Below are positions 1-64,000 of a stretch of DNA of 64,000 nucleotides, piece after piece. The notes beneath the pieces are model-generated. The model was given only the letters and a program-made list of their open reading frames with translations, ran no database searches and was not told the origin of the DNA. The DNA is taken from the NCBI RefSeq assembly GCF_054482525.1, contig NZ_CM137006.1; one strand, written 5' to 3'. Positions within the stretch are counted from its first letter, which is position 1. The number at the start of each line of letters is the position of its first letter. Both the position numbers and the translations under genes were made by a program.

Positions 1-306
1 TTTGTTCCCATGACATCGTATAGCGTTACGACCCTGGAACAATTGCGCCAACAACTTGAGGATGCCAGAGTAAATGGCTATGCATTTGATAACAGGGAAA
101 TCAATGAGGAGACGGTATGTTATGCTGTTGCCTTAAAACAGCGAAATAAAACGCTTGCCGCCATCAGCATTTCAATACCCGTATTTCGTGCGACAAAAGA
201 AAAAATTGCCGATGTCACGCGTATCCTGCTGAATGCACGTTCGCGTATTGAACAGGAACTCAACACCTTACAGGATATCAATATCGGTATTGATTCCCAC
301 CATTAA
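1..306 (+). CDS. IclR-family transcriptional regulator, C-terminal effector-domain fragment; the 5-prime end lies upstream of the window
   Basis: ORF 10..306 with the reading frame open back to position 1; the translation resembles an IclR-type C-terminal ligand-binding domain and no HTH is present, so the gene must start outside the window. Confidence 0.5.
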   Translation, partial: FVPMTSYSVTTLEQLRQQLEDARVNGYAFDNREINEETVCYAVALKQRNKTLAAISISIPVFRATKEKIADVTRILLNARSRIEQELNTLQDINIGIDSHH

Positions 307-382
307 GGGTATTTTCCATTCGAAGCCCGATACGTAAAAATTATCGGGCTAACAAAATATCCATTGAATGGATAGCGATGAA

Positions 383-1114
383 CTAGCTGCGCTGGCGCAC
401 CGCTTCAAATAAGCAAATTCCGGTCGCAACCGAAACGTTCAGGGAAGAAACACTTCCTGCCATTGGGATGCTGATCAACTCATCGCAATGTTCACGGGTC
501 AGGCGACGCATACCTTCACCTTCCGCGCCCATCACCAGCGCCAGGCGTCCGGTCATTTTGCTCTGATAGAGTGTATGATCCGCCTCGCCTGCCGTACCGA
601 CGATCCAGATATTCTCTTCCTGCAACATACGCATGGTGCGCGCCAGATTAGTCACCCGAATCAGCGGAACGCTTTCTGCCGCGCCGCAGGCTACTTTTTT
701 CGCCGTGGCGTTGAGCTGTGCGGAGCGATCTTTCGGCACAATCACCGCATGAACTCCTGCGGCGTCCGCGCTACGCAGGCACGCGCCGAGGTTGTGCGGA
801 TCGGTTACACCGTCGAGGATCAGCAGGAACGGTTGATCGAGCGAAGCGATCAGATCCGGCAGATCGTTTTCCTGATACTGACGTCCTGGCTTCACGCGGG
901 CAATAATGCCCTGATGCACGGCACCTTCGCTTTTCTCGTCGAGATACTGACGGTTCGCCAACTGGATAACCACGCCCTGGGACTCAAGGGCGTGAATCAG
1001 CGGCAACAGACGTTTATCTTCACGGCCTTTTAAAATAAAGACTTCCTGAAAACGTTCAGGGGCGCGCTCCAGCAGGGCCTGCACTGCGTGGATGCCGTAA
1101 ATCATTTCGCTCAT
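383..1114 (-). CDS. rlmB: 23S rRNA (guanosine-2-prime-O)-methyltransferase RlmB
   Basis: 243-aa ORF, SpoU/TrmH-type methyltransferase sequence recognised as E. coli RlmB; sits directly downstream of rnr as in K-12. Confidence 0.93.
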
Positions 1115-1136
1115 TAATATACTCGTTGTTTACGTT

Positions 1137-1248
1137 TTGCCTGATGCACTACGTTTATCCGGCCTACATGCTCCCTGCAATATATTGAATTTGCGTGATT
1201 ATGTAGGCCGGATAAGGCGTTCACGCCGCATCCGGCATGAACAAAGCG
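1137..1248. repeat. REP/BIME element (two inverted REP units)
   Basis: Inverted copies of the REP motif (tgtaggccggataaggcgttcacgccgcatccggca and its partner ccggcctaca) in the rlmB-rnr intergenic region. Confidence 0.8.
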
Positions 1249-1294
1249 CATTTTGTCAGCAATCTAACCCTCTTCTGTTTGAAGAGGGTAATGA

Positions 1295-3736
1295 TCACTC
1301 TGCCACTTTTTTCTTCGCCGCACGCTTCGCTTTGGTCGCTGCGGCTATTTTCTGCGTTTTCGCCGATGGCTTTTTCGCTTTTCTCGCGTCTTTCTTCGCC
1401 GCTTTCGGCTTCGGTTTTTTCTCGCCGCGGAAGGCGCTGTCTGGCTCAAAGTTTACCTTTTTACCGACCTGACGACGCTTGCCGCCTTTTTTACCTGCAT
1501 CGCCTTTTTTCGCTTTCTCGCGCGCCGTTTTACCGACGTTGCGCGGTGCGCGTTCGCTGGAGATCAGGCTAAAGTCGATTTTACGCTCGTCCATATTAAC
1601 CGCTTCGACGCGAACTTCCACGCGATCGCCCAGGCGATAAGTCTGGCCGCTGGATTCACCCATCAGGCGTTGCCCTACCTGGTCAAAGCGATAGTAGTCA
1701 TTGTCCAGCGAAGAGACATGGACCAGACCATCAATGAACAAGTCGTCCAGACGGACGAAGAAGCCAAAGCCAGTGACGCTGGAAATTACGCCTTTAAAGA
1801 CGTTACCTACCTGGTCGAGCATGAAGTCACACTTCAGCCAGTCAGCTACATCGCGTGTTGCTTCGTCGGCACGACGTTCCGCCATCGAACAGTGCTGACC
1901 CAGTTGCAGCATCTCTTCCATCGAATAATGGTAACCGCCGGTTTCAGTAGTGTTGCCCTGATGCCCCTGCTCTTTCGCCAGCAGATACTTAATGGCGCGG
2001 TGCAGCGTCAGGTCAGGATAACGACGAATCGGCGAAGTAAAGTGCGCATAGGACTGCAATGCCAGACCGAAGTGACCACGGTTTTCTGGATCGTAAATCG
2101 CCTGTTTCATCGAGCGCAGCAGCATGGTTTGCAGCATTTCTGCGTCAGGACGATCGGCAACCGACTCTAGCAACTCCGCGTAATCACGCGGTTCCGGCTT
2201 GTTACCGCCCGGCAGTTCCAGCCCCAGCTCCGCCAGCACTGAACGGAAAGAGGTAATCGCTTCGGTGCTCGGCTTATCGTGAATACGGAACAGTGCTGGT
2301 TCTTTGGCTTTCTCAACGAAACGCGCCGCCGAGATATTCGCCAGAATCATGCACTCTTCAATTAACTTGTGTGCGTCGTTACGCTGAGTCTGTTCGATAC
2401 GCTCAATACGGCGTTCAGCGTTGAAAATGAACTTCGCTTCTTCGCTCTCAAATGAGATCCCGCCACGTTCTTCACGGGCTTTATCCAGCACTTTATAGAG
2501 GTTATGCAACTCTTCGAGATGCTTAACCAGCGGGGCGTACTGCTCGCGCAGATCCTGATCGCCCTGCAGAATATGCCAGACTTTGGTGTAGGTCAGACGT
2601 GCGTGAGAGCTCATTACCGCTTCATAGAATTTGTAGCCAGTCAGGCGGCCTTTCGACGAAACCGTCATCTCGCACACCATACACAGGCGGTCTACCTGCG
2701 GGTTGAGCGAACACAGACCGTTAGAGAGCACTTCCGGCAGCATCGGGATAACCTGCGAAGGGAAGTACACCGACGTACCACGGTTACGCGCTTCTCTGTC
2801 CAGCGGTGTTGGCGGACGCACATAGTAGCTGACGTCGGCAATCGCGACCCATAAACGCCAGCCGCCGCCGCGTTTTTTCTCGCAGTAAACTGCATCGTCA
2901 AAGTCACGGGCGTCTTCGCCATCAATGGTGACCAGCGGTAAATCGCGCAGATCGACACGGCCCTCTTTTGCTTCTTCCGGCACTTCTTCTTTCAGCCCGG
3001 CAACCTGTTGCTCAACAGCCTGCGGCCAGATGTACGGAATTTCATGGGTGCGCAGAGCGATATCGACCGCCATGCCAGTACCCATATTGTCGCCAAGTAC
3101 TTCGACGATTTTACCCACCGCTTTGGTACGGCGAGTCGGGCGTTGGGTCAGTTCAACCACCACCACAAAGCCCATCCGCGCGCCCATGATCTGATCGGGC
3201 GGGATTAAGATATCGAAGCTCAAACGACTGTCGTCAGGAACCACAAAGCCGACGCCCGCTTCGGTAAAGTAGCGACCAACAATCTGGCTGGTTTTTGGCA
3301 CCAGTACGCGGACAATACGCGCTTCACGACGACCTTTACGGTCAGCACCCAGCGGCTGCGCCAGCACCTGATCGCCATGAATGCAGGTTTTCATCTGCTC
3401 GCTGGAGAGATACAAATCATCTTTACGCCCTTCAACCCGCAGAAAGCCGTAGCCATCACGGTGGCCAATAACGGTACCTTTCACCAGGTCGAGGCGTTCC
3501 GGCAGCGCATAGCACTGACGACGAGTGAAGACCAGTTGACCATCGCGCTCCATCGCGCGCAGGCGGCGACGCAGGCCTTCAAGCTGCTCTTCGCCTTCAA
3601 TGTGCAGTTCTACCGCCAGCTCATCACGGCTGGCCGGTTTTTCACGTTTGGTTAAATGTTCGAGGATAAATTCCCGACTAGGGATGGGATTCGCGTATTT
3701 TTCAGCTTCGCGTTCCTGGAAAGGATCTTGTGACAT
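1295..3736 (-). CDS. rnr: Ribonuclease R (3-prime to 5-prime exoribonuclease) with lysine-rich C-terminal tail
   Basis: 827-aa ORF; conserved start [23 protein letters not shown] at the 15th codon gives 813 aa; RNB and S1 domain sequence recognised. Confidence 0.93.
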
Positions 3737-3774
3737 CTCGGTTCCTCCGTTGTCATCTCTGATGAAGATTTTCG

Positions 3775-4200
3775 TCACTCCACCAGCAATAATTTATAAA
3801 GCGGTTGATTCTCTTCAACCAAATCGGCAAGCGTGTAGTTATCCAGTTCCGTAAGAAAACTTTGCACGGCCTTAGAAAGCGCCTGTTTCAACCGACAGGC
3901 AGGTGTAATGTGGCAAAACTCACTGCTGCAATTCACCAGCGATAAGGGCTCCAGCTCGCGCACCACATCACCAATACGTATCGCACTCGCCGGTTTACCC
4001 AGACGAATGCCGCCATTTTTTCCACGAACAGCAGTCACGTAGCCGGCACGACTAAGTTGATTGATTATTTTGACCATATGATTACGGGAGACGCCGTAGA
4101 CGTCAGTCACTTCAGAAATACTGGTCATCCGCCCTTCTGGCAATGACGCCATGTAGATCAGCGCACGTAATCCGTAATCAGTGAAACTCGTTAACTGCAC
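3775..4200 (-). CDS. nsrR: Nitric-oxide-sensitive Rrf2-family repressor NsrR
   Basis: 141-aa ORF with an Rrf2 winged-helix N-terminus and a cysteine cluster; position between purA and rnr. Confidence 0.92.
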
Positions 4201-4404
4201 ATCAACCTCAAAAGGGAAATCGGGAAAAAATACATTTATATTGATGATAAACCAGCCACAAGCTGTGTCGCTAATTTATTTCAGTTCGGGGAAGGAAAAA
4301 AGCGAGGATTTAACACTGTGTCGGATAGCGTAATGGCTTACCCGACACAGCAATGTATCACACTGTTAGCCCAGCAGGCAAAATATCTGCCAGGCGTACC
4401 AGAA

Positions 4405-5706
<1,302 letters not shown>

Positions 5707-5806
5707 TCAAAATCACCGTTTGCTTAAAAATGGATTCTACCATCGCTTTTTCAGAGTTACAGCACTTTTTGCACTCAAAAATGACCTCGATCAGTCTGTT
5801 TTTTGT

Positions 5807-6004
5807 TCAGCCAATCGTTTTCCTCAACATGTAGTAGACCACAACGCCCGCAACCACAAGTCCACCGCCAAAACGACGTAAAATATTATCGGGCAAATTG
5901 GTCATCGCAGAGATCATCTTCTTCCATGCCTTCGGGTAAAGCATCGGCCCTAAACCTTCCAGTACCAAAACCAGGGCAAGCGCCAGCCAGATTGTCGAAT
6001 TCAT
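5807..6004 (-). CDS. yjeT: Small inner-membrane protein YjeT (DUF2065)
   Basis: 65-aa hydrophobic ORF between purA and hflC, as in K-12. Confidence 0.8.
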   Translation of the reverse strand: MNSTIWLALALVLVLEGLGPMLYPKAWKKMISAMTNLPDNILRRFGGGLVVAGVVVYYMLRKTIG

Positions 6005-6085
6005 TGATTATCCTTATAGAAAAAGAAAACCACCGACATCCCTGAGGATGCGGTGGCTTTATTGACCTGTACCGCAGTCGTTATA

Positions 6086-7090
6086 TTAACGCGTTGCGGA
6101 AGTCGGCGTCTTCATGTAGCGGAAGAAATCGCTATCCGGGCTCATGACCATCACGTCCTGATTGCCAGAGAAGCTGTTCTCATAAGCACGCAGGCTACGG
6201 ATAAATGCGTAGAAGTCCGGATCTTTACTGAATGCATCAGCAAACAGTTTGGCTGCTTCTGCATCGCCTTCACCACGCATGATGCGGCCCTGACGCTCAG
6301 CTTCAGCCAGCGTTCTGGTCACTTCATAGTCGGCAGTCGCGCGCAGTTTTTCCGCTTCTTCCTGACCTTGTGAACGGTGACGACGCGCTACCGCTTCACG
6401 CTCGGCGCGCATACGGTTGTAGATCGCTTCAGACACTTCGGTCGGCAGGTTGATCTGCTTAATTCGCACATCGACAACTTCAATACCCAGCGCCGCCATA
6501 CTGTTCGGGTTGATGACCGGAACTTTGCCCTTCGTCTCAGCCGTTACGCGCTCTGCCGCTTCGGCAATGGCGTTATCTGCCGCCGGGGTAGTAACTTCAT
6601 CTTCTGTACCCGCAGAACCGGAGTTCAGCGCGTCACGTACTTCGAGGGTCAGACGACCACGGGAATCGGTGACGATGTCTTTCACGTCCAGACGACCAAT
6701 TTCAGAACGCAGACGGTCAGAGAACTTACGTTTCAACAGCACTTCCGCTTGCGAAATGTCGCCACCGCCCGTTGCCAGGTAGTAACGGCTGAAATCGCTG
6801 ATGCGCCATTTGATGTAAGAGTCGACGATCAGGTCTTTCTTCTCTTTGGTCACAAAGCGGTCGGCCTGGTTGTCCATGGTCTGAATACGTGCGTCGAGCA
6901 TTTTCACCGTTTCAATGAACGGTATCTTGAAATGCAGACCCGGCTCATAAACCAGAGGTTTGTTGTCATCGTCACGCAGTACCTTACCAAAACGCAGCGT
7001 AATACCGCGCTCACCTTCTTTGACGACAAAGACAGACATGTAAAGCACTACCAGCACGATGATGATAATCGCGATAACTGACTTACGCAT
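6086..7090 (-). CDS. hflC: FtsH protease modulator HflC
   Basis: 334-aa ORF, SPFH/band-7 protein with an N-terminal TM segment; immediately downstream of hflK. Confidence 0.95.
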   Translation of the reverse strand: MRKSVIAIIIIVLVVLYMSVFVVKEGERGITLRFGKVLRDDDNKPLVYEPGLHFKIPFIETVKMLDARIQTMDNQADRFVTKEKKDLIVDSYIKWRISDFSRYYLATGGGDISQAEVLLKRKFSDRLRSEIGRLDVKDIVTDSRGRLTLEVRDALNSGSAGTEDEVTTPAADNAIAEAAERVTAETKGKVPVINPNSMAALGIEVVDVRIKQINLPTEVSEAIYNRMRAEREAVARRHRSQGQEEAEKLRATADYEVTRTLAEAERQGRIMRGEGDAEAAKLFADAFSKDPDFYAFIRSLRAYENSFSGNQDVMVMSPDSDFFRYMKTPTSATR

Positions 7091-7092
7091 CG

Positions 7093-8352
7093 TTATTCCC
7101 CCTGACGCTGGTAGTCGTTACGCTGCGCGTTGGCGCGGCGTTGGTCCATAATATCGCCCTGACTGGTGGACGACGTGTTGCTTGCTCCACTGGTTGTGGT
7201 GGAAGAGGCTGGCGGCAGACGCAGCAGATTGCTGGCACCATTATCGCTCTTCGCCGCAGGGGCGTTACCACCTTTCAGCATCTGGTCTAACGGCAGAACC
7301 ATCAGGTTGCCACCTTTATCGTTAACCAGCACTTTGCGGGTGTTGCCCAACACTTTTTCCATCGTCTCGATATACAGACGCTCGCGAGTAATTTCCGGCG
7401 CGGCTTTATATTCCGGCAGAAGTTTAGCAAAGCGCGCCACTTCACCCTGAGCTTCCAGGATGGTCTGGGCCTTGTATGCACGCGCCTCTTCGAGGATACG
7501 TTGCGCCTGACCGTTCGCACGCGGCTGAACTTCGTTGGTATACGCTTCTGCTTCACGAATATATTGCTGTTCGTTTTCACGCGCGGCAATCGCATCGTCA
7601 AACGCCGCTTTTACTTCTTCCGGCGGACGAGCTGCCTGGAAGTTGACGTCCAGCAGCGTGATACCCATGTCATACGGACGAATCGTCTCTTCCAGTTCGC
7701 GCTGAGTATCGCTACGAATCACGGTACGACCTTCCGTCAGAATGCGGTCCATGGTGTATTTACCGATAACCCCACGCAGGGCGCTGTCGGTAGCCTGACG
7801 CAGGCTGTCATCCGGGCTGGTCACGCTATACAGATATTTTTCCGGATTGGTGACGCGGTACTGCACGTTCATCTCAACGCGCACTACGTTCTCGTCCGAC
7901 GTCAGCATCACACCAGAAGCGGCCAGTTCACGCACGGCTTCCACGTTCACCGGTTTGACTTCGTCGATAAACGTCGGTTTCCAGTTCAGACCCGGCTCAA
8001 CCAGATGGCTGAATTTACCAAAGCGTGTTACCACGCCACGTTCGGCTTCTTTAATGGTATAGAAACCACTGGCCGCCCAGATAATGACAATCGCTGCCGC
8101 TGCGATGGTAACGACACGACCGCCAAGCTGCGGGCGCGGGCCTTGCGATGAACTGCCACCGCCAGATCCGGTGCCTTTACTGCCGCCCAGACCACCGAGC
8201 TTTTTGCTCAGTTTGCGGAAGATATCATCTAAATCAGGTGGCCCTTGATCGCGACCGCCTTTGTTTCCATTTCCCTCAGAGTTGCCGCCAGGTTTGCTGC
8301 TTCCCCACGGGTCGCGGTCTTGTCCGTTATTACCGGGCTGATTCCACGCCAT
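7093..8352 (-). CDS. hflK: FtsH protease modulator HflK
   Basis: 419-aa ORF with a Gly-rich N-terminus and SPFH domain. Confidence 0.95.
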   Translation of the reverse strand: MAWNQPGNNGQDRDPWGSSKPGGNSEGNGNKGGRDQGPPDLDDIFRKLSKKLGGLGGSKGTGSGGGSSSQGPRPQLGGRVVTIAAAAIVIIWAASGFYTIKEAERGVVTRFGKFSHLVEPGLNWKPTFIDEVKPVNVEAVRELAASGVMLTSDENVVRVEMNVQYRVTNPEKYLYSVTSPDDSLRQATDSALRGVIGKYTMDRILTEGRTVIRSDTQRELEETIRPYDMGITLLDVNFQAARPPEEVKAAFDDAIAARENEQQYIREAEAYTNEVQPRANGQAQRILEEARAYKAQTILEAQGEVARFAKLLPEYKAAPEITRERLYIETMEKVLGNTRKVLVNDKGGNLMVLPLDQMLKGGNAPAAKSDNGASNLLRLPPASSTTTSGASNTSSTSQGDIMDQRRANAQRNDYQRQGE

Positions 8353-8437
8353 GTTTGTGCTCCATATTTGTTATGCGGTGATCCCTGTTGTCTTTCGACG
8401 CCAGAGGATATGACTCCACGCTTCAGACGCTACGCCG

Positions 8438-9718
8438 TTAGATCAGGTAATCGATCAACGCCGGTTCTTGTTTACAGAGGCGACGCCAGTCAACGATCGG
8501 CATACGAACTTGCAGACTTACGCTGCCGTCCTCCTCCATCCACTCTTTTTCTATTGCCTGAAGCTGATAAAAACGACTTCTCAGACGCCCTTCCTGCGGT
8601 GGCAGACGCAATGTATGCTGCGCCACCTCGCCGGAAAGCCGCTCCGTCAAAGCCTGAAAAAGCTGTGGTATCCCCGCTCCGGTCTGTGCGGAAAGCCAGA
8701 CACGGATCGGTTTGTTCTCTTCGTCCCGATCAATACGCGGTTCGAAATCTTCCAGCATATCGATCTTGTTCATCACCAGCAGGGTTGGGATCTCGTGAGC
8801 GTCGATCTCTTCAAGAACCGTATTCACCGCTTCGATGTTTTCTTGTACACGCACATCCGCCGCATCAATGACGTGCAGCAGCAATGTGGCTTGCCGCGTC
8901 TCTTGTAACGTGGCTTTAAATGCCGCCACCAGATCGTGCGGCAGGTGGCGAATAAACCCTACGGTATCTGCCAACACGGTTTCACCGACATCTGCGACGT
9001 CAATACGCCGCAACGTCGGGTCGAGGGTGGCAAACAACTGGTCTGCCGCGTAGACCCGCGCTTCGGTGATGCGATTGAAAAGGGTAGATTTACCGGCGTT
9101 GGTATATCCCACCAGCGAAACAGTAGGAACGTCGGCTTTGATACGCGATTGCCGCCCCTGCTCACGCTGCTTTTCAACTCTTTCCAGGCGCGACTGTATC
9201 TGCACGATGCGATTACGCAACAAACGACGGTCGGTTTCGAGCTGGGTTTCACCCGGACCACGCAAACCTATCCCGCCTTTCTGTCTTTCAAGGTGGGTCC
9301 AGCCACGCACCAGGCGCGTAGCCAGATGGCGCAGCTGCGCCAGCTCAACCTGCAACTTACCCTCATGGGTACGCGCACGTTGGGCGAAAATATCTAAAAT
9401 AAGGCCGGTGCGGTCGATGACACGACACTCGCACAAACGCTCCAGGTTACGCTCTTGCGCCGGGCTCAGGGCATGGTCAAAAAGAACGACCGAAGCACCC
9501 GTCGCTTTGACAGCTTCCGCAATTTCAACTGCTTTACCTTCACCTACAAAATACTTTGGGTGCGGCGCTTTACGGCTACCGGTAATCACCTGCAATGCTT
9601 CGACACCGGCGGAAGAGACCAGAGATTCAAACTCCTGGAGGTCTTCCATATCTTTGTCTTGCGTAAAATAGATGTGTACCAGTACCGCCTGCTCACCAGC
9701 ATCATAACGGTCAAACAA
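8438..9718 (-). CDS. hflX: Ribosome-associated GTPase HflX
   Basis: 426-aa ORF with G1 motif GYTNAGKST and DTVGF. Confidence 0.95.
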
Positions 9719-9794
9719 GCGTATAACCCTCTAAATAGATCAGCGGGGAACGCAGGATCGCTGGCTCCCCGTGTAAAAAAAACAGCCCGAAACC

Positions 9795-10115
<321 letters not shown>

Positions 10116-10188
10116 TTATATGCTTATTTGTACTTTGAACCTTTCGATTCTGAAAAAATTGCGCACGATACGTCTCAATTGTACACAT

Positions 10189-11139
10189 TCAGCCTGCGAT
10201 AGCACCAACAACCTGTAATACTTCATCACGCGCCTGTTCTGGTTTTTCACTGTCAAGCCAGTGAACCCCTTCCCAACCACGCAGCCAGGTTATCTGCCGC
10301 TTCGCCAACTGTCTCGTGGCGCAAACACCTCGATAAACCATTTCATCGTATGAGATTTCGCCTTCAAGGTAAGACCACATCTGGCGATAACCCACGCAAC
10401 GAATGGAAGGCAAATCCGTATGCAAATCTCCTCGGGCAAAAAGCGCCCGGACTTCTGCTTCAAAACCTGAAGCCAACATCTGATGAAAACGCTGCTCAAT
10501 TCGTTGATGGAGCAGTTCACGGCTCGCCGGGGCGATGGCGAACTGATGCACCTGATACGGTAGAGCGTCTCCTGACGTTTGCGTCAGTTCCGTTAAAGTT
10601 TTACCCGAAATGAAAAAAACTTCCAGTGCCCGGGAAAGCCTTTGTGGATCATTTGGATGAATCCTTGCTGCCGCAACCGGATCGATCTCCTGAAGTTGAC
10701 GATGCAATGACTCCCAACCTTGCTCTGCCGCCTGTTGCTCAATTCTGGCCCGCACTTCCGGGTCTGCCGACGGTAGCGGCGACAACCCTTCCAGCAATGC
10801 CTTGAAATACAACATCGTACCGCCCACTAACAGTGGGATCCGCCCCGCTGCGGTGATATCGGCCATTTCCGCCAGCGCATCGCGGCGAAAATCAGCAGCC
10901 GAGTAAGCCTGCGACGGATCGCGAATATCCAGCAATCGGTGCGGCGCGGCGAGTAACTCTTCAGCGTTCGGCTTCGCCGTCCCGATATCCATCCCTTTGT
11001 AAATAAGGGCAGAATCAACGCTTATCAACTCTACTGGTAAAATTTTACGCAGCTCAATGGCTAACGCCGTTTTACCGGAGGCCGTCGGCCCCATCAAAAA
11101 AATCGCCTTAGGCAGGCTCGCCTTACTGATATCACTCAT
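10189..11139 (-). CDS. miaA: tRNA dimethylallyltransferase MiaA
   Basis: 316-aa ORF with P-loop GPTASGKT near the N-terminus. Confidence 0.95.
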
Positions 11140-12979
11140 CTTTCAGGGCTTTTATCGCCGGATGTAAATCAACAGATTGTAACAGACCACCCGGCGGCGT
11201 TTTCACAAGTTGCGGACATAACCGTTCCACGTCCGCCAGCAGGGTTATGGCCTGCGCCATTGACCACTGCGCATGTTCGCTCATCAGATTTCGTGCAATC
11301 CACTGCGCAATATTGCCAGGTTCGAATACGGACTGCTTCGCCAGGTAGCCTATCAGTTCAGGAATCAAGATTTGTAAATTTTGTTGGCGTAAGGGTAAAG
11401 GCACGGCCCTGATGGTCACATGCTGTGCATCTGACTGGAAATCAATACCCAATTCCGCCAGGGCAGACTGCGCTTTTTCTAATGCCGATTTTTCTTCACC
11501 AGAAACTTTTAGCCGCAGCGGAATCAGCAACGGCTGGGCGCAAACTGGCGCTTCACCCGGCGTCAGTTGCGCCTGACGCAGCCAACGTTCTGCCACTGGC
11601 AAGGCTAAAAGTGAAATGTTGCCGTCGCGCTCCAGCAACGCACAGTCGGAATGGACGATAGTCAGTACCCGACCAAAACTCTGACTGTTCGCCGCAAGTG
11701 CAGGTTCCTGCGGTTCTGGCGCTTTTGGTTTTTGCATCGGCGCGGGCGTTTGCAAAAGCTGGCGATACACTTCACCTTGCTGTTTCTGGTAACCTGGCTG
11801 CGCATTCGGCCAGGGGGCAGCCGGACGACTGCCTGAGGCGGGCGCAGGAGTGTAACGCGGAGCTACTGGCTCACGAACTGCCGGTTCAGCAAAATGATTG
11901 CGCCCCGCCGCCACGCGGTTTTCCGGGATGGCGCGCGGTGCAGGTTGTGGTTCATCGTCCAGCGGTAGCGGCGTTTCCAGTTGCTGTTGTAGCACGCTCA
12001 GCACGCCCTGATAGATAAAATCATGCACCAGACGCGACTGATGGAAACGCACTTCGTGTTTGGCAGGGTGCACGTTGACGTCCACCTGATGTGGGTCGAT
12101 CTCCAGATACAGCACAAATGCCGGTTGCTGATCGGCCCCCAGTTTGTCTTCACAGGCCTGGCGGATCGCGTGATTGATCAGGCGATCGCGCATCATGCGA
12201 CCATTCACATAGCAATACTGAATTTCCGCCAGTGCGGGCGTGGTGTGATTCGGATCTGCCACCCAGCCGCGCAGCGTAAGATCGCCGTGTTGCCATTCAA
12301 TCGCCAGCGCTTGTTCGAGAAAAGCGGTGCCGCAAATCGCGCCTAAGCGCCGTTCTTTTTGCCCGCCTTCCGGCACTGCGCGGTACTGACGCACAATTTT
12401 ACCGTTATGCGACAGGTTGATCGTGACGTCGAAACGCGCCAGCGCAATGCGGCGAATAATTTCATCGATATGGTTAAATTCGGTTTTCTCGGTGCGCAGG
12501 AATTTGCGCCGCGCCGGGGTGTTGTAGAACAGATCCAGCACCTCCAGCGTTGTTCCCACAGGATGCGCCGCCGGTTTTACCGTCACGTCCATATCGCGCC
12601 CTTCGGCATAGGCCTGCCAGGCTTCCTGCTGTTCTGCGGTACGTGAAGTGAGCGTCAGGCGGGAAACCGAACTGATACTCGCCAGAGCCTCACCGCGAAA
12701 GCCCAGGCTGATAATGGCTTCGAGATCGTCCAGAGAGGCGATTTTACTGGTGGCATGACGAGCCAGCGCCAGCGCCAGCTCATCTTTTTTGATACCGCAG
12801 CCGTTATCACGAATGCGGATAAGTTTCGCCCCACCGCGTTCGATATCAATATCGATACGCGTCGCACCTGCATCGAGGCTGTTTTCCACCAGTTCTTTGA
12901 CTACCGACGCAGGTCGCTCGACCACCTCACCTGCGGCAATCTGGTTCGCCAGTTGTGGCGGTAAGACCTGAATTGGCAT
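11132..12979 (-). CDS. mutL: DNA mismatch repair protein MutL
   Basis: 616-aa ORF; GHKL ATPase N-terminus; conserved start [38 protein letters not shown] taken at the second Met. Confidence 0.95.
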
Positions 12980-12988
12980 CAATCGTCC

Positions 12989-14326
12989 TTAGTTTGGCAG
13001 CGTGCGATCTGGCGTCGTCACCGTACTGGCAGTTTGTGCCGCTGTACCCTGCGGCGCAGATTGCATCGGATGCGCAAGGAAATAATTACGCAGGCCTTTG
13101 TAAATGGCTTCTGCCAGCTGTTGTTGGTAATCGTCGCTCGCCAGCAAACGTTCTTCGCTGTTGTTGCTGATAAAACCGGTTTCGACCAGTACTGATGGGA
13201 TATCCGGCGAACGCAGAACGCCAAGGCTGGCGTGTTCTGGTCGACGTTTATGTATTTCGCCAATGCGTTGCAACTGGCTGATCATACTGGTCGCTACATC
13301 ATACCCTACACGCTGGGAATGACCGAACTGTAAATCCAGCACCGCCTGGCTTAAATAGGGATCAGACTGACTGTTCGCCAGCACATCGCCCGCTCCGCCC
13401 AGCAGCTCCGACTGTTTCTCATGCTGTTCCAGCCAGCTTGCCATCTCGCTGTTTGCACGACGGTTTGAGAGCACCCATACGGAAGCGCCAGTCGCACTGC
13501 GGTTCGGTGCGGCATCAGCGTGAATCGACACGAGGAAATTGGCGTTTTGCTTACGTGCCACATCGCTGCGCCCCATCACCGAGATAAAGTAATCCCCGTC
13601 ACGGGTTAAAACGCCTTTAAACATTGGATCGTCATTGAGCAAAGTACGCAATTTACGTGCGATGGCGATGGTGACATTTTTCTCCCGCGTACCGCCGGGG
13701 CCGATAGCGCCAGGGTCCTGACCGCCGTGTCCTGCATCAATAGCGATGATAATTTTATCGCCAGTGTTAGCCGTCGCACGCGCTGCCGGACGCGTTACCG
13801 TATTACTGCTGATAACACCTGTAGTGCGGTTACTTTCCGTTTTAAACGGATTGCGCGCCGGTTCGCTGACGCGCGGTGCGACAACCGCAGGCGTTTCAAC
13901 GCGTTTCGCAACCACAGGCGGCGGAGGAGGCGGTGGCGGCACATCGGCGTTAATCGTAAAGACGACAGTGTAATTGCTGCCATTCTGCCGCTTCACCGCT
14001 TCGGTTTTACCGTTTTCGGTAAGATCGACCACCAGCCGTAGCGTTTGTGCATCTTTAGGTGTTCCGGAGCGAATCGCCTTCACCAGATTATTGCCGCTAA
14101 ACAACAACGGCAGCCCCTGAATTACCCCCGTTTGTTTGATATCGAGCGCCACGGTGCGTTTGCTTTGATGGCTAAACGCATAATCAGGATCGCCAATAAA
14201 ACTCAACGTTATCCGCGCCTGTTGGTTGCCGTTAGAAACCTGAATATCAGAGAGCGTCGCGGCACCCACCTGCGCGCACAGCAGCAGCAACGTCGCTACC
14301 AACCAATTTCTGATGCGATACATCAT
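12989..14326 (-). CDS. amiB: N-acetylmuramoyl-L-alanine amidase AmiB
   Basis: 450-aa ORF; start MMYRIRNWL (445 aa); signal peptide, polyproline linker, Amidase_3 domain. Confidence 0.93.
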
Positions 14327-14344
14327 CCCGCCACCTTTCAAAGG

Positions 14345-16323
<1,979 letters not shown>

Positions 16324-16325
<2 letters not shown>

Positions 16326-17463
16326 GTCAGAGCCCCTCGATCTCAATCAGTTAGCGCAAAAAATTAAACAGTGGGGGCTGGAACTGGGCTTTCAGCAGGT
16401 AGGTATTACCGATACCGATCTCAGCGAGTCCGAGCCCAAACTGCAAGCATGGCTGGACAAACAATACCACGGCGAAATGGACTGGATGGCGCGTCACGGT
16501 ATGCTGCGCGCTCGCCCCCATGAATTATTGCCCGGTACGCTGCGCGTGATCAGCGTGCGGATGAATTACCTTCCTGCTAACGCCGCATTTGCCAGCACGC
16601 TGAAAAACCCTAAGCTCGGCTATGTGAGCCGTTATGCGCTGGGCCGTGACTATCACAAACTTCTGCGCAACCGACTCAAAAAGCTGGGCGAGATGATTCA
16701 GCAACATTGTGTTTCGCTGAATTTTAGACCGTTTGTCGATTCTGCGCCTATTCTCGAGCGCCCGTTAGCTGAAAAAGCAGGACTCGGCTGGACAGGTAAG
16801 CACTCACTTATCCTCAATCGCGAGGCTGGTTCGTTCTTCTTTTTAGGCGAATTGCTGGTCGATATTCCTCTGCCCGTGGATCAACCGGTCGAGGAAGGAT
16901 GCGGTAAATGCGTGGCCTGTATGACGATTTGCCCGACCGGAGCCATCGTCGAACCATATACCGTCGATGCTCGCCGCTGTATCTCTTATCTCACCATCGA
17001 ACTGGAGGGGGCGATCCCGGAAGAGTTGCGACCGTTAATGGGAAACCGTATTTACGGTTGCGATGACTGCCAGCTTATCTGCCCGTGGAATCGCTATTCG
17101 CAACTCACTACAGAAGACGATTTCAGCCCGCGTAAGCCGCTACACGCACCGGAACTCATTGAGTTATTCGCCTGGAGTGAAGAGAAGTTTTTAAAAGTCA
17201 CGGAAGGATCGGCGATTCGCCGTATAGGTCATCTGCGTTGGCTGCGTAATATCGCCGTAGCATTAGGCAATGCGCCCTGGGATGAAACGATTTTGACAGC
17301 GCTGGAAAGTCGTAAAGGTGAGCACCCACTTCTTGATGAGCACATAGCGTGGGCGATTGCGCAGCAAATCGAGAGGCGAAATGCGTGCGTGGTCGAAGTG
17401 CAATTGCCGAAAAAACAGCGTCTGGTTAGGGTCATTGAAAAAGGGTTACCGCGTGACGCCTGA
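16324..17463 (+). CDS. queG: Epoxyqueuosine reductase QueG
   Basis: ORF 16216..17463; conserved start MSEPLDLNQLAQKIKQWG at codon 37 (379 aa); 4Fe-4S cysteine motifs CGKCVACMTICP and CDDCQLICP. Confidence 0.9.
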
Positions 17464-17732
17464 TTCATCCACAGCTTGTGAATAAAAATAAAAACACATT
17501 GCAATTCAAGACGAATAAAATCGTCAAGTGATCGACTCGACAAAACAGAATCTTAATTTTCAACCTATATATCAGTAAGTTAAAAAAATACTATTCACCG
17601 TGCGAAGTTTCTTTGAAATTAAGATTACGGACTGAGGCTGTGGATAACTCTGTTTACAAGAGTTTGTCAGAGACAACAAAAACCAGCAATAACGCATCGC
17701 GTCGCTGTGGATATTTTATTGAGAGAAGAATT

Positions 17733-17808
<76 letters not shown>

Positions 17809-17843
17809 TTGGGTGGTCTGTGCTTTACAGCACTTTCAAATTT

Positions 17844-17919
<76 letters not shown>

Positions 17920-17954
17920 TTGGGTGGTCTGTGCTTTATAGCACTTTCAAATTT

Positions 17955-18030
<76 letters not shown>

Positions 18031-18240
18031 GTACTACTTAATTTTGCTTTCGTAATTTTCGCATTTCTGCGTCGTTACGGGAGGCGCATTATACGAGAAA
18101 TCTTTCCCTCTGCAACCCCCCTAAAAAATTTTTTTTGAGTTTTTATCTCAAATGCTGAAATTATCAGCAAGACGTTCAATTTAGCGTCAAAATCACGCCG
18201 CCGCAAGTGGATTCCGGCGCTTACGTGACCAGGAAAAATT

Positions 18241-18786
18241 TTACAGCTTGATAAAATGCTCGCGGTAGTAAGCCAGTTCTGCCACCGACTCACGGATATC
18301 ATCCATCGCCTGATGCGTCCCCTGCTTGGTAAAACCATCAAGAATTTCCGGCTTCCAGCGGCGCGCCAGCTCTTTCAGCGTGCTGACATCAAGATAACGG
18401 TAGTGGAAGTACGCTTCCAGCTCCGGCATGTATTTAAACAGGAAGCGACGATCCTGACCGATGCTGTTACCGCAAATCGGCGATTTTCCCGCAGGCACCC
18501 ACTGTTTTAAGAATTCGAGCGTTGCCAGTTCAGCTTCCCGATCGCCCATCGTGCTCGCTTTCACGCGCTCCACCAGCCCGCTGGCGGTATGGGTACGGAC
18601 ATTCCAATCATCCATCAGCGCCAGCTGTTCATCAGACTGGTGTACTGCAATGGTCGGCCCTTCTTCCAGAATATTCAGGTTGGCATCGGTCACCAGCGTG
18701 GCAATCTCAATAATGCGATCGCGCTCGGGATCCAGACCGGTCATCTCAAGATCGATCCAAATCAGGTTGTTTTCATTGGCACTCAT
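18241..18786 (-). CDS. orn: Oligoribonuclease
   Basis: ORF 18241..18930; conserved start [18 protein letters not shown] at codon 49 gives 181 aa; DEDDh exonuclease motifs. Confidence 0.93.
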
Positions 18787-18880
18787 GCTATTTTCCACCC
18801 ATTCACAGTGACTATATTGATCCACAATTGCGTGTATCATAGATGTTTTGCCCATCAGGGGCGACCAGGAGTCTGTACGA

Positions 18881-19933
18881 TTGAGTAAAAATAAACTCTC
18901 CAAAGGCCAGCAGCGCCGCGTGAACGCCAATCACCAGCGTCGTCTTAAAACGTCTAAGGAGAAGCCCGACTACGACGACAATCTGTTTGGCGAGCCTGAT
19001 GAAGGTATCGTCATCAGCCGCTTTGGTATGCACGCTGATGTGGAATCCGCCGATGGCGACGTTCACCGCTGCAATATTCGCCGTACCATCCGTTCGCTGG
19101 TGACCGGCGACCGCGTAGTCTGGCGTCCGGGTAAACCGGCGGCGGAAGGCGTAAATGTCAAAGGGATCGTGGAAGCGGTGCATGAGCGCACTTCAGTGTT
19201 AACGCGCCCGGACTTCTACGACGGCGTGAAACCTATTGCCGCCAACATCGACCAGATTGTCATTGTCTCCGCCATTTTGCCGGAGCTGTCGCTCAATATT
19301 ATCGACCGTTACCTGGTGGCCTGCGAAACCTTGCAGATTGAGCCGATTATTGTGCTCAACAAGATAGACCTGCTGGACGACGAAGGTATGGAGTTCGTCA
19401 ACGAGCAGATGGATATCTACCGCAATATCGGTTATCGCGTATTGATGGTTTCCAGTCATACTCAGGATGGGCTGAAACCGCTGGAAGAGGCGTTGACCGG
19501 GCGCATCAGCATTTTTGCCGGGCAGTCCGGCGTCGGGAAATCCAGCCTGCTGAACGCGCTGCTGGGGCTGCAAAAAGAGATCCTGACCAACGATGTTTCT
19601 GACAACTCGGGGCTTGGTCAGCACACCACGACCGCCGCTCGGCTGTATCACTTCCCGCACGGCGGTGATGTGATTGACTCCCCTGGTGTGCGTGAGTTCG
19701 GCCTCTGGCACCTGGAGCCGGAACAAATCACTCAGGGCTTTGTCGAATTCCATGACTACTTAGGTCTGTGTAAATATCGCGATTGCAAACACGATACCGA
19801 TCCGGGCTGCGCTATCCGGGAAGCGGTTGAGGAAGGAAAAATCGCGGAAACCCGTTTCGAAAACTATCACCGTATTCTGGAAAGCATGGCGCAGGTAAAA
19901 ACGCGTAAAAACTTTTCTGATACGGATGACTGA
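18881..19933 (+). CDS. rsgA: Small-subunit ribosome biogenesis GTPase RsgA
   Basis: ORF 18848..19933; product starts (TTG start) at [14 protein letters not shown] for 350 aa; G-motif [11 protein letters not shown] and zinc-finger cysteines. Confidence 0.9.
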
Positions 19934-20028
19934 CAATTAAGCTAACCGTCGTTAGAATCGTCCCTTTTTTTCAGGATCCGGCATGTAGGCCGGATCAGGA
20001 ACGACAAAACAATGGCCTGGAGGCTACC

Positions 20029-20997
20029 TTGTTAAATTCATTTAAACTTTCGCTACAGTACATTCTGCCGAAACTATGGCTTACTCGCCTGGCGGGTTGG
20101 GGCGCAAGCAAGCGGGCAGGATGGCTGACAAAACTGGTTATCGATCTGTTCGTTAAATACTACAAGGTCGACATGAAAGAGGCGCAAAAGCCGGATACCG
20201 CCAGCTACCGCACCTTTAACGAATTCTTTGTCCGTCCGCTGCGTGACGAAGTACGCCCAATCGATACCGATCCGAATGTACTGGTTATGCCTGCCGATGG
20301 CGTTATCAGCCAGTTGGGTAAAATCGAAGAAGATAAAATCCTGCAAGCCAAAGGCCACAACTACAGCCTCGAAGCCCTACTGGCAGGCAACTATCTGATG
20401 GCGGATCTCTTCCGTAACGGTACGTTTGTGACCACTTACCTCTCCCCACGTGACTACCACCGCGTACACATGCCGTGCAACGGTATTCTGCGTGAAATGA
20501 TCTACGTGCCGGGCGATCTCTTTTCCGTTAACCATCTCACCGCTCAGAACGTGCCGAATCTGTTTGCCCGTAATGAACGCGTGATCTGCCTGTTCGATAC
20601 CGAATTTGGCCCAATGGCGCAGATTCTGGTCGGGGCGACGATTGTAGGCAGCATTGAGACGGTCTGGGCGGGCACCATTACGCCGCCGCGCGAAGGTATC
20701 ATCAAGCGCTGGACCTGGCCTGCCGGGGAAAACGACGGTTCTGTGGCACTGCTGAAAGGCCAGGAAATGGGTCGCTTTAAACTCGGTTCCACCGTTATCA
20801 ACCTATTTGCACCGGGTAAAGTGAATCTGGTTGAGCAACTGGAAAGCCTGTCTGTCACGAAAATTGGCCAGCCGCTGGCAGTATCTACCGAAACCTTTGT
20901 TACGCCAGACGCTGAACCCGCCCCGCTTCCTGCTGAAGAGATCGAAGCAGAACACGACGCCAGCCCATTGGTTGACGACAAAAAAGACCAGGTCTAA
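20029..20997 (+). CDS. psd: Phosphatidylserine decarboxylase proenzyme
   Basis: 322-aa ORF; LGST self-cleavage motif ([11 protein letters not shown]) present. Confidence 0.95.
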
Positions 20998-21018
20998 TCC
21001 ATCAAAGGAAACGCTGAC

Positions 21019-24000
21019 GTGCGCCTGATTATCACTTTTCTGATGGCCTGGTGCCTCAGTTGGGGGGCGTACGCCGCGACGGCCCCCGATAGCAAACAAA
21101 TCTCACAAGAACTGGAGCAGGCAAAAGCGGCGAAACCCGCGCAACCGGAAGTCGTAGAGGCGCTCCAGTCTGCCTTAAATGCGCTTGAGGAACGGAAAGG
21201 TTCCCTTGAGCGCATCAAGCAATATCAAGAAGTCATTGATAATTATCCGAAACTCTCCGCTACTCTGCGCGCGCAATTAAACAACATGCGTGACGAGCCG
21301 CGCAGCGTGTCACCGGGAATGTCTACCGACGCGCTGAATCAGGAAATTCTCCAGGTCAGCAGCCAGTTGCTGGATAAAAGCCGTCAGGCCCAGCAAGAGC
21401 AGGAACGCGCCCGCGAGATTGCCGATTCGCTGAATCAACTGCCGCAACAGCAAACCGATGCCCGCCGTCAGTTAAATGAAATCGAGCGCCGCCTGGGGAC
21501 GCTTACCGGCAATTCCCCGCTCAATCAGGCACAAAATTTCGCGTTGCAGTCTGACTCTGCACGTCTGAAAGCGCTCGTCGATGAACTGGAACTGGCGCAG
21601 CTGTCCGCCAATAACCGCCAGGAATTAGCGCGCTTGCGCTCAGAGCTGGCGGAAAAAGAGAGCCAGCAACTGGATGCGTATTTGCAGGCCTTACGTAATC
21701 AGTTGAATAGCCAACGTCAGCTTGAGGCGGAGCGGGCGCTGGAAAGTACCGAATTACTGGCAGAAAACAGTGCCGATTTGCCGAAAGATATCGTCGCGCA
21801 ATTCAAAATTAACCGCGAACTATCGGCAGCGCTGAATCAACAGGCGCAGCGGATGGATCTCGTTGCCTCGCAACAGCGTCAGGCTGCCAGCCAGACGTTA
21901 CAGGTCCGGCAGGCGTTGAATACGCTGCGTGAACAGTCGCAATGGCTGGGATCGTCCAATCTGCTCGGCGAAGCGTTGCGGGCGCAGGTGGCACGGCTGC
22001 CGGAAATGCCAAAACCACAACAGCTTGATACCGAAATGGCGCAGTTGCGTGTGCAACGGTTACGCTATGAGGATCTGCTTAATAAACAGCCGCAGCTAAG
22101 GCAAATTCATCAGGCCGACGGTCAGCCGCTGACCGCCGAGCAAAACCGTATTCTGGAAGCACAGCTACGCACTCAGCGTGAGTTGCTGAACTCATTGTTG
22201 CAGGGTGGAGACACGCTACTACTGGAACTGACCAAGCTGAAAGTCTCCAACGGACAACTGGAGGATGCGCTGAAAGAGGTGAATGAAGCGACGCACCGCT
22301 ATCTGTTCTGGACCTCTGACGTGCGCCCGATGACCATCGCCTGGCCGCTGGAAATCGCCCAGGATCTGCGTCGTCTCATTTCGCTGGACACCTTCAGTCA
22401 GTTGGGCAAAGCCAGTGTGATGATGCTGACCAGTAAAGAGACAATTTTACCGCTGTTTGGCGCGTTGATTCTGGTCGGTTGCAGTATTTACTCACGCCGC
22501 TATTTCACCCGTTTTCTTGAACGTTCGGCGGCGAAAGTCGGCAAAGTGACTCAGGATCACTTCTGGCTGACGTTACGCACTCTTTTCTGGTCGATTCTCG
22601 TCGCGTCACCGCTACCGGTGCTGTGGATGACGCTGGGTTACGGCTTGCGCGAGGCGTGGCCTTATCCGCTGGCGGTAGCGATTGGTGATGGCGTAACAGC
22701 CACCGTACCGCTGCTATGGGTAGTGATGATTTGCGCTACCTTTGCCCGCCCGAACGGCTTATTTATCGCTCATTTTGGCTGGCCGCGCGAACGGGTTTCC
22801 CGTGGGATGCGCTACTACCTGATGAGCATTGGGCTTATCGTGCCGCTGATTATGGCACTGATGATGTTCGATAATCTCGACGACCGCGAGTTTTCCGGTT
22901 CGCTGGGACGGCTTTGCTTTATCCTCATTTGCGGTGCGCTGGCGGTGGTCACTCTCAGTCTGAAAAAGGCCGGGATCCCGCTGTATCTCAACAAAGAAGG
23001 CAGCGGTGACAACATTACCAACCATATGCTGTGGAACATGATGATTGGCGCACCGCTGGTTGCCATTCTGGCGTCGGCGGTGGGTTATCTGGCAACGGCG
23101 CAGGCACTGTTAGCGAGGCTTGAAACCTCGGTTGCCATCTGGTTCCTGCTACTAGTGGTTTATCACGTTATCCGCCGCTGGATGCTGATCCAGCGCCGCA
23201 GGCTGGCGTTTGACCGGGCGAAGCATCGCCGGGCAGAGATGTTAGCGCAACGTGCGCGTGGCGAAGAGGAAGCTCATCATCACAGTAGCCCGGAAGGGGC
23301 AATTGAAGTCGATGAAAGCGAAGTCGATCTCGATGCCATCAGTGCGCAATCCTTGCGGCTGGTGCGCTCAATTTTGATGTTGATCGCCCTGCTTTCGGTC
23401 ATTGTGCTGTGGTCAGAAATCCATTCCGCTTTCGGCTTCCTCGAAAATATTTCGCTGTGGGATGTCACCTCCACGGTACAGGGCGTAGAAAGTCTGGAGC
23501 CGATTACCCTCGGTGCGGTGCTGATTGCCATTCTGGTGTTTATCATCACCACGCAGCTGGTGCGCAACCTGCCCGCGCTGCTGGAACTGGCGATTTTGCA
23601 GCACCTGGATTTAACGCCGGGTACAGGTTACGCCATCACCACCATCACCAAATATCTGCTGATGCTGATTGGCGGGCTGGTCGGCTTCTCAATGATTGGT
23701 ATTGAGTGGTCGAAATTGCAGTGGCTGGTCGCCGCACTCGGTGTTGGTCTCGGTTTTGGTCTGCAGGAAATTTTCGCCAACTTTATCTCTGGCCTGATCA
23801 TCCTGTTCGAAAAACCGATTCGCATTGGCGATACGGTGACGATCCGCGATCTCACCGGTAGTGTGACGAAAATTAACACCCGCGCCACCACCATCAGCGA
23901 CTGGGACCGCAAAGAAATTATCGTGCCGAACAAGGCGTTTATTACCGAGCAGTTTATCAACTGGTCGCTCTCTGACTCGGTCACGCGCGTGGTGTTGACG

Positions 24001-24342
24001 ATTCCGGCCCCTGCCGATGCCAACAGTGAAGAAGTGACGGAAATCCTGCTCACCGCAGCGCGTCGCTGCTCGCTGGTGATCGACAACCCGGCACCGGAAG
24101 TCTTCCTGGTGGATCTGCAACAGGGGATTCAGATTTTCGAGCTGCGTATTTACGCCGCTGAGATGGGTCACCGTATGCCGCTACGCCATGAGATCCACCA
24201 GCTGATTCTGGCTGGCTTCCACGCCCACGGTATCGATATGCCATTCCCGCCCTTCCAGATGCGTCTGGAAAGCCTCAACGGTAAACAAACGGGGAGAACG
24301 CTGACGTCTGCGGGCAAAGGTCGTCAGGCGGGAAGTTTGTAA
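21019..24342 (+). CDS. mscM: Miniconductance mechanosensitive channel MscM (YjeP)
   Basis: 1107-aa ORF with GTG start; signal peptide, long coiled-coil periplasmic domain, multiple TM helices and a C-terminal MscS-like domain. Confidence 0.93.
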   Translation: MRLIITFLMAWCLSWGAYAATAPDSKQISQELEQAKAAKPAQPEVVEALQSALNALEERKGSLERIKQYQEVIDNYPKLSATLRAQLNNMRDEPRSVSPGMSTDALNQEILQVSSQLLDKSRQAQQEQERAREIADSLNQLPQQQTDARRQLNEIERRLGTLTGNSPLNQAQNFALQSDSARLKALVDELELAQLSANNRQELARLRSELAEKESQQLDAYLQALRNQLNSQRQLEAERALESTELLAENSADLPKDIVAQFKINRELSAALNQQAQRMDLVASQQRQAASQTLQVRQALNTLREQSQWLGSSNLLGEALRAQVARLPEMPKPQQLDTEMAQLRVQRLRYEDLLNKQPQLRQIHQADGQPLTAEQNRILEAQLRTQRELLNSLLQGGDTLLLELTKLKVSNGQLEDALKEVNEATHRYLFWTSDVRPMTIAWPLEIAQDLRRLISLDTFSQLGKASVMMLTSKETILPLFGALILVGCSIYSRRYFTRFLERSAAKVGKVTQDHFWLTLRTLFWSILVASPLPVLWMTLGYGLREAWPYPLAVAIGDGVTATVPLLWVVMICATFARPNGLFIAHFGWPRERVSRGMRYYLMSIGLIVPLIMALMMFDNLDDREFSGSLGRLCFILICGALAVVTLSLKKAGIPLYLNKEGSGDNITNHMLWNMMIGAPLVAILASAVGYLATAQALLARLETSVAIWFLLLVVYHVIRRWMLIQRRRLAFDRAKHRRAEMLAQRARGEEEAHHHSSPEGAIEVDESEVDLDAISAQSLRLVRSILMLIALLSVIVLWSEIHSAFGFLENISLWDVTSTVQGVESLEPITLGAVLIAILVFIITTQLVRNLPALLELAILQHLDLTPGTGYAITTITKYLLMLIGGLVGFSMIGIEWSKLQWLVAALGVGLGFGLQEIFANFISGLIILFEKPIRIGDTVTIRDLTGSVTKINTRATTISDWDRKEIIVPNKAFITEQFINWSLSDSVTRVVLTIPAPADANSEEVTEILLTAARRCSLVIDNPAPEVFLVDLQQGIQIFELRIYAAEMGHRMPLRHEIHQLILAGFHAHGIDMPFPPFQMRLESLNGKQTGRTLTSAGKGRQAGSL

Positions 24343-24492
24343 TGCATGAAGCTGCCAAATGATGTCAACGTGGCTCATTTAGCAGCTTAACATCATCTTC
24401 AGTTATCACCGGCCCTGGAGAGTATCATCCATACGCATTACTTCCTGACAACTCATCGCCGGAGAGACGATGAGTTGCAGGATTTCATATGA

Positions 24493-25995
24493 TCAGTCGA
24501 GAGCTAACTCAGGTTTGTTCGCCATGCGACTGCAATAGTTCTGGTAAATCGCCATCGCTAACAGCGAGAAGAAGACAGGGCCGCCAATCATCCACAATGT
24601 GCTGTCCCAGTCTCCGGCTTCAACCACAGGCTGAATAATGGTGAAGACGTTCGCAAATGTCACCACCAGAACGACAACCACCGTCGCAATCATTGCCGAC
24701 ATACGCGTTTTGAAAATCACAAACGGTCTGTCGAGATCCTGACGTGCTTTAAAGAATGGGAAAGCCAGCGCGAGGAACAAGTAAGGAAGCGTCATAGACA
24801 CGTTCGCCATCAGCGTCAGCTTGTTAAAGAACGCCGATGCGGTACCGCCACCAAACGAAACCAGAAGAATGAAGATAGTAACCAACCCGCACTGCATCCA
24901 CATGGCGATAGACGGCATCCCCATCGCATTCAGGCGCGTCATCGGTTCCGGCCACAACGCTTTCGGCGTCCCCTGGATGATGGCTTTCAGCGGTGAATAG
25001 CAAAGCGTAAAGAACGCACCGGTATAAGCGAGGAACATCGAAAGTCCGGTAATACGCGCAAACCATACGCCCAGCGACAATGACGCTTCAGGTGACAAAT
25101 GCAGTGCGTTACCCAGCGTCACCCCGAGGCTCTTCATCAGCACATAGGTAATATTGCCGAGGTTAACGGAACCATTACTTAATACCTGCTGCCAGTTTGT
25201 GCTGACGCCCCATAAAAATATTGCCAGCGAATAACCGATTGAAATAACAATAGCGGCAAAAACAATACCTTTGGCAAAGTTCTTTTCTGGATTTTCCGTT
25301 TTATCGACCAGACCACCAACCGCTTCAATTCCGCCATAGGCAAAAATAGCAAATACCACAAACGATAGCATTGCCAGACCGGACTGATAACCTGGGTTCG
25401 GTGATGCAAGGAAATTAATATCCTGCGCGAAATGCCCACCATTTAATAACAAAATAGTAATGCTTACTAACAGCAATACTAAATTCAGACACATTACTGC
25501 AATACCGCCCACCGCAGTAATGCGGGCAATTTTATTAATCCCCTTTGAAGCAACGACGGTGACCAGAATCATCCATGCCACTGCCAGCAGACCAACCACC
25601 TGCGTAGGCTCCAGTCCGGTAATACGCCAGTGCTGGGTCATGTCGCTACCGTAGAGGAATGTTGAGAACGGTACCCAAACTTTAGCGGAGGTGCTCACCA
25701 TCCAGATGATATAAGAGGAAAACCACATAAACGTACCAATGAAGGCAAAACGTGGTCCGACACTATTATTCATCCAGGAATAGATACCGCCTTCTTCTTT
25801 GCGATACGCAGCGCCCATTTCAGCCATCATTAAGGCGAATGGAATAAAGAATAACAATGCAGAAAATATATAAAAGGGAATCGCGCTATAACCCATTAAG
25901 TAATAAGCCGATGGGCTATTGGCAAATCCAAATACGGAAGTAAAGATCATCAATATGAGTCCTATCAGACTCATCTTTTTTATCGTGTGAGGCAT
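24493..25995 (-). CDS. yjeM: APC-family amino-acid transporter YjeM
   Basis: 514-aa polytopic membrane ORF; start placed at MPHTIKKMSLIGLIL for 500 aa. Confidence 0.85.
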   Translation of the reverse strand: MPHTIKKMSLIGLILMIFTSVFGFANSPSAYYLMGYSAIPFYIFSALLFFIPFALMMAEMGAAYRKEEGGIYSWMNNSVGPRFAFIGTFMWFSSYIIWMVSTSAKVWVPFSTFLYGSDMTQHWRITGLEPTQVVGLLAVAWMILVTVVASKGINKIARITAVGGIAVMCLNLVLLLVSITILLLNGGHFAQDINFLASPNPGYQSGLAMLSFVVFAIFAYGGIEAVGGLVDKTENPEKNFAKGIVFAAIVISIGYSLAIFLWGVSTNWQQVLSNGSVNLGNITYVLMKSLGVTLGNALHLSPEASLSLGVWFARITGLSMFLAYTGAFFTLCYSPLKAIIQGTPKALWPEPMTRLNAMGMPSIAMWMQCGLVTIFILLVSFGGGTASAFFNKLTLMANVSMTLPYLFLALAFPFFKARQDLDRPFVIFKTRMSAMIATVVVVLVVTFANVFTIIQPVVEAGDWDSTLWMIGGPVFFSLLAMAIYQNYCSRMANKPELALD

Positions 25996-26213
25996 GAAAC
26001 CATCCTTCATTTCAGCGCGTGTATAAAACGCGCCCACTGAACTGCACCGCCCAACATTGAGCGGGCAGCGTAAAAACCAATACAGAATTGATACCTGGAT
26101 GATATCAAATATCCAGTCTTAAATTGTGGCCTTTAGCGGAAAAATGAAAACATATGCTACAGAATGGCGCTTATCACGCCATTCTTCGCGGTTAATTCAG
26201 TAATTTTTCAGAA

Positions 26214-27191
26214 TTATGCCCGGTCAACGCTAAAGGCGATGACTTCAGCCAGTGTCTCCGCGCCCAGCGCCAACATCACCAGACGATCAACGCCTAATGC
26301 CACGCCGGAACAGTCAGGCATACCGACTTTCAAGGCTTCAATCAGATTCTGGTCAATGGGGTGCTGCGGCAAACCGCGCGCCGCGCGCTTACGGTTATCT
26401 TGTTCAAAGCGTTGTTGCTGCTCACGGGCATCCGTCAATTCATGGAAACCATTCGCCAGCTCAATACCTTTATAATAAACCTCAAAGCGTTCAGCGACCC
26501 GATGATCTTCGGTACTGATTTGCGCCAGTGATGCCTGGCTGGCTGGAAAGTGGTACACAAAGGTCGGTTTTTCTTTGCCAATATTTGGCTCTACGCCAAA
26601 GGTAAACAGCAATTGTAGAAGCGTGTCGCGGTCTTCTTCAGTATCGGCAACGTTGCTCAAATCCAGTTTCGCTGCCACTTCCCGCAGTTGCGTTTTGTCG
26701 GCAGAGAGTGGGTCAATTTCCAGATAACGCAAGAAAGCTTGTTGATAAGAAAGGCTTTCTGCTGCCGGACAGTCCAGCACCTGTTGCAAGAGATCGTCCA
26801 CCTCGTTCATCAACCGGTACATATCATAGTGCGGTCGATACCACTCAAGCATAGTGAACTCAGGGTTGTGATAACGCCCCATCTCTTCATTACGGAAGCT
26901 GCGGCACAGCTGGAATACCGGCCCACAACCGGCAACCAGCAGGCGCTTCATATGGTATTCCGGGCTGGTCATTAACCAGAGATTCATCCCCTGCGAATGC
27001 CCGGGGCCTACGAAACGTGTCTCAAACGGGACCAAATGAATATCGGTTACCGTCGCCTGGCTCATACAAGGCGTCTCCACCTCCAGCACTCCACGATCGG
27101 CAAAGAAACGACGGATCTCCGCCATAATCGCCGCGCGTTTTAATAAGTTAGGAATGGATGCGCTCGGCTGCCAGGATGCCGTTTCGCTCAT
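26214..27191 (-). CDS. epmA: Elongation factor P (R)-beta-lysine ligase EpmA (PoxA)
   Basis: 340-aa ORF; class II aaRS-like core; conserved start [30 protein letters not shown] (325 aa). Confidence 0.92.
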
Positions 27192-27515
27192 AGTTAAATC
27201 TCCAGTTTTTGACAAGGGCACGAAGTCTACTCGCAACGCGACGGCGAGACAAATTTTACGCAGGAATCAAACAAGGGTGGGCAGTGACTAAAAAAAGCAC
27301 GATCTGATGGTTTAGTAATTAAATTAATCATCTTCAGTGATAATTTAGCCCTCTTGCGCACTAAAAAAATCGATCTCGTCAAATTTCAGACTTATCCATC
27401 AGACTATACTGTTGTACCTATAAAGGAGCAGTGGAATAGCGTTCGCAGACCGTAACTTTCAGGCACTTACCCTGAAGTACGGGGCTGTGGGATAAAAACA
27501 ATCTGGAGGAATGTC

Positions 27516-29316
27516 GTGCAAACCTTTCAAGCCGATCTTGCCATTGTAGGCGCCGGTGGCGCGGGATTACGTGCTGCAATTGCTGCCGCGCAGGCAAATC
27601 CAAATGCAAAAATCGCACTAATCTCAAAAGTATACCCGATGCGTAGCCATACCGTTGCTGCAGAAGGGGGCTCCGCCGCTGTCGCGCAGGATCATGACAG
27701 CTTCGAATATCACTTTCACGATACAGTAGCGGGTGGCGACTGGTTGTGTGAGCAGGATGTCGTGGATTATTTCGTCCACCACTGCCCAACCGAAATGACC
27801 CAACTGGAACTGTGGGGGTGCCCATGGAGCCGTCGCCCGGATGGTAGCGTCAACGTACGTCGCTTCGGCGGCATGAAAATCGAGCGTACCTGGTTCGCCG
27901 CCGATAAGACCGGCTTCCATATGCTGCACACGCTGTTCCAGACCTCTCTGCAATTCCCGCAGATCCAGCGTTTTGACGAACATTTCGTGCTGGATATTCT
28001 GGTTGATGATGGTCATGTTCGCGGCCTGGTAGCAATGAACATGATGGAAGGCACGCTGGTGCAGATCCGTGCTAACGCGGTCGTTATGGCTACTGGCGGT
28101 GCGGGTCGCGTTTATCGTTACAACACAAACGGTGGCATCGTTACCGGTGACGGTATGGGTATGGCGCTAAGCCACGGCGTTCCGCTGCGTGACATGGAAT
28201 TCGTTCAGTATCACCCAACCGGTCTGCCAGGTTCCGGTATCCTGATGACCGAAGGTTGCCGTGGCGAAGGCGGTATTCTGGTCAACAAAAATGGCTACCG
28301 TTATCTGCAAGATTACGGCATGGGCCCGGAAACTCCGCTGGGCGAGCCGAAAAACAAATATATGGAACTGGGTCCACGCGACAAAGTCTCTCAGGCCTTC
28401 TGGCACGAATGGCGTAAAGGCAACACCATCTCCACGCCGCGTGGCGATGTGGTTTATCTCGACCTGCGTCACCTCGGCGAGAAAAAACTGCATGAACGTC
28501 TGCCGTTCATCTGCGAACTGGCGAAAGCGTACGTTGGCGTCGATCCGGTTAAAGAACCGATTCCGGTACGTCCGACCGCACACTACACCATGGGCGGTAT
28601 CGAAACCGATCAGAACTGTGAAACCCGCATTAAAGGTCTGTTCGCCGTGGGTGAATGTTCCTCTGTTGGTCTGCACGGTGCAAACCGTCTGGGTTCTAAC
28701 TCCCTGGCGGAACTGGTGGTCTTCGGCCGTCTGGCCGGTGAACAAGCGACAGAGCGTGCAGCAACTGCCGGTAATGGCAACGAAGCGGCAATTGAAGCGC
28801 AGGCAGCTGGCGTTGAACAACGTCTGAAAGATCTGGTTAACCAGGATGGCGGCGAAAACTGGGCGAAGATCCGCGACGAAATGGGCCTGGCTATGGAAGA
28901 AGGCTGCGGTATCTACCGTACGCCGGAACTGATGCAGAAAACCATCGACAAGCTGGCAGAGCTGCAGGAACGCTTCAAGCGCGTGCGCATCACCGACACT
29001 TCCAGCGTGTTCAACACCGACCTGCTCTACACCATTGAACTGGGTCACGGTCTGAACGTTGCTGAATGTATGGCGCACTCCGCAATGGCACGTAAAGAGT
29101 CCCGCGGCGCACACCAGCGTCTGGACGAAGGTTGCACCGAGCGTGACGACGTCAACTTCCTCAAACACACCCTCGCCTTCCGCGATGCTGATGGCACGAC
29201 TCGCCTGGAGTACAGCGACGTGAAGATTACTACGCTACCGCCAGCTAAACGCGTTTACGGTGGCGAAGCGGATGCAGCCGATAAGGCGGAAGCAGCCAAT
29301 AAGAAGGAGAAGGCGA

Positions 29317-29324
<8 letters not shown>
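27516..29324 (+). CDS. frdA: Fumarate reductase flavoprotein subunit
   Basis: 602-aa ORF with GTG start; FAD-binding motif [15 protein letters not shown]. Confidence 0.96.
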
Positions 29325-30457
<1,133 letters not shown>

Positions 30458-30467
30458 GGAGCCTGAG

Positions 30468-32023
<1,556 letters not shown>

Positions 32024-32110
32024 AATTTCATCGGGTCCGAATTTTCGGACCTTTTCTGCGCTTTTCCTTGCTGTCATCTACACTTAGAAAAAACCAGTAA
32101 GGAAACATTT

Positions 32111-32644
32111 ATGCGCCTGCTCCCTCTCGTTGCCGCAGCGACAGCTGCATTTCTGGTCGTTGCCTGCAGTTCTCCTACGCCGCCCCGTGGCGTTACCGTA
32201 GTGAATAATTTCGATGCTAAACGCTATCTCGGTACCTGGTATGAGATTGCCCGTTTTGATCACCGCTTTGAACGTGGACTGGAAAAAGTCACCGCAACAT
32301 ACAGCCTGCGGGATGACGGCGGCCTGAATGTCATTAATAAAGGCTATAACCCTGACAGAGAAATGTGGCAACAGAGTGAAGGGAAAGCGTACTTTACCGG
32401 CGCACCAACTCGCGCTGCGCTGAAAGTGTCATTCTTTGGTCCTTTCTATGGCGGTTATAACGTTATTGCACTCGATCGGGAATACCGCCATGCGCTGGTT
32501 TGCGGCCCGGACCGCGACTACCTGTGGATACTCTCCCGCACGCCAACCATTTCTGACGAAGTGAAACAGGAGATGCTGGCAGTCGCGACCCGGGAAGGGT
32601 TTGATGTCAGTAAGTTTATTTGGGTACAACAGCCCGGTAGTTAG
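32111..32644 (+). CDS. blc: Outer-membrane lipocalin Blc
   Basis: 177-aa ORF; lipoprotein signal with lipobox LVVAC and lipocalin motif GTWYEIAR. Confidence 0.93.
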
Positions 32645-32958
32645 TGAGTGCTGAGTTTCAGACCAATAATCCCCAATACGATTAACGCCAGACTCGCCAG
32701 GCGCATCGGGTTAGCGGACTCGCCGAGCAGCACAATGCCGGTGATGGCCGCGCCGACTGCGCCAATACCCGTCCACACGGCATAAGCCGTCCCTACTGGT
32801 AACGATTTCATCGCCCAGGCAAGTAGCGCCATACTGACAATCATCGCCGTCACAGTAATAACACTTGGCGTCAAACGACTAAAGCCGTGGGTATATTTCA
32901 GGCCAACGGCCCATACCACTTCCAGCAGACCAGCAATAACTAAGATAATCCAGGACAT
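32641..32958 (-). CDS. sugE: SMR-family guanidinium exporter SugE (Gdx)
   Basis: ORF 32641..33021; conserved start [22 protein letters not shown] (105 aa); four-TM SMR protein. Confidence 0.92.
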
Positions 32959-32976
32959 ATCAGGCTCCGGAGAATT

Positions 32977-33019
32977 GGGGCCGTCCCCGGTGAAAAGAGG
33001 CGTTTGCAGGTCGTCCTGC
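32977..33019 (-). promoter_or_regulatory. Guanidine-II (mini-ykkC) riboswitch in the sugE leader
   Basis: On the minus strand: GCAGG-ACGA-CCTGC, a 17-nt linker, then GGGG-ACGG-CCCC; two short hairpins with ACGR tetraloops directly upstream of a GGAG Shine-Dalgarno and the sugE ATG. Confidence 0.8.
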
Positions 33020-33132
33020 AAAGCTGATGGTTGAACGGATATTTTGCCAGGTGGCAGGGGAATTTCAACTATTACCTTTGTGACTATCGCAAAAAAACAA
33101 ACGGCACGACATAACTGTCGTACCGTTATTGC

Positions 33133-33279
33133 TTACTGCTGCGCTTTCGTTGCTGCGCCAGAAATCGCGTTACCGCCATCAGAAATGTCTTCACCAACGC
33201 CACGCGTGGTGTTGCAGGCAGTTAATACTGTTGAAAGCACCAGAACAGAAAAGATCGCTGCAATTGTCTTCTTCACCAT
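33133..33279 (-). CDS. ecnB: Entericidin B lipoprotein (bacteriolytic toxin)
   Basis: 48-aa [51 protein letters not shown] translated by hand from the minus strand (not in the ORF track, below 60 aa); lipobox LTAC. Confidence 0.88.
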
Positions 33280-33389
33280 AACGTCTTCCTTTTAGGTAAT
33301 GTTATTTATGTTTGCCTATAGCAAATTAATAATAGACAACATCACCAAAAATGATGGAAATCTGATGATTTTTCGGAAGAGAAGAAAAA

Positions 33390-33515
33390 TTAGCTGGCAG
33401 CGCGGGAGATGGAATTACCGAGATGTTTAATGTCTTCACCAAAACCGCGAGCGGTATTACAGCCCGTGAGCAGCGCACTGGCAAGCAAAACAAGAACGAT
33501 AAGGCGTTTCATCAT
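33390..33515 (-). CDS. ecnA: Entericidin A lipoprotein (antidote to EcnB)
   Basis: 41-aa ORF MMKRLIVLVLLASALLTGCNTARGFGEDIKHLGNSISRAAS translated by hand from the minus strand; lipobox LTGC. Confidence 0.88.
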   Translation of the reverse strand: MMKRLIVLVLLASALLTGCNTARGFGEDIKHLGNSISRAAS

Positions 33516-33566
33516 CTCTGGCCTGAATAAGTGATGGTGCAGCCTGCAGGCCGCACCACAACCGCA

Positions 33567-34133
33567 TTACTTCACGCGAGAGACGTATTCACCAGAGCGG
33601 GTATCCACTTTGATGACTTCGCCGATCTGCACGAACAGCGGAACTTTAACCACAGCGCCAGTAGACAGGGTAGCTGGTTTGCCGCCAGTACCTGCGGTAT
33701 CACCTTTCAGGCCCGGATCGGTATCAACGATTTCCAGTTCAACGAAGTTCGGCGGAGTAACGGAGATCGGCTGACCATTCCACAGAGTTACGATACACTC
33801 TGCCTGATCCAGCAGCCATTTCGCGTTGTCGCCAATTGCTTTTGCATCAGCAGACAGCTGCTCGAAAGTTTCGTTGTTCATGAAGTGCCAGAACTCACCG
33901 TCGTTGTACAGGTAAGTCAGGTTCATATCGACAACATCAGCGCCTTCAGCGGAATCAGTAGATTTGAAGGTTTTTTCTACGCGAGTACCGGTCAGCAGAC
34001 GACGCAGTTTAACGCGAGCAAATGCCTGGCCTTTACCCGGTTTTACGAATTCACTCGCTTCAACCGCGTAAGGTTCGCCGTCTAACATGATTTTAAGACC
34101 AGCACGAAAATCGTTGCTATAGTACGTTGCCAT
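33567..34133 (-). CDS. efp: Elongation factor P
   Basis: 188-aa [54 protein letters not shown]. Confidence 0.96.
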
Positions 34134-34174
34134 AAGGCCCTCTGAAATTTGTTAATTGGTAGCTAAGCCACAAA

Positions 34175-35203
34175 ATGGCGCATATTGTAACCCTAAATAC
34201 CCCATCCAGAGAAGATTGGTTAACGCAACTTGCCGATGTTGTGACCGATCCTGATGAACTTCTGCGTCTTTTGAATATAGACGCGGACGAAAAACTGTTG
34301 GCCGGACGCAGCGCCAAAAAGCTTTTTGCCCTGCGTGTGCCCCGCTCATTTATCGATCGCATGGAGAAAGGCAATCCGAACGATCCGCTTTTGCGTCAGG
34401 TAATTACCTCGCAAGATGAGTTTGTCGTCGCGCCCGGATTCTCCACCGACCCGCTGGAAGAACAGCACAGCGTAGTGCCAGGTTTGTTGCATAAATACCA
34501 CAACCGGGCGCTTTTGCTGGTCAAAGGCGGCTGCGCGGTAAATTGCCGCTATTGCTTCCGTCGCCACTTCCCCTATGCCGAAAATCAGGGCAACAAGCGT
34601 AACTGGCAGACTGCACTTGAGTATGTTGCTGCGCATCCGGAACTGGACGAGATGATTTTCTCCGGCGGCGATCCGCTGATGGCGAAAGATCACGAGCTGG
34701 ACTGGTTGCTCACACAACTGGAAGCCATCCCGCATATCAAACGTCTGCGGATTCACAGCCGTCTGCCGATTGTGATCCCGGCACGCATCACAGATGCGCT
34801 GGTTGAACGCTTTTCACATTCTACGCTGCAAATCTTGCTGGTGAATCACATCAACCATGCCAATGAGGTAGATGAAACATTCCGTCAGGCGATGGCTAAG
34901 TTGCGCCGGGTAGGCGTTACTTTGCTGAACCAGAGCGTTCTGTTACGTGGTGTGAACGATAACGCGCAAACGCTGGCAAACCTGAGTAATGCGTTGTTCG
35001 ATGCCGGCGTGATGCCGTATTACCTGCATGTGCTCGATAAAGTACAGGGCGCGGCGCATTTTATGGTGAGTGATGACGAAGCACGGCAGATTATGCGTGA
35101 GTTGCTGACACTGGTGTCGGGATATCTGGTGCCTAAACTGGCGCGAGAAATTGGCGGCGAACCCAGCAAAACGCCGCTGGATCTCCAGCTACGCCAGCAG
35201 TAA
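34175..35203 (+). CDS. epmB: EF-P beta-lysylation protein EpmB (lysine 2,3-aminomutase-like radical SAM)
   Basis: 342-aa ORF with radical-SAM motif CAVNCRYCFRR; divergent from efp. Confidence 0.93.
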   Translation: MAHIVTLNTPSREDWLTQLADVVTDPDELLRLLNIDADEKLLAGRSAKKLFALRVPRSFIDRMEKGNPNDPLLRQVITSQDEFVVAPGFSTDPLEEQHSVVPGLLHKYHNRALLLVKGGCAVNCRYCFRRHFPYAENQGNKRNWQTALEYVAAHPELDEMIFSGGDPLMAKDHELDWLLTQLEAIPHIKRLRIHSRLPIVIPARITDALVERFSHSTLQILLVNHINHANEVDETFRQAMAKLRRVGVTLLNQSVLLRGVNDNAQTLANLSNALFDAGVMPYYLHVLDKVQGAAHFMVSDDEARQIMRELLTLVSGYLVPKLAREIGGEPSKTPLDLQLRQQ

Positions 35204-35437
35204 CTGATTAAACAGGGAAGTTTAATCTTTGCACGTTGCATAACCTTTAATTATTCATATACATTGCTGTTATTACTTTTTATATAACCAACACCAATAA
35301 TTAACCTTTCTTTTCTGTTTATATAGAGTGAGCACGGCTATTTATGTTATTTTAACAACTATTACTACCAAGCCCATTTATCTGGCTTATAAATTAAAAT
35401 TAATTATTTAATTGAGAAATGGTTAGGGAGAACCTAC

Positions 35438-36307
35438 ATGGCCATAAGCATCAAGGGTGTTAATACCGGTGTTATTCGCAAGAGTAATAATTTCATTGCA
35501 CTGGCGCTGAAAATTAAAGAGCCTCGCAATAAAGAATCGTTGTTCTTTCTGTCTGTCATGGAACTGCGCGACCTTCTGATTGCGCTGGAAAGCCGTTTGC
35601 ATCAAAAGCATAAACTGGATGCTGCTGCACGCCTTCAGTATGAGCAAGCTCGCGATAAAGTCATTAAGAAAATGGCAGAAAACATCCCAGAAATTCTGGT
35701 TGATGAGCTTAAAAATGCCGATATTAATCGTCGGGTTAACACGCTGGAACTTACCGATAATCAGGGCGAAAATCTTACCTTCATATTAACACTACATGAC
35801 GGTAGCAAATGTGAGTTAGTCATCAATGAATTACAGATTGAAATGCTGGCGCGAGCAATCATTCATGCAATTAATAATGCGGAAATGCGTGAACTGGCAT
35901 TACGTATTACTTCACTGTTAGATTTCCTGCCGTTATACGACGTTGACTGCCAGGACAATGGCAATCTGGAATATGACACCTATTCCCAACCGGAATGGAA
36001 ACATAATTTGTTCAACCATTATCTGGCGGTGCTTTACCGCTTTAAAGATGAAAGTGGCAAAGAACAATTTAGCGGCGCAGTGGTGAAAACGCGTGAAGCA
36101 ACGCCGGGTAAAGAAGTGGAGGCGATCACTCGCCGAATGCTTGATTTCAGCCCACGACTGAAAAAACTCGCGGGTGTACCATGTCAAGTCTATGTTCGCA
36201 CCGTAGCGGCAAATAACGCCCAACCGTTAACCCAGGATCAATGCTTACGCGCGCTACATCACTTACGTGTTCAATCCACCAGCAAAACTGCACCACAGGC
36301 GAAATAA
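35438..36307 (+). CDS. yjeJ: Uncharacterised protein YjeJ
   Basis: 289-aa ORF after an AT-rich intergenic region, at the position of yjeJ in K-12. Confidence 0.75.
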   Translation: MAISIKGVNTGVIRKSNNFIALALKIKEPRNKESLFFLSVMELRDLLIALESRLHQKHKLDAAARLQYEQARDKVIKKMAENIPEILVDELKNADINRRVNTLELTDNQGENLTFILTLHDGSKCELVINELQIEMLARAIIHAINNAEMRELALRITSLLDFLPLYDVDCQDNGNLEYDTYSQPEWKHNLFNHYLAVLYRFKDESGKEQFSGAVVKTREATPGKEVEAITRRMLDFSPRLKKLAGVPCQVYVRTVAANNAQPLTQDQCLRALHHLRVQSTSKTAPQAK

Positions 36308-36356
36308 TCCCATCTGTTTTACTACGAGGCTGGAAGTATCCAGCCTCTGGATCCCA

Positions 36357-36710
36357 TCAGTTCGGGCACTTATATACCTGGCCGATAATCTGGCTATCCG
36401 TCGGGACAAAACTGGACAACATTCCCTGCGACGGGCTGCTGATGCCATAAATCACGTTACCGCCCATTGCAGCCGCCTGGTTGCGCAGATCGTTTGCTGC
36501 GCCGCGCATAGAACCGCCCTCTTCACCGTGTTGCCCGGAAAGCCAGTTGCTTTGCTTACCTGTCGCAGTACCAATCAGCTGGCACTCTGCGCCTGGCTGC
36601 TCGTCCACAATGCGTACACTCTGACCGGCAGCACTCAATTCGTTGCTGGAGCTACAACCCGCCATCAGTAGCGCGGCACCGACAATCCCTGCTAAGTATT
36701 TTACGTGCAT
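36357..36710 (-). CDS. yjeI: Lipoprotein YjeI (DUF4156)
   Basis: ORF 36357..36743; start MHVKYLAGIVGAALLMAGCSSS with lipobox LMAGC (117 aa). Confidence 0.8.
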   Translation of the reverse strand: MHVKYLAGIVGAALLMAGCSSSNELSAAGQSVRIVDEQPGAECQLIGTATGKQSNWLSGQHGEEGGSMRGAANDLRNQAAAMGGNVIYGISSPSQGMLSSFVPTDSQIIGQVYKCPN

Positions 36711-36844
36711 GTTATTCCCCATAATCAATGAGCTGGACGCCACTCGCGTCTGTGTGTGAATCTTATACTAAAAAGATGACTAAAAGAAAAACCCCCAGAC
36801 ATTTCTGCCCGGGGGTTTGTTTATTTCTGCGAGGTGCAGGGCAA

Positions 36845-38503
<1,659 letters not shown>

Positions 38504-38534
38504 TTAAATTCGTATGTTCAGTGTCGTGCGAGGA

Positions 38535-38879
<345 letters not shown>

Positions 38880-38904
38880 TTACGTGGTTTCCCGGCTGGT
38901 GACC

Positions 38905-38940
38905 AGAGAAATGGGGATGAGGCTTCGCCCCTTCAAGGGG
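38905..38940 (-). promoter_or_regulatory. sigma-32 heat-shock promoter of groSL
   Basis: Minus strand reads CCCCCTTGAAGGGGCGAAGCCTCATCCCCATTTCTCT, matching the sigma-32 consensus (-35 CTTGAA, -10 CCCCATnT) about 80 nt upstream of groS. Confidence 0.75.
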
Positions 38941-39103
38941 GAAAAAGAAAAAAAATTCTGATCAGCACAAAATCGGGTGAAAACCCTGATTCACCTCACA
39001 TTTCATCGCAATTTCTTCATCGCCGTCATAAGCGAATCTGATTGTGCTACCATCGAAAATCTACGCAGTTGCCCAAAATTTGGGCGCAATCGGATATCAA
39101 CCC

Positions 39104-40360
39104 ATGAGTGGACTCAAACAAGAACTGGGGCTGGCCCAGGGCATTGGCCTGCTATCGACGTCATTATTAGGCACCGGCGTGTTTGCCGTTCCTGCGTTAG
39201 CTGCACAGGTAGCAGGCAATACCAGCCTGTGGGCGTGGCCCGTTTTGATTATCTTAGTGTTCCCGATTGCGATTGTGTTTGCGATTCTGGGTCGCCACTA
39301 TCCCAGCGCAGGCGGTGTCGCGCACTTCGTCGGTATGGCGTTTGGTTCGCGGCTTGAGCGAGTCACCGGCTGGCTGTTTTTATCGGTCATTCCCGTGGGT
39401 TTGCCTGCCGCACTACAAATTGCCGCCGGGTTCGGCCAGGCGATGTTTGGCTGGCATAGCTGGCAACTGTTGTTGGCAGAACTCGGTACGCTGGCGCTGG
39501 TGTGGTATATCGGTACTCGCGGTGCCAGTTCCAGTGCTAATCTACAAACCGTTATTGCCGGACTTATCGTCGCGCTGATTGTCGCTATCTGGTGGGCGGG
39601 CGATATCAAACCTGCGAATATCCCCTTCCCGGCACCTGGTAATATCGAACTTACCGGGTTATTTGCTGCATTATCAGTGATGTTCTGGTGCTTTGTCGGT
39701 CTGGAGGCATTTGCCCATCTTGCCTCGGAATTTAAAAATCCAGAGCGTGATTTTCCTCGCGCATTGATGATTGGTCTGCTGCTGGCAGGATTAGTCTACT
39801 GGGGCTGTACGGTAGTCGTCTTACACTTCGACGCCTATGGTGAACAAATGGCGGCGGCAGCATCGCTTCCAAAAATTGTAGTGCAGTTGTTCGGTGTAGG
39901 AGCGTTATGGATTGCCTGCGTAATTGGCTATCTGGCCTGCTTTGCCAGTCTCAACATTTATATACAGAGCTTCGCCCGCCTGGTCTGGTCGCAGGCGCAA
40001 CATAATCCTGACCACTACCTGGCACGCCTCTCTTCTCGCCATATCCCGAATAATGCCCTCAATGCGGTGCTCGGCTGCTGCGTGGTGAGCACGCTGGTGA
40101 TTCATGCTTTAGAGATCAATCTGGACGCTCTTATTATTTATGCCAATGGCATCTTTATTATGATTTATCTGTTATGCATGCTGGCAGGCTGTAAATTATT
40201 GCAAGGACGTTATCGACTACTGGCGGTGACTGGCGGGCTGTTATGCGTTCTGTTACTGACAATGGTCGGCTGGAAAAGTCTCTATGCGCTGATCATGCTG
40301 GCGGGGTTATGGCTGTTTCTGCCAAAACGAAAAACGCCGGAAAATGGCATAACCACATAA
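39104..40360 (+). CDS. yjeH: APC-superfamily amino-acid exporter YjeH
   Basis: ORF 39044..40360; start MSGLKQELGLAQGIGLLSTSLLGTGVF at codon 21 (418 aa); polytopic membrane protein. Confidence 0.88.
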   Translation: MSGLKQELGLAQGIGLLSTSLLGTGVFAVPALAAQVAGNTSLWAWPVLIILVFPIAIVFAILGRHYPSAGGVAHFVGMAFGSRLERVTGWLFLSVIPVGLPAALQIAAGFGQAMFGWHSWQLLLAELGTLALVWYIGTRGASSSANLQTVIAGLIVALIVAIWWAGDIKPANIPFPAPGNIELTGLFAALSVMFWCFVGLEAFAHLASEFKNPERDFPRALMIGLLLAGLVYWGCTVVVLHFDAYGEQMAAAASLPKIVVQLFGVGALWIACVIGYLACFASLNIYIQSFARLVWSQAQHNPDHYLARLSSRHIPNNALNAVLGCCVVSTLVIHALEINLDALIIYANGIFIMIYLLCMLAGCKLLQGRYRLLAVTGGLLCVLLLTMVGWKSLYALIMLAGLWLFLPKRKTPENGITT

Positions 40361-40375
40361 TCCGGCGTTTCGGCA

Positions 40376-40852
40376 TTAATCCTGGCGATCGTCTTTATGA
40401 TCAAGGCGGTCGCGGTCATCATCCTTTCGCTGGTACTCACCATCAAAAGTATTACCGCCACCGGTCCCGGCGCTAAAACCGCCGCCTGGCATGCGAGAAA
40501 AGCGCAAATGCGGCATCAACTTCACTGTCAGATGCTTTTGCACCGGCGGCAATAAAAGCAGAAGACCGAGGAAGTCGGTGAAAAAGCCAGGTAATAAAAG
40601 CAGCAAACCGGCAATGATCAGCGAAACACTTTTAATCATCTCCGCCGCTGGGTTTTCACCCGCCGCCATTTTTTGCTGCATCAGCACGAAATTCTTAAAG
40701 CCCTGGTTACGTACCAGTGACATACCGATAACTGACGTGAATATAACCAGCACGAGGGTCAGCAATACCCCCAATACATGGGCAACCTGAATAAAGATTG
40801 AAATCTCAATATAGACATAAAGGAAAATGGCAATAAAAGGTAACCAGCGCAA
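40376..40852 (-). CDS. fxsA: Inner-membrane protein FxsA
   Basis: 158-aa ORF MRWLPFIAIFLYVYIEISIFIQVAHVLGVLLTLVLVIFTS with an acidic C-terminal tail. Confidence 0.9.
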   Translation of the reverse strand: MRWLPFIAIFLYVYIEISIFIQVAHVLGVLLTLVLVIFTSVIGMSLVRNQGFKNFVLMQQKMAAGENPAAEMIKSVSLIIAGLLLLLPGFFTDFLGLLLLLPPVQKHLTVKLMPHLRFSRMPGGGFSAGTGGGNTFDGEYQRKDDDRDRLDHKDDRQD

Positions 40853-41188
40853 AGGTTTCTCCTGTAATAGCAGCCGGTTAAACCCGGCTACCTGAATGGG
40901 TTGCGAATCGCGTTCAGCTTATATTGTGGTCATTAGCAAAATTTCAAGATGTTTGCGCAACTATTTTTGGTAGTAATCCCAAAGCGGTGATCTATTTCAC
41001 AAATTAATAATTAAGGGGTAAAAACCGACACTTAAAGTGATCCAGATTACGGTAGAAATCCTCAAGCAGCATATGATCTCGGGTATTCGGTCGATGCAGG
41101 GGATAATCGTCGGTCGAAAAACATTCGAAACCACATATATTCTGTGTGTTTAAAGCAAATCATTGGCAGCTTGAAAAAGAAGGTTCAC

Positions 41189-42625
41189 ATGTCAAACAAC
41201 ATTCGTATCGAAGAAGATCTGTTGGGTACCAGGGAAGTTCCAGCTGATGCCTACTATGGTGTTCACACTCTGAGAGCGATTGAAAACTTCTATATCAGCA
41301 ACAACAAAATCAGTGATATTCCTGAATTTGTTCGCGGTATGGTAATGGTTAAAAAAGCCGCAGCTATGGCAAACAAAGAGCTGCAAACCATTCCTAAAAG
41401 TGTAGCGAATGCCATCATTGCCGCATGTGATGAAGTCCTGAACAACGGAAAATGCATGGATCAGTTCCCGGTAGACGTCTACCAGGGCGGCGCAGGTACT
41501 TCCGTAAACATGAACACCAACGAAGTGCTGGCCAATATCGGTCTGGAACTGATGGGTCACCAGAAAGGTGAATATCAGTACCTGAACCCGAACGACCATG
41601 TTAACAAATGTCAGTCCACTAACGACGCCTACCCGACCGGTTTCCGTATCGCAGTTTACTCTTCTCTGATTAAGCTGGTAGATGCGATTAACCAACTGCG
41701 TGAAGGCTTTGAACGTAAAGCTGTCGAATTCCAGGACATCCTGAAAATGGGTCGTACCCAGCTGCAGGACGCAGTACCGATGACCCTCGGTCAGGAATTC
41801 CGCGCTTTCAGCATCCTGCTGAAAGAAGAAGTGAAAAATATCCAACGTACCGCTGAACTGCTGCTGGAAGTTAACCTTGGCGCAACAGCAATCGGTACTG
41901 GTCTGAACACGCCGAAAGAGTACTCTCCGCTGGCAGTGAAAAAACTGGCTGAAGTCACTGGCTTCCCATGCGTACCGGCTGAAGACCTGATCGAAGCGAC
42001 CTCTGACTGCGGCGCTTATGTAATGGTTCACGGCGCGCTGAAACGCCTGGCTGTGAAGATGTCCAAAATCTGTAACGACCTGCGCTTGCTCTCTTCTGGC
42101 CCACGTGCCGGCCTGAACGAGATCAACCTGCCGGAACTGCAGGCGGGCTCTTCCATCATGCCAGCTAAAGTAAACCCGGTTGTTCCGGAAGTGGTTAACC
42201 AGGTATGCTTCAAAGTCATCGGTAACGACACCACTGTTACCATGGCAGCAGAAGCAGGTCAGCTGCAGTTGAACGTTATGGAGCCGGTCATTGGCCAGGC
42301 CATGTTTGAATCCGTTCACATTCTGACCAACGCTTGCTACAACCTGCTGGAAAAATGCATTAACGGCATCACTGCTAACAAAGAAGTGTGCGAAGGTTAC
42401 GTTTACAACTCTATCGGTATCGTTACTTACCTGAACCCGTTCATCGGTCACCACAACGGTGACATCGTGGGTAAAATCTGTGCCGAAACCGGTAAGAGTG
42501 TACGTGAAGTCGTTCTGGAACGCGGTCTGTTGACTGAAGCGGAACTTGACGATATTTTCTCCGTACAGAATCTGATGCACCCGGCTTACAAAGCAAAACG
42601 CTATACTGATGAAAGCGAACAGTAA
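41189..42625 (+). CDS. aspA: Aspartate ammonia-lyase
   Basis: ORF 41144..42625; start [30 protein letters not shown] (478 aa); fumarase/aspartase signature [10 protein letters not shown]. Confidence 0.96.
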
Positions 42626-42644
42626 TCGTACAGGGTAGTACAAA

Positions 42645-42679
42645 TAAAAAAGGCACGTCAGATGACGTGCCTTTTTTCT
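42645..42679 (+). terminator. Rho-independent terminator after aspA
   Basis: Inverted repeat aggcacgtcagatgacgtgcct followed by a T-run, flanked upstream by an A-run. Confidence 0.85.
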
Positions 42680-42742
42680 TGTGAGCAGTAACTTAAAAAT
42701 AACAATCTAATATCAACTTGTTAAAAAACAAGGAAGGCTAAT

Positions 42743-44044
42743 ATGCTAGTTGTAGAACTCATCATAGTTTTGCTGGCGATCTTCTTGGGCGCCAGATTGG
42801 GGGGAATAGGTATTGGTTTTGCAGGCGGATTGGGGGTGCTGGTTCTTGCCGCTATTGGCGTTAAACCCGGTAACATCCCGTTCGATGTCATTTCCATTAT
42901 CATGGCGGTTATCGCCGCTATTTCTGCCATGCAGGTTGCTGGCGGTCTGGACTATCTGGTTCATCAGACAGAAAAGCTGCTGCGCCGTAACCCGAAATAC
43001 ATCACGATCCTCGCACCGATCGTGACCTATTTCCTGACAATCTTTGCTGGTACTGGCAACATCTCTCTGGCGACACTGCCAGTTATCGCTGAAGTTGCGA
43101 AGGAACAAGGCGTTAAACCTTGCCGTCCGCTGTCTACTGCAGTGGTATCCGCGCAGATTGCGATCACCGCATCGCCAATCTCAGCGGCAGTGGTTTACAT
43201 GTCTTCCGTAATGGAAGGTCATGGCATCAGCTACCTCCATCTGCTCTCCGTGGTCATCCCGTCCACCCTGCTGGCGGTTCTGGTGATGTCCTTCCTGGTC
43301 ACTATGCTGTTCAACTCCAAACTCTCTGACGATCCGATTTATCGCAAGCGTCTGGAAGAGGGCCTGGTTGAACTGCGCGGTGAAAAGCAGATTGAAATCA
43401 AATCCGGTGCAAAAACGTCCGTCTGGCTGTTCCTGCTGGGCGTAGTTGGCGTTGTTATCTATGCAATCATCAACAGCCCAAGCATGGGTCTGGTTGAAAA
43501 ACCGCTGATGAACACCACCAACGCAATCCTGATCATCATGCTCAGCGTTGCAACTCTGACCACCGTTATCTGTAAAGTCGATACCGACAACATCCTCAAC
43601 TCCAGCACCTTCAAAGCAGGTATGAGCGCCTGTATTTGTATCCTGGGTGTTGCGTGGCTGGGCGATACTTTCGTTTCCAACAACATCGACTGGATCAAAG
43701 ATACCGCTGGTGAAGTGATTCAGGGTCATCCGTGGCTGCTGGCCGTCATCTTCTTCTTTGCTTCTGCTCTGCTGTACTCTCAGGCTGCAACCGCAAAAGC
43801 ACTGATGCCGATGGCTCTGGCACTGAACGTTTCTCCTCTGACCGCTGTTGCTTCTTTCGCTGCGGTGTCTGGTCTGTTCATTCTGCCGACCTACCCGACG
43901 CTGGTTGCTGCGGTACAGATGGATGACACGGGTACTACCCGTATCGGTAAATTCGTCTTCAACCATCCGTTCTTCATCCCGGGTACTCTGGGTGTTGCCC
44001 TGGCCGTTTGCTTCGGCTTCGTGCTGGGTAGCTTCATGCTGTAA
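42743..44044 (+). CDS. dcuA: Anaerobic C4-dicarboxylate transporter DcuA
   Basis: 433-aa polytopic membrane ORF MLVVELIIVLLAIFLGARLGGIGIGFAGGLGVLVLA immediately downstream of aspA. Confidence 0.95.
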   Translation: MLVVELIIVLLAIFLGARLGGIGIGFAGGLGVLVLAAIGVKPGNIPFDVISIIMAVIAAISAMQVAGGLDYLVHQTEKLLRRNPKYITILAPIVTYFLTIFAGTGNISLATLPVIAEVAKEQGVKPCRPLSTAVVSAQIAITASPISAAVVYMSSVMEGHGISYLHLLSVVIPSTLLAVLVMSFLVTMLFNSKLSDDPIYRKRLEEGLVELRGEKQIEIKSGAKTSVWLFLLGVVGVVIYAIINSPSMGLVEKPLMNTTNAILIIMLSVATLTTVICKVDTDNILNSSTFKAGMSACICILGVAWLGDTFVSNNIDWIKDTAGEVIQGHPWLLAVIFFFASALLYSQAATAKALMPMALALNVSPLTAVASFAAVSGLFILPTYPTLVAAVQMDDTGTTRIGKFVFNHPFFIPGTLGVALAVCFGFVLGSFML

Positions 44045-44158
44045 TGACCAATCGCGGGGCTTCAGGCCCCGCTTTCTTTCCCGCCGACTAACATCCTTCC
44101 CCCGTCCGTTGTATAGTGACCTCTCTCTTGCGGTTCCATCTGTTCTTGCGAGGTGTTT

Positions 44159-44497
44159 ATGCTTGATGAAAAAAGTTCGAATACCGCGTCTGTCGTGGTG
44201 CTATGTACGGCACCGGATGAAGCGACAGCCCAGGATTTAGCCGCCAAAGTGCTGGCGGAAAAACTGGCGGCCTGCGCGACCTTGATCCCCGGCGCTACCT
44301 CTCTCTATTACTGGGAAGGTAAGCTGGAGCAAGAATACGAAGTGCAGATGATTTTAAAAACTACCGTATCTCTCCAGCAGGCACTGCTGGAATGCCTGAA
44401 GTCTCATCATCCATATCAAACCCCGGAACTTCTGGTTTTACCTGTTACACACGGAGACACAGATTACCTCTCATGGCTCAACGCATCTTTACGCTGA
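44159..44497 (+). CDS. cutA: Divalent-cation tolerance protein CutA
   Basis: ORF 44153..44497; start [32 protein letters not shown] (112 aa). Confidence 0.9.
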
Positions 44498-46170
44498 TCC
44501 TGCTACTTTGCAGCACTTCCGTTTTTGCCGGATTATTCGACGCGCCGGGACGTTCACAATTTGTCCCCGCGGATCAAGCCTTTGCTTTTGATTTTCAGCA
44601 AAACCAACATGACCTTAATCTGACCTGGCAGATCAAAGACGGTTACTACCTCTACCGTAAACAGATCCGCATTACGCCGGAACACGCGAAAATTGCCGAC
44701 GTGCAGCTGCCGCAAGGCGTCTGGCATGAAGATGAGTTTTACGGCAAAAGCGAGATTTACCGCGATCGGCTGACGCTTCCCGTAACCATCAACCAGGCGA
44801 GTGCGGGAGCGACGTTAACTGTCACCTACCAGGGCTGTGCTGATGCCGGTTTCTGTTATCCGCCAGAAACCAAAACCGTTCCGTTAAGCGAAGTGGTCGC
44901 CAACAACGAAGCGTCACAGCCTGTGTCTGTTCCACAGCAAGAGCAGCCCTCCGCGCAATTGCCCTTTTCCGCGCTCTGGGCGTTGTTGATCGGTATTGGT
45001 ATCGCCTTTACGCCATGCGTGCTGCCAATGTACCCACTGATTTCTGGCATCGTGCTGGGCGGTAAACAGCGGCTTTCCACTGCCAGGGCATTGTTGCTGA
45101 CCTTTATTTATGTGCAGGGGATGGCGCTGACTTACACGGCACTGGGTCTGGTGGTTGCCGCCGCAGGGTTACAGTTCCAGGCGGCGCTACAGCACCCATA
45201 CGTGCTCATTGGCCTCGCTATCGTCTTTACCTTGCTGGCGATGTCAATGTTTGGCTTGTTTACCCTGCAACTCCCCTCTTCGCTGCAAACGCGCCTCACG
45301 CTGATGAGCAATCGCCAACAGGGCGGCTCACCTGGCGGTGTGTTTGTTATGGGGGCGATTGCCGGACTGATCTGTTCACCATGCACCACCGCACCGCTTA
45401 GCGCGATTCTGCTGTATATCGCCCAAAGCGGGAACATGTGGCTGGGCGGCGGCACGCTTTATCTCTATGCGTTGGGCATGGGCCTGCCGCTGATGCTAAT
45501 AACCGTCTTTGGTAACCGCCTGCTGCCGAAAAGCGGCCCGTGGATGGAACAAGTCAAAACCGCGTTTGGTTTTGTGATCCTCGCACTGCCGGTCTTCCTG
45601 CTGGAGCGAGTGATTGGTGATATATGGGGATTACGCTTGTGGTCGGCGCTTGGTGTCGCATTCTTTGGCTGGGCCTTTATCACCAGCCTACAGGCCAAAC
45701 GCGGCTGGATGCGCGTGATGCAAATAATTCTGCTGGCAGCAGCATTGGTTAGCGTGCGCCCACTTCAGGATTGGGCATTTGGTGCGACGCATACCGCGCA
45801 AACTCAGACGCATCTCAACTTTACACAAATCAAAACGGTAGATGAGTTAAATCAGGCGCTCGTTGAAGCCAAAGGCAAACCGGTGATGTTAGATCTCTAT
45901 GCCGACTGGTGCGTCGCCTGTAAAGAGTTTGAGAAATACACCTTCAGCGACCCGCAGGTGCAAAAAGCGTTAGCAGACACGGTATTACTTCAGGCCAACG
46001 TCACTGCCAACGACGCACAAGATGTGGCGCTGTTAAAGCATCTTAATGTCCTTGGCCTACCGACAATTCTCTTTTTTGACGGACAAGGCCAGGAGCATCC
46101 ACAAGCACGCGTCACAGGCTTTATGGATGCTGAAACCTTCAGCGCACATTTGCGCGATCGCCAACCGTGA
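44473..46170 (+). CDS. dsbD: Thiol:disulfide interchange protein DsbD
   Basis: ORF 44392..46170; start [19 protein letters not shown] (565 aa); C-terminal thioredoxin CVAC motif; overlaps the cutA 3-prime end. Confidence 0.93.
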
Positions 46171-46206
46171 ACGACACTTGCAGTGGGAAAGACGGAGGAA
46201 AATAGC

Positions 46207-46782
46207 GTGCAACGTGAAGATGTACTGGGAGAAGCCCTGAAATTATTAGAATTACAAGGGATTGCCAACACCACGCTGGAGATGGTTGCTGAACGTGTGG
46301 ATTATCCACTGGACGAGCTGCGCCGTTTCTGGCCAGACAAAGAGGCAATCCTCTACGATGCGCTGCGTTATCTTAGCCAACAGATAGATGTCTGGCGTCG
46401 TCAGCTGATGCTGGACGAAACGCAAACCGCCGAACAAAAGCTGCTGGCACGTTATCAGGCGTTATCGGAGTGCGTTAAAAACAACCGCTATCCGGGCTGT
46501 CTGTTTATCGCTGCCTGTACGTTTTATCCCGATCCTGGCCACCCTATTCATCAACTGGCCGATCAGCAAAAAAGCGCGGCCTACGATTTCACCCACGAAC
46601 TGTTAACCACGCTGGAAGTTGACGATCCGGCGATGGTAGCAAAGCAGATGGAACTGGTGCTGGAAGGCTGTTTAAGCCGAATGCTGGTGAATCGTAGCCA
46701 GGCGGATGTCGACACCGCACATCGGCTGGCAGAAGATATCCTGCGCTTCGCTCGCTGCCGCCAGGGTGGCGCACTGACCTGA
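46207..46782 (+). CDS. yjdC: TetR-family transcriptional regulator YjdC (CecR)
   Basis: ORF 46183..46782; GTG start at [31 protein letters not shown] (191 aa); TetR HTH. Confidence 0.85.
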
Positions 46783-46888
46783 CAGAAACACAGAAAAGAA
46801 GCGATTTGCCGCAATCTTAAGCAGTTGAATCGCTTTTACTGAAATTAGGTTGACGAGATGTGCAGATTACGGTTTAATGCGCCCCGTT

Positions 46889-46964
46889 GCCCGGATAGCT
46901 CAGTCGGTAGAGCAGGGGATTGAAAATCCCCGTGTCCTTGGTTCGATTCCGAGTCCGGGCACCA
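46889..46964 (+). tRNA. pheU: tRNA-Phe (anticodon GAA)
   Basis: 76 nt GCCCGGATAGCTCAGTCGGTAGAGCAGGGGATTGAAAATCCCCGTGTCCTTGGTTCGATTCCGAGTCCGGGCACCA; copy name assumed from position after yjdC. Confidence 0.96.
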
Positions 46965-46973
46965 AATTCATAT

Positions 46974-47001
46974 AAACGGACCTCCACGGAGGTCCGTTTT
47001 T
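46974..47001 (+). terminator. Rho-independent terminator downstream of tRNA-Phe
   Basis: Hairpin aaacggacctccacggaggtccgttttt with a trailing T-run. Confidence 0.85.
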
Positions 47002-47161
47002 CGTTTCAGAACGCCACGATTTAAGCGTTCTGCCTACAAATCAATTCTACCGAACTCAACCAGATTCCCCCCACATCAACCCCATTGTGTGGGTATAATT
47101 GCGGGTATACCCCAGTTCGACAGAATTTGTACCCTCTTTAACGCATTCAGAAGGCTGAACT

Positions 47162-48427
47162 ATGGCACTGACTGACGCAAAAATCCGGGCTGCAAAGCCC
47201 ACTGACAAGGCTTATAAACTCACTGACGGGGCTGGCATGTTCCTGCTGGTACATCCTAATGGTTCCCGTTACTGGCGTCTCCGTTATCGTATTCTGGGTA
47301 AGGAGAAGACTCTGGCACTTGGTGTGTATCCAGAAGTTTCTCTCTCCGAAGCTCGTACAAAACGGGATGAGGCCCGAAAACTGATTTCGGAGGGGATTGA
47401 CCCTTGCGAACAGAAAAGAGCTAAAAAAGTAGTCCCTGATTTACAGCTCTCTTTTGAACATATTGCACGACGCTGGCATGCCAGTAATAAACAATGGGCA
47501 CAATCACACAGCGATAAAGTACTCAAAAGCCTCGAAACACACGTTTTCCCCTTTATCGGCAACCGGGATATCACAACACTCAATACCCCGGATCTGCTTA
47601 TCCCTGTTCGTGCTGCAGAAGCTAAACAAATTTATGAAATCGCCAGTCGTCTGCAGCAAAGAATATCTGCCGTAATGCGTTATGCCGTACAGTCTGGCAT
47701 CATCAGATATAATCCTGCTCTGGATATGGCTGGCGCATTGACTACGGTACAACGCCAGCATCGCCCCGCTCTTGATCTTTCACGTCTGCCTGAACTTCTG
47801 TCGCGTATTAACAGTTATAAAGGTCAGCCTGTCACCCGGCTTGCCGTTATGCTGAATTTACTGGTTTTTATTCGTTCCAGTGAACTCAGATACGCCCGCT
47901 GGTCTGAAATTGATATTGACAATGCCATGTGGACTATTCCAGCCGAACGCAAACCTCTGCCAGGGGTAAAATTCTCACACCGGGGCTCCAAGATGCGAAC
48001 ACCACATCTTGTGCCACTCAGCAAACAGGCTGTAGCCATACTGACAGAACTTCAGACATGGGCTGGTGAAAATGGTCTGATCTTTACGGGAGCACATGAC
48101 CCGCGTAAACCAATCAGTGAAAATACCGTAAATAAGGCCCTCAGAGTGATGGGGTATGACACAACCAAGGAAGTCTGTGGCCATGGATTCCGGGCGATGG
48201 CGTGCAGTGCATTGATTGAATCCGGCTTATGGTCAAGAGATGCGGTTGAACGTCAGATGAGTCATCAGGAGCGCAACGGAGTACGTGCCGCGTATATTCA
48301 TAAAGCAGAACATCTGGAAGAACGTCGGCTTATGCTGCAATGGTGGGCAGATTTTCTGGATGCAAACAGGGAGGAGTGTATCAGTCCGTTTGAATATGCA
48401 AAAGTTAACAATCCACTGAAAAGGTGA
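47162..48427 (+). CDS. int: P4-family tyrosine recombinase (phage-type integrase)
   Basis: 421-aa ORF MALTDAKIRAAKPTDKAYKLTDGAGMFLLVHPNGSRYWRLRYR (typical P4-Int N-terminus); C-terminal catalytic region with HxxR and the conserved tyrosine region. Confidence 0.92.
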   Translation: MALTDAKIRAAKPTDKAYKLTDGAGMFLLVHPNGSRYWRLRYRILGKEKTLALGVYPEVSLSEARTKRDEARKLISEGIDPCEQKRAKKVVPDLQLSFEHIARRWHASNKQWAQSHSDKVLKSLETHVFPFIGNRDITTLNTPDLLIPVRAAEAKQIYEIASRLQQRISAVMRYAVQSGIIRYNPALDMAGALTTVQRQHRPALDLSRLPELLSRINSYKGQPVTRLAVMLNLLVFIRSSELRYARWSEIDIDNAMWTIPAERKPLPGVKFSHRGSKMRTPHLVPLSKQAVAILTELQTWAGENGLIFTGAHDPRKPISENTVNKALRVMGYDTTKEVCGHGFRAMACSALIESGLWSRDAVERQMSHQERNGVRAAYIHKAEHLEERRLMLQWWADFLDANREECISPFEYAKVNNPLKR

Positions 48428-48652
48428 CTGAACGCCATTTACACACATGCTCTTCCTCTTAAGGGGAAGAGCACCCGCCTCAATCAATTTCTTTTTTATG
48501 CCGGCGGAACCATCAGCCAGGCTGAGGTTCTCATTCAATAACTCAACGTCTTACCACAGAACAGAATTCACTGTATTATCATGGGCAACGTTAATCCCGG
48601 ACAATAAAAGGACACCGATGCCAGGCATCACAATTTTTATAGCCTGCAGATT

Positions 48653-49726
48653 ATGGTCCATCCTTTTTTACAGGTTCAGAATATGACTGGCAAATTACGC
48701 TTTGAAGTGAACGATAACCAGGGCTGTTTCATATTTTCGGAAACCTGGTTTGGCTCGTTGCTGGATGAGTTTGAAGAACTGATTGATGCATACGATGCGG
48801 ATGAAATCAGCGAAACAAGTTACATCAACAAACTCAGGCGCCTTGCCCGACAGGAGAATGACTTTATTGATGTACACGCTCACTTGGCATACGTATTTCT
48901 GGAGCAGAATGCCCCGCGTAAGGCGCTGAATGCTGCCCTTAAAGGGCTGGCAGTTGGCAATCGTCTTATCCCTGAAGGTTTCAGTGGCAGAATCATCTGG
49001 ATACATCCTGACAACCGACCTTTTCTTCGTGCCCTCTATGCGGCAATCCTGGCAAATGCACATTTACGGCGTCATCAGGATGCCATCATGCTCATTGAAA
49101 AAATACTGGATTACAATCCCGAAGATAATCATGGTGCACGCTGGCTACTGGGACCGGAACTGTTACGCACTGGCGCTCATGAACAGGCACGCCATATACT
49201 GCAGGAACATGCAGATGAATTTTCACCTTACTGGTATGAACTCGGCCTTCTGCATTTTCTTAATGGGGAACTGGTAAAAGCTGCAACTGCATTTCGTCGC
49301 GGCTTTGCGGCAAATACTTACATCGCAGAAATACTGTGCGGAAATCTGCATCCATTTCCACTTGCTGTATGGCATAACTTTTCAGGCGGTCCGGATACTG
49401 CCGAAGATTATTATGCCACATACCACCCGTTATGGGGGCAATATCCGGAAGCATTGCTGTTTGTAAACTGGCTCTATAATCATTCCTCTGTGCTGCATGA
49501 ACGGGCAGAAATCATTAAATGCGCCGAAATGCTGATGCAGGAAGATGATTTCGAAATATGCGAAAGTATTTTAAGACAGCAGGAGAAGTTGCGTGAAAGA
49601 ATTGATGAGACGCTTTCTGAGAAAATTGTACAGAAATGCAGAAATATGAATGGTGAATATGTCTGGCCCTGGATATTGCCGTTTTCAGCGGCAGGCATGA
49701 AACATACTGGCATACAGTATCAGTAG
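48653..49726 (+). CDS. Hypothetical protein, helical/TPR-like repeats, function unknown
   Basis: 357-aa ORF (alternative start 48683 MTGKLRFEV); TPR-like helical repeat segments (for example WYELGLLHFLNGELVKAATAFRRGF); no catalytic motif recognised. Confidence 0.6.
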   Translation: MVHPFLQVQNMTGKLRFEVNDNQGCFIFSETWFGSLLDEFEELIDAYDADEISETSYINKLRRLARQENDFIDVHAHLAYVFLEQNAPRKALNAALKGLAVGNRLIPEGFSGRIIWIHPDNRPFLRALYAAILANAHLRRHQDAIMLIEKILDYNPEDNHGARWLLGPELLRTGAHEQARHILQEHADEFSPYWYELGLLHFLNGELVKAATAFRRGFAANTYIAEILCGNLHPFPLAVWHNFSGGPDTAEDYYATYHPLWGQYPEALLFVNWLYNHSSVLHERAEIIKCAEMLMQEDDFEICESILRQQEKLRERIDETLSEKIVQKCRNMNGEYVWPWILPFSAAGMKHTGIQYQ

Positions 49727-49797
49727 ATATTGCATTAGTGTATCCTGCACACAAGTAATAATTTATCCACCAATAATAACACTGTTAATGTCCCCTT

Positions 49798-49840
49798 CCC
49801 CTGGTTGTCAGCCAGGGGTTATCTTCTGAATATTTCTTTT
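49798..49840 (+). terminator. Putative intrinsic terminator after the 357-aa ORF
   Basis: Hairpin cccctgg-ttgtcag-ccagggg followed by a T-rich tract (ttatcttctgaatatttctttt). Confidence 0.55.
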
Positions 49841-50085
49841 GAAAAGGATAACACAGTAAATTATTTTTATGAATTATCCCATGGACTCATTAACACCCTT
49901 TCATAATGCTTTATTGTCAAACACGTTATGGCTGACATCAAAAAAAACCGGATTTCCTCTGCCAGCGGGTAATCACCTCCCCGGTGTTTTCGGTTGGTCT
50001 GGTTACTCCTGTCTGGTTATGAGCAAGATAATTGCTATAAACAGTGGAAAACTCATCGTACATAATCTGGTGATGAACATTACGC

Positions 50086-51588
50086 TTATTTTCCCTTGAC
50101 CGGAAGAATCAGAGGCTGCGGTTTCAGACTGTCTGCCGGTACATTCCTCTCTCCGTTAAAAACCATAACGGGTTCATTATCTTCGTCTGTCAGCAGATTG
50201 AATGGCGGTATATTTTCAGTACGAATGCCGGTCAGCCACTGAAAAATACCTGCGAAATGACGGGCACTGATTTTTCTGCTGACGGACTGATGAGACGTGA
50301 TGTCACTGGCGGTAATAATCAGGGGAACGCTGTAGCCTCCCTGCACATGACCATCATGATGAACAGGATTAGCACTGTCGCTGACCGACAGACCATGGTC
50401 AGAAAAGTAAAGCATGGCAAAATGACGGGAATGCCGGCGAAGGATACCATCAAGCTGCCCGAGAAAGTTATCCAGTTTACTGATGCTGGCGAGGTAACAG
50501 GCAATCTTCCGGGGGAACTGCTCCTGGTAATTATTCGGCCAGGAGTGAAGCCGGTCACACGGGTTCGGATGAGACCCCATCATGTGCAGGAATATCACCT
50601 TCGGAGAGGATTTATCCGCCAGCGCACGTTCTGTTTCCTGTAACAACAACATGTCATCCGTTTTACGGGAAGCGAAGCTGCCTTTCTTGAGGAAAACGGT
50701 ATGCTCCGCATCAGAAGCAATAACAGAGATGCGTGTGTCATGCTCTCCCAGTTTTCCCTGATTGGATATCCACCATGTGCTGTATCCTGCTTTTGCTGCC
50801 AGCGCCACCACGTTGTTGCCGGAATCAGGGTTCTGCTCATAGTCATAAATCAGTGTCCGGCTCAGGGAAGGCACAGTACTGGCTGCTGCCGATGTATAGC
50901 CGTCAATAAATAAACCGGGAGCAGTATTCAGCCACGGTGTGGTTGGCACGGGATAGCCATATACCGACATATAATCCCTGCGCACACTCTCACCAGTGAC
51001 GATAACAATCGTGTCATACAACGGTACACCCGGCAGGATTTTCCAGTTGTCAGCCCCGTGCTGATTCAGTTGTTTATAACGCTGCATTTCACGCAATGTG
51101 TCAGTTGTCCCCACAACAGTTCCTTTAACCATCCGCAACGGCCAGCTGTTTACTGAGCATAATACGAACAGCAGCAGTGCCAGCCAGTTACGGTGACCAC
51201 GGCGGTGTGTTCGCCAGAAAATCACCATGAATACCTGAATCGCGGCACTGACCAGAAAATGATAAACAGGAATCATCCCGGTAAACTCCGCTGCCTCATC
51301 AGTTGTGGTCTGCAGCAACGCGACAATAAAACTGTTGTTGATTTTACCGTACGTCATACCGGCAGGCGCATACAGTGCACAACAGAACAGAAATAACAGC
51401 GCTGTAATGGATGTGAGGGTATTTCTGTGTGCAAGGAGCAGAAGAAGGAACAGCAGCAACACATTCCCGGTGGCATTCTTCTCAGTGTATCCGCATGCAA
51501 TTGTGGTTATTGCAGAAACGACAAAAAAGAATAAAAACAATAAAATCCGGGGGGTGTTACCCGGACAAAACAGTTTTCTGATATTCAT
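50086..51588 (-). CDS. Phosphoethanolamine-transferase-like membrane enzyme (sulfatase/alkaline-phosphatase superfamily, EptA/OpgE-like)
   Basis: 500-aa ORF; N-terminal multi-TM region, then a soluble domain with transferase-like motifs (TGESVRRDYMSVYGY and HMMGSHPNP); AT-rich. Confidence 0.7.
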   Translation of the reverse strand: MNIRKLFCPGNTPRILLFLFFFVVSAITTIACGYTEKNATGNVLLLFLLLLLAHRNTLTSITALLFLFCCALYAPAGMTYGKINNSFIVALLQTTTDEAAEFTGMIPVYHFLVSAAIQVFMVIFWRTHRRGHRNWLALLLFVLCSVNSWPLRMVKGTVVGTTDTLREMQRYKQLNQHGADNWKILPGVPLYDTIVIVTGESVRRDYMSVYGYPVPTTPWLNTAPGLFIDGYTSAAASTVPSLSRTLIYDYEQNPDSGNNVVALAAKAGYSTWWISNQGKLGEHDTRISVIASDAEHTVFLKKGSFASRKTDDMLLLQETERALADKSSPKVIFLHMMGSHPNPCDRLHSWPNNYQEQFPRKIACYLASISKLDNFLGQLDGILRRHSRHFAMLYFSDHGLSVSDSANPVHHDGHVQGGYSVPLIITASDITSHQSVSRKISARHFAGIFQWLTGIRTENIPPFNLLTDEDNEPVMVFNGERNVPADSLKPQPLILPVKGK

Positions 51589-51647
51589 CGGAGTATATCG
51601 ACAACATTATTATGAAGAGAACAGGATAATAAAAATCAGAAATTATC

Positions 51648-51692
51648 TGTAAAACAGATAAAAGACAACCCTGCAGTAATAGACTGCAGGGT
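51648..51692 (-). terminator. Putative intrinsic terminator after the outer-membrane protein gene
   Basis: Perfect hairpin accctgcag-taataga-ctgcagggt with a T-run following it on the minus strand. Confidence 0.6.
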
Positions 51693-51769
51693 ATTTCTGT
51701 TTAATTGCAGAAGATATGCAATTATCTTAATTACAGAATATACGCAATTATCGTTCAGGAGCAGTGTCG

Positions 51770-52510
51770 TCAGAAGTTATAAGTCATACCAAGCATGATG
51801 TCATGACTTTTAACATCAACTTCTGACTTATATTTATCGCCCCACTCGTCCTTGTAACTCACACTGCTGTCACCTGCATCAAGATAGCGATAGCTGAGGT
51901 CCAGAGCGATATCCGGGGTTACGTCATAGCGGACACCCGCGCCAAGGCTCCATGCGAAGTTGTCAGCAGAGCCTGAACGTGACAACGATTCGCGACCACT
52001 GCTTCCGTACTCATAATCCCAGGTACTGATACCGGTTGTTTTCTGGTGAATTCTGGCGTAGCCAATCCCTGCGGATACCCATGGTGTGAATGCGCTGTCA
52101 TTCCGGAAGTCATAGTACGCATTCAGCATTAGTGTGTTGACTGACACCTCATTCTTCAGGTCATCACGCCAGTAACCACCTGACCAGCTGTCTTTATCTA
52201 CGTTATACTTCGAATCAGCTTTTCCACGAGCGTAAAACTCCAGTTCTGTTCGAACCGGAATACTGAACTGCGGATAAAAATCATAACCAGCCGCGATACC
52301 ACCACTGAATACCGTATCATGGTCATCGCCGCCTTTATACTTTGACGTTTCTTCCTCATCTCCTGACAGGAAATGCTGGTCTGAAAGTGACACCACAGAG
52401 GTACCGGCTTTACCGGTCAGATAAAAACCGCTTTTACCTTCCTCAGCACCTGCATTTGCTGCAAATACACAGGCTGTGGCCACCACTGAAACAGCAAAAA
52501 CCTTTTTCAT
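51770..52510 (-). CDS. Outer-membrane beta-barrel protein of the Hek/Hra/Tia (opacity-adhesin/invasin-like) family
   Basis: ORF 51770..52525; start MKKVFAVSVVATACVFAANAGA (signal peptide); alternating amphipathic beta-strand pattern; C-terminal barrel signature ending in Phe (LGMTYNF). Confidence 0.65.
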   Translation of the reverse strand: MKKVFAVSVVATACVFAANAGAEEGKSGFYLTGKAGTSVVSLSDQHFLSGDEEETSKYKGGDDHDTVFSGGIAAGYDFYPQFSIPVRTELEFYARGKADSKYNVDKDSWSGGYWRDDLKNEVSVNTLMLNAYYDFRNDSAFTPWVSAGIGYARIHQKTTGISTWDYEYGSSGRESLSRSGSADNFAWSLGAGVRYDVTPDIALDLSYRYLDAGDSSVSYKDEWGDKYKSEVDVKSHDIMLGMTYNF

Positions 52511-52727
52511 TTCAATTATCTCCATTATTGTATCATCATTTTAATATATATTTTTAATATTTAAAAACCGGACTAAAGGCAGCCTCAACACTCCACACTA
52601 CGGAAGCCAGACTTTTACTCTACACAAAATAAATATATCTTCTCAGTGAGGACGTGAACGCCTGTCTGAAATTATGTGAATACAACCTCCCCAGAATACA
52701 AACAGGCAGGGGCACTGGAGTAACCGA

Positions 52728-53096
52728 TCACAATACTTCTGCCTTTTTATATTTTACCGATAATCTCCGTTTAATATAGTTCTTACCGATTTCATAATCG
52801 GGGTTCCATGTAGATAAATTATGAACACCTATTGCTACTGCACTCGCCACTCCCAGAATTACGGTTGGTGACCATAAAGAACCAGCTAAAGCTGTACTCC
52901 TGTACTCAGTATATACACGACAACTTAATTTCGTTTTCTCTATTTCATGCTCCACTCTTTTTACCGTTTCACTAACATCGGAAACATTTTCGATCACAAA
53001 ACTCTTACGTTCATAAATAAGCTTGCTTAATGTATTTATATCTAAAAATTTCGCATCAAAAGAATCAATCTGTACTGTTTTTTCTTGTGCTGACAT
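52728..53096 (-). CDS. Hypothetical protein with a single C-terminal TM helix
   Basis: 122-aa ORF in an AT-rich segment; hydrophobic stretch ALAGSLWSPTVILGVASAVAIGV; no recognisable domain. Confidence 0.45.
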   Translation of the reverse strand: MSAQEKTVQIDSFDAKFLDINTLSKLIYERKSFVIENVSDVSETVKRVEHEIEKTKLSCRVYTEYRSTALAGSLWSPTVILGVASAVAIGVHNLSTWNPDYEIGKNYIKRRLSVKYKKAEVL

Positions 53097-54404
53097 CTTC
53101 TTTTCCTGGCTGGTATGGCAAGTGACGGAGACAAGAGAAACGTTTTAAGCTCAGTTATCTCCGCCATCACTTTCCACGAATGACAAGTAATTTTGCCTAT
53201 TTTAAAACCATGCAAAAGGCAGGGTAAAAGGAGAAAATTCGATCGAATCGATCGACAAAATCGATCATACATGATGAAGATTTTTTATCGAATCCATAAA
53301 AATAGTGACAGCTAACCGGCGTTGCAGGAACAGTCAGAAATGGGCGTTTGGGAAAGAGCCATAGCACTACGTCGTCGCTGACATAGAGGAACTGTGCTTT
53401 GTTGATAAGATCCTTTATACGGCAACCAATCCACTGGACAAAAGATGAACTACGTAATCACCGGGTTCTCACTGACGAAATACAGAAGTTAATGACACAA
53501 CTGTGCCATGTACCTTGTACAACAGCGGTGGAAAGCTCTCAGAACAATGGAATTGCAGAAAGGTGTTAAAACGATGAAAGCCTTCATACCCAAATCGAAT
53601 GTAAGAACGGCAGTAAAGACTGAATTGCGTAACCTTGCATTAGCTCGAGTATTACACTGCATAGTGTGCAGGGTTATCTCCCATCGAGAAAATATCGGCG
53701 CCAGCGAATAACGTCACCTTAGATGTAGCAGTTGCCAAATAGTGACTCAAGGGCGGGCTTACCGCATACACTGACACTTAGCGGATCGACAGAATATTAT
53801 TAGCAGATCATCCCTGAACGCAACGTAATTATCGTAATAAAGGCTTTTTCTGGCTACCAGGAAGATCTGACATGGCTCTGCTCTGGAACCAGGCCGCAGG
53901 AAGCATCAATCTGGAGTTTATCAGCTACTGGAATTCCGGTGTATTGGCAGCCCCTGATAATCACCTGACCCACGAAGAGCGCTCTGCTTTGCAGAAACTC
54001 TGGGGCGGTTTGGAGACAGGAGATGCCATTTAACGATTATAGGACGTTCTGATGAAGTCCATGATTTTACCTCCGCCTTAATTAACTGTTTTCTTTCTGA
54101 AGAAGAGATTGTCTGGTGGCAATCAGGTGGCATTTTCCCGGATCCCTGGCCCGCTAATATATCCCGGCTGAACTGACGATTAACGCGATATTGCAAATAT
54201 GGCATCTGAATCGATCATGATTTGGCGGCATCCATCTCCGTTCACAGTTTGGCATGCTTCCGATCATTGATTGGCATCCAGCCAGTCACTCCGGGAATTA
54301 ACTCTTTTCACCGCAGTCTCCATTGCCGTGTTTAAACCAATGGAGACGTCAATGTCCAAAAAGAGAATATCCAGGAGCACTATGGATACCTGTTTTAAGA
54401 TCCT

Positions 54405-54623
54405 TCAGCTCAAGTTCGACCAGAAGCTGGCTAACCGTTGTATCGGACTTGCAAAACACCAATGGGGATTGATCTCTATTTTGCGACACAGACGCATTAT
54501 CAATACATCGATGGTGCGATCAAATACCTCAGTGCTCTCACCGTGGATCAAATCCAGCAATTGCTCACAGATTAAGACTCGTCGGGAGTTTTGAGCCAAC
54601 GCCAGCAGTAAACCCATATTCAC
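54405..54623 (-). pseudogene. Fragment of a winged-helix (OmpR/ToxR-type) DNA-binding domain; probably a gene remnant
   Basis: 72-aa ORF containing ...EQLLDLIHGESTEVFDRTIDVLIMRLCRKIEINP, matching the recognition-helix and wing pattern of OmpR-family output domains; no receiver domain or full-length ORF around it. Confidence 0.4.
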
Positions 54624-54954
54624 CTTGAGTGAAATCTACAGGCTGTTGATGAGCATCAACCAGCACGTAACGGTCCGGGATCAAGTGTCCAGCCGTTAAA
54701 AAAACCACTCTACTACCCTGCTCGACCTAAGCCTCGGCGTTCAGCCGCCTGAACGGGTATGGCAAGGGTGAAAAGAAACAGCATCCCCAAAGTACCGACC
54801 AGACGACAGGATGATGCTGGAACAGAAAGCATACGCACCTCCCTTAGAATTAGACAGTGCGTACAGGATACGTAAGACAGGGTGACGGGGCGGCGATAAA
54901 CCCCGAACACATGGCAGAGTGTGACCACCGGATAATGCGCTCTGAGTTTCCCGA

Positions 54955-55269
<315 letters not shown>

Positions 55270-55285
55270 TTATGTTGTGGTGAGA

Positions 55286-55328
<43 letters not shown>

Positions 55329-55329
55329 A

Positions 55330-55700
55330 AACGACATTCGTGCCGGATGCACTGGAGCAGGCAGTATGGGCCGTCGTCCATCTGGCACCATCCATCACAG
55401 TAATAAAGGTTCTCAGTATGTATCGCTGGCCTACATGCAGCGACTTAAGGAAGCCGGATTACTGGTATCAACAGGGAGTCCTGGCGACTCGTATGACAAC
55501 GCGATGGAGGAGAGCATCAATGGTCTTTACAAAACGGAGGTAATACACCGTAAGAGCTGGAAAAAACCGGACAGAAGTGAAACTGGCCACACTAACGTGG
55601 GTGGACTGGTATAACAATCGACGATTACTGGAAAGGCTGGGCCATATTCCTCCGACAGAAACAGAAAAAGCTTATTATGCCTCCATCGGAAACAATGATC
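55330..55700 (+). pseudogene. IS3-family transposase orfB C-terminal fragment (frameshifted), opposite orientation to the orfA remnant
   Basis: Translation HHSNKGSQYVSLAYMQRLKEAGLLVSTGSPGDSYDNAMEESINGLYKTE, then in another frame LTWVDWYNNRRLLERLGHIPPTETEKAYYAS; DDE integrase-core C-terminus. Confidence 0.7.
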
Positions 55701-56034
55701 TGGCAGCCTGAGTTCACAGATAAAATACTCTCCAGGAAAACCGGGATGGTTCACCGGAGTGTTAAAGTGTGGCTTAAAATTATGCAGTTGCCGCCTGGCG
55801 GTCAAGACTGTCGCTACAGGATAAATCGCTCCGGTGAAACACAACTGCGCAAATCACCATACTGTGCATACGTATTACCGTGAAGGAGATCGGTGAGTTA
55901 CGGGGTTATTGGGTGATCTCCTTCCATGAAAATACGCAGAGCACTTAAATCGCTGCTGGCGCGCACTAAAAACGTGTCAACCTGGTTCCATTAGCGTAAC
56001 ATCAAAGCGAGCACTTAAGAAGCAGAAGAGCAAC

Positions 56035-56751
56035 CTACAGGTTAACCCGAACCATATTAAATTCATAATCTTTTAACTGCTCAGACCTGATCACCAGAAA
56101 TCTGCCATTACCTGACTTAAATGATTTTGATAAAACAAGTGTGGTATCATATCTGGCTAAAACATAATACCACCCGTCATTATAATTCATCATTTCATAT
56201 TCTTTCTTGAATTGCGGCTTGTAAAAGCCAACAGAAAATGAAAAAACCCAGAAATATATGACAAAGCCGACAAGACATATTTCAGAAATATGTTTCTTTA
56301 CAAAGATACTCTCTGAAAAACATGATGCTGAAACACGGTGGCCACAGGTTCTTATAAGAAAAACAAGAATAAGGGATACCGCTACTGATAAGGTAAGAAG
56401 TTTTAATGCCAGATGATTCTTTAGCACAGAGAACTCAATCACCACCGGAACAAACAATAAGAATGAGGCAAGAAAAAGTCTGAAAAAGCTCAATTCATGC
56501 ATGCTTGCTTTGTTTTTTATTCCAAGAAAGAAAAGTACTCCCGCGCCCCATGAGAGAAACAGGATGACCATTATAGTAATTGCATGAAACAGGCTTCTTG
56601 CAACATCGTCAATACCTGCACTGACAACCCACCATGGGAAACCATAATAAAAAGAGACACCCCACCCGTAAAAATATGCACTTCCCCATCCGAGACATCC
56701 CATATAAGCCACAAATAAGGAAGAATTTTTGAGCAACGCGTTGCTGTTCAT
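56035..56751 (-). CDS. Hypothetical polytopic membrane protein, function unknown
   Basis: 238-aa ORF in a strongly AT-rich segment; about five predicted TM helices rich in aromatic residues, then a roughly 60-aa soluble C-terminus; no recognisable family. Confidence 0.5.
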   Translation of the reverse strand: MNSNALLKNSSLFVAYMGCLGWGSAYFYGWGVSFYYGFPWWVVSAGIDDVARSLFHAITIMVILFLSWGAGVLFFLGIKNKASMHELSFFRLFLASFLLFVPVVIEFSVLKNHLALKLLTLSVAVSLILVFLIRTCGHRVSASCFSESIFVKKHISEICLVGFVIYFWVFSFSVGFYKPQFKKEYEMMNYNDGWYYVLARYDTTLVLSKSFKSGNGRFLVIRSEQLKDYEFNMVRVNL

Positions 56752-57243
56752 TTTTACCCCTGTAAAACTGGAATAAGTAACAGAATAGCATTGACATTGT
56801 CAAGATGAACAGCATGCATTGTAACAGTCTGCAGCTTATGTTCTCCGTGGATAATTATTCTTATTTCATGGTGATTTTTGTTATATTTTAAAATGCATAT
56901 CTCACCATTTAGTTTTTTATATCACAAAAACATAGTGATGCAATCATACACACCTGCCTCTATCGTACAGAGAAAACGGGCAATTATTTGTATTATTCCT
57001 TCATAACGACTTCAGTATACAGGATGACCGCAACCACGCTCCTTCTCCTGCCCGGGCGAAGTGCCTGGTTCAGACAATGACATTAACTGGCTGAAATTTT
57101 CGACGCGGTACAGGTCTCCCTGCTTTGAAAGGTGCCTGGCGCTGCAATTTTTTATCATTTGTTTTTGTATCCGGCAAAACACGTCTGCAAGAATCATTAT
57201 TCTCTTGCCTGAAGCTATCCGGCATCCTCAGGCATTTCACGCT

Positions 57244-57795
57244 TTATGAGCTGACATCATCAAGATGCGCCAGTAATTTTTTATTAATGACTTCAAACAG
57301 TTCCTGTTCATCATGGGTCAGATAATCCCAGATTTCTTTCAGATACATGCTTTGTGCAAGAGTGAGCCTCTGAATAAAAAACATACCTTCAGATGTCAGA
57401 CTGATTTTTTTAGCACGGCGATCCTCCCTGCTATCCATCCTTTTTACATACCCGGCTTTTTCTAAAAAATCTGTAATGCGGGTAATATTAGTTCTGGTAA
57501 ACTGCAGTTTCTGGCTTATCTCTGAAGGTGACAGACAATGACTCTCCGCTGTGAATAATGTGGTGAGAACCATGTACACTGAGTGATTTATTCCATACGC
57601 CCCCAGAAATTCAGATATATTATCCTGCATCCTTTTATTTGCGCGAATACAGAGTTGCATCAACAAATGTTCCTGAAAGGGATATGCGGGGTCTTTGTTT
57701 TTTTGGTGTCTGATTATTTTTTCTAATGTGTCTGTGTTATTCATTTCATTATTCTCCATATTACTGAAACACACTGTCTGTGTACAAGCGCGCAT
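57244..57795 (-). CDS. MarR-family regulator of the PapX/SfaX/FocX type (fimbria-linked motility repressor)
   Basis: 183-aa ORF (true start may be internal, for example MENNEMNNTD); MarR winged-helix region ...TRTNITRITDFLEKAGYVKRMDSREDRRAKKISLT; located at the distal end of the fimbrial operon. Confidence 0.7.
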   Translation of the reverse strand: MRACTQTVCFSNMENNEMNNTDTLEKIIRHQKNKDPAYPFQEHLLMQLCIRANKRMQDNISEFLGAYGINHSVYMVLTTLFTAESHCLSPSEISQKLQFTRTNITRITDFLEKAGYVKRMDSREDRRAKKISLTSEGMFFIQRLTLAQSMYLKEIWDYLTHDEQELFEVINKKLLAHLDDVSS

Positions 57796-57941
57796 CAGTC
57801 ATCCGGTAAACTTCGACTTTCCACTACAATTTATTCCTGCCTGATTTCTGTATAACTGAGATATCCCGGCACAGCGGACAGATAAATTTCCTCAGATAAA
57901 AGAACATAAATGCTGGCTGCTGGCAAGTCTGTGAAAAAGGA

Positions 57942-58682
57942 TTATCCATACTGCTCAGTAATCGCGGATAATTCATCAGCTCCCACACGCCTGTAGAGCC
58001 ATCCCTGACAGCCCTGGACATTCATGTCTCTGGCAATACGGAACAACGCTTCATTTTCAACACCTTCAAGTATTACGCCCCGGTTATGACAGGCAACAGT
58101 GTCTGCCACAGCATGGAGAAGCGGCATTGCACTCCTGTTTTTCAGGGCATAATGAAAAAACTCATGACTTATTTTTACCCGTTCAAACATCCCGGACAGT
58201 CCCCACATTAAGCCTGCATTTCCTGAGCCGAAATCATCCAGCCAGAGGGTGAAACGTTCTGACAAAAAACGTAACAGGGGGTCATCACCGGGTTTTAACG
58301 CCACTGCCGGAAAGTCCTCACTGACCTCAAGCCTGATATGTGTTCCCGGCCGCCCCGGGATGCCATGTTTTCTCAGATACAGGGCTACCACCCGGGAAAT
58401 ATTGACACTCAGCATTATTTTCTTCTGCAGACACCATTTATGAAGCGTTTCAGCAGTCTTCAGCTGACTGATGAGTATTTTGTACTGAATATCCGGAGGC
58501 GCACTTCTGAAAAAAACAGATGCGCAGATTTTCCTCCCGTCTTTTGCTGAACGGATATCCGAGAGCATTTCAAAAGCAAATATTTTCCCGGTCTGATTCC
58601 ATACAGGCTCAAAAACCGGTGAGAGGATATATTCTGTTCTGCCTGATTTCACCTCCAGTATACTGTTAACTGCCCCTGACAT
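57942..58682 (-). CDS. Stand-alone EAL-domain protein (SfaY/FocY-like putative c-di-GMP phosphodiesterase)
   Basis: 246-aa ORF with EAL-domain motifs (EML in place of EAL, LWLDDFGSG, ILEGVENE, QGCQGW); between the adhesin gene and the MarR gene. Confidence 0.7.
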   Translation of the reverse strand: MSGAVNSILEVKSGRTEYILSPVFEPVWNQTGKIFAFEMLSDIRSAKDGRKICASVFFRSAPPDIQYKILISQLKTAETLHKWCLQKKIMLSVNISRVVALYLRKHGIPGRPGTHIRLEVSEDFPAVALKPGDDPLLRFLSERFTLWLDDFGSGNAGLMWGLSGMFERVKISHEFFHYALKNRSAMPLLHAVADTVACHNRGVILEGVENEALFRIARDMNVQGCQGWLYRRVGADELSAITEQYG

Positions 58683-58985
58683 TACTCCTCCGGAAATATG
58701 AGCCCCTCCCGACCAGAAGGTCTGGCTGGATAAGCGCAGTTCTTCTGATTTGATTTTTAAACCCTCAGATTTACCATTATCTTTATGATTACTGACAACG
58801 CTCAGAACCAGATATACGGCTCATACTGGTTCTGTTTATCTTTGACAAAGACCATATGACAGACTCGTTCCGTCACAACACCGGAAACAATACTATTATC
58901 AGCTATTTTTCTCCACAAACAGTGATACATTAAATGAAAAACTGGATATAAAGAGCAGTAATATCATTACCGCCACAACTGCATT

Positions 58986-59954
58986 CTAGTTGTAGCTAAA
59001 AGTCACATTTATCACTGACTGGACAGCACCGGGCGTCGGACTTGCCTGACCGGTCAGAGCATAAGAGGCCTTCAGCCCCAGACTCACAGGAGAGCTACCT
59101 ACCTGTCCCAGAGACCTCGGTTGTCCGGCCGGAACCGGCCCCGCGTTGTCCGACAACTGTACACCCACACCGCCGGCCCCTGATGTTGCCGTATTTGCGA
59201 ATACAGTATTACCACTTCCTGTTACAGAACCTGACAGGGTATAGCTGACCGACTGTGTCTGGTCGCAACGTACAGTAAGAGGGACTGTTACCGGCCCTCC
59301 GGGATAGGACGGAAGGTCAACTTTGACATTGTTCGATGAGACCCTGCATGTACCTGTCTGGATATAGACATCATTCGTTGCATAGAAACGCCAGGTGAAA
59401 TTTCTCTCCCCTGCCTCCTGCCCCATGGTGGAAAACTTATTAACATAAACTGTGGCCACTAATTCTCCGGCATGTATCAGTTTCCCGAAAACGCCCGGCT
59501 CAGGATAAAGGTACATTTTTGCCGGGAAAGGTTTCCATACACCATATTGCCAGTAAGCTTCTGTTGGCTTTGTGTCTTGCTGCAGCGGTAACGTCTGACT
59601 ATACCCAGAAAGCCTGTTTGTAAAGTCCAGCCTTCCGTATGTTTTAGCATCTAATGAAGGAGAAAAACCGGTTCCCTGTCTGACCCTGAGATAGTCATAG
59701 TTCTGACCAGAGGCATCTTCATTCTGACATAACACCAGTTGATTTAAATCCAGAACTGTAATGGCTTTATCATACTGAACTGTTGGGGAAAGAGTGATAT
59801 TGAAGCGACTGTCTCCAGACTGAAAAGTCTGCCCTGTCTGGTTATTTCTGCACAACAGTGCAAACGATGGCTGGGAATATGCCATTATAAATGTGAATAA
59901 AACACAGCCCTCGAGGACGGTGCTTTTCTTAAAGAGGGGATAATATTTACGCAT
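58986..59954 (-). CDS. Fimbrial tip adhesin, two-domain FimH/SfaH/FocH-like
   Basis: ORF 58986..60002 (start chosen at MRKYYPLFKK..., uncertain); the C-terminal pilin domain is closely similar in pattern to FimH (...GVGVQL...VSLGL...NVTFSYN); the N-terminal lectin domain is divergent. Confidence 0.8.
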   Translation of the reverse strand: MRKYYPLFKKSTVLEGCVLFTFIMAYSQPSFALLCRNNQTGQTFQSGDSRFNITLSPTVQYDKAITVLDLNQLVLCQNEDASGQNYDYLRVRQGTGFSPSLDAKTYGRLDFTNRLSGYSQTLPLQQDTKPTEAYWQYGVWKPFPAKMYLYPEPGVFGKLIHAGELVATVYVNKFSTMGQEAGERNFTWRFYATNDVYIQTGTCRVSSNNVKVDLPSYPGGPVTVPLTVRCDQTQSVSYTLSGSVTGSGNTVFANTATSGAGGVGVQLSDNAGPVPAGQPRSLGQVGSSPVSLGLKASYALTGQASPTPGAVQSVINVTFSYN

Positions 59955-60450
59955 AGGTATAGGTGACAGTAATTTGTGAATTAATACTTCCCGCACCAGC
60001 ATTACCTTTGCTTACGGCACGGACTTTAAGATTGAATGTCGCCTGCCCATTGCTCACTGTAACAACTTTTGTTGAACCAACTTTCAAGGGGGTATTACCA
60101 TTACCTTGTTCCTGTAGCTCAACCATGATATTAGTAGCATCCCCTGTATTTCTGTAATAATTTGTATTTTCTGCGGTTCCACCAAAGGTGGCAGTAACAT
60201 TGTTTACATTCTGACAATTCGTCAATGTCAACGAAAAATTTTTCCACTGAGAGGTGCTGTTGGCTGCTATCAGGTCAGAAGTGTAAGCGTTATCCAAAAC
60301 AACGGTGGCGTTTGGGTTTCCTCCATTACCAATGGTACAGGTACGTGGCAATACCCTCCCTGTAACAGTAATCGTCGTATCCACTGCCTGTGCTGAAAAT
60401 GCAATACAGTTAATAAGACCGGTGGCCAATATAATAGCTTTCAGTTTCAT
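59947..60450 (-). CDS. Fimbrial minor subunit (SfaS/FocG/FimG-like)
   Basis: 167-aa ORF with a signal peptide, pilin fold and C-terminal beta-strand ending ITVTYTYA. Confidence 0.8.
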   Translation of the reverse strand: MKLKAIILATGLINCIAFSAQAVDTTITVTGRVLPRTCTIGNGGNPNATVVLDNAYTSDLIAANSTSQWKNFSLTLTNCQNVNNVTATFGGTAENTNYYRNTGDATNIMVELQEQGNGNTPLKVGSTKVVTVSNGQATFNLKVRAVSKGNAGAGSINSQITVTYTYA

Positions 60451-60471
60451 CTGTTTTCCTCTGTGTTATAT

Positions 60472-60999
60472 TTACTGATAGTCAAGTACAAAATTAACCA
60501 CCGCATCAACATTACCGGCCTTTACCGGAAGATAAGTGGCTTTCAGACGGGCATAAAACGCTATGGTCTGTGTTCCCGGCATTAACGCAATTGTTGTCGG
60601 CACATTAATTTTCAGCTCATGTTTATCCTTATCAAGAAGCTGAATCCCCACACCCCGTGCTCCATTTATGCTGTTAATCTGAATAAGCCCCGCCTCCTGA
60701 TTATCTGGTGTGCCCGTAAATGTCAGCTTCACTGCACTGACAGCACTGCCGCAGGAGGTCAACCCGACATGAAATACCGACGCAGGTGTGGTATCACCAG
60801 CTGCGGTAAACTGTCGGCTGTCATAACTTCCCAGACTGACATCAAGGTTTCGGGAGTTAATGTCAACATCGCAGGTGTTATCCTGAACATTGCCTGTAAT
60901 ATTCACCACAGAACCCGCTGCACAGACATGACAGGTAACGAACATACTGCCGGCCAGCATGCAGGAGAATGTCACTGTTTTAATAATATCCTTCACCAT
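60472..60999 (-). CDS. Fimbrial minor subunit (SfaG/FocF/FimF-like)
   Basis: 175-aa ORF with a signal peptide and pilin C-terminus NFVLDYQ. Confidence 0.8.
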   Translation of the reverse strand: MVKDIIKTVTFSCMLAGSMFVTCHVCAAGSVVNITGNVQDNTCDVDINSRNLDVSLGSYDSRQFTAAGDTTPASVFHVGLTSCGSAVSAVKLTFTGTPDNQEAGLIQINSINGARGVGIQLLDKDKHELKINVPTTIALMPGTQTIAFYARLKATYLPVKAGNVDAVVNFVLDYQ

Positions 61000-61011
61000 T
61001 TCCCTGCCTCT

Positions 61012-63567
61012 TTACCTGCAACTAACCGTGACATGACTTAATATCTGTCCGGCGCTTTCCTTCGGTAATTTATAATCTGCAGTACACTGGTCCGTGGTCT
61101 GACTCCCCCATTTCACACTAACCTGTCCTGACAGAGGCATTCCGCTCAGATAAACCTGACCATTCTCTCCGGCAATACTGCTCCCCCCGTTTCTGGCCGT
61201 AACAACAGAGCCAAAAGGAACTGCTTTCCCGTTTCTCATCAGCGTCATCAGCACTTTCACACCCACACGGGTTTTATAGTCAGCCCGCACAACGGCACCA
61301 TGCGTGGGCACGACGCTGACCACGGTATTCTCTATATCAACATTATCTGCAAGGGTGTTGGTATCCAGTGCCACCCGGTTTTCACGATAGTCTGTTGCAT
61401 AAGGCAGTACAGCATACCCCCTCCAGTCTGTAGACACCCCCGTCTGGTTTTCAATGCGCGTATCAGATGCACCTGGTGCACGGACAAGAATCAGCGTATC
61501 TCCCAGAGGCTGGCTCAGTGTCAGACCATTGGCATGTGCCAGAATACCGCCACTCAGCCCATAATACAGTTGCCGGTAACCCCCACTGTGACTGTATCCT
61601 GCACTGGCATTACCGTATCCCCCTCTGTAATTCAGAGAGGCATATCCTGTTTTACTGCTCCCCTCATACCCTCCCCGGGTATAACCACTCTGGATGCTGT
61701 ATCCCAGATTATTGTCCCCCAGCAATGTGCCATACAGCCCTGCTGTACTGGCAGCCTGTCCGTGAGCCTCCAGGGTCTGACTGTAACGGGCACTGGCGTT
61801 TCTCCATGCAGATGTGCTGTCCGAACGCATCCAGTGGCTGAACGGAATGCTGACATCAAATGACAGTATCCGGTCAGTTTCATGTTGCCATGCATTCCGG
61901 GACAGGCTGTAGTTCAGGGACCAGCTGATGTCATTCACAGATGAGTTAAAGCCAGCATTAAGCTGACGGTCCGTCCTGTCCGTTCCCCAGTAACTCTGGT
62001 GGCTGCCACTCAGATACAACGTTGACGATTCCCCCGTCTGCTGGCTGATACTCACCTGCACCCTTCCCCGCTTGTTGTAAGCCAGATTGTAGTAATCCGT
62101 ATACTTCGGCTGTATCTGTATCACTCCGTCCTGGGTAAGAACACTGTAACCACTCATTTTCTTCCAGGCGGTATCAGCAAAGCTGAAATAGCCCCGTGTG
62201 GAGTAGCGGTATCCGATTAACTGGATATTTGTCCCTGTTTCCGTCAGTGACTTGTTATACAGAAAACGATATGACTGACCGTCATGCCGGCTTTCATCCG
62301 GTAACCGGGCATTCGCACGGGTGGCATCCAGTGAAACAGCACCCAGCCAGCCCATGTTTTTACCCACCCCCAGATTGAAGGCACGGTAGCGTTCAGCTAT
62401 CCAGGCTCCTCCATACACCGTCCAGCCTGCCGGCAGACCATACTTCAGCGTTCCTTCAGCAAAACGGGGATTATCCTGCTGATGTCCGCCACTGCGAAAC
62501 TCTCCGGCACTGAGAGCATATTTCAGATGTCCTTCACGTTGCAGTACAGGCACCGAAGACCATGGCACATTAAATCGCTGTACACTGCCATCAGCTTCCT
62601 GCAGGGTTACCTGTAAGTCTCCTCCACTCCCGGCCGGATAAATATCGTTTATCTCGAACGAGCCTGGAGGTAGCGTACTCTGGTAAATTTCATACCCGTT
62701 CTGGCGGATACTAATCCGGGATGTTCCCCGGGAAATACCGTGAATTGTCGGTGCATACCCTCTCTGGCTGTCCGGAACCATATTGTCATCAGAGGCCAGT
62801 TGAATACCCCTGAAATTTACACCGTCAAAAATATCCCCCCGGGTATAACTGTCCCCCATCGTCAGACGGGAGCGCAGGGGAACTATATCCCGCTCCAGCC
62901 AGGTGTTAATGTGCTGCCAGTTATTCTGGCTGTACCCCTTTCCGGCACTGTAACTCCAGCTGGTGTTGTCCCGAAGACGCCAGCTCCCGATATTCAGTCC
63001 TGTTTTCAGATTCAGATAGGCATAATCGCTGGTGCCACCATAGCTGTCGCGCACCCGATTACCACTGAAGTCATAATTCAGCAATGCCGCTGTAATTCCG
63101 TTATCCCAGTATTCCGGCGCAATATAACCACGGGCCTGATTACTCATATATATCTGAGGAACGGTCAGGTACAATCGCTGCTGCCCGACATCAAACCGGA
63201 ATGTGGCACCCTGAATCATGGAATTCAGTGATGTGCAGGTGTCAGCCGGCAGTCTCTCCATACCCGGCACGGCATAACGGTTTACCCCCATCGCACTCAT
63301 ATGCTCCGGACTCAGGCAGGGGGCAAGTTGCTTCCCGTCCTGACTCATCTGAAACTGCACGTCACGGGTTGAGATATACGTATCATTCAGATAAATATCC
63401 ACCCGGTACACACCGGGCGGAAGCTCCTGCCCCTGTGTAAATGCAGACAGGTCCGCAACCGCATCCGGGTCATCAGACAGAAAACGCGGATTAAAATAGA
63501 GCTCAGCCCGGGCCGGAGAAACAATTATCCCGATAAAAAATGCCAGCGGCAGTATATTAAATTTCAT
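61012..63567 (-). CDS. Fimbrial outer-membrane usher (FimD/SfaF/FocD family)
   Basis: ORF 61012..63690; start placed at MKFNILPLAFFIGIIVSPARA (signal peptide, preceded by a GGGGG ribosome-binding site); strong collinear similarity to FimD throughout. Confidence 0.9.
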   Translation of the reverse strand: MKFNILPLAFFIGIIVSPARAELYFNPRFLSDDPDAVADLSAFTQGQELPPGVYRVDIYLNDTYISTRDVQFQMSQDGKQLAPCLSPEHMSAMGVNRYAVPGMERLPADTCTSLNSMIQGATFRFDVGQQRLYLTVPQIYMSNQARGYIAPEYWDNGITAALLNYDFSGNRVRDSYGGTSDYAYLNLKTGLNIGSWRLRDNTSWSYSAGKGYSQNNWQHINTWLERDIVPLRSRLTMGDSYTRGDIFDGVNFRGIQLASDDNMVPDSQRGYAPTIHGISRGTSRISIRQNGYEIYQSTLPPGSFEINDIYPAGSGGDLQVTLQEADGSVQRFNVPWSSVPVLQREGHLKYALSAGEFRSGGHQQDNPRFAEGTLKYGLPAGWTVYGGAWIAERYRAFNLGVGKNMGWLGAVSLDATRANARLPDESRHDGQSYRFLYNKSLTETGTNIQLIGYRYSTRGYFSFADTAWKKMSGYSVLTQDGVIQIQPKYTDYYNLAYNKRGRVQVSISQQTGESSTLYLSGSHQSYWGTDRTDRQLNAGFNSSVNDISWSLNYSLSRNAWQHETDRILSFDVSIPFSHWMRSDSTSAWRNASARYSQTLEAHGQAASTAGLYGTLLGDNNLGYSIQSGYTRGGYEGSSKTGYASLNYRGGYGNASAGYSHSGGYRQLYYGLSGGILAHANGLTLSQPLGDTLILVRAPGASDTRIENQTGVSTDWRGYAVLPYATDYRENRVALDTNTLADNVDIENTVVSVVPTHGAVVRADYKTRVGVKVLMTLMRNGKAVPFGSVVTARNGGSSIAGENGQVYLSGMPLSGQVSVKWGSQTTDQCTADYKLPKESAGQILSHVTVSCR

Positions 63568-63711
63568 TCTGTTATTACCCCCGCCAGCAGAGCCGGTCAG
63601 TGATTTATCAGACAGGAGTTGTCCGCCATCTCCGGAAAACATGTCAGCCCCCACACTGAGCGAAAAAATAAAATCAGCAGCCAAACACAACCAGTACCAG
63701 AAATAACTGAG

Positions 63712-64000
63712 TTACTTCACCACACCCCTCACCTGTTCAGTCAGAGCACCATAATCGTTAATTGTTTTATAAGTAATATCTCCTCCGGTGTATCCTCCAG
63801 GGATATTCACAGTGACCTTTCCCAGTGGGGGTACCATGGTGTTTTCAAGACTTTTATTTCCGGCCTTTAAGTCAGTCACTGTCAGATAATACGGCGTCGG
63901 ATTAAGCAGAGTCAGCCCTCCGTTTTCACGGGTGAACTCTAATTTACCCGGTGCCTGTTCTGGCGGAATAACCAGTCCCTGTGGACGGTAGAGCAGTTTA
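63712..64000 (-). CDS. Fimbrial periplasmic chaperone (FimC/SfaE-like), 3-prime portion only; the 5-prime end is beyond the window
   Basis: Minus-strand translation ...KLLYRPQGLVIPPEQAPGKLEFTRENGGLTLLNPTPYYLTVTDLKAG...INDYGALTEQVRGVVK*, matching the PapD-like chaperone C-terminal domain. Confidence 0.8.
   Translation of the reverse strand, partial: KLLYRPQGLVIPPEQAPGKLEFTRENGGLTLLNPTPYYLTVTDLKAGNKSLENTMVPPLGKVTVNIPGGYTGGDITYKTINDYGALTEQVRGVVK

What the first reader, a model, noticed from the sequence alone, without database searches (positions are those of the whole stretch)
1..382. IclR-type regulator fragment where K-12 has yjfI
In K-12, as I recall the map, rlmB is followed by yjfI. Here the neighbouring gene, convergent with rlmB, ends in an IclR-like effector domain. 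This suggests a strain-specific insertion or replacement at the left edge of the window, though it is truncated by the window so little can be said.
Basis: partly seen in the sequence, partly recalled or inferred. Interest (0 to 1): 0.3.

Follow-up and report, generated by a model that had tools for sequence, protein, structure and literature searches.

The report
Regulator of an accessory sugar-acid island
The left edge of the window is the tail of an IclR-type regulator that belongs to a 5.1-kb, four-gene sugar-acid breakdown cassette inserted between rlmB and yjfI in about one in ten E. coli genomes; it is real but ordinary, and its substrate is unknown.

Summary

- **The fragment.** Window 1-306 (+) encodes the last 101 residues of a 259-aa IclR-family regulator. 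It is convergent with rlmB (383-1114, -).
- **K-12.** rlmB is followed directly by yjfI after 126 bp.
- **The insertion.** The window matches 519 of 5426 complete E. coli genomes that carry about 5.14 kb at this site. Its genes are the IclR regulator and, divergently, a DHDPS-family aldolase, an MFS acid-sugar transporter and a UxaA/GarD-family dehydratase. yjfI is displaced, not replaced.
- **Origin.** The island has low GC (about 0.44), no mobility genes, and less divergence between lineages than its flanks. The same cassette sits at other chromosomal sites in Providencia, Yersinia and Klebsiella.
- **Predicted operator.** A palindrome, GTTYRTATATAYRAAC, lies just upstream of the aldolase gene in every cassette fetched (exact in most, near-match in Yersinia and L008). 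It also occurs in a Pectobacterium variant with a different dehydratase and transporter. It resembles the XynR box.
- **Most likely function.** The protein is a local repressor of a non-phosphorylative aldonate pathway, released by the aldonate or its 2-keto-3-deoxy product. The substrate was not identified.

It is a new member of a known kind, of low interest.

The parts
1..306 (+). 3' part of the IclR-family regulator gene: codons 159-259 plus the TAA stop at 304-306. It encodes the C-terminal half of the effector-binding (IclR_C) domain.
   Evidence: Open frame. Pfam IclR_C at E 1.6e-14. Identical to the annotated 259-aa WP_000400401.1 in L001 at 19527-20306.
307..382 (.). Non-coding right end of the island, between the convergent regulator gene and rlmB. 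It holds two hairpins: AGCCCGATA-N9-TATCGGGCT at 324-350 and TATCCAT-TGA-ATGGATA at 358-374. On the rlmB strand the second hairpin is followed by UUUUGUU.
   Evidence: Sequence. The + strand fold is -25.3 kcal/mol, z -3.65. No Rfam match in 1-382. A terminator role is inferred; the consensus scan did not call either hairpin.
383..385 (-). rlmB stop codon and right junction of the insertion. The stop is TAG here and TAA in K-12, and homology with K-12 resumes from position 384.
   Evidence: Comparison of window/L001 with MG1655 L002.
383..1114 (-). rlmB, the core gene flanking the island. It is not part of the island.
   Evidence: 243-aa ORF. RefSeq annotation under the match.

Best explanation
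The fragment is the C-terminal effector domain of an intact IclR-family transcription factor. That factor is the dedicated regulator of a horizontally acquired four-gene catabolic cassette, about 5.14 kb, inserted between rlmB and yjfI.

Proposed mechanism (inferred):
1. The MFS anion:cation symporter imports an aldonic acid (acid sugar).
2. The UxaA/GarD-family dehydratase converts it to a 2-keto-3-deoxy acid.
3. The YagE-like DHDPS-family aldolase splits that into pyruvate and an aldehyde, a non-phosphorylative route of the Dahms / Campylobacter-fucose type.
4. The regulator binds a tandem pair of GTTYRTATATAYRAAC palindromes that lie between the operon's -10 element and the aldolase start codon, and so represses the operon.
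5. Repression is lifted when the effector domain binds the aldonate or, more likely, its 2-keto-3-deoxy product, as shown for XynR and YjhI.

Shown here: the domain identity, the gene content, the insertion site, the distribution, and the conserved palindrome.
Inferred: repression, the effector, and the pathway chemistry.
Unknown: the substrate. The altronate stereo-series (D-altronate, L-fuconate, D-arabinonate, L-galactonate) is the best guess.
For: - Domains: IclR_C in the window; HTH_IclR plus IclR_C in the full protein.
- Neighbours: DHDPS, MFS_1 (D-galactonate-transporter subfamily, 257 bits) and SAF+GD_AH dehydratase.
- Aldolase: the closest solved structure is E. coli YagE at E 1.7e-47, with 32% identity to YagE and YjhH.
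- Cassette as a unit: it is conserved at unrelated chromosomal sites in Providencia, Yersinia, Klebsiella and an unnamed enterobacterial assembly (L008); in a further assembly (L003) only the regulator-aldolase pair is visible before the contig ends.
- Pectobacterium variant: the regulator (55% identity) and aldolase (68%) are kept, while the dehydratase is IlvD/EDD-type and the transporter GntP-type. This ties the regulator to the aldolase step and its keto-deoxy substrate.
- Palindrome: it occurs exactly once, directly upstream of the aldolase gene, in L001, L003, L004/5, L009 and L010, with near matches in L006 and L008. A second copy follows 3 nt later in E. coli. At up to 2 mismatches L001 has 2 sites against 0.12 expected.
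- Promoter: a conserved TTGACT-16-TATACT lies upstream of the palindromes.
- Operator resemblance: the XynR box TGTTCT-N7-AGAACA sits in the same position before yagE (PMC11778176; sequence seen).
- Precedents: XynR and YjhI respond to 2-keto-3-deoxy-xylonate (PMC13279387). Campylobacter FucR, 34-36% identical, is an IclR repressor of a dapA-uxaA-MFS operon (PMC12566272).
- Acquisition: island GC is about 0.44 against about 0.54 in rlmB-rnr. Divergence between island-bearing lineages is 0.45-0.66% in the island against 1.1-2.4% in the flanks.
Against: - No experiment or paper on this protein was found.
- None of the four proteins reaches any NCBIfam equivalog cut-off, so the substrate and effector cannot be transferred by homology.
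- The window holds only 101 of 259 codons. It holds no DNA-binding domain, no operator, and none of the other three genes.
- That this particular genome carries the whole island is inferred from the 512 genomes with a nearly full-length island, out of 519 that have any of it.
- IclR regulators can be activators (YjhI) or pleiotropic (XyrR).
- The dehydratase clade includes enzymes that genomic context marks as ordinary altronate dehydratases. E. coli already has that activity, so the benefit of the cassette is unclear.
Confidence: 0.7

Rival explanations
1. The regulator is the local regulator of the cassette but acts as an activator, or as a dual regulator like YjhI for yjhIHG, rather than as a repressor.
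For: YjhI, an IclR-family protein next to a DHDPS-type aldolase, is reported as an activator (PMC13279387). Several IclR proteins activate. The -10 of the operon promoter (TATACT) is imperfect.
Against: The palindromes lie downstream of the predicted -10, between it and the start codon, which is a roadblock position. The closer relatives with data, FucR at 34-36% and XynR/XyrR with a similar box, are repressors (PMC12566272, PMC11778176). Identity to YjhI is only 24%.
Confidence: 0.15
2. The island is ancestral to E. coli and was deleted in most lineages, so K-12 shows a loss rather than the window strain a gain.
For: There are no integrase, tRNA, transposase or flanking direct repeats. Deletions do occur here: an IS1-mediated deletion in TUM9757 left 150 nt of the regulator gene.
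Against: Island GC is about 0.44 against about 0.54 in the rlmB-rnr flank and about 0.47 on the yjf side. Island divergence between lineages is 2-5 times lower than in the flanks. The empty site is uniform in 4864 genomes. The K-12 rlmB terminator hairpin is intact on the far, yjfI side of the island, as expected if DNA was inserted between the stop codon and the terminator. The closest homologues are in Leminorella, Morganella and Providencia at other loci. Outgroup Escherichia species were not examined.
Confidence: 0.1
3. The regulator mainly controls targets elsewhere in the genome, or is pleiotropic like Serratia XyrR, and its adjacency to the cassette is secondary.
For: XyrR affects motility, gas vesicles and antibiotics (PMC11778176).
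Against: The regulator and aldolase genes travel together across genera together with the palindrome. No match to the palindrome at up to 2 mismatches occurs in the 64-kb window, and the only matches in 41 kb of L001 are at the cassette promoter. The rest of the genome was not scanned.
Confidence: 0.05

Closest known systems
XynR (YagI) / yagEF(GH) and YjhI / yjhHG(F): D-xylonate clusters of E. coli K-12 cryptic prophages, and XyrR of Serratia sp. ATCC 39006
   Same: An IclR-family regulator sits next to a DHDPS-family 2-keto-3-deoxy-acid aldolase, an acid-sugar dehydratase and a transporter. A palindromic operator with TGTT...AACA ends lies directly upstream of the aldolase gene (PMC11778176). 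[quoted passage not shown]
   Different: The regulator is only 26.5% identical to XynR and 24% to YjhI, and the aldolase 32% to YagE/YjhH. The dehydratase is UxaA/GarD-type rather than IlvD/EDD, and the transporter is an ACS-type MFS rather than GPH or GntP. The operator spacing is one base shorter. The cassette is not in a prophage.
Campylobacter jejuni/coli L-fucose / D-arabinose locus (FucR Cj0480c, DapA-like Cj0481, UxaA Cj0482/3, MFS Cj0484)
   Same: It has the same four protein families in one regulon. FucR is an IclR-type repressor that binds the dapA promoter (PMC12566272). The predicted route runs from L-fuconate to a keto-deoxy acid to pyruvate plus an aldehyde (PMC6946681). The regulator is 34-36% identical and the MFS 38.6%.
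   Different: The dehydratase is only 33% identical and the aldolase 23-26%. The E. coli cassette lacks the sugar dehydrogenase FucX, the lactonase, FucP, the mutarotase and the aldehyde dehydrogenase. It would therefore have to start from the acid, not the sugar.
UxaA (D-altronate dehydratase) / GarD (galactarate dehydratase) superfamily
   Same: The dehydratase has the SAF, GD_AH_second and GD_AH_C architecture. It is 57% identical to Massilia and Silvimonas enzymes encoded between uxaC and a uxaB-like gene, so those are altronate dehydratases by context.
   Different: It is 33% identical to E. coli UxaA. It scores 221 bits against a 731-bit cut-off for GarD. It is about 27% identical to the Herbaspirillum D-arabinonate dehydratase, judged from an OCR-degraded sequence. 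No uxaC or uxaB partner is present; an aldolase is there instead.
KdgR (IclR-family repressor of the KDG regulon)
   Same: It is an IclR-family sensor of a 2-keto-3-deoxy sugar acid, and it is the second-best NCBIfam hit at 121.8 bits.
   Different: The score is far below the 275-bit equivalog cut-off. The operator and the regulon are different.

Membership tests
IclR family of transcriptional regulators | C-terminal IclR effector-binding domain (PF01614) | tested here: met
   Window fragment: E 1.6e-14, 54.3 bits against a cut-off of 24. Full protein: 115.8 bits. PDB IclR-family hits reach 1e-17.
IclR family of transcriptional regulators | N-terminal winged helix-turn-helix (PF09339) in a protein of about 250-280 aa | tested here: met
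   HTH_IclR scores 44.5 bits at residues 8-55 of the 259-aa protein in L001. This part lies outside the window and is inferred for the window's genome from 100% identical genomes.
XynR / YjhI (xylonate-responsive IclR regulators) | Sequence equivalence to XynR or YjhI | tested here: not met
   26.5% identity to XynR and 24.5% to YjhI. NCBIfam PRK09834 models score 44-46 bits against cut-offs of 251-269.
XynR / YjhI (xylonate-responsive IclR regulators) | Control of a DHDPS-type aldolase plus an IlvD/EDD D-xylonate dehydratase | tested here: not met
   An aldolase neighbour is present, but the dehydratase is UxaA/GarD-type. Only the Pectobacterium variant has an IlvD/EDD enzyme, 36% identical to YagF.
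KdgR | NCBIfam equivalog NF011671 at or above 275 bits | tested here: not met
   121.8 bits.
Campylobacter FucR regulon | IclR repressor adjacent to DapA-like, UxaA-family and MFS genes | tested here: met
   The same four families are present. The regulator is 34-36% identical.
Campylobacter FucR regulon | L-fucose dehydrogenase, lactonase, FucP permease and aldehyde dehydrogenase in the same operon; fucose-responsive | tested here: not met
   None of these genes is in the 5.1-kb island. Responsiveness is not testable with these tools.
Galactarate dehydratase GarD (neighbouring gene) | TIGR03248 at or above 730.85 bits | tested here: not met
   221.2 bits. PDB 6u7l GarD matches at E 8.4e-51 over residues 177-507 only.
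Classical mobile genomic island | Integrase or transposase, tRNA attachment site, flanking direct repeats | tested here: not met
   The island holds four metabolic and regulatory genes only. The junctions lie at the rlmB stop codon and just after the old rlmB terminator, without repeats. The only 'plasmid' hits are Mb-scale or 655-kb records, not real plasmids.
IclR-type repressor mechanism (operator occupancy relieved by ligand) | Specific binding to the palindromic operator and release by effector | not testable with these tools
   Only the conserved palindrome and its position are shown.

The most novel reading that the evidence does not exclude
The cassette gives about 10% of E. coli strains a catabolic ability that K-12 lacks. 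They would grow on an aldonate released by other gut microbes, for example L-fuconate, which Campylobacter accumulates from mucin fucose, or D-arabinonate or L-galactonate. The route would be a non-phosphorylative dehydratase/aldolase pathway, with the IclR protein sensing a 2-keto-3-deoxy intermediate not yet known as an effector in E. coli. That would be a lineage-specific cross-feeding trait and a new biosensor specificity.
Probability: 0.3. Interest if true: 0.4.

Novelty: new member of a known kind. Interest (0 to 1): 0.2.

Why it matters
- It is a clean example of a small accessory metabolic module at a fixed chromosomal site, present in 9.6% of complete E. coli genomes.
- All four genes carry only generic family names, and no literature on them was found.
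- If the substrate were identified, it would add a carbon source to the E. coli accessory metabolome and a ligand-responsive IclR regulator with a defined operator.
- The swap of dehydratase and transporter types around a constant regulator-aldolase-operator core (E. coli against Pectobacterium) is a neat case of modular pathway evolution.
- None of this changes any established concept.

Tried and rejected
1. Literature searches gave nothing on this locus. I searched rlmB/yjfI/IclR and the four RefSeq protein accessions.
2. I tried to place the dehydratase among the characterised UxaA/GarD subfamilies using the supplementary alignment of PMC6336799. The stored text is an OCR with obvious copying errors, so only the first row (C785_RS13685) was used. 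The resulting 27% identity is a rough figure.
It hit C. coli and C. taeniopygiae rather than C. jejuni. No systematic species survey of the regulator was therefore made, and outgroup Escherichia species were not checked.
4. Membership in KdgR, IclR, AllR, PcaR, BhcR, DapA, NanA, KdgD or GarD as equivalogs is rejected. All scores are far below the cut-offs.
5. A mobile-element origin through plasmids is rejected. The three 'plasmid' hits are records of 4.9 Mb and 655 kb.
6. An sRNA or other RNA family in 307-382 was not found. Rfam gave no hits there, only sub-threshold REP-related hits at 1150-1242.
7. The consensus terminator scan did not call the two hairpins at 324-374, so their terminator role remains an inference.
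8. The operator motif was searched in the window with 0 matches at up to 2 mismatches. There is no evidence for extra targets nearby.

Full report
**What is in the window**

Bases 1-306 of the + strand are one open frame that runs from the window edge to a TAA at 304-306, giving 101 codons. The peptide matches the C-terminal part of Pfam IclR_C at E 1.6e-14, 54 bits against a cut-off of 24.

rlmB occupies 383-1114 on the minus strand, followed by rnr, nsrR and purA. The two genes therefore converge across a 76-bp spacer. The spacer folds into two hairpins at 324-350 and 358-374 and has no Rfam match.

**What it belongs to**

Window 1-1200 is 100% identical to many complete E. coli genomes, for example strain 1190 (locus L001). 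In those genomes RefSeq annotates a full 259-aa IclR-family regulator beside rlmB. In L001 four genes lie between yjfI and rlmB:

| Gene product | L001 coordinates | Strand |
|---|---|---|
| UxaA-family hydrolase | 15325-16920 | - |
| MFS transporter | 16954-18255 | - |
| DHDPS-family protein | 18306-19199 | - |
| IclR regulator | 19527-20306 | + |

Comparing the junctions shows that about 5.14 kb replaces about 18 bp of the K-12 spacer.
- The right junction is at the rlmB stop codon, which is TAG here and TAA in K-12.
- The left junction is immediately after the hairpin that serves as the rlmB terminator in K-12. In island genomes that hairpin now follows the UxaA-family gene.
- yjfI is displaced, not replaced.

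**Distribution and origin**

- The island is found in 519 of 5426 complete genomes. It is single copy, at least 99% identical in 518, and nearly full length in 512.
- The K-12-type empty junction is found in 4864 genomes.
- There are occasional decay events. An IS1-mediated deletion in TUM9757 left 150 nt of the regulator gene and removed yjfI. Strain 0H24 has an IS2 insertion in the island.
- Island GC averages about 0.44, against about 0.54 for rlmB-rnr.
- Between three island-bearing lineages the island differs at 0.45-0.66% of sites, while the flanks differ at 1.1-2.4%. This suggests one acquisition followed by spread through recombination in the flanks.
- No integrase, transposase, tRNA or direct repeats are present. 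The 'plasmid' hits are mislabelled chromosome-sized records.
- The nearest non-E. coli homologues come from several other Enterobacterales:
  - Dehydratase: Leminorella (88%), Morganella and Providencia (81-82%).
  - Regulator: Providencia (72%), Yersinia (59%), Klebsiella, Cedecea and Pectobacterium (54-58%).

**The cassette as a unit**

The same four genes occur together at unrelated chromosomal sites:
- Providencia rettgeri, between ycaO and focA-pflB.
- Yersinia frederiksenii.
- Klebsiella oxytoca, between ugpB and livF.
- An unnamed assembly, L008. In another, L003, only the regulator and the aldolase gene are visible before the contig ends.

Commensalibacter has the three structural genes at 68-73% identity with a LysR gene nearby.

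In a Pectobacterium the regulator (55% identity) and the aldolase (68%) are retained. There the dehydratase is an IlvD/EDD protein and the transporter a GntP permease. The regulator-aldolase pair is therefore the constant core.

**Predicted operator**

Alignment of the divergent intergenic regions and repeat and pattern searches reveal a palindrome, GTTYRTATATAYRAAC, directly upstream of the aldolase start codon.
- It is exact and unique in L001, L003, L004/5, L009 and the Pectobacterium locus L010.
- It is nearly exact in the Yersinia locus L006 and in L008.
- E. coli has a second copy 3 nt further on. At up to 2 mismatches L001 has 2 sites against 0.12 expected.
- It is absent from the 64-kb window at up to 2 mismatches.

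A conserved TTGACT-16-TATACT promoter lies just upstream of the palindromes, so they fall between the -10 element and the start codon. That is a repressor-type layout. The motif resembles the XynR box TGTTCT-N7-AGAACA, which sits in the same position before yagE (PMC11778176; sequence verified).

**Likely biochemistry**

- The DHDPS-family protein is closest to E. coli YagE, a 2-keto-3-deoxy-acid aldolase, at E 1.7e-47 and 32% identity.
- The MFS belongs to the anion:cation symporter / D-galactonate-transporter group. It is 38.6% identical to the Cj0484-like transporter of C. coli.
- The dehydratase has the UxaA/GarD architecture. Its identities to reference enzymes are:

| Reference enzyme | Similarity |
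|---|---|
| GarD | 221 bits against a 731-bit cut-off |
| E. coli UxaA | 33% |
| Campylobacter enzyme | 33% |
| Herbaspirillum D-arabinonate dehydratase (OCR-derived sequence) | about 27% |
| Massilia and Silvimonas enzymes encoded between uxaC and a uxaB-like gene | 57% |

The last group are altronate dehydratases by genomic context. Known activities of the superfamily share the altronate-type C2-C4 configuration: D-altronate, D-arabinonate, L-fuconate and L-galactonate (PMC6336799).

My reading is that an imported aldonate of this series is dehydrated and then cleaved to pyruvate plus an aldehyde. The specific substrate remains open.

**Comparison with known systems**

The closest studied systems are the K-12 D-xylonate clusters and the Campylobacter L-fucose locus.
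- In the xylonate clusters, the IclR proteins XynR and YjhI sense 2-keto-3-deoxy-xylonate (PMC13279387).
- In the Campylobacter locus, the IclR protein FucR represses a dapA-uxaA-MFS operon (PMC12566272, PMC6946681).

The protein here works like these but is not an orthologue of any of them. It is 26.5% identical to XynR, 24% to YjhI and 34-36% to FucR, and it is far below the equivalog cut-offs for KdgR, IclR, AllR, PcaR and BhcR.

**Verdict**

The fragment is the tail of the regulator of a small, horizontally acquired, uncharacterised sugar-acid catabolic island that K-12 lacks. It is a new member of a well-known kind. Interest is low, at 0.2. The only open point of some value is the identity of the substrate and effector.

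Noticed in passing
window 1137-1260 (rlmB-rnr spacer): REP/BIME-type palindromic repeats (GCCGGATAAGGCGTTCACGCCGCATCCGGC-like units). They give sub-threshold Rfam hits to the REP-derived naRNA4 (38 bits against 59.5) and ES036. This is an ordinary E. coli feature.
   Followed up: partly
L001 19398-19415, in the divergent promoter region, outside the window: A conserved block TATGACCAGTATCACG is kept in all four aligned intergenic regions. It resembles a CRP site (TGTGA-N6-TCACA), which hints at catabolite control of the cassette. Its position relative to either promoter was not resolved.
   Followed up: no
L010 9001-14489 (Pectobacterium sp. B1J-3): A variant cassette keeps the orthologous regulator (55%), aldolase (68%) and the identical operator. 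It uses an IlvD/EDD dehydratase (36% to YagF) and a GntP permease (61% to YjhF) in place of the UxaA-family and MFS genes.
   Followed up: partly
L012 3248-4150 (E. coli TUM9757) and hit H56 (strain 0H24): The island shows decay. IS1 deleted most of the island together with yjfI and part of yjfJ, leaving a 150-nt regulator remnant. IS2 is inserted inside the island in strain 0H24.
   Followed up: partly
L026 6767-7885 (E. coli AR435): yjfI and yjfJ next to the island are annotated as pseudogenes with internal stops in this lineage. yjfC is a pseudogene in strain T28R, locus L027.
   Followed up: no
L030 6588-16815 and L031 6541-13464 (Massilia, Silvimonas): A 530-aa UxaA-family form only 33% identical to E. 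coli UxaA sits in uxaC-X-uxaB-MFS(-GH28-kdgK) clusters. It looks like an alternative altronate dehydratase clade in Betaproteobacteria.
   Followed up: partly
window 3736-3778 (rnr start): The mechanical ORF for rnr starts at a GTG giving 827 aa. RefSeq annotates a 2442-nt gene of 813 aa, starting 42 nt downstream.
   Followed up: no

Follow-up and report, generated by a model that had tools for sequence, protein, structure and literature searches.

Escherichia coli K-12 carries two small genes, yjeN and yjeO, between the convergent genes mscM and yjeM, and the corresponding interval in the window (the whole 64-kb stretch of DNA that was analysed) is short and free of genes. This difference raises three questions: whether the short interval is peculiar to this strain, whether it arose by loss of the two genes or represents a site that never held them, and what a strain without them would lack.

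Anatomy of the mscM-yjeM junction

Gene coordinates were taken from the list of open reading frames (ORFs) and from the RefSeq annotation of E. coli PCN033, the nearest complete genome. With the mscM stop at 24342 and the end of yjeM at 24493, the convergent stops were exactly 150 bp apart, close to the roughly 150 bp given in the original prediction. The junction and its flanks contained the following features:

21019–24342, + strand: mscM (miniconductance mechanosensitive channel), 1107 aa, left flank (ORF list; PCN033 annotation; tblastn 100%)
24343–24492: mscM-yjeM intergenic junction, 150 bp, no gene; probable deletion scar of a yjeN-yjeO cassette
24349–24388, + strand: imperfect hairpin directly 3′ of the mscM stop, with arms at 24349–24362 and 24375–24388
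24393–24395: probable deletion junction, TCA, found in the ML35-type haplotype both in the yjeO stop-codon region and at approximately yjeN codon 14
24396–24432, − strand: remnant of the yjeN 5′ end (alignments to yjeN)
24433–24492, − strand: spacer between yjeM and yjeN in its original form, including AGGAAG, the Shine-Dalgarno sequence of yjeN
24493–25995, − strand: yjeM (amino-acid transporter family), 500 aa, right flank; UTI89/E. albertii-type allele (PCN033 annotation; alignments)

In MG1655 the gene order was yjeM (b4156), yjeN (b4157, 315 bp), yjeO (b4158, 315 bp) and the convergent mscM (b4159), in line with the original prediction. The yjeM-mscM interval of MG1655 measured 705 bp, with yjeO overlapping yjeN by 4 bp. 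The two loci shared the flanking genes and their orientation, and the yjeN 5′ end and the yjeM-yjeN spacer hairpin were recognisable in both. They differed in length and in content: MG1655 has two intact 104-codon genes with overlapping stop and start codons and a REP-like hairpin (GCCGGATGAACCAATCCGGC) after mscM, whereas the window has 150 bp without genes and an E. albertii-type hairpin in that position. The suspicion that this strain is without yjeN and yjeO was thus borne out by alignment and by a six-frame tblastn search of the 64-kb window with the K-12 proteins, which found no YjeN or YjeO homologue (best E-value 0.46).

The sole coding remainder of either gene in the window was an eight-codon yjeN stub. 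Its start codon (24432–24430) was followed by approximately 12 codons carrying a 1-bp deletion, which brought an in-frame stop at 24408–24406 after codon 8 (MDDTLQGR*). The Shine-Dalgarno sequence and start codon of yjeN were still intact. The segment 24393–24502 (bases 61–170 of a 170-base query), made up of the stub, the yjeN-yjeM spacer and the final 10 bases of yjeM, aligned to the yjeN 5′ end and spacer of UTI89-type yjeN strains at 85–86% identity (E 2e-23). A MAFFT alignment allowed the left 50 bp of the junction to be read as further yjeN sequence, extending with an internal deletion to approximately codon 40; this reading was rejected in favour of the hairpin of E. albertii and ML35, which was simpler and a better match.

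The end of yjeM also differed from K-12. Seven positions of the last 10 YjeM residues were changed (...MANKPELALD* in the window, ...VAKNPQWAVE* in K-12), and from these C-terminal differences (window 24493–24540) the variable segment extends approximately 45 bp into yjeM. The K-12 type of YjeM end resembled that of Citrobacter, and the window type was common to UTI89 and E. albertii.

Positions 1–47097 of the window were 99.9–100% identical to PCN033, a close relative and not the same record, and a stretch of 1,150 bp was 100% identical to it. Three other differences between the two genomes were seen. Three tandem tRNA-Gly(GCC) genes (glyVXY type) at 17733–18030 corresponded to two in PCN033, a copy-number difference between close relatives. 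The yjeJ gene (approximately 35538–35546) was uninterrupted in the window and was split in PCN033 by IS1B with a 9-bp target duplication. PCN033 diverged from the window at approximately 47097, downstream of tRNA-Phe (46889–46964), where the window continued into an island (46889–64000 region) with an integrase, S/F1C fimbrial genes (sfaF/focD, focH), a phosphoethanolamine transferase and hypothetical genes. Coverage of at least 80% of a query spanning 46800–64000 was reached in only 46 of 5,426 E. coli genomes, and the best full-length matches downstream of tRNA-Phe were to E. coli strains 998 and TUM13773.

Hairpins in the junction

Two hairpins were present in the short interval. The arms of the left one, which correspond to the imperfect inverted repeat predicted earlier for this interval, were 14 nt long and 93% complementary. 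The right hairpin had perfect arms at 24449–24458 and 24468–24477 within an extended stem (approximately 24445–24481, −27 kcal/mol) lying directly after the yjeM stop. Folding of either strand gave z-scores of −4.8 and −4.9, and none of 200 shuffled sequences was equally stable.

The base of the left hairpin and the bases preceding it (TGCATGAAGCTGCC...AGCAGCTT in the window) matched a hairpin, TGCGTGAAGCTGCC...GGCAGCTTC, that E. albertii and E. coli ML35 carry after mscM. The E. albertii-type hairpin was found after mscM in three E. coli genomes, of which ML35 is one, and the top of the window hairpin was approximately 13 nt longer than its E. albertii/ML35 counterpart. This extension gave only chance-level blastn-short matches against all of the fetched loci and the rest of the window. 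At the matching position, K-12, UTI89 and Citrobacter carried a REP-like hairpin; no match to the REP/BIME core (GCC[G/T]GATG type) was present in 24343–24492.

A hairpin followed yjeM in both haplotype families, with different stems (CAACTCATCG/CGATGAGTTG in the window and CCCTATCGTC/GACGATAGGG in K-12) and similar stability (−27 and −25 kcal/mol, respectively). The changes between the window hairpin (24445–24481) and that of the K-12 locus looked compensatory. Similar stability despite different stem sequences hints that structure, not sequence, has been kept, and so suggests that an RNA structure is conserved where yjeM ends. No covariance model of Rfam 15 matched 24000–24800 at E ≤ 1.

Neither hairpin fitted the intrinsic-terminator consensus. 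The sequence 3′ of either stem was mixed and contained no U-tract, no rho-independent terminator-like site was found on either strand of 24200–24650, and the terminator and promoter scan of the junction returned a single weak promoter-like site. The role of the hairpins is therefore a guess: most likely they would shape the 3′ ends of the two convergent transcripts, those of mscM and yjeM, either by stabilising them or by acting as non-canonical terminators. Beyond these 3′-end hairpins the junction most likely has no other function.

Distribution and origin of the short allele

The frequency of the short junction was measured in 5,426 complete E. coli genomes, a genome being counted when it matched at least 80% of the 170-nt junction query. 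The short junction was present in 2,394 genomes (about 44%) and yjeN/yjeO DNA of any extent in 3,030 (56%). These classes sum to 5,424 and are therefore essentially complementary. Of the 5,426 genomes, 2,153 had both yjeN and yjeO. In approximately 830 (about 15%; e.g., strain 4/1-1) the DNA was mostly yjeO, yjeN being reduced to its 3′ tip, and 45 (approximately 1%; e.g., strain GF3-3) had a 237-aa gene with a YjeO-family gene at the mscM-yjeM site. Carriers of the short allele included O157:H7, O55:H7, BL21/B, Nissle 1917 and ATCC 25922; carriers of the full-length allele included K-12, O111:H8 and UTI89. A junction-specific stretch of 65 nt (24336–24400) was at least 99% identical in 2,381 of the 2,394 short-junction genomes and was found in no other of the 5,426.

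With the identical short junction in 2,394 genomes, the absence of yjeN and yjeO is not peculiar to the window strain. Since the short form slightly outnumbered that of K-12, the gene order of K-12 is not the norm for the species at this site. The suggestion that the two genes might be specific to K-12 was wrong: their DNA occurred in the 3,030 E. coli genomes counted above and also in E. albertii. The absence is an ordinary strain-to-strain difference, an accessory-gene polymorphism of an already-known kind.

A gene-free junction could also be an artefact of a collapsed repeat in the assembly or of small ORFs left uncalled, and annotation pipelines do often miss small ORFs. However, the six-frame search detected no YjeN or YjeO coding potential in the window, and the same 150-bp sequence was present in 2,394 independently finished genomes, which leaves this explanation with virtually no probability.

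The best available progenitor model is the haplotype of E. coli ML35 and E. albertii NBRC 107761. It shared with the window the sequence after the mscM stop (TGC[G/A]TGAAGCTGCC...GCAGCTT), the 3′ end of yjeM and the hairpin in the spacer. It differed in its full length of 728 bp, its intact yjeN and yjeO-family genes and its shorter hairpin loop. Relative to ML35, the window was missing a 588-bp segment that begins at the yjeO stop codon and extends into yjeN as far as approximately codon 14. This segment is bordered on either side by the triplet TCA, of which a single copy was left in the window at 24393–24395. No full-length haplotype was found that combined the extended hairpin top, the K-12-like mscM 3′ end and the UTI89-like yjeM 3′ end, so the direct progenitor is one that we infer and did not observe. 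Another deletion derivative of the yjeN-yjeO cassette existed at the same site, namely the yjeO-only allele of strain 4/1-1; it differed from the window allele in having an internal deletion of approximately 270 bp that removed most of yjeN and kept yjeO, in its other breakpoints and in its haplotype background.

The short junction might instead be the ancestral empty site, into which yjeN and yjeO were inserted later in K-12 and its relatives. Many Enterobacterales do have mscM adjoining epmA or yjeM without a cassette, and the mscM-yjeM site is a clear hot spot that takes different cassettes. An empty site would not be expected, however, to hold the yjeN start codon, its Shine-Dalgarno sequence and approximately 12 of its codons, as the window does, and chance similarity is an unlikely source of a stub matched at E 2e-23. 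The empty sites of Citrobacter and other genera carried unrelated REP-like hairpins and no yjeN stub. The genes themselves were widespread: E. albertii, the outgroup, had yjeN and yjeO at the mscM-yjeM site, Salmonella had yjeN, and 56% of E. coli genomes had yjeN/yjeO DNA. An ancestral empty site is accordingly extremely unlikely. The yjeN stub, the ML35-type hairpin and the outgroup comparison together argue that the short allele is a derived deletion.

Whether such a deletion occurred once or many times was judged from six short alleles (window, Nissle, B-LamR, VE-T9, WP8-S18 and HS-02). When aligned, all six had the same breakpoints and the same extended hairpin, alongside differing mscM 3′ polymorphisms and slight differences within the yjeN stub. 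Repeated independent deletions across E. coli lineages, for example at a recombination hot spot, would account for carriers as diverse as O157:H7, B/BL21, Nissle 1917, ATCC 25922 and PCN033-like strains, which are assigned here to different phylogroups by strain name and not by a computed tree. The yjeO-only allele of strain 4/1-1 likewise points to a deletion-prone locus. Recurrence is nonetheless very unlikely: the breakpoints, the extended hairpin and the region of the 1-bp frameshift were common to six of six alleles, the junction-specific 65-mer was at least 99% identical in 2,381 of 2,394 genomes, and the unique hairpin extension of approximately 13 nt would not be expected to arise independently more than once. 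Identical breakpoints in unrelated strains instead indicate a single origin.

The junction is thus very probably a derived deletion allele of the yjeN-yjeO cassette that arose once and was then spread by descent and recombination, the recombinational part of this reading depending on the presumed phylogroups of the carriers. In outline, the ancestor of E. coli and E. albertii would have had a yjeN-yjeO cassette between yjeM and mscM. A single event, either illegitimate recombination or slippage during replication from one TCA triplet to another, would then have removed 588 bp, although a microhomology of 3 bp is short enough to arise by chance. What remained would have been the mscM-side hairpin, a frameshifted yjeN stub with its ribosome-binding site, the spacer hairpin and the intact flanking genes. 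The short allele would subsequently have spread in E. coli by descent and homologous recombination, coexisting with the full-length and yjeO-only alleles, while the yjeN stub underwent neutral decay.

The junction itself is of little importance, being one of many accessory-gene polymorphisms of E. coli and visible in RefSeq annotation. The site could be used as a clean three-state marker (short, yjeO-only, and yjeN with yjeO).

The mscM site in Enterobacterales and a candidate role for YjeO

The published record of the two genes consisted of incidental mentions in the literature searched. A mastitis pan-genome study placed yjeO among the accessory genes and found it associated with the ability to grow in milk (PMC11390585). 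A σE-overexpression data set treated yjeN-yjeO as an operon and reported yjeO up 2.6-fold (PMC2731931). A further study counted yjeN among the K-12 genes without literature, and both yjeN and yjeO among the K-12 genes of no known function (PMC9976479).

Across 80 Enterobacterales species compared, the commonest arrangement was mscM directly convergent with epmA; yjeM was present in Escherichia, Citrobacter and some Enterobacter. An optional two-gene cassette occupied the space between mscM and yjeM (or epmA). In Escherichia this cassette encoded YjeN and YjeO. In Citrobacter, Enterobacter, Kosakonia, Pseudocitrobacter, Cronobacter and the 45 E. coli genomes noted above, it encoded a protein of approximately 235 aa and a YjeO-family protein. 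E. coli GF3-3 had an expanded site (locus 6530–9350), namely: yjeN, a frameshifted yjeO, an IS630-family pseudogene, the 237-aa toxin-like gene and a second YjeO-family gene; the products of the last two are WP_001061059.1 and WP_171284582.1. In Salmonella enterica a YjeN homologue (called as 125 aa, 68–69% identical) lay between yjeM and mscM, with no yjeO called. All four combinations of presence and absence therefore exist: K-12 has both genes, strain 4/1-1 yjeO alone, Salmonella yjeN alone, and the window neither.

YjeN was confined to Escherichia and Salmonella and had no match in Pfam, NCBIfam or PADLOC. Its AF2 model (pLDDT 63) gave nothing below E = 2 in a Foldseek search of the PDB, with vague winged-helix-like matches only, and no similarity was found between YjeN and the 237-aa toxin-like protein.

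The YjeO family is DUF2645 (PF10840). The sequences contained three hydrophobic stretches. Between the first two of these lies a loop (residues approximately 26–55) in which C41, D50, D51 and R53 were invariant, as was C103 at the C-terminus. In our reading, this pattern fits a first loop exposed to the periplasm and possibly tied by a disulfide bond.

The partner family of approximately 235 aa comprised 161 close homologues and, by exhaustive profile search, 376 representative proteins. The protein of approximately 235 aa had no Pfam match even at E ≤ 10 and none in NCBIfam or PADLOC, and none of these three databases lists it or DUF2645 as a toxin or an immunity protein. A DUF2645 gene lay immediately 3′ of the gene of approximately 235 aa in every context examined. 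The survey of cassettes at the mscM site contributed Citrobacter, Enterobacter, Kosakonia and Pseudocitrobacter; further contexts came from Pectobacterium, Xenorhabdus, Yersinia, Cronobacter, Paramixta, Photorhabdus, Brenneria and Rouxiella, together with a PAAR fusion.

Several of these contexts connected the pair to delivery systems. In Brenneria the order was hcp, a 234-aa gene and DUF2645, all in the same direction and with a 12-bp gap after hcp. An orphan hcp adjoined the pair in Pectobacterium and Xenorhabdus, and a CdiI_2 immunity gene was located 3′ of the pair in Paramixta. Longer proteins carried the domain of approximately 235 aa C-terminally or internally, joined to other recognisable domains: an N-terminal PAAR motif in one protein (P0183), whose gene was followed by an overlapping DUF2645 gene; eCIS_core in four proteins; and peptidoglycan-binding domains in two, one of which (P0312) also had Pesticin-lysozyme and TseH domains. 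At the mscM site itself, no link to type VI secretion system (T6SS) delivery genes (hcp, vgrG, PAAR) was present. In Yersinia enterocolitica (locus 4001–5013) the pair was carried as cargo among P2-like prophage or tailocin tail and baseplate genes (gpR, gpS, gpV spike, gpW and gpJ).

The toxin-like domain may be SLT-like, although none of the hints was significant. Three UniRef names in the family read "Transglycosylase SLT domain-containing", and the conserved E..., SVGSxAIQ and RYNRG motifs resemble, to our eyes, those of SLT proteins. The AF2 model was poor (pLDDT 54), and its top Foldseek matches were MltC, MltE and MltF, all at E > 1. Neither a Pfam match to SLT (PF01464) nor a significant sequence match in the PDB supported an SLT fold.

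Taken as a whole, this gene context is the signature of a putative polymorphic toxin domain paired with a putative immunity protein. Since DUF2645 was directly 3′ of the toxin-like domain in all contexts examined, and that domain in some cases adjoined hcp or was fused to PAAR or eCIS_core, yjeO may be an orphan immunity gene against a type VI secretion toxin. The pairs have the usual layout of T6SS effector-immunity modules, a candidate toxin gene followed by a candidate immunity gene, as recognised here from gene context, and the presence of yjeO in most E. coli without the toxin gene resembles the situation of orphan immunity genes. The resemblance to effector-immunity modules does not extend to the gene upstream of yjeO in E. 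coli, which encodes YjeN, a protein unrelated to the toxin-like one. K-12 YjeO shared only 46–56% identity with those members of its family that have a toxin-like partner. No paper mentioning DUF2645 or PF10840 was found in the library searched, and a search there on type VI secretion and orphan immunity returned nothing relevant. We tentatively propose, judging from genomic context, that YjeO could be a membrane immunity protein against the toxin of approximately 235 aa, which would probably be directed at the cell wall and delivered by a T6SS or an eCIS; the window strain would then have lost an orphan immunity gene.

This side result could matter more than the junction that led to it, as gene context gives yjeO a testable role. 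If the proposal is true, mscM-yjeM would be a site at which E. coli strains differ in their protection against attack by Citrobacter, Enterobacter, Cronobacter and those E. coli, approximately 1%, in which this same site holds the toxin gene. The susceptible strains would be those with the short allele, 44% of the species.

Follow-up and report, generated by a model that had tools for sequence, protein, structure and literature searches.

A guanidine-II riboswitch in the sugE/gdx leader of Escherichia coli, and the pairings that may mask its ribosome-binding site

Two short hairpins stand just ahead of a small transporter gene, sugE (also gdx), in the 64-kb stretch of DNA analysed here (the window, meaning that stretch at its whole length), and they raise two questions: to what RNA family do they belong, and by what pairing might they control the ribosome-binding site that follows them? 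The first can be answered firmly. The element is almost certainly a translational ON switch, the guanidine-II (mini-ykkC) riboswitch that belongs to the E. coli sugE/gdx mRNA, and it is already known, having been characterised experimentally at this, its best-studied locus; the value of the present work lies in the correct annotation of a textbook riboswitch and holds little for discovery. The second question admits only a graded answer, in which the hairpin next to the ribosome-binding site is slightly preferred to the linker between the two hairpins as the masking partner in E. coli and its relatives, with the remaining probability lying with mixed or other mechanisms.

The identity of the downstream gene is secure. 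Its product, a 105-aa protein of the SMR family, matches the NCBIfam SugE equivalog (NF008512) over residues 1-104 with 193.5 bits against a cut-off of 126, and the EmrE and Qac models score far under their own cut-offs on the same product, so that the name sugE given to the gene in the preliminary description can be kept. NCBIfam models place blc, ecnB (33133..33279) and ecnA among its neighbours, and we take two further open reading frames nearby, recognised from their translations, to be efp and an ampC-like gene. Many E. coli chromosomes match the 211-nt leader region at 100% identity, and of 5426 complete E. coli genomes 5424 contain it, from which we conclude that the window comes from an E. 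coli chromosome. Under the leader match, the eight RefSeq records from E. coli that were listed show no features other than sugE and ecnB. The parts of the locus, in the order in which they would be transcribed, are these:

33127..33100, minus strand: terminator-like hairpin after ecnB, a 12-bp stem followed by a T-run (TGTTTTTTTG)
33068..33041, minus strand: sigma-70-like promoter, by match to the consensus; -35 TTGAAA at 33068..33063, 16-nt spacer, TG-extended -10 CAAAAT at 33046..33041
33022..33003, minus strand: hairpin P1, UUUGCAGG-ACGA-CCUGCAAA, 8 bp, loop at 33014..33011
33002..32989, minus strand: linker, CGCCUCUUUUCACC, 14 nt and pyrimidine-rich, the published candidate anti-Shine-Dalgarno (anti-SD) segment
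32988..32977, minus strand: hairpin P2, GGGG-ACGG-CCCC, 4 bp, loop at 32984..32981
32968..32965, minus strand: Shine-Dalgarno (SD) sequence GGAG, forming GGAGCC (32968..32963) with a conserved CC
32958..32641, minus strand: sugE/gdx coding sequence

Read on the minus strand from 33022 to 32956, the element is therefore UUUGCAGG-ACGA-CCUGCAAA CGCCUCUUUUCACC GGGG-ACGG-CCCC AAUUCUCC GGAG CCUGAU AUG, with each tetraloop closed by GG/CC, that is, by two G-C pairs. The end of P2 is separated by 8 nt from GGAG and by 18 nt from the sugE ATG (32958..32956), on the same strand, and GGAG in turn stands 6 nt from the ATG. Members of the class lie within about 33 nt of the SD sequence of the gene they regulate (PMC1950547), and P2, 8 nt from GGAG on the sense strand of sugE, falls well inside that distance. 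Two hairpins with ACGA and ACGG loops had been described from the letters just 5' of the sugE ribosome-binding site, and both are present there. Some details of that account depend on how P1 is delimited: its span of 32977-33019 is right at the P2 end, while 33019 marks only the inner 5 bp of P1 (GCAGG/CCUGC), the full stem beginning at 33022, and its 17-nt linker is correct for a 5-bp P1 and becomes 14 nt with the full 8 bp. Either length lies inside the published range of 7-40 nt for the guanidine-II linker (PMC5558903). The strand, which had been left unstated, is minus for both hairpins (33022..32977). We also observe that the first codons of the gene, AUG-UCC-UGG (window 32956..32950, minus strand), are conserved among sugE leaders of the Enterobacteriaceae type, in which the bases beside them vary; they are complementary to GGGAC in P2, as the SD block is to GGCCCC.

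Membership of the family was assessed by scanning the whole window against 4227 Rfam families. Guanidine-II (RF01068), whose gathering score is 32, matches 32976..33022 on the minus strand with 50.4 bits, the alignment running through all 48 model positions (1-48); E is 5.2e-7 when the 64-kb window and 4227 families are counted and 6.5e-9 in a local search. It is the sole riboswitch match in the window, where guanidine-I (ykkC), -III and -IV give none. Folded in isolation, the 47-nt aptamer adopts exactly P1 and P2, at -17.4 kcal/mol (z = -2.78), and none of 200 shuffles does as well. The loop motif itself is not rare, as the octamer GGACGRCC occurs twice in the window against an expectation of 3.4, but these two copies, GGACGACC and GGACGGCC, share a strand at a distance of 30 nt, and both have a hairpin centred on them. 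The preliminary description had read the pair as mini-ykkC and had proposed an Rfam scan as a check: the match is well over the gathering score, it covers the full model, it precedes a SugE gene, and the same sequence has been published.

Published studies use the E. coli sequence itself as the model guanidine-II aptamer (PMC9300104, PMC9094411, PMC13064478). Schamber et al. applied NMR and SAXS to a 49-nt aptamer from E. coli sugE and reported two extra G-C pairs upon guanidinium binding, with the ACGA loop of P1 as the stronger guanidinium site (PMC9300104). Fuks et al. described an intrastrand kissing state of a 47-mer by single-molecule FRET and cite a crystal structure of E. coli P1, 5NDI (PMC9094411). 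Kojima and Ito found that guanidinium raises Gdx-dependent Cs+ resistance, which they credit to induction of gdx by the riboswitch, and reported a 20-bp deletion, AGAATTGGGGCCGTCCCCGG (the ZX-1 deletion), in a strain that has constitutively high gdx mRNA; this was measured by RNA-seq with n = 1, at the level of mRNA and not of translation (PMC13064478). The deleted 20-mer is found verbatim and once in the window, at 32971..32990, where it spans P2 and the six nucleotides after it. In reviews E. coli is counted as a host of guanidine-II, and gdx on resistance plasmids is described as being under guanidine-II control (PMC12186494).

To see the element among its relatives, 100,044 species' genomes were scanned with the pattern GGACGACC-N12-40-GGGGACGGCCCC, giving at least 120 loci. 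The pattern held both loop cores and all of P2 constant, so that covariation within P2, or between the loop R and the SD sequence, was invisible to it; in P1 it fixed only GG/CC and left the other six positions free. A SugE-like open reading frame follows P2 by 13-31 nt in at least 83 of the 120 loci listed (87 with four that were missed by the regular expression). Positions 1-4 of the outer P1 stem are paired in 60-66 of 70 distinct homologues, by GC, CG, AU, UA and GU alike. Cells of the outer stem are paired in 79% of cases; shifting the partner strand by 1-2 nt leaves 31-39% paired, and permuting partners among the loci 44.5 +/- 2.4% (maximum 52.6%). Compensatory changes can be followed among enterics, E. 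coli having UUUGCA/UGCAAA, Enterobacter Bisph1 CGAACG/CGUUUG and Xenorhabdus UAUUCG/CGAAUA. As judged from these alignments, the P1 stem is covarying across the 70 distinct homologues.

The same search returned several loci in other gene contexts, recorded here as observations in their own right. About ten loci from Rhizobiales and other alpha-proteobacteria (L056 2520..3796, plus strand; L118 5310..4020, minus strand; and L003, L007, L037, L038, L052, L059, L090 and L097) have a guanidine-II match (32.5-42.3 bits, gathering score 32) directly before a stand-alone homologue of the ATP synthase A chain, which is about 249 aa long, does not belong to a full atp operon and in L056 matches PF00119 with 218.8 bits. 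A SugE/Gdx-like gene lies 3' of the A-chain homologue (3476..3796 in L056, 4337..4020 in L118), and in L118 the two genes each have their own guanidine-II riboswitch; full-text literature searches turned up no paper in which guanidine-II or mini-ykkC is connected to subunit a of ATP synthase. A Microbacterium locus (L044, 625..1238) has three guanidine riboswitch matches within some 600 nt: a guanidine-III on the minus strand (625..690, 43.2 bits) and two guanidine-II on the plus strand, of which 772..816 precedes a 94-aa open reading frame and 1194..1238 a gene of the Na+/Ca2+-exchanger family (PF01699). In a Pseudophaeobacter metagenome-assembled genome (MAG; L005) the two-hairpin pattern precedes a 150-aa 'chlorhexidine efflux' protein of the BTP/PACE family (PF05232, 146 bits) in place of SugE; its P1 extends only 2 bp past the core and it has no Rfam match at the gathering score, and this instance may not be genuine.

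For the hairpins to act on sugE they must be transcribed with it. The terminator-like hairpin after ecnB sets the upstream limit of the leader region, and between it and P1 lies the sigma-70-like promoter, which lies about 19 nt upstream of P1 and has a predicted start near 33034, about 12 nt before P1. Its -35 and -10 hexamers hold their position in most of 13 aligned enterobacterial orthologues, in which the other intergenic sequence has diverged. This conservation argues for a genuine promoter with a start before P1 and, because the conserved hexamers lie upstream of P1, for hairpins contained within the leader. The preliminary description had named hairpins outside the transcribed leader as the arrangement that would speak against its reading; the conserved promoter-like site at 33068..33041 disfavours that arrangement, in so far as the comparison of sequences can.

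In proposing how the element works, we can draw the aptamer architecture, its family and its association with the gene from the results above or from published work, and ligand binding and kissing from published work. Transcription would begin from the putative promoter about 19 nt upstream of P1, and the leader would form the two small hairpins, each with an ACGR tetraloop and two closing G-C pairs. One guanidinium ion would bind in each loop, and the loaded loops would kiss through their C and G bases, as has been published for this sequence. Without ligand, we infer, a competing pairing would mask the ribosome-binding site after P2; once guanidinium is bound, kissing between P1 and P2 would lock the hairpins in place, and the SD sequence and AUG would be released. 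Gdx could then be made and would carry guanidinium out of the cell in exchange for protons, consistent with the guanidinium/H+ antiport reported for E. coli Gdx (PMC13064478; reviewed in PMC12186494). In nearest-neighbour calculations, opening the region from SD to AUG costs 6.8 kcal/mol in the free leader, 5.85 with P1 and P2 locked, and 5.15 in the ZX-1 deletion, these modelled costs differing by only 1-1.7 kcal/mol among the three.

The choice of masking partner is where explanations diverge. The one that survives best, which we hold to be plausible while short of probable, has P2 itself as the mask. With no ligand P2 would open; its GGCCCC (loop Gs plus 3' strand) would then base-pair to GGAGCC, and its GGGAC (5' strand plus loop) to GUCCU, made up of the start codon's G, codon 2 and one further base; stabilisation of P2 by guanidine, together with kissing, would then free both the SD sequence and the AUG. 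This P2-SD helix is the minimum-free-energy structure of the leader from 33034 to 32930 and accounts for about 70% of its ensemble, in which P2 forms in only 0.13-0.14; it is longer than the P2 stem that it replaces, and on the SD side its pairs join GGC-CC to GG-GCC. It is dominant in 11 of 14 Enterobacteriaceae-type leaders, one soil MAG included. The SD block is kept in all 13 leaders of this type compared, as GGAGCC in 11 and GGAGCU in two, while its flanks vary, and the serine at codon 2 is always encoded by UCC in those compared. Of the 11 printed leaders of the Enterobacteriaceae type, 10 have a duplex between the 3' half of P2 and the SD region at -7.6 to -8.3 kcal/mol, where shuffles reach -3.9 to -5.8. 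In both E. asburiae and E. cloacae, P2 and the SD sequence are separated by a 10-nt insertion that forms a small hairpin of its own (AACUU/AAGUU), and this hairpin would hold P2 and the SD sequence adjacent. Finally, expression is constitutively high when P2 is lost in the ZX-1 deletion, which is difficult to reconcile with a linker anti-SD that depends on P2 for its neutralisation (PMC13064478).

Several results weigh against this. When the tail was shuffled with its dinucleotides preserved, 101 of 200 shuffles of the window sequence gave a P2 probability as low as or lower than that observed, and no orthologue fell under 5%; shuffled tails outcompete P2 as often as the real one, and the thermodynamic case for the P2-SD helix is therefore not significant. 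Over 83 homologues the P2:SD effect is small (-6.59 against -5.92, p = 0.027), and in the leaders of Kosakonia and Enterobacter Bisph1 P2 is predicted to stay folded. The evidence in favour thus consists of conservation without covariation, and of one mutant scored at the mRNA level with n = 1. The more specific proposition, that in E. coli and related Enterobacteriaceae the ribosome-binding site is masked by the P2 hairpin and not by the linker, so that the folding of P2 is the switch, is accordingly put forward tentatively, with somewhat less confidence than the pairing scheme itself.

The published drawing of the OFF state gives the role of mask to the linker, whose pyrimidine-rich sequence would act as an anti-SD and be pulled off the SD sequence by kissing. 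It was proposed in P. aeruginosa (PMC5558903) and has been drawn for E. coli (PMC9300104, PMC9094411), and there are striking matches between linker and SD in some homologues, such as CUCCAU:AUGGAG in L104 (-11.5 kcal/mol) and, by eye, CACCUCUC:GAGAGGUG in L100 and L101; linkers are also G-poor in the enteric leaders compared. At the present locus, however, the best linker:SD duplex has 4 bp and -3.5 kcal/mol, when the same linker reaches -7.4 with the SD regions of other loci. Across 83 homologues real pairs average -7.04 kcal/mol and mismatched pairs -7.09, the real pairs being no better than shuffles (p about 0.5), and as a general anti-SD the linker was consequently rejected, having no signal over mismatched partners or shuffles in that set. 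It would also predict that the P2 deletion of ZX-1 is locked OFF, whereas the reported effect is constitutive ON; high expression without P2 fits P2 as a repressor better than it fits a linker that must be neutralised by P2. On this balance we regard the linker as a somewhat less likely mask than P2 in E. coli. Our preference for P2 in E. coli and its relatives is a slight leaning, and the doubt over the masking partner leaves the guanidine-II identification untouched.

Control of transcription, in place of translational control or beside it, is a good deal less credible. Here P1 and the U-rich linker would form an intrinsic terminator or attenuator, and a consensus scan did flag P1 (33003..33022, minus strand) with CGCCTCTTTT (32993..33002, minus strand) as terminator-like; the ZX-1 effect, moreover, was seen in mRNA. 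Yet that scan gave 2 such sites against 1.4 expected by chance, and the U-run begins 6 nt past the P1 stem and is not conserved, as in Siccibacter (CGCAUCAUCAAAUC) and E. cloacae (CGCAUCACUCAUC). Published descriptions class the family as translational (PMC12186494, PMC5558903), and an increase in mRNA can come from translation protecting the transcript. With its U-tract both offset and unconserved, P1 followed by CGCCUCUUUU was rejected as a terminator and is probably incidental, and a transcriptional switch is very improbable.

Weakest of all, and negligible, is the notion that there is no regulatory RNA here: chance hairpins are rejected by the covariance-model E-value (5e-7) and the covariation of P1, and the 126-aa open reading frame from a TTG at 33021, which an ORF listing mechanically gives as 32641..33021 and which is open through both hairpins, was dropped as a longer SugE because linker and P2-to-ATG lengths vary by non-multiples of three (orthologue gaps of 19, 20 and 21 nt; spacers of 14, 15, 17, 18, 19, 27 and 28 nt), leaving the in-frame extension unconserved, and because the SugE model covers residues 1-104 counted from the ATG at 32958.

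Through the amount of Gdx that it sets, the riboswitch affects how well a cell tolerates guanidinium, certain quaternary ammonium compounds and caesium (PMC12186494, PMC13064478). If masking by P2 is correct, then ligand-driven folding of P2 would be the switch itself, which would explain why expression becomes constitutive when P2 is lost. On blaCMY-2 plasmids the switch moves together with sugE, intact in some cases and truncated in others.

Elsewhere in the window two regions deserve a record. A tRNA gene at 46889..46961 on the plus strand, by eye tRNA-Phe with a GAA anticodon, is followed after 200 nt by a P4-type tyrosine integrase (47162..48427, plus strand) with Arm-DNA-bind_3, Phage_int_M and Phage_integrase domains; past the integrase lie a TPR protein, a sulfatase/EptA-like protein, an outer-membrane beta-barrel protein and a match to the isrC sRNA (55151..55273, minus strand, 93.2 bits), and from its gene content the region looks like a genomic island integrated at pheU. 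Three identical tandem tRNA genes, 111 nt apart at 17736..18030 on the minus strand (69.1 bits each, anticodon GCC by eye), are probably the glyV-glyX-glyY cluster.

Among known systems the closest is the E. coli sugE/gdx model itself (Gdn49; PDB 5NDI), which is the same locus and shares the ACGA and ACGG loops, P1, linker, P2, GGAG and gdx. There is no difference between the two beyond delimitation, the papers describing a construct with a 23-nt P1, a 13-nt linker and a 13-nt P2 where we count a linker of 14 nt by base pairs. Next is the Citrobacter-type plasmid sugE of the blaCMY-2-blc-sugE arrangement, 77.7% identical over 430 nt, in which the riboswitch is kept (47.2 bits): it shares P1 and P2 exactly, agrees in the -35 and -10 hexamers and has the GGAGCC and ATGTCC blocks unaltered, but the linker is one nucleotide shorter with a C-to-U change and the spacer from P2 to the SD sequence is different. 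Plasmids of the commoner type (L001, 400..511) retain this intact switch, at 47.2 bits. An IncI-gamma/K1 plasmid (L002; NZ_CP012936.1, 390..452), taken as representative of partial BLAST matches that start at query position 60, has a sugE leader cut inside P1, which resumes at CCTGCAAACG and is without the promoter, the 5' strand of P1 and the ACGA loop; there is no Rfam riboswitch match there, and leaders cut in this way should not, to judge by what they have lost, be guanidine-inducible.

The guanidine-II riboswitch of P. aeruginosa (Reiss and Strobel 2017, PMC5558903) resembles the present one in its two ACGR hairpins, its SugE-like gene and its translational ON mode, which is that described for the class. 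There, however, the proposed partners of the SD sequence are the linker and the 5' side of P1, whereas the E. coli linker has little complementarity to the SD sequence. The remaining guanidine riboswitches, guanidine-I (ykkC), -III and -IV, share the ligand and have overlapping sets of genes, including Gdx exporters and guanidine carboxylase, but their folds are unrelated to that of guanidine-II, and classes I and IV act on transcription.

Follow-up and report, generated by a model that had tools for sequence, protein, structure and literature searches.

The two small genes located at positions 33133 to 33515 of the window (the whole stretch of 64,000 nt analysed here, from contig NZ_CM137006.1 of RefSeq assembly GCF_054482525.1) almost certainly constitute the chromosomal entericidin locus ecnAB of Escherichia coli. 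The locus is already known, having been described in 1998; all RefSeq E. coli genomes have it annotated, curated HMMs exist for it, and the copy in the window matches the known one in every tested respect. We hold with high confidence the explanation taken as a whole, i.e. an ecnAB locus in which EcnB would be a dose-dependent envelope-perturbing lipopeptide and EcnA its paralogous competitor or modulator.

Gene order and family membership

The ORF listing (at least 20 aa, minus strand) reproduces exactly the limits that the initial annotation had given for both small genes. The genes form a tandem pair on one strand, flanked by efp and sugE/gdx, just as had been proposed:

33567..34133, minus strand: efp, upstream of ecnA
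33515..33390, minus strand: ecnA, 41 aa, MMKRLIVLVLLASALLTGCNTARGFGEDIKHLGNSISRAAS (ORF listing)
33279..33133, minus strand: ecnB, 48 aa (ORF listing)
32641..32958, minus strand: sugE/gdx, downstream of ecnB (annotated gene of 105 aa)

The distance from the efp stop codon to ecnA is 51 nt, the ecnA–ecnB spacer has 110 nt (33280..33389) and ecnB is separated from sugE by 175 nt; beyond sugE/gdx there are a convergent blc gene and then ampC. A 126-aa TTG-initiated ORF listed for sugE was rejected as an artefact, the annotated gene of 105 aa being located at 32958..32641. The leader of sugE/gdx carries a guanidine-II (mini-ykkC) riboswitch at 32976..33022 on the minus strand (Rfam RF01068, 50.4 bits versus a gathering score of 32), and a sigma-70-like promoter is situated upstream of this riboswitch (33068..33041).

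Short ORFs are frequent in this region (48 ORFs of at least 20 aa within 3 kb), so that the presence of an ORF alone is no proof of a gene. We argued the status of the two genes from evidence independent of ORF presence, namely family scores, substitution pattern and recurrence of the pair.

Both proteins cover the full 20-position Pfam model PF08085 (Entericidin EcnA/B) with scores above the gathering score of 23.3 (26.5 bits for EcnA and 30.2 bits for EcnB). The equivalog models of NCBIfam tell the two paralogues apart. EcnA scored 112.7 bits against NF007319 (‘lipoprotein antitoxin entericidin A’, cut-off 86, positions 1–41 of 41) and only 43.3 bits against NF007487, the model of its paralogue; EcnB scored 121.9 bits against NF007487 (‘lipoprotein toxin entericidin B’, cut-off 94, positions 1–48 of 48) and only 46.5 bits against NF007319. 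The similarity to entericidins, which the initial annotation had left to be checked, is strong, with both equivalog and Pfam cut-offs passed.

Several RefSeq E. coli chromosomes with annotated ecnB, ecnA and efp match the 551 bp at 33050..33600 at 100% identity; of 5426 complete E. coli genomes 5425 contain this ecnAB region, and the counterparts in K-12 MG1655 are b4410 (ecnA) and b4411 (ecnB). Curated-model scores, the RefSeq annotation of identical DNA and synteny all agree, and the original ecnA/ecnB call was correct. Three of the 5430 matches to the region are plasmids rather than chromosomes, and in one chromosome, NZ_CM132268.1, ecnA is split into two places. As judged by its sequence, the window is a part of an E. 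coli chromosome: it is collinear with strain CFSAN061763 at ∼99% from position 377 to position 47078.

Lipoboxes and mature peptides

In each precursor a K/R-containing n-region and a hydrophobic h-region precede the lipobox (MMKR...LLTG-C19 in EcnA and MVKK...VLTA-C22 in EcnB). The signal peptide of EcnA comprises residues 1–18, with lipobox LTGC, Cys19 and a mature peptide of 23 aa; that of EcnB comprises residues 1–21, with lipobox LTAC, Cys22 and a mature peptide of 27 aa. The lipobox Cys claimed for both peptides is borne out by sequence pattern, as the signal peptidase II motif [LVI][ASTVI][GAS]C is present near residue 20 in each; the score of EcnA against Pfam LPAM_1 is below threshold (17.7 versus 20). 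The two precursors share 23 identical residues, mostly in the C-N-T-x-R-G-x-G-E-D-I core.

Lipoproteins mature by the established Lgt, LspA and Lnt pathway and are sorted by the Lol system. By analogy with this established biology, the three enzymes would turn the precursors into N-terminally triacylated lipopeptides of 23 and 27 residues. In both EcnA and EcnB the lipobox Cys is followed by Asn; with Asn and not Asp at position +2, the Lol system would deliver both lipopeptides to the outer membrane. Lipidation of EcnB at C22 is part of the UniProt curation (P0ADB7) quoted in PMC12529367, where no intact EcnB was found in top-down mass spectrometry, a result explained by its lipid.

Amphipathic helices, also suggested for both peptides, were only partly borne out. 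The best 11-residue hydrophobic moment of mature EcnA is higher than that of 98.75% of shuffles (1.25% reach it), while the best moment of mature EcnB, which is Gly-rich, is not distinguishable from shuffles (8.75% reach it). Net charges of the mature peptides are +1 (EcnA) and −1 (EcnB). The mature peptides, being neutral or anionic and Gly-rich, and with the EcnB moment not above shuffles, are unlike typical lytic amphipathic peptides.

Expression signals of the two genes

The following elements were located in or next to the non-coding parts of the locus:

33558..33524, minus strand: GC-rich hairpin without U-tract, in the 51-nt efp–ecnA spacer
33336..33326, minus strand: sigma-S-type extended −10 element of the ecnB promoter, TCTATTATTAA, in the ecnA–ecnB spacer, 46 nt upstream of the ecnB ATG
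33314..33322, minus strand: −10-like element TGCTATAGG, just downstream of the ecnB promoter
33248..33278, minus strand: predicted MicA pairing site, from the ecnB start codon to codon 10
33127..33100, minus strand: strong intrinsic terminator downstream of ecnB, with a stem of 12 bp and a loop of 4 nt, then TGTTTTTTTG

The Shine-Dalgarno sequence of ecnB, AAAGGAA (33286..33292, minus strand), is located 6 nt before the ATG and is strong, its duplex with the anti-Shine-Dalgarno sequence having −5.6 kcal/mol; AAAGGAAGA at this site is conserved in an alignment of 45 distinct enterobacterial spacers. The Shine-Dalgarno sequence of ecnA is weak (duplex of −2.5 kcal/mol).

A sigma-70 promoter scan returned the sugE promoter only, with no site upstream of ecnA or ecnB. 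The ecnB promoter escapes such a scan because it is of the sigma-S type. There is one sharply conserved block, TTGTCTATGCTTAA, in the 45 distinct enterobacterial ecnA–ecnB spacers, and the TCTATTATTAA element of the window, with core hexamer TATTAT (33334..33329), aligns with it. Published consensus sequences of the sigma-S extended −10 element are KCTAYRCTTAA (PMC5650638) and TCTATACTTAA (PMC3367168). Compared with KCTAYRCTTAA, 19 of the 45 spacers have no mismatches, 12 have one and 14 have two, while shuffled spacers mostly have 3–4. The promoter known as ecnB P is used in vitro by sigma-38 RNA polymerase and poorly by the sigma-70 enzyme, overlaps an OmpR repressor site and has a −10-like motif that causes a sigma-38-dependent pause close to the promoter (PMC5389655).

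The 110-nt spacer carries a separate promoter of the sigma-S type for ecnB, the location being predicted here and the promoter activity being known from PMC5389655. The sigma-38-dependent pause signal is probably TGCTATAGG, a part of which (GCTATAC) is conserved in other genera; we assigned the published motif to these coordinates by inference. The initial annotation had named ribosome-binding sites and promoters as a test of both genes: ecnB has them (a strong Shine-Dalgarno sequence and the sigma-38 promoter described in PMC5389655), while for ecnA the Shine-Dalgarno sequence is weak and the scan gave no promoter-like site. The signals for co-expression of the pair differ, both in the strength of the Shine-Dalgarno duplex and in the separate promoter of ecnB, which points away from a stoichiometric antidote.

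The promoter scan found no promoter-like site between efp and ecnA. Given this result for the 51-nt spacer, transcription of ecnA probably comes from upstream, either through the efp–ecnA hairpin or from within efp. The hairpin itself (−22.6 kcal/mol, z = −2.15) may act as a partial terminator or as a stabiliser of the efp transcript. At the other end of the pair the ecnB terminator, also found by a terminator scan, folds with −21.5 kcal/mol (z = −6.4).

Expression of ecnB is induced by sigma-S in stationary phase and repressed by OmpR (PMC5389655); ecnB mRNA is also repressed in E. coli by the sRNA MicA (PMC3551931), which is sigma-E-dependent. In agreement with the latter, RNAduplex paired nt 1–28 of the K-12 MicA with the ecnB leader and 5′ coding region at −24.2 kcal/mol, and none of 500 shuffles was as good.

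RNA of the ecnA–ecnB spacer (33280..33389) has a minimum free energy of −24.7 kcal/mol (z = −3.75 versus shuffles), and in this fold CUCUUCC, located just after the ecnA stop codon, pairs with the ecnB Shine-Dalgarno sequence. Sequestration of the Shine-Dalgarno sequence, which would keep ecnB silent on read-through transcripts, was considered and rejected as unsupported: in 39 enterobacterial spacers the complementarity exceeded that of shuffles only marginally (mean z of −0.92), and RNAalifold produced no consensus structure. The pairing of CUCUUCC is probably incidental, and the conserved pyrimidine/A-tract block of the spacer is more likely to be promoter-upstream DNA. An Rfam scan of 32000..35000 (E ≤ 1) found no RNA family in the ecn region, the riboswitch of sugE being the only hit.

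Comparison with K-12 and the two ecnA alleles

The ecnAB locus of E. coli K-12 has the same order as the window, efp-ecnA-ecnB-gdx(sugE)-blc-ampC. The two loci have spacer, promoter block, Shine-Dalgarno sequence and terminator in common, apart from a few non-coding substitutions. The EcnB proteins are identical and the ecnB genes differ by one synonymous change, while EcnA is identical at 40 of 41 positions, the exception being residue 14 in the signal peptide (Thr in K-12, Ala in the window). Since mature EcnA is identical to that of K-12, no functional difference of the allele is expected.

At the DNA level ecnA of the window differs from the K-12 gene at 9 of 126 nt: eight synonymous third-position changes and the change producing T14A. 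At least eight of nine changes would fall on third positions by chance with P of about 0.001. In seven of the nine the window has T and K-12 has C. The divergence is concentrated in the gene: the two ecnA alleles are ∼7% apart over 126 nt and the flanks are only 1–2% diverged (ecnB 1/147, the two spacers 3/161 and the 3′ end of efp 7/300).

The two alleles are sharply separated: among E. coli genomes 634 have an ecnA at least 99% identical to that of the window, 4742 have one of the K-12 type (90–95% identical to that of the window) and only 45 are in between; the window-type allele is thus carried by about 634 of 5424 genomes. Outgroup Escherichia mostly have the K-12 state at the variable sites, and so the window allele looks derived or imported. 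Gene conversion from ecnB to ecnA, also considered as the source of this allele, is not clearly supported. Of the nine sites, the window allele agrees with ecnB at four and the K-12 allele also at four, and the identity to ecnB is the same for both alleles (69/123), leaving no net conversion signal; the four matches of the window allele are contiguous (an identical run of 14 nt).

Entericidin pairs in other genera

A pattern scan with one genome per species returned 120 loci. Besides the window, a tandem pair of entericidin-like lipoprotein ORFs is present in 65 loci, in Enterobacterales, Halomonadaceae and a few other lineages; a single ecn-like ORF was found in 45 of the 120 loci, some of which are truncated. 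The 132 family members from tandem pairs are nearly uniform after the lipobox Cys, with Asn at +2 in 130 and Thr at +3 in 131. The order efp-ecnA-ecnB-sugE is conserved across Enterobacterales. In Enterobacteriaceae the mean identity to the mature peptides of the window is 0.91 for EcnB and 0.78 for EcnA, and in 35 of 45 loci mature EcnB is better conserved than its partner.

Citrobacter, Enterobacter, Kosakonia and Cedecea share with the window the synteny efp-ecnA-ecnB-sugE, the lipoboxes, the Cys-Asn-Thr start of the mature peptides and the sigma-S extended −10 element in the spacer. They differ in the ecnB–sugE interval, which in these genera and their relatives (the Citrobacter werkmanii locus and about 30 others) has about 890–930 nt compared with 175 nt in E. 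coli, the window included. The interval of Citrobacter werkmanii contains a divergent gene of a LuxR/GerE-type regulator that is missing in E. coli and resembles RcsA below threshold:

9775..10374 of the C. werkmanii locus (L007), plus strand: LuxR/GerE-type regulator, 199 aa

We take this gene to be, probably, ecnR. In E. coli, Klebsiella and a few other genera the interval is only 140–270 nt long and has no regulator gene.

Other features of the window

A genomic island begins directly after tRNA-Phe (pheU, 46889..46964) and lies within 46889..64000. CFSAN061763 lacks it and has cadC after pheU. Judged by the homologous DNA of urine isolate 998 (99.9% identity), the island carries a tyrosine integrase, a TPR protein, a phosphoethanolamine transferase, IS remnants, papX and sfaY, along with the F1C/S fimbrial genes focH, focG, sfaG, sfaF and sfaE. 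At least 80% of the island is present in only 46 of 5426 genomes. The island suggests that the window originated from an extraintestinal pathogenic lineage. Amid the IS and integrase remnants of the island there is the Hfq-binding sRNA isrC (55151..55273, minus strand), identified by a full-length match to Rfam RF01387 with 93.2 bits. Elsewhere, three tRNA-Gly(GCC) genes (glyV, glyX and glyY) are arranged in tandem at 17733..18030 on the minus strand; their spacing differs from that in CFSAN061763, indicating an indel of about 290 nt in the region of the array.

Toxin and antidote, or lipopeptides of the envelope

The initial annotation described the pair as a toxin/antidote module. This description repeats a database label, and its physiological validity has been questioned (PMC7296081, PMC12529367, PMC3686733). 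The label originated because overproduced EcnB lyses cells and co-expressed EcnA relieves the effect: by the accounts in PMC7296081 and 10.1101/505081, Bishop et al. (1998, J Mol Biol 280:583) observed bacteriolysis on overproduction of EcnB, lessened by ecnA in cis. According to the same accounts and PMC5389655, they proposed that toxin and antidote form a programmed-death module with sigma-S as inducer and EnvZ/OmpR as repressor. The label rests mainly on this one 1998 overexpression study.

Several later observations bear on the proposal. A deletion of ecnA exists in the Keio collection and is viable (PMC7296081); thus, loss of the ‘antidote’ is not lethal. EcnB, among the E. coli small proteins most readily detected by mass spectrometry, accumulates to about 70,000 copies per cell in minimal medium, and the cells do not lyse (PMC12529367). 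Shotgun proteomics quantified EcnB but did not detect EcnA in the same samples (PMC3686733), which fits the weak Shine-Dalgarno sequence of ecnA and is hard to square with stoichiometric neutralisation. Inhibition of LolCDE induces ecnB without ecnA (PMC5105897).

The pair can be compared with classical toxin-antitoxin modules, such as plasmid addiction systems and the type V ghoST pair (present in the reference strain, in the homologous region beyond the pheU island). In both cases, according to the literature, small genes are adjacent, and one product damages the membrane when overexpressed while the other counteracts it. The entericidins differ from the classical modules in that the two products are paralogous to one another and are both exported as lipoproteins, a separate stress promoter serves the ‘toxin’, cells tolerate a deletion of the antidote gene and no labile-antitoxin mechanism is known (PMC7296081). 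A physiological toxin-antidote role of EcnA and EcnB is, in our estimate, evenly balanced between true and false.

The main rival to a toxin-antidote mechanism is that EcnA and EcnB are ordinary, small, abundant, stress-induced lipoproteins of the outer membrane or of vesicles, with a structural, adhesive or envelope-homeostasis function; lysis would then be a dosage effect, an artefact of overload of the lipoprotein or envelope pathway, and the two proteins would have no native toxin-antidote relation. The viable ecnA knockout, the high copy number of EcnB, the failure to detect EcnA next to EcnB (PMC3686733) and the neutral or anionic mature peptides all fit this explanation. So do reports on homologues: EcnB homologues occur in outer-membrane vesicles of several Gram-negative species, and many proteobacteria have an EcnB-like gene without ecnA (PMC7296081), as is consistent with the single-ORF loci of our scan (45 of 120, some truncated). 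Atu8019 of Agrobacterium tumefaciens, a small lipoprotein of the same Pfam family located in the outer membrane and vesicles, has no EcnA partner; it is exposed on the surface, acts in the docking of vesicles and neither lyses cells nor forms pores (PMC7296081). On the other hand, the explanation has to account for the reports that overproduced EcnB causes lysis and that ecnA in cis relieves it (Bishop et al. 1998, as cited in PMC7296081 and 10.1101/505081), and for the reported bacteriolytic action of an Enterobacter EcnB homologue on Flavobacterium (Schubiger 2015, as cited in PMC7296081). Tandem paralogues conserved in Enterobacterales and Halomonadaceae also suggest joint action. We regard this rival as a serious one, though on balance we lean against it.

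Somewhat more doubtful is a compound version of it, in which the textbook label would be wrong, EcnB would have a structural role as a lipopeptide of the outer membrane or its vesicles, abundant and induced by sigma-S, EcnA would be its low-abundance tuner with no function in death or addiction, and, in addition, the dimorphism of ecnA would be a result of localised recombination or of selection on ecnA expression.

It was also conceivable that EcnB is mainly an exported antibacterial lipopeptide used against competitors, with vesicle or bacteriocin-like delivery, and that EcnA is the immunity factor of the producer. A 3-kDa EcnB homologue secreted by Enterobacter sp. C6-6 is reported to lyse Flavobacterium psychrophilum, and outer-membrane vesicles contain EcnB homologues (both from the summary in PMC7296081). 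Such a system would be compatible with the gene order, in which an immunity-like gene comes first and is followed by an effector under a stress promoter of its own. However, no dedicated export or processing gene adjoins the pair in the window, and vesicles with Atu8019 gave no inhibition of other bacteria (PMC7296081). Moreover, bacteriocin-immunity pairs usually diversify, whereas this locus belongs to the core of E. coli (5425 of 5426 genomes) and its mature EcnB hardly varies from genus to genus (mean identity 0.91). We consider this role improbable.

The view that the two small ORFs are chance open frames in intergenic DNA rather than genes can be dismissed: common as short ORFs are in these 3 kb, the equivalog scores are well beyond the curated cut-offs, the substitutions are biased to synonymous ones, the peptides are conserved across genera and EcnB has been seen by mass spectrometry (PMC12529367), so that for ecnB the view had already been refuted by proteomics.

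The preferred reading remains that of EcnB perturbing the envelope in a dose-dependent manner, with EcnA as a competitor or modulator that would not belong to a classical addiction module.

Implications

The locus may serve as a positive control, showing that genuine genes of fewer than 50 codons can be recovered by eye. Its one scientifically live point is the annotation that it carries in databases, as a toxin/antidote pair with a function in programmed cell death, which is weakly supported.

Follow-up and report, generated by a model that had tools for sequence, protein, structure and literature searches.

Does an island-borne phosphoethanolamine (PEtN) transferase gene of E. coli act on lipid A, in the manner of EptA and MCR-1, or on another component of the envelope? 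The question is raised by an open reading frame near one end of a genomic island in the window (the whole stretch of DNA analysed, 64,000 nucleotides). The 500-aa ORF named in the preliminary description was found at exactly 50086-51588 on the minus strand, with an ATG start and no internal stop codons. The RefSeq CDS WP_001547322.1, annotated 'phosphoethanolamine transferase', is 100% identical to it.

An intact yjgX-type gene at the integrase end of a tRNA-Phe island

The gene was compared with yjgX of K-12 (b4575, 'putative phosphoethanolamine transferase YjgX'), a pseudogene with 91.5% nucleotide identity to it across 79% of the gene. Both belong to the same family, and each has a P4-type integrase and a tRNA gene (leuX in K-12) beside it. 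The K-12 copy has lost its N-terminus and carries a frameshift and an internal stop, whereas the window copy is intact. Judged by this comparison, the window gene is the intact form of yjgX. The yjgX family is widespread and already annotated, and the gene is no new find. Of 5426 complete E. coli genomes, 2974 gave a yjgX-type match, and in 1450 (about 27%) the match covers 80% of the gene or more. YjgX/YhbX-type genes at pheU, pheV and selC islands have already been reported (PMC6174562). A 'putative opgE' has likewise been noted next to integrases in the vicinity of pap islands, and the pap islands with which the gene travels show an association with bacteraemia of urinary source (PMC8946752).

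The attachment site of the island is a tRNA-Phe gene in the pheU position (46889-46964, plus strand; ARAGORN). It is adjoined by the gene for the island's P4-type tyrosine integrase (47162-48427, plus strand; NCBIfam PRK09692, 254 bits), which also carries an integrase annotation, and the dcuA-cutA-dsbD-yjdC backbone lies upstream of both. The claimed island location is borne out by this arrangement. The accompanying claim of AT-richness is only weakly true, the GC content of the ORF being 48.9%, compared with 52.2% in the backbone and 46.1% across the whole island. A further ORF at 48653-49726 (plus strand) encodes a TPR-like hypothetical protein of 357 aa, whose presence in the island-border module is optional. 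It is annotated 'tetratricopeptide repeat protein' in STEC1588 and is absent from L097 and L098. This protein was considered as the counterpart of a 358-aa neighbour in Salmonella, and the two were found to be unrelated on comparison.

Domain architecture and catalytic residues

The protein consists of an N-terminal membrane domain and a sulfatase-type catalytic domain, as had been described from the letters of the DNA. The membrane domain (residues 14-145; 51154-51549, minus strand) has five TM helices by hydropathy and in the AlphaFold model (pLDDT 86.9), where they span residues 14-31, 39-53, 57-80, 108-127 and 135-145; two short periplasmic helices (residues 85-104) are located between TM3 and TM4. 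A weak Pfam match to EptA_B_N covers residues 44-146 (E 1e-4). Since the positive residues are concentrated at the N-terminus and in the loops at 54-56 and 127-133, the catalytic domain would be periplasmic by the positive-inside rule. This domain (residues 193-446; 50251-51012, minus strand) matches Pfam Sulfatase PF00884 with E 1.4e-37. The top PDB sequence match is the catalytic domain of E. coli EptC (5zzu, 4.6e-18). Foldseek retrieved EcEptC (best 6a82), full-length MCR-1 (9nww) and NmEptA (5fgn) as top matches, and the alignments with 9nww and 5fgn span the full length. EptA and MCR-1 share with the window protein both the fold, in which a catalytic domain follows five TM helices, and the Thr/Glu/Asp/His set.

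The catalytic set is complete, comprising E200, T238, H335, H340, D397, H398 and H411. The codons, all on the minus strand, were located and checked for the predicted nucleophile T238 (50875-50877), the predicted Zn ligand E200 in a GES motif (50989-50991), the predicted Zn ligands D397-H398 in an FSDHG motif (50395-50400) and the HMMGSH motif (residues 335-340; 50569-50586), which holds the conserved active-site His pair H335 and H340. In the alignment with MCR-1, T238 corresponds to T285, E200 to E246, D397/H398 to D465/H466 and H335/H340 to the HxxxxH pair (MCR-1 numbering for T285, E246, D465 and H466). T238 is also aligned with the EptC threonine. Six of these residues (E200, T238, H335, H340, D397 and H398) do not vary among 28 family members or among the five K-12 paralogues, and H411 is nearly invariant across the same proteins.

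The preliminary description had also pointed to YGY and HMMGSH motifs, and YGY is present at residues 210-212. It had proposed a PEtN transferase of the EptA/MCR/OpgE superfamily, shorter than the chromosomal enzymes. The fold and the conserved catalytic residues agree with the first proposal, the nucleophile and metal ligands all being in place, and the length of 500 aa agrees with the second (547, 563 and 577 aa for K-12 EptA, EptB and EptC).

OpgE is the closest K-12 paralogue

To place the protein within the superfamily, it was compared with the five K-12 paralogues by BLASTP. The scores were 233 bits for OpgE, 107 for YhbX, 100 for EptC, 56 for EptB and 45 for EptA. OpgE identity is 30% over residues 20-492, which is full length with the membrane domain included, and falls to 24% with EptC and to 21% over 237 residues with EptA. 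By these scores OpgE is by far the closest K-12 paralogue. In a neighbour-joining tree, the YjgX clade is nested as a separate clade in an OpgE-like group, with YhbX, EptC, EptB and EptA outside; sequences of Lpt3, Lpt6, PetG and PptA were outside the comparison set used for this OpgE placement. Within the superfamily the protein groups with OpgE and stands furthest from EptA/MCR. Unnamed matches in AFDB from Haemophilus, Pasteurella and Neisseria are 27-29% identical and no closer than OpgE, and no Neisseria matches surfaced in the plasmid collection.

OpgE (YbiP) is also the closest characterised relative, with the same architecture, catalytic residues and tree branch. By position and by 30% identity, though, the window gene is not an OpgE orthologue: opgE belongs to the core genome, where ompX lies downstream of it (convergent) and mntS/mntR upstream, whereas the window gene is cargo of the pheU island. 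The window protein is 27 aa shorter than OpgE, and at this level of identity the acceptor may differ.

The first alternative to an OpgE-like enzyme is a transferase acting on lipid A, Kdo or heptose phosphate (EptA/MCR/EptB/EptC-like), which would raise polymyxin and cationic-peptide resistance by lowering the negative charge. Some sources do call the homologues 'lipid A phosphoethanolamine transferase', and the superfamily and catalytic residues are held in common. The best named NCBIfam model is likewise the CptA subfamily (PRK10649). Its score of 112.2 bits, however, is below the curated cut-off of 404, and every other NCBIfam score is also far under its cut-off: 86.5 bits against 900 for the CptA domain model, 39.8-72.5 against 500-660 for the EptA models (72 against 500 for the lipid A domain model) and 18-32 against 1225-1250 for the MCR models. 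EptC/CptA, the heptose-I phosphate PEtN transferase, has the solved structures that match the catalytic domain best but lies outside the OpgE-like branch. EptB and EptA are the most distant K-12 paralogues, EptA being the furthest of all. Scans for PmrA and PhoP boxes with at most two mismatches gave zero matches in the upstream region (51589-51770), and the counts of such sites across the whole window were no higher than in shuffled sequences. Some 27% of complete E. coli genomes have an intact copy, although colistin susceptibility is the norm in E. coli that lacks mcr. The whole of this alternative is unlikely, and so is a colistin-resistance gene; a polymyxin or lipid A role would be the least likely outcome, because the protein belongs with OpgE and lies furthest from EptA/MCR. 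The gene is common on ExPEC/STEC islands, and it should not be mistaken for a cryptic colistin determinant of the mcr type.

Proposed reaction and acceptor

The gene probably encodes a functional inner-membrane PEtN transferase that belongs, within the alkaline-phosphatase superfamily, to the OpgE-like branch; its acceptor would most likely be a sugar of an envelope glycan and not the phosphates of lipid A. We infer the catalytic chemistry, the phosphatidylethanolamine donor and the acceptor class from the relatives of the protein as follows. The five TM helices would anchor the enzyme and, by homology, take phosphatidylethanolamine from the outer leaflet of the inner membrane. A periplasmic Zn site formed by E200, D397 and H398, helped by H335, H340 and H411, is predicted to activate T238. 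The threonine would then take PEtN as a covalent intermediate with release of diacylglycerol, and PEtN would be handed to a hydroxyl of an acceptor on the periplasmic face; the likeliest acceptors are sugars in the LPS core/outer core or in osmoregulated periplasmic glucans (OPGs).

The preference for a sugar of the envelope, in the LPS core or a periplasmic glucan, over lipid A follows from the closeness of OpgE together with the setting of the Acinetobacter homologues. Seven Acinetobacter species encode homologues with 33-36% identity in the order glnE-ilvE-orf-[gene]-polysaccharide deacetylase-GT4. The lipooligosaccharide outer-core locus occupies this position. In the NJ tree these homologues are nearer to the YjgX clade than the OpgE orthologues are. 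The A. baumannii K-locus gene named pet1, whose role is putative (PMC9676051), encodes a product 34% identical to the window protein. The Acinetobacter homologues and Pet1 show their identity over the full length, but they are chromosomal and lie inside glycan-synthesis loci. What they offer on the acceptor are clues from gene context. The nearest relatives act on envelope glycans or are encoded with them.

OpgE itself has been shown experimentally to be the PEtN transferase of OPGs (PMC3818809). The OpgE homologues PtdA and PtdB of H. ducreyi belong to an organism without OPGs, and their targets have not been identified (PMC4406763). Because PtdA/PtdB act in OPG-free H. ducreyi, 30% identity to OpgE leaves the acceptor unfixed. 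The experimental data on YjgX come from the K-12 pseudogene, which a defensin screen picked up as a false positive (PMC4808223). The acceptor is a legitimate but modest question in envelope biology. If it were defined, the list of PEtN-modified structures on the E. coli surface would grow by one, and recognition by serum, phage or antibody might be affected.

Two other relationships were examined and rejected. Opt/Lpt-O of Shigella flexneri is a plasmid-borne, horizontally acquired O-antigen PEtN transferase of about 500 aa (PMC3728103), and the window gene resembles it in acquisition and in size. Opt from pSFxv_2, which is annotated as an LTA-synthase-family protein, showed no detectable similarity to the window protein (BLASTP E 0.85). 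Carriage by phages, and with it lysogenic conversion, was set aside when the phage collection gave distant matches only (24-29% identity, 47-55% coverage); several of these are Salmonella genome contigs annotated as arylsulfatase, and the PHROG matches are to families without known function.

Linkage to the Tia/Hek-type outer-membrane gene

The usual upstream neighbour of the yjgX-type gene, at 51770-52525 on the minus strand, encodes an eight-stranded outer-membrane protein of the Tia/Hek family (Pfam OMP_b-brl, 1.5e-20) that is 63% identical to an annotated Tia. It lies directly upstream and on the same strand in all annotated E. coli copies inspected except that of K-12, in which the corresponding side of yjgX is disrupted by an IS. 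At megablast level, at least 80% of both genes is held by 1077 of the 5426 complete genomes, that is by 1077 of the 1450 with a near-complete yjgX-type gene. A homologous pair is also adjacent in Salmonella, with identities of 52% and 58%.

Could the two genes work together? In one form of the idea, the enzyme would partner the adjacent adhesin by placing PEtN on it, in the way that PptA modifies pilin and C. jejuni EptC modifies FlgG, or on the surrounding LPS, and the two genes would form a surface-conversion cassette at the border of the island. PEtN transferases directed at proteins do exist (PMC10525099), and the adjacency in E. coli and Salmonella speaks for a partnership. Against it, a terminator-like hairpin with a 10-bp stem and a T-run (51668-51692, minus strand) is found at the end of the outer-membrane gene, followed by a separate promoter-like site, the best sigma-70-like match by consensus alone (TTTACA-16-TATTAT, 10 of 12; 51626-51653, minus strand), about 38 nt upstream of the yjgX-type ATG. 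The hairpin between the genes suggests that they are separate transcription units. The next-nearest relatives, at the P0017, P0021 and P0022 loci, and a 53%-identical plasmid paralogue lack the pairing, and Tia/Hek adjacency was seen at none of 80 more distant loci. Shared inheritance in one island backbone would account for the linkage without a functional tie. A partnership of this kind is very unlikely. The broader proposal, in which many unrelated islands of E. coli and Salmonella carry at their integrase end a functional 'surface-conversion' cassette made up of a Tia/Hek-type and an OpgE-like gene, with an enzyme acting on a non-OPG acceptor, is improbable as well, if slightly less so. 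It likens the island-end pair to the serotype-converting genes of temperate phages, which adjoin int/attP. If it were true, adhesion and serum or phage sensitivity would be altered by the enzyme.

Under the cassette proposal the acceptor might be a sugar of the LPS outer core, of the O-antigen or of the capsule, or else the adhesin. An obligate pairing of outer-membrane protein and PEtN transferase was rejected, as it holds in E. coli and Salmonella and fails at the other loci just named, and the association is treated here as backbone linkage. The adjacency of ompX and opgE, which is real across Enterobacteriaceae, was considered as a parallel and discarded; those genes are convergent, Tia/Hek proteins are outside the OmpX family, and the resemblance is probably coincidence.

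Selection on intact alleles and decay of the gene

Truncated, frameshifted or IS-disrupted copies of yjgX are present in K-12 and in many other genomes. As about half of the matching E. coli genomes hold truncated copies only, the function is dispensable. Among intact E. coli alleles, dN/dS is 0.11-0.20 at dS 0.10-0.22, values which indicate that these alleles are under purifying selection. That the gene is a dispensable hitch-hiker of the integrase-proximal backbone, devoid of current function and becoming a pseudogene as in K-12, is a most improbable reading: just 1450 of the 2974 matching genomes retain at least 80% of the gene and its ATG has no strong Shine-Dalgarno sequence in front, but the window copy is full length with all catalytic residues kept, has a good promoter-like site upstream and belongs to a set of intact alleles with low dN/dS. 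A functional OpgE-like transferase remains the preferred reading. Roughly one in four complete E. coli genomes has an intact copy, and the pathogenicity islands that carry it are unrelated apart from the conserved integrase end where the gene sits. A match on a 6.6-kb E. coli plasmid (H26, 44% identity), considered as a distinct gene, proved to be a frameshifted, IS-disrupted copy of the module formed by the outer-membrane gene and yjgX.

Architecture and catalytic residues of the window protein

The yjgX-type gene (50086-51588, minus strand) is an uninterrupted ORF of 500 codons with an ATG start. The following features ascribed to it in the preliminary description were found: the motifs YGY (residues 210-212) and HMMGSH (335-340), an N-terminal multi-TM part and a sulfatase-type domain. 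In Pfam searches, residues 193-446 matched Sulfatase (PF00884, E 1.4e-37) and residues 44-146 weakly matched the membrane domain of EptA/EptB (PF08019, E 1e-4). Hydropathy and an AlphaFold model based on an alignment of 28 sequences (mean pLDDT 86.9, pTM 0.75) agree on five TM helices (14-31, 39-53, 57-80, 108-127 and 135-145), on two short helices between TM3 and TM4 (85-104) and on a long helix (149-177) that joins the membrane part to the globular domain. Basic residues are concentrated near the N-terminus and in the loops joining TM2 to TM3 and TM4 to TM5, which, by the positive-inside rule, argues for a periplasmic catalytic domain. On the opposite strand, a 76-aa ORF (49869-50099, plus strand; RefSeq 'hypothetical protein', WP_001327330.1) overlaps the 3' end of the gene by 14 nt; its STEC1588 counterpart carries a frameshift, and the ORF is probably spurious.

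Absence of the nucleophile and metal ligands had been named as grounds for rejecting the assignment; the full set is present and aligns with MCR-1. Among PDB sequences searched with phmmer, the catalytic domain of E. coli EptC (5zzu) scored 4.6e-18 and MCR-1 about 1e-4. In the phmmer alignment T238 falls on T285 of MCR-1, E200 (in GES) on E246, HMMGSH on the His pair of HQMGNH and FSDHG on D465/H466, with MCR-1 numbered as in the literature on that enzyme. E200, T238, H335, H340, D397 and H398 are invariant, and H411 nearly so, in an alignment of 28 family members of 28-93% identity; the same six are invariant across the window protein and K-12 OpgE, YhbX, EptC, EptB and EptA. Foldseek comparison of the model with the PDB placed EcEptC (6a82, E 8e-19) first, followed by full-length MCR-1 (9nww) and NmEptA (5fgn) over 541-553 columns, i.e. 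both domains.

The window protein groups with OpgE

The top named NCBIfam model was the CptA subfamily, at 112 bits against a curated cut-off of 404, and the EptA and MCR models gave 18-72 bits against cut-offs of 500-1250. Since every NCBIfam score lay far under its cut-off, the protein was compared directly by BLASTP with the five K-12 paralogues. OpgE scored highest (233 bits, 30% identity over residues 20-492, including the membrane domain), followed by YhbX (107 bits, 32% over 245 residues), EptC (100 bits, 24% over 525), EptB (56 bits, 24% over 268) and EptA (45 bits, 21% over 237). Scanning one genome per species yielded 475 relatives; of the 80 best, about 45 are genuine opgE orthologues, recognized by a convergent ompX just downstream, and the mntR, rhtA and dps flanks of opgE were confirmed in Citrobacter and K-12. 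In a neighbor-joining tree the window protein and its 50-94% relatives from E. coli, Salmonella, IncF/I plasmids and Erwinia are nested inside the OpgE-like group, with YhbX, EptC, EptB and EptA outside. Identification as a phosphoethanolamine (PEtN) transferase holds at the level of the EptA/MCR/OpgE superfamily, and the placement is corrected: the protein belongs to the YjgX family and is an OpgE-like, probably sugar-directed PEtN transferase rather than a lipid A enzyme like EptA or MCR. Kinship with Shigella Opt/Lpt-O, suspected from size and mobility, was rejected, the two being unrelated in sequence comparison.

A paralogue of 511 aa that shares 53% identity with the window protein lies on the E. 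coli IncFIB/IncI plasmid NZ_CP027463.1 (L005:5920-7455) and on many STEC plasmids. These are large conjugative plasmids, on which it neighbors a DUF2569 gene and an S6-family serine protease autotransporter gene. A cptA-like gene is separately present on pO157-type plasmids.

Acceptor of the PEtN group

PEtN substitution of osmoregulated periplasmic glucans (OPGs) is made by OpgE, the +123 Da being lost in ybiP mutants and restored by a plasmid copy (PMC3818809). Likeness to OpgE alone does not fix the acceptor, because its homologues PtdA and PtdB act in H. ducreyi, an organism without OPGs, where they do not modify lipid A (PMC4406763). In seven Acinetobacter species (L018:3833-9245, L019, L023, L028, L033, L051, L052) a homologue of 33-36% identity lies in the order glnE-ilvE-orf-[gene]-polysaccharide deacetylase-GT4 glycosyltransferase; in the tree these homologues are nearer to the window clade than the opgE orthologues are. 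In Acinetobacter this arrangement corresponds to the lipooligosaccharide outer-core locus, which suggests that the outer core may be decorated with PEtN in those seven species, a modification unreported so far.

Foldseek searches of the AlphaFold database also returned the A. baumannii capsule-locus protein Pet1 (34% identity), the role of which is not established as yet (PMC9676051), and unnamed Haemophilus, Pasteurella and Neisseria proteins (27-29%), some of which may be Lpt3, Lpt6 or PetG, enzymes that act on core sugars. The two context clues, the Acinetobacter locus and Pet1, point to envelope sugars as acceptor; the branch holding the window protein looks sugar-directed, and lipid A is its least likely acceptor. 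A scan of the 181-bp upstream region, allowing up to 2 mismatches, found no match to a PmrA or PhoP box, which speaks weakly against the regulation typical of eptA and cptA.

Distribution and integrity of yjgX

The gene is already known and annotated, and it occurs widely at island borders. An identical protein, WP_001547322.1, is named "phosphoethanolamine transferase" in RefSeq. By megablast, 2974 of 5426 complete E. coli genomes match the gene, at up to five places per genome and almost all chromosomal; 1450 hold at least 80% of the gene. Roughly half of the matching genomes keep fragments only, and the function is therefore conditionally dispensable. The K-12 match is the yjgX pseudogene adjoining leuX and its integrase; its annotation records a frameshift, an internal stop and the loss of the N-terminus, and IS2 and transposase remnants flank it. 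Functional data are restricted to this pseudogene, which came up as a false positive when genes were screened with a defensin (PMC4808223). In LEE-negative STEC, the putative PEtN transferases YjgX or YhbX were found at every pheU, pheV and selC insertion site that was analysed (PMC6174562). In a bacteraemia GWAS, "putative opgE" genes beside integrases and at most 15 kb from the pap operon were associated with a urinary portal of entry (PMC8946752).

The window copy is probably functional, judging from its full length, its complete set of catalytic residues and the low dN/dS (0.11-0.20, at dS 0.10-0.22) among three intact E. coli alleles. Its Shine-Dalgarno sequence is poor.

The island border and the Tia/Hek-type neighbor

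Horizontal acquisition had been proposed from an AT-rich composition and an island location. The location stands, and the gene is only slightly AT-rich, its GC content of 48.9% lying between that of the backbone (52.2%) and that of the island (46.1%). At the island edge, backbone dcuA-cutA-dsbD-yjdC is followed by tRNA-Phe (46889-46964) and a P4-type integrase (47162-48427); the remainder of the window contains IS remnants and S-fimbrial genes. The order tRNA, P4-type integrase, optional 357-aa TPR-like gene, yjgX and Tia/Hek-type outer-membrane protein (OMP) gene, spanning 46889-52525 here, was the same in all annotated copies inspected except K-12. The module is common to islands at pheU, pheV and leuX with entirely different cargo. 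Past it lie sfa fimbriae in the window and ST80, ato genes in STEC1588, genes for sugar catabolism in an isolate from a pig, genes for TerB and an ATPase in one from CSF, and papG-II in HM670.

The neighbor (51770-52525, minus strand) encodes an OMP_b-brl protein that shares 63% identity with an annotated Tia. Of the 5426 genomes, 1077 contain at least 80% of the gene pair, and a Salmonella island retains it (enzyme 58%, OMP 52% identity). The pairing is absent from three other 50-58% relatives, the 53% plasmid paralogue and 80 distant loci, and in the window the two genes are separated by a terminator-like hairpin with a 10-bp stem (51668-51692) and by the region's best promoter-like match (51626-51653). 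The pair is therefore regarded as island backbone inherited together, a functional tie keeping a small residual probability. A second small beta-barrel OMP gene adjoining an OpgE-like gene is ompX, which converges on opgE, 48 bp away in K-12 (L090:12283-14430), constantly over about 45 Enterobacteriaceae loci (L020-L087). The likeness to the island pair is probably coincidence, as family and orientation differ.

Just past the OMP gene, a 122-aa ORF (52728-53096, minus strand; RefSeq hypothetical, WP_001275822.1) has 34.7% GC and no family match. At the end of the S-fimbrial cluster lie open genes for a 183-aa MarR/MprA-like regulator (57244-57795, minus strand) and a 246-aa EAL-domain protein (57942-58682, minus strand; RefSeq match named sfaY); the matching CDSs of the ST80 copy at pheV are marked frameshifted. 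The 6.6-kb non-mobilisable E. coli plasmid pB16EC0876-3 (L003) consists for the most part of a degraded OMP-gene and yjgX module, fragments of helicase and nuclease genes and an IS21-family element; it resembles a piece of an island that was excised or wrongly assembled.

What the first reader, a model, noticed from the sequence alone, without database searches (positions are those of the whole stretch)
51770..53096. Hek/Tia-like outer-membrane beta-barrel with an upstream small membrane protein of unknown function
The roughly 246-aa outer-membrane protein has the signal peptide, amphipathic strand periodicity and C-terminal Phe typical of small beta-barrel adhesins and invasins (OmpX/PagC/Hek/Tia/Hra family). 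Just upstream on the same strand is a 122-aa protein with a single C-terminal TM helix and no recognisable family. Together with the PEtN-transferase-like gene downstream, this is a co-oriented run of three envelope-associated cargo genes.
Basis: partly seen in the sequence, partly recalled or inferred. Interest (0 to 1): 0.45.

Follow-up and report, generated by a model that had tools for sequence, protein, structure and literature searches.

The report
Known Hek adhesin gene with neighbours
The outer-membrane protein is an allele of Hek, an already characterised E. coli adhesin/invasin, in its usual pathogenicity-island setting; the small gene in front of it belongs to a real but unstudied protein family that shows no sign of working with Hek.

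Summary
On the minus strand lie a 246-aa outer-membrane protein gene (51770-52510), a 122-aa ORF upstream (52728-53096) and a 500-aa phosphoethanolamine-transferase-like gene downstream (50086-51588).

The OMP is not merely Hek-like. It is a Hek allele: 96% aa identity to UTI89 Hek with an identical loop 2, about 97% nt identity to RS218 hek, 90% to Hra1 and 62-63% to Tia. The AlphaFold model is a confident 8-stranded barrel.

The locus sits in a tRNA-Phe island next to a P4-type integrase. The same gene trio occurs in the UTI89 leuX island and in 438 complete E. coli genomes.

The transferase is the intact form of the K-12 yjgX-type island backbone gene. A conserved terminator-like hairpin and its own promoter-like site separate it from hek.

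The 122-aa ORF is a genuine gene of a Pfam-less family (256 clusters at 50% identity). It has an alpha/beta core interrupted by a hydrophobic Ala/Gly-rich hairpin, not a simple C-terminal anchor. Relatives occur without hek on plasmids and in other genera. Here it sits in a ~640-nt unit behind a duplicated hra-type leader.

Verdict: already known adhesin locus; low interest, with a minor unexplored orphan gene.

The parts
51770..52510 (-). hek: 246-aa Hra-family outer-membrane adhesin/invasin. An in-frame upstream ATG at 52525 would give 251 aa.
   Evidence: ORF. It is 96% aa identical to UTI89 Hek, about 97% nt identical to RS218 hek, 90% to Hra1 of strain 042 and 62-63% to Tia. Pfam OMP_b-brl matches at 1.5e-20. 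The AF2 model is an 8-strand barrel with pLDDT 88.9, and its fold matches are NspA, OmpA-TM, Ail and OmpX.
52445..52510 (-). Predicted Sec signal peptide of Hek (residues 1-22, ...NAGA/EE).
   Evidence: Read from the sequence. Strongest hydrophobic window of the 251-aa ORF is at its residues 9-27. AF2 models residues 2-20 as a helix outside the barrel. Five of the nine differences from UTI89 Hek fall here.
52728..53096 (-). 122-aa ORF (RefSeq WP_001275822.1) of an uncharacterised, Pfam-less family. The model is an alpha/beta core with an inserted hydrophobic Ala/Gly-rich segment at residues ~67-91.
   Evidence: ORF. Homologues and invariant residues. The family comprises 256 clusters at 50% identity. 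No Pfam, NCBIfam, PADLOC or PDB hit. AF2 model. Family signature R-V-Y-T-x-x-R, about 26 hydrophobic residues, then H-N-x-A-T-x-N-P-D-Y-E-I.
53138..53306 (-). hra-type leader, copy A, now in front of the small ORF. It holds the promoter-like site TTTACC-18-TAAAAT (53228..53199), the palindrome TCGATCGATTCGATCGA with three GATC sites (53241-53266) and a decayed remnant of an hra 5' end.
   Evidence: 80% identical to the region directly upstream of hra1 in strain 042, and 91% identical to the region upstream of tia. Promoter-like site. GATC cluster.
52499..52582 (-). hra-type leader, copy B (more diverged), directly in front of and running into the hek start. Weak promoter-like sites lie at 52565..52538 and 52544..52515.
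   Evidence: Direct repeats D1 and D3 match copy A at 76% identity with 639-640 nt spacing. Alignments to the 042 and tia leaders. Promoter-like sites.
51668..51692 (-). Terminator-like hairpin (10-bp stem ACCCTGCAG...CTGCAGGGT, then a T-rich tail), 78 nt after the hek stop codon.
   Evidence: The stem is conserved downstream of hra1 (042) and tia (21AR0807) in alignment A4.
51626..51653 (-). Best promoter-like site of the region (TTTACA-16-TATTAT, 10 of 12), 38 nt upstream of the transferase start codon.
   Evidence: Pattern match only.
50086..51588 (-). 500-aa phosphoethanolamine-transferase-like membrane protein. It is the intact form of the island backbone gene that is a pseudogene beside leuX/intB in K-12-type genomes (yjgX-type).
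   Evidence: Pfam Sulfatase plus EptA_B_N. Best PDB relative is E. coli EptC, E = 4.6e-18, with GES, a Thr, GSH and SDHG motifs aligned. All NCBIfam hits are far below their cut-offs. 98% identical to the UTI89 copy. K-12-type pseudogene next to tRNA-Leu and an integrase. Named YjgX/YhbX in PMC6174562.
46889..48427 (+). tRNA-Phe (46889-46964) and a P4-type tyrosine integrase (47162-48427), marking the island border.
   Evidence: The flank is dcuA-cutA-dsbD-dicD, the pheU side. GC falls from about 0.52-0.56 in the core to 0.42-0.49 inside the island.

Best explanation
**Setting.** This is the integrase-proximal end of an ExPEC-type pathogenicity island inserted at tRNA-Phe.

**Hek.** The 246-aa gene is an allele of hek.
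- Shown here: it encodes a Sec-exported, 8-stranded outer-membrane beta-barrel with long surface hairpins.
[quoted passage not shown] It does so by binding heparan-sulphate proteoglycan, and it needs extracellular loop 2.
- Shown here: loop 2 is identical to that of the UTI89 reference allele.

**Transferase.** The downstream gene is the intact yjgX-type island backbone gene.
- Shown: it has an EptA/EptB-like N-terminal membrane domain and a periplasmic sulfatase-fold domain, and residues align with the catalytic motifs of EptC.
- Inferred: it adds phosphoethanolamine to an unknown envelope acceptor.
- Inferred from a conserved hairpin terminator and a promoter-like site: it is transcribed on its own.

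**Small ORF.** The upstream 122-aa ORF is an independent piece of mobile-element cargo.
- Inferred: it is a small cytoplasmic alpha/beta domain held at the inner membrane by a re-entrant hydrophobic hairpin.
- Its family is otherwise found alone in the variable parts of islands and plasmids. It sometimes sits near WYL regulators and is sometimes fused to TerB or TerD, which points to a membrane-stress or defence-type role rather than adhesion.
- In Hek-type loci it sits in a ~640-nt unit that begins with a second, better-preserved copy of the hra-family leader. It is therefore probably switched on by the same signals as the adhesin, and transcripts may read through into hek.
For: **Identity of the OMP**
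- 237 of 246 residues are identical to UTI89 Hek. All differences lie in the signal peptide and first strand, plus A74V.
- About 97% nt identity to RS218 hek, read from an OCR copy of the sequence in the supplement of PMC5539235.
- 90% to Hra1 of strain 042 and 62-63% to Tia.
- Barrel model and fold matches.
- Hek properties as summarised in PMC2553418 and PMC5539235.

**Usual context**
- The UTI89 leuX island has transferase, Hek, the identical 122-aa protein, a GTPase pseudogene and papX in the same order.
- 438 complete E. coli genomes hold the full 3.4 kb.
- 1077 genomes hold the transferase and OMP together, and the same pairing occurs next to tia and hra1.

**Separate transcription of the transferase**
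- Hairpin plus T-run and a 10/12 promoter-like site.
- The hairpin is conserved in three allelic loci.

**Independence of the small ORF**
- Missing from the collinear 042 and tia loci.
- A 71%-identical copy lies on IncFII plasmids between IS110 and DUF2726 genes.
- Relatives sit in unrelated contexts in Klebsiella, E. coli thrW-side islands and Betaproteobacteria.
- None of the partner proteins seen elsewhere is encoded in the window.

**Topology of the small protein**
- AF2 strands before and after the hydrophobic segment form one sheet.
- The segment is about 26 residues, often with a central Pro or Gly, and is bracketed by conserved polar motifs across the family.

**Duplicated leader:**

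**Fusions and neighbours:**
Against: - No expression or functional data were available here. Promoters and the terminator are pattern matches only.
- The RS218 comparison rests on an OCR copy with indel errors. UTI89 was used as a stand-in for the reference allele.
- The small-protein model is only moderately confident (mean pLDDT 70.9). The hydrophobic segment itself scores below 50, so a true transmembrane pass, or an oligomer interface, is not excluded.
- The defence or stress reading rests on a handful of neighbourhoods and fusions, and no single partner is conserved across them.
- In E. coli chromosomes, the >=95%-identical copies of the small ORF are nearly always next to hek (438 of about 500 genomes). 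A Hek-related role therefore cannot be ruled out by distribution alone.
- No terminator-like site was found between the small ORF and hek.
Confidence: 0.8

Rival explanations
1. The three genes form one envelope-remodelling operon. The small protein and the transferase would help Hek to be displayed, for example by adding phosphoethanolamine to LPS so that the short barrel is less masked.
For: - All three genes are co-oriented with short gaps.
- The transferase-OMP pairing holds across the hek, hra1 and tia alleles, with a conserved spacer.
- A Salmonella relative of the OMP has a split sulfatase-domain gene about 2 kb downstream in one of two loci.
- LPS is reported to mask the related PagN (PMC2553418).
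Against: - A conserved hairpin terminator and a promoter-like site separate hek from the transferase.
- The transferase is found in about 3000 genomes, against 1077 that hold it joined to the OMP. It is an island backbone gene that also occurs without any Hra gene, for example in K-12-type genomes.
- OMP relatives in Providencia and Commensalibacter have no such neighbour.
- The pairing can be explained by descent from one 2.4-kb module.
Confidence: 0.08
2. The 122-aa protein is a dedicated partner of Hek, such as a regulator, an inner-membrane sensor or an assembly factor. It would have been acquired together with the distinctive Hek signal peptide.
For: - It is tightly linked to Hek-type alleles in E. 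coli chromosomes.
- It sits behind an hra-type leader, with no terminator-like site before hek.
- Hek differs from Hra1, Tia and the other alleles mainly at its 5' end, next to the insertion.
Against: - Published work used cloned hek, hra1, tia and hes expressed in K-12, and each showed the phenotypes. Hra1 and Tia loci lack the small ORF altogether.
- The family is widespread without any Hra-type OMP nearby.
Confidence: 0.08
3. The 122-aa ORF is a chance open frame or a decayed remnant and is not expressed.
For: - It lies among pseudogenes and IS fragments.
- It has no family assignment.
Against: - The family has 256 clusters at 50% identity, with conserved motifs and lengths of about 105-125 aa.
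- An identical protein is kept in islands at different tRNA sites.
- It has a plausible ribosome-binding site.
- The core of the model is confident, with pLDDT 87-90 over residues 11-60.
Confidence: 0.03

Closest known systems
Hek of neonatal-meningitis E. coli RS218 and UPEC UTI89/536 (Hra family)
   Same: - 96% aa identity to the UTI89 copy, with an identical mature protein from residue 62 on except A74V, and an identical loop 2.
- Same neighbours: transferase, the 122-aa ORF, a GTPase pseudogene, papX and then a fimbrial operon.
- Same kind of island next to a P4-type integrase.
   Different: - Five substitutions in the signal peptide and three in the first strand and loop 1.
- The island sits at tRNA-Phe (pheU side) rather than leuX.
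- It continues into F1C (foc) rather than P fimbriae.
Hra1 of enteroaggregative E. coli 042
   Same: - 90% aa identity.
- Same tRNA-Phe, integrase, transferase and OMP arrangement.
- Conserved spacer and hairpin downstream, and a conserved leader upstream.
   Different: - A different signal peptide.
- No 122-aa ORF: the leader abuts the coding sequence directly.
Tia of enterotoxigenic E. coli and PagN of Salmonella
   Same: - Same 8-stranded barrel family.
- 62-63% identity to Tia and 51% to a Salmonella relative.
- tia also sits next to the same transferase.
   Different: - The surface loops are strongly diverged, especially loop 2.
- PagN is reported to be heat-sensitive and not to autoaggregate (PMC2553418).
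EptC (CptA), EptA/EptB and MCR phosphoethanolamine transferases
   Same: - Sulfatase-fold catalytic domain with aligned GES, Thr, GSH and SDHG motifs.
- An EptA/B-like N-terminal membrane domain.
   Different: - It scores far below every curated NCBIfam cut-off (best 112 bits against 404 for CptA).
- It is shorter, at 500 aa.
- The acceptor substrate is unknown.
- It is island-borne rather than a core gene.

Membership tests
Hra family of outer-membrane adhesins (Hek, Hra1, Hra2, Tia, Hes) | High sequence identity to a reference member over the full length. | tested here: met
   96% to UTI89 Hek, about 97% nt to RS218 hek, 90% to Hra1 of 042 and 62-63% to Tia.
Hra family of outer-membrane adhesins (Hek, Hra1, Hra2, Tia, Hes) | Eight membrane-spanning beta strands with four long surface loops, a cleavable signal peptide and a C-terminal aromatic residue. 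| tested here: met
   The AF2 model has 8 strands with pLDDT 88.9 and an N-terminal helix at residues 2-20. Fold matches are 8-stranded barrels. The sequence ends in TYNF and has A-G-A before the predicted cleavage site. The published Hek topology is cited in PMC2553418.
Hra family of outer-membrane adhesins (Hek, Hra1, Hra2, Tia, Hes) | Intact loop 2, reported as essential for Hek adhesion, invasion and autoaggregation. | tested here: met
   Residues 62-246 are identical to UTI89 Hek except A74V. The loop 2 requirement is taken from PMC2553418.
Hra family of outer-membrane adhesins (Hek, Hra1, Hra2, Tia, Hes) | Heat-resistant haemagglutination, autoaggregation and proteoglycan-dependent adhesion or invasion. 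| not testable with these tools
   Needs expression in K-12 and cell assays.
Ail/Lom/OmpX/PagC family (Pfam PF06316) | A match to the family profile. | tested here: not met
   Ail_Lom E = 0.31 against OMP_b-brl 1.5e-20. The only resemblance is the shared 8-strand barrel fold.
Phosphoethanolamine transferases (EptA/EptB/EptC/MCR) | N-terminal multi-pass membrane domain, a sulfatase-fold domain with metal-binding and Thr nucleophile motifs, and a score above a curated orthologue cut-off. | tested here: inconclusive
   The domains and motifs are present. No NCBIfam model reaches its cut-off. It is therefore a superfamily member, not an orthologue of a characterised enzyme, and its activity and acceptor are untested.
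SLATT / SAVED (CBASS-associated domains; automatic names on two AFDB relatives of the 122-aa protein) | A match to the Pfam, NCBIfam or PADLOC models of these domains. | tested here: not met
   The names appear. No such hit was found for the window protein or for any of 66 family members scanned singly.
   There is one hydrophobic stretch at residues ~67-91 (KD 1.71). It is followed by 31 highly conserved residues whose strands pair with the N-terminal domain in the model. The segment often carries a central Pro or Gly, which favours a hairpin.
Single operon of the three genes | No terminator or internal promoter between the genes, and the gene order kept wherever the genes occur. | tested here: not met
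   A terminator-like hairpin and a promoter-like site lie between hek and the transferase. The small ORF is absent from hra1 and tia loci. Between the small ORF and hek no terminator was seen, so read-through there remains possible.

The most novel reading that the evidence does not exclude
The 122-aa ORF represents an undescribed, widespread bacterial domain: an alpha/beta core with a re-entrant Ala/Gly-rich membrane hairpin and an invariant H-N-x-A-T-x-N-P-D-Y-E motif. The domain would act at the inner membrane in stress- or phage-defence-type systems, as suggested by TerB and TerD fusions and by neighbouring WYL regulators. In Hek-type islands a lone copy would have been captured behind a duplicated adhesin leader that carries three GATC sites. 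It would then be co-regulated, perhaps phase-variably, with the adhesin.
Probability: 0.15. Interest if true: 0.5.

Novelty: already known. Interest (0 to 1): 0.2.

Why it matters
**Main value: correct labelling.** RefSeq calls this gene only 'outer membrane protein'. It is in fact the virulence-associated adhesin/invasin Hek, which is used as an ExPEC marker (hek/hra).

**Three smaller points may help people who work on this locus.**
1. Hek-type alleles differ from Hra1- and Tia-type alleles by a ~640-nt unit. This unit carries a conserved orphan gene behind a second copy of the adhesin leader, so promoter and regulation studies of hek must take two leaders into account.
2. The adhesin gene is linked to a yjgX-type phosphoethanolamine transferase across alleles, while the adhesin's loop-coding part diverges much faster than its neighbour.
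3. The orphan gene belongs to a sizeable family with no Pfam entry.

None of this changes current understanding of Hek.

Tried and rejected
- **Small-protein family profile against PDB sequences.** Nothing below E = 0.4.
- **PHROGs.** One marginal hit of unknown function. **PADLOC.** Nothing.
- **A conserved partner gene for the small-protein family.** Some neighbours recur: a 526/555-aa pair, a 150-160-aa protein and WYL regulators. None is common to all contexts and none is encoded in the window.
- **The SLATT and SAVED names on two AFDB relatives.** No HMM supports them.
- **RS218 genome record.** It is not in the collection, so UTI89 and an OCR copy of RS218 hek were used instead.
- **Papers.** The primary Hek and Hra papers (PMC2258800, PMC2715708, PMC3165684) are not held. 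No paper mentioned WP_001275822 or a mapped hek promoter.
- **Rfam.** Nothing credible inside the finding; the rli40 and rli47 hits are far below their gathering scores.
- **Functional coupling of the OMP and the transferase beyond E. coli and Salmonella.** Not seen in Providencia or Commensalibacter.
Full report
**1. What is there**

Three co-oriented ORFs occupy the minus strand:
- a 500-aa gene at 50086-51588;
- a 251-aa ORF at 51770-52525, whose likely start is the second ATG at 52510, giving 246 aa. GGAG lies 9 nt upstream, and RefSeq annotates 741 nt;
- a 122-aa ORF at 52728-53096, preceded by AGGA.

The region lies about 5 kb inside an island that begins at tRNA-Phe (46889-46964) with a P4-type integrase (47162-48427). 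Best-matching genomes show dcuA-cutA-dsbD-dicD upstream, which is the pheU side. Downstream they show pseudogenes, a 238-aa membrane protein, papX, sfaY and the F1C (foc) fimbrial operon. GC content falls from 0.52-0.56 in the core to 0.42-0.49 in the island. The window is E. coli, and several UPEC genomes match the 3.4 kb at 100%.

**2. The outer-membrane protein is Hek**

Family-level evidence:
- Pfam gives OMP_b-brl at 1.5e-20, with weak Opacity and OmpA_membrane hits. Ail_Lom does not match (E = 0.31).
- The closest solved sequence is Neisseria Opa60.
- A search of 5.8 billion proteins found a graded series of E. coli relatives. The only named cluster was 'invasion outer membrane protein Tia', at 62% identity.

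Reference sequences. The supplement of PMC5539235 lists the Hra-family reference genes with genome coordinates.
- The window gene aligns to an OCR copy of RS218 hek at about 97% nt identity, apart from OCR indels. This includes the Hek-specific 5' end and the WDYEYG codons.
- The RS218 record is not in the genome collection.
- UTI89, whose leuX island is listed as carrying Hek (PMC7545054), has a 246-aa protein that is 96% identical (237/246). All differences lie in the signal peptide (5), the first strand and loop 1 (3), and A74V. From residue 62 on, loop 2 included, the two are otherwise identical.
- Identity to Hra1 of EAEC 042 is 90%.

Structure. An AlphaFold2 model built on 36 relatives has mean pLDDT 88.9, an N-terminal helix at residues 2-20 (the signal peptide) and eight long strands. 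Foldseek places it among small 8-stranded barrels: NspA, the OmpA TM domain, Ail, OmpX and OmpW.

Published properties of Hek, as summarised in held papers (PMC2553418; PMC5539235):
- heat-resistant haemagglutination;
- autoaggregation;
- adhesion and invasion;
- heparan-sulphate proteoglycan binding;
- eight strands and four loops, with loop 2 essential.

This is a known virulence-associated adhesin that the genome records label only 'outer membrane protein'.

**3. How common, and in what company**

| Query | Complete E. coli genomes (of 5426) |
|---|---|
| Any Hra-family gene | 1812 |
| Transferase and OMP together (>=80% of 2.44 kb in one place) | 1077 |
| Full 3.4 kb including the small ORF | 438 |
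| Transferase alone or in part | about 3000 |

- In K-12-type genomes the transferase is a frameshifted fragment beside tRNA-Leu and its integrase. That is the position of the K-12 pseudogene yjgX (my knowledge). PMC6174562 likewise reports YjgX/YhbX-type transferases at all pheU, pheV and selC islands it examined.
- The same transferase, about 175-nt spacer and OMP arrangement is found with hra1 in strain 042, with tia in strain 21AR0807 and with hek in UTI89.
- Next to tia, the transferase, the spacer and the last ~190 nt of the OMP gene stay about 95% identical to the window, while the whole tia gene is about 70% identical. This is the pattern expected for a surface protein that diversifies inside a conserved module.
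- More distant OMP relatives in Providencia and Commensalibacter have no such neighbour. One of two Salmonella loci has a split sulfatase gene 2 kb away.
- I read the pairing as linkage by descent rather than as evidence of joint function.

**4. Transcription signals (pattern level only)**

- Between the hek stop codon and the transferase start lies the strongest terminator-like hairpin of the region: a 10-bp stem at 51692..51668 followed by a T-rich tail. It is followed by the best promoter-like site, TTTACA-16-TATTAT at 51653..51626.
- The hairpin is conserved downstream of hra1 and tia.
- No terminator-like site lies between the small ORF and hek.

**5. The small ORF sits in an inserted unit behind a duplicated adhesin leader**

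- In strain 042 and in the tia locus, the region upstream of the OMP gene runs straight into the start codon.
- In the window, the homologous sequence (53306..53151; 80% identical to 042 and 91% to the tia locus) lies upstream of the small ORF instead. Homology resumes at 52523.
- The stretch in between, about 627 bp, holds the small ORF.
- Repeat finding shows two pieces of the leader duplicated at 639-640 nt spacing: 53190-53222 with 52550-52582, and 53138-53162 with 52499-52523, each pair 76% identical.
- Copy A keeps three features:
  - the promoter-like TTTACC-18-TAAAAT;
  - a palindrome with three GATC sites;
  - a decayed remnant of an hra 5' end, in which GGAGATAACTGAGCTT replaces GGAGATGATTGAAATG, followed by weak similarity to the hra1 signal-peptide codons.
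- Copy B, in front of hek, is more diverged.
- Inference: Hek-type loci arose from an Hra-type locus by a rearrangement that placed the small ORF behind one leader and gave hek a second one. The small ORF is probably expressed under adhesin-type control, and read-through into hek is possible.

**6. What the small protein is**

- It has no match in Pfam, NCBIfam or PADLOC.
- It has homologues at 42-71% identity with 16 invariant residues.
- A profile search of 1.84 billion cluster representatives found 256 clusters. Of the 147 top-scoring members examined, most (89) are at most 130 aa and stand alone.
- The family signature is R-V-Y-T-x-x-R, then about 26 Ala/Gly-rich hydrophobic residues often with a central Pro or Gly, then H-N-x-A-T-x-N-P-D-Y-E-I.
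- The AlphaFold2 model has mean pLDDT 70.9, with 87-90 over residues 11-60. It is beta-alpha-beta-alpha-beta, then the hydrophobic stretch (pLDDT below 50), then two strands that complete the same domain.
- The hydrophobic stretch is therefore an insertion, not a tail. The best Kyte-Doolittle 19-mer scores 1.71, which is borderline.
- I infer a cytoplasmic domain with a re-entrant membrane hairpin. A full membrane pass or an oligomer interface is not excluded.
- AFDB relatives are 'uncharacterized' across Proteobacteria, apart from two automatic SLATT/SAVED names. No HMM supports those names in 66 members.
- Longer family members carry TerB (four), TerD plus Sel1, BspA-type LRR or biotin-lipoyl-like domains.

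Neighbourhoods of family members are varied:

| Context | Neighbours |
|---|---|
| Klebsiella, CP4-type island | Accessory genes, with a WYL protein three genes away |
| Betaproteobacterium | XRE regulator and a 47-aa membrane peptide |
| E. coli, thrW-side island | A YeeP-like GTPase |
| IncFII plasmids (293 plasmid places in E. coli) | Between IS110 and DUF2726 |
| Defence-island-like contexts | SIR2 proteins and WYL-WCX regulators |
| Defence-island-like context | SUKH immunity protein, with a WYL-WCX regulator at the end of the locus |
| Defence-island-like contexts | Restriction-modification genes, RadC and a reverse transcriptase |
| One apparent operon | WYL-WCX, then the TerB fusion, then 526-aa, 150-aa and 50-aa proteins |

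A few partners recur pairwise, but none is universal, and none is encoded in the window.

The most I can say is this: it is a mobile-element cargo gene whose associations lean towards membrane stress or defence, and here it is a lone copy. No Hra-type OMP accompanies it outside E. coli islands.

**7. The transferase**

- It has Sulfatase (1.4e-37) and EptA_B_N domains.
- Its nearest solved relative is E. coli EptC (4.6e-18). GES, a Thr in the nucleophile position, GSH and SDHG align.
- Every curated NCBIfam model is missed by a wide margin.
- It is a phosphoethanolamine-transferase superfamily member with an unknown acceptor.

**8. Verdict**

- The main feature is already known, so interest is low.
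- The residual novelty lies in the orphan family and the duplicated, GATC-bearing leader. Both are untested.

Noticed in passing
window 53239-53266 (minus strand), within the leader upstream of the 122-aa ORF: There are three GATC sites within 26 nt, inside the palindrome TCGATCGATTCGATCGA, just upstream of the promoter-like site. The cluster is conserved upstream of hra1 (042) and tia. It is one of only five places in the 64 kb with at least three GATC sites in 40 nt. It recalls the Dam-dependent phase-variation switches of pap and agn43.
   Followed up: partly
window 55151-55273 (-): A full-length match to the Rfam family isrC, an Hfq-binding island sRNA (93 bits against a gathering score of 39). 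It lies among IS and transposase fragments between the Hek locus and the fimbrial operon.
   Followed up: no
window 56035-56751 (-): A 238-aa multi-pass membrane protein with no Pfam-type name and a strong match to PHROG 1521 of unknown function (6e-90). It is conserved upstream of papX in these islands.
   Followed up: no
window 48653-49726 (+): A 357-aa TPR-like protein sits between the integrase and the transferase. It is present in this island type but replaced by a 3.5-kb AAA-domain gene in the UTI89 and tia-type islands.
   Followed up: no
L003 8012-13836 (E. coli 042, just beyond hra1): A three-gene set (a TerB N-terminal domain protein, an ATP-binding protein and a DEAD/DEAH helicase) occupies the position where Hek-type islands carry the small ORF and pseudogenes. 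Some relatives of the small ORF are fused to TerB, so this may be more than coincidence.
   Followed up: no
L018 898-4937 (gut metagenome contig): An apparent operon: a WYL-WCX regulator, the small-ORF domain fused to TerB, a 526-aa protein with a multi-pass C-terminus (32% identical to a 555-aa protein in L015), a 150-aa secreted-looking protein and a 50-aa membrane peptide. It is a candidate uncharacterised system.
   Followed up: partly
window 799-862: The densest GATC cluster of the window, with six sites in 64 nt, lies in the core-genome part far from the finding.
   Followed up: no
L010 1-5738 (E. coli strain 103): A more distant Hra-family OMP (about 67% nt identity) lies 4.3 kb from a different phosphoethanolamine transferase. 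An AraC-type regulator lies between them and an H-NS-family gene lies upstream.
   Followed up: no
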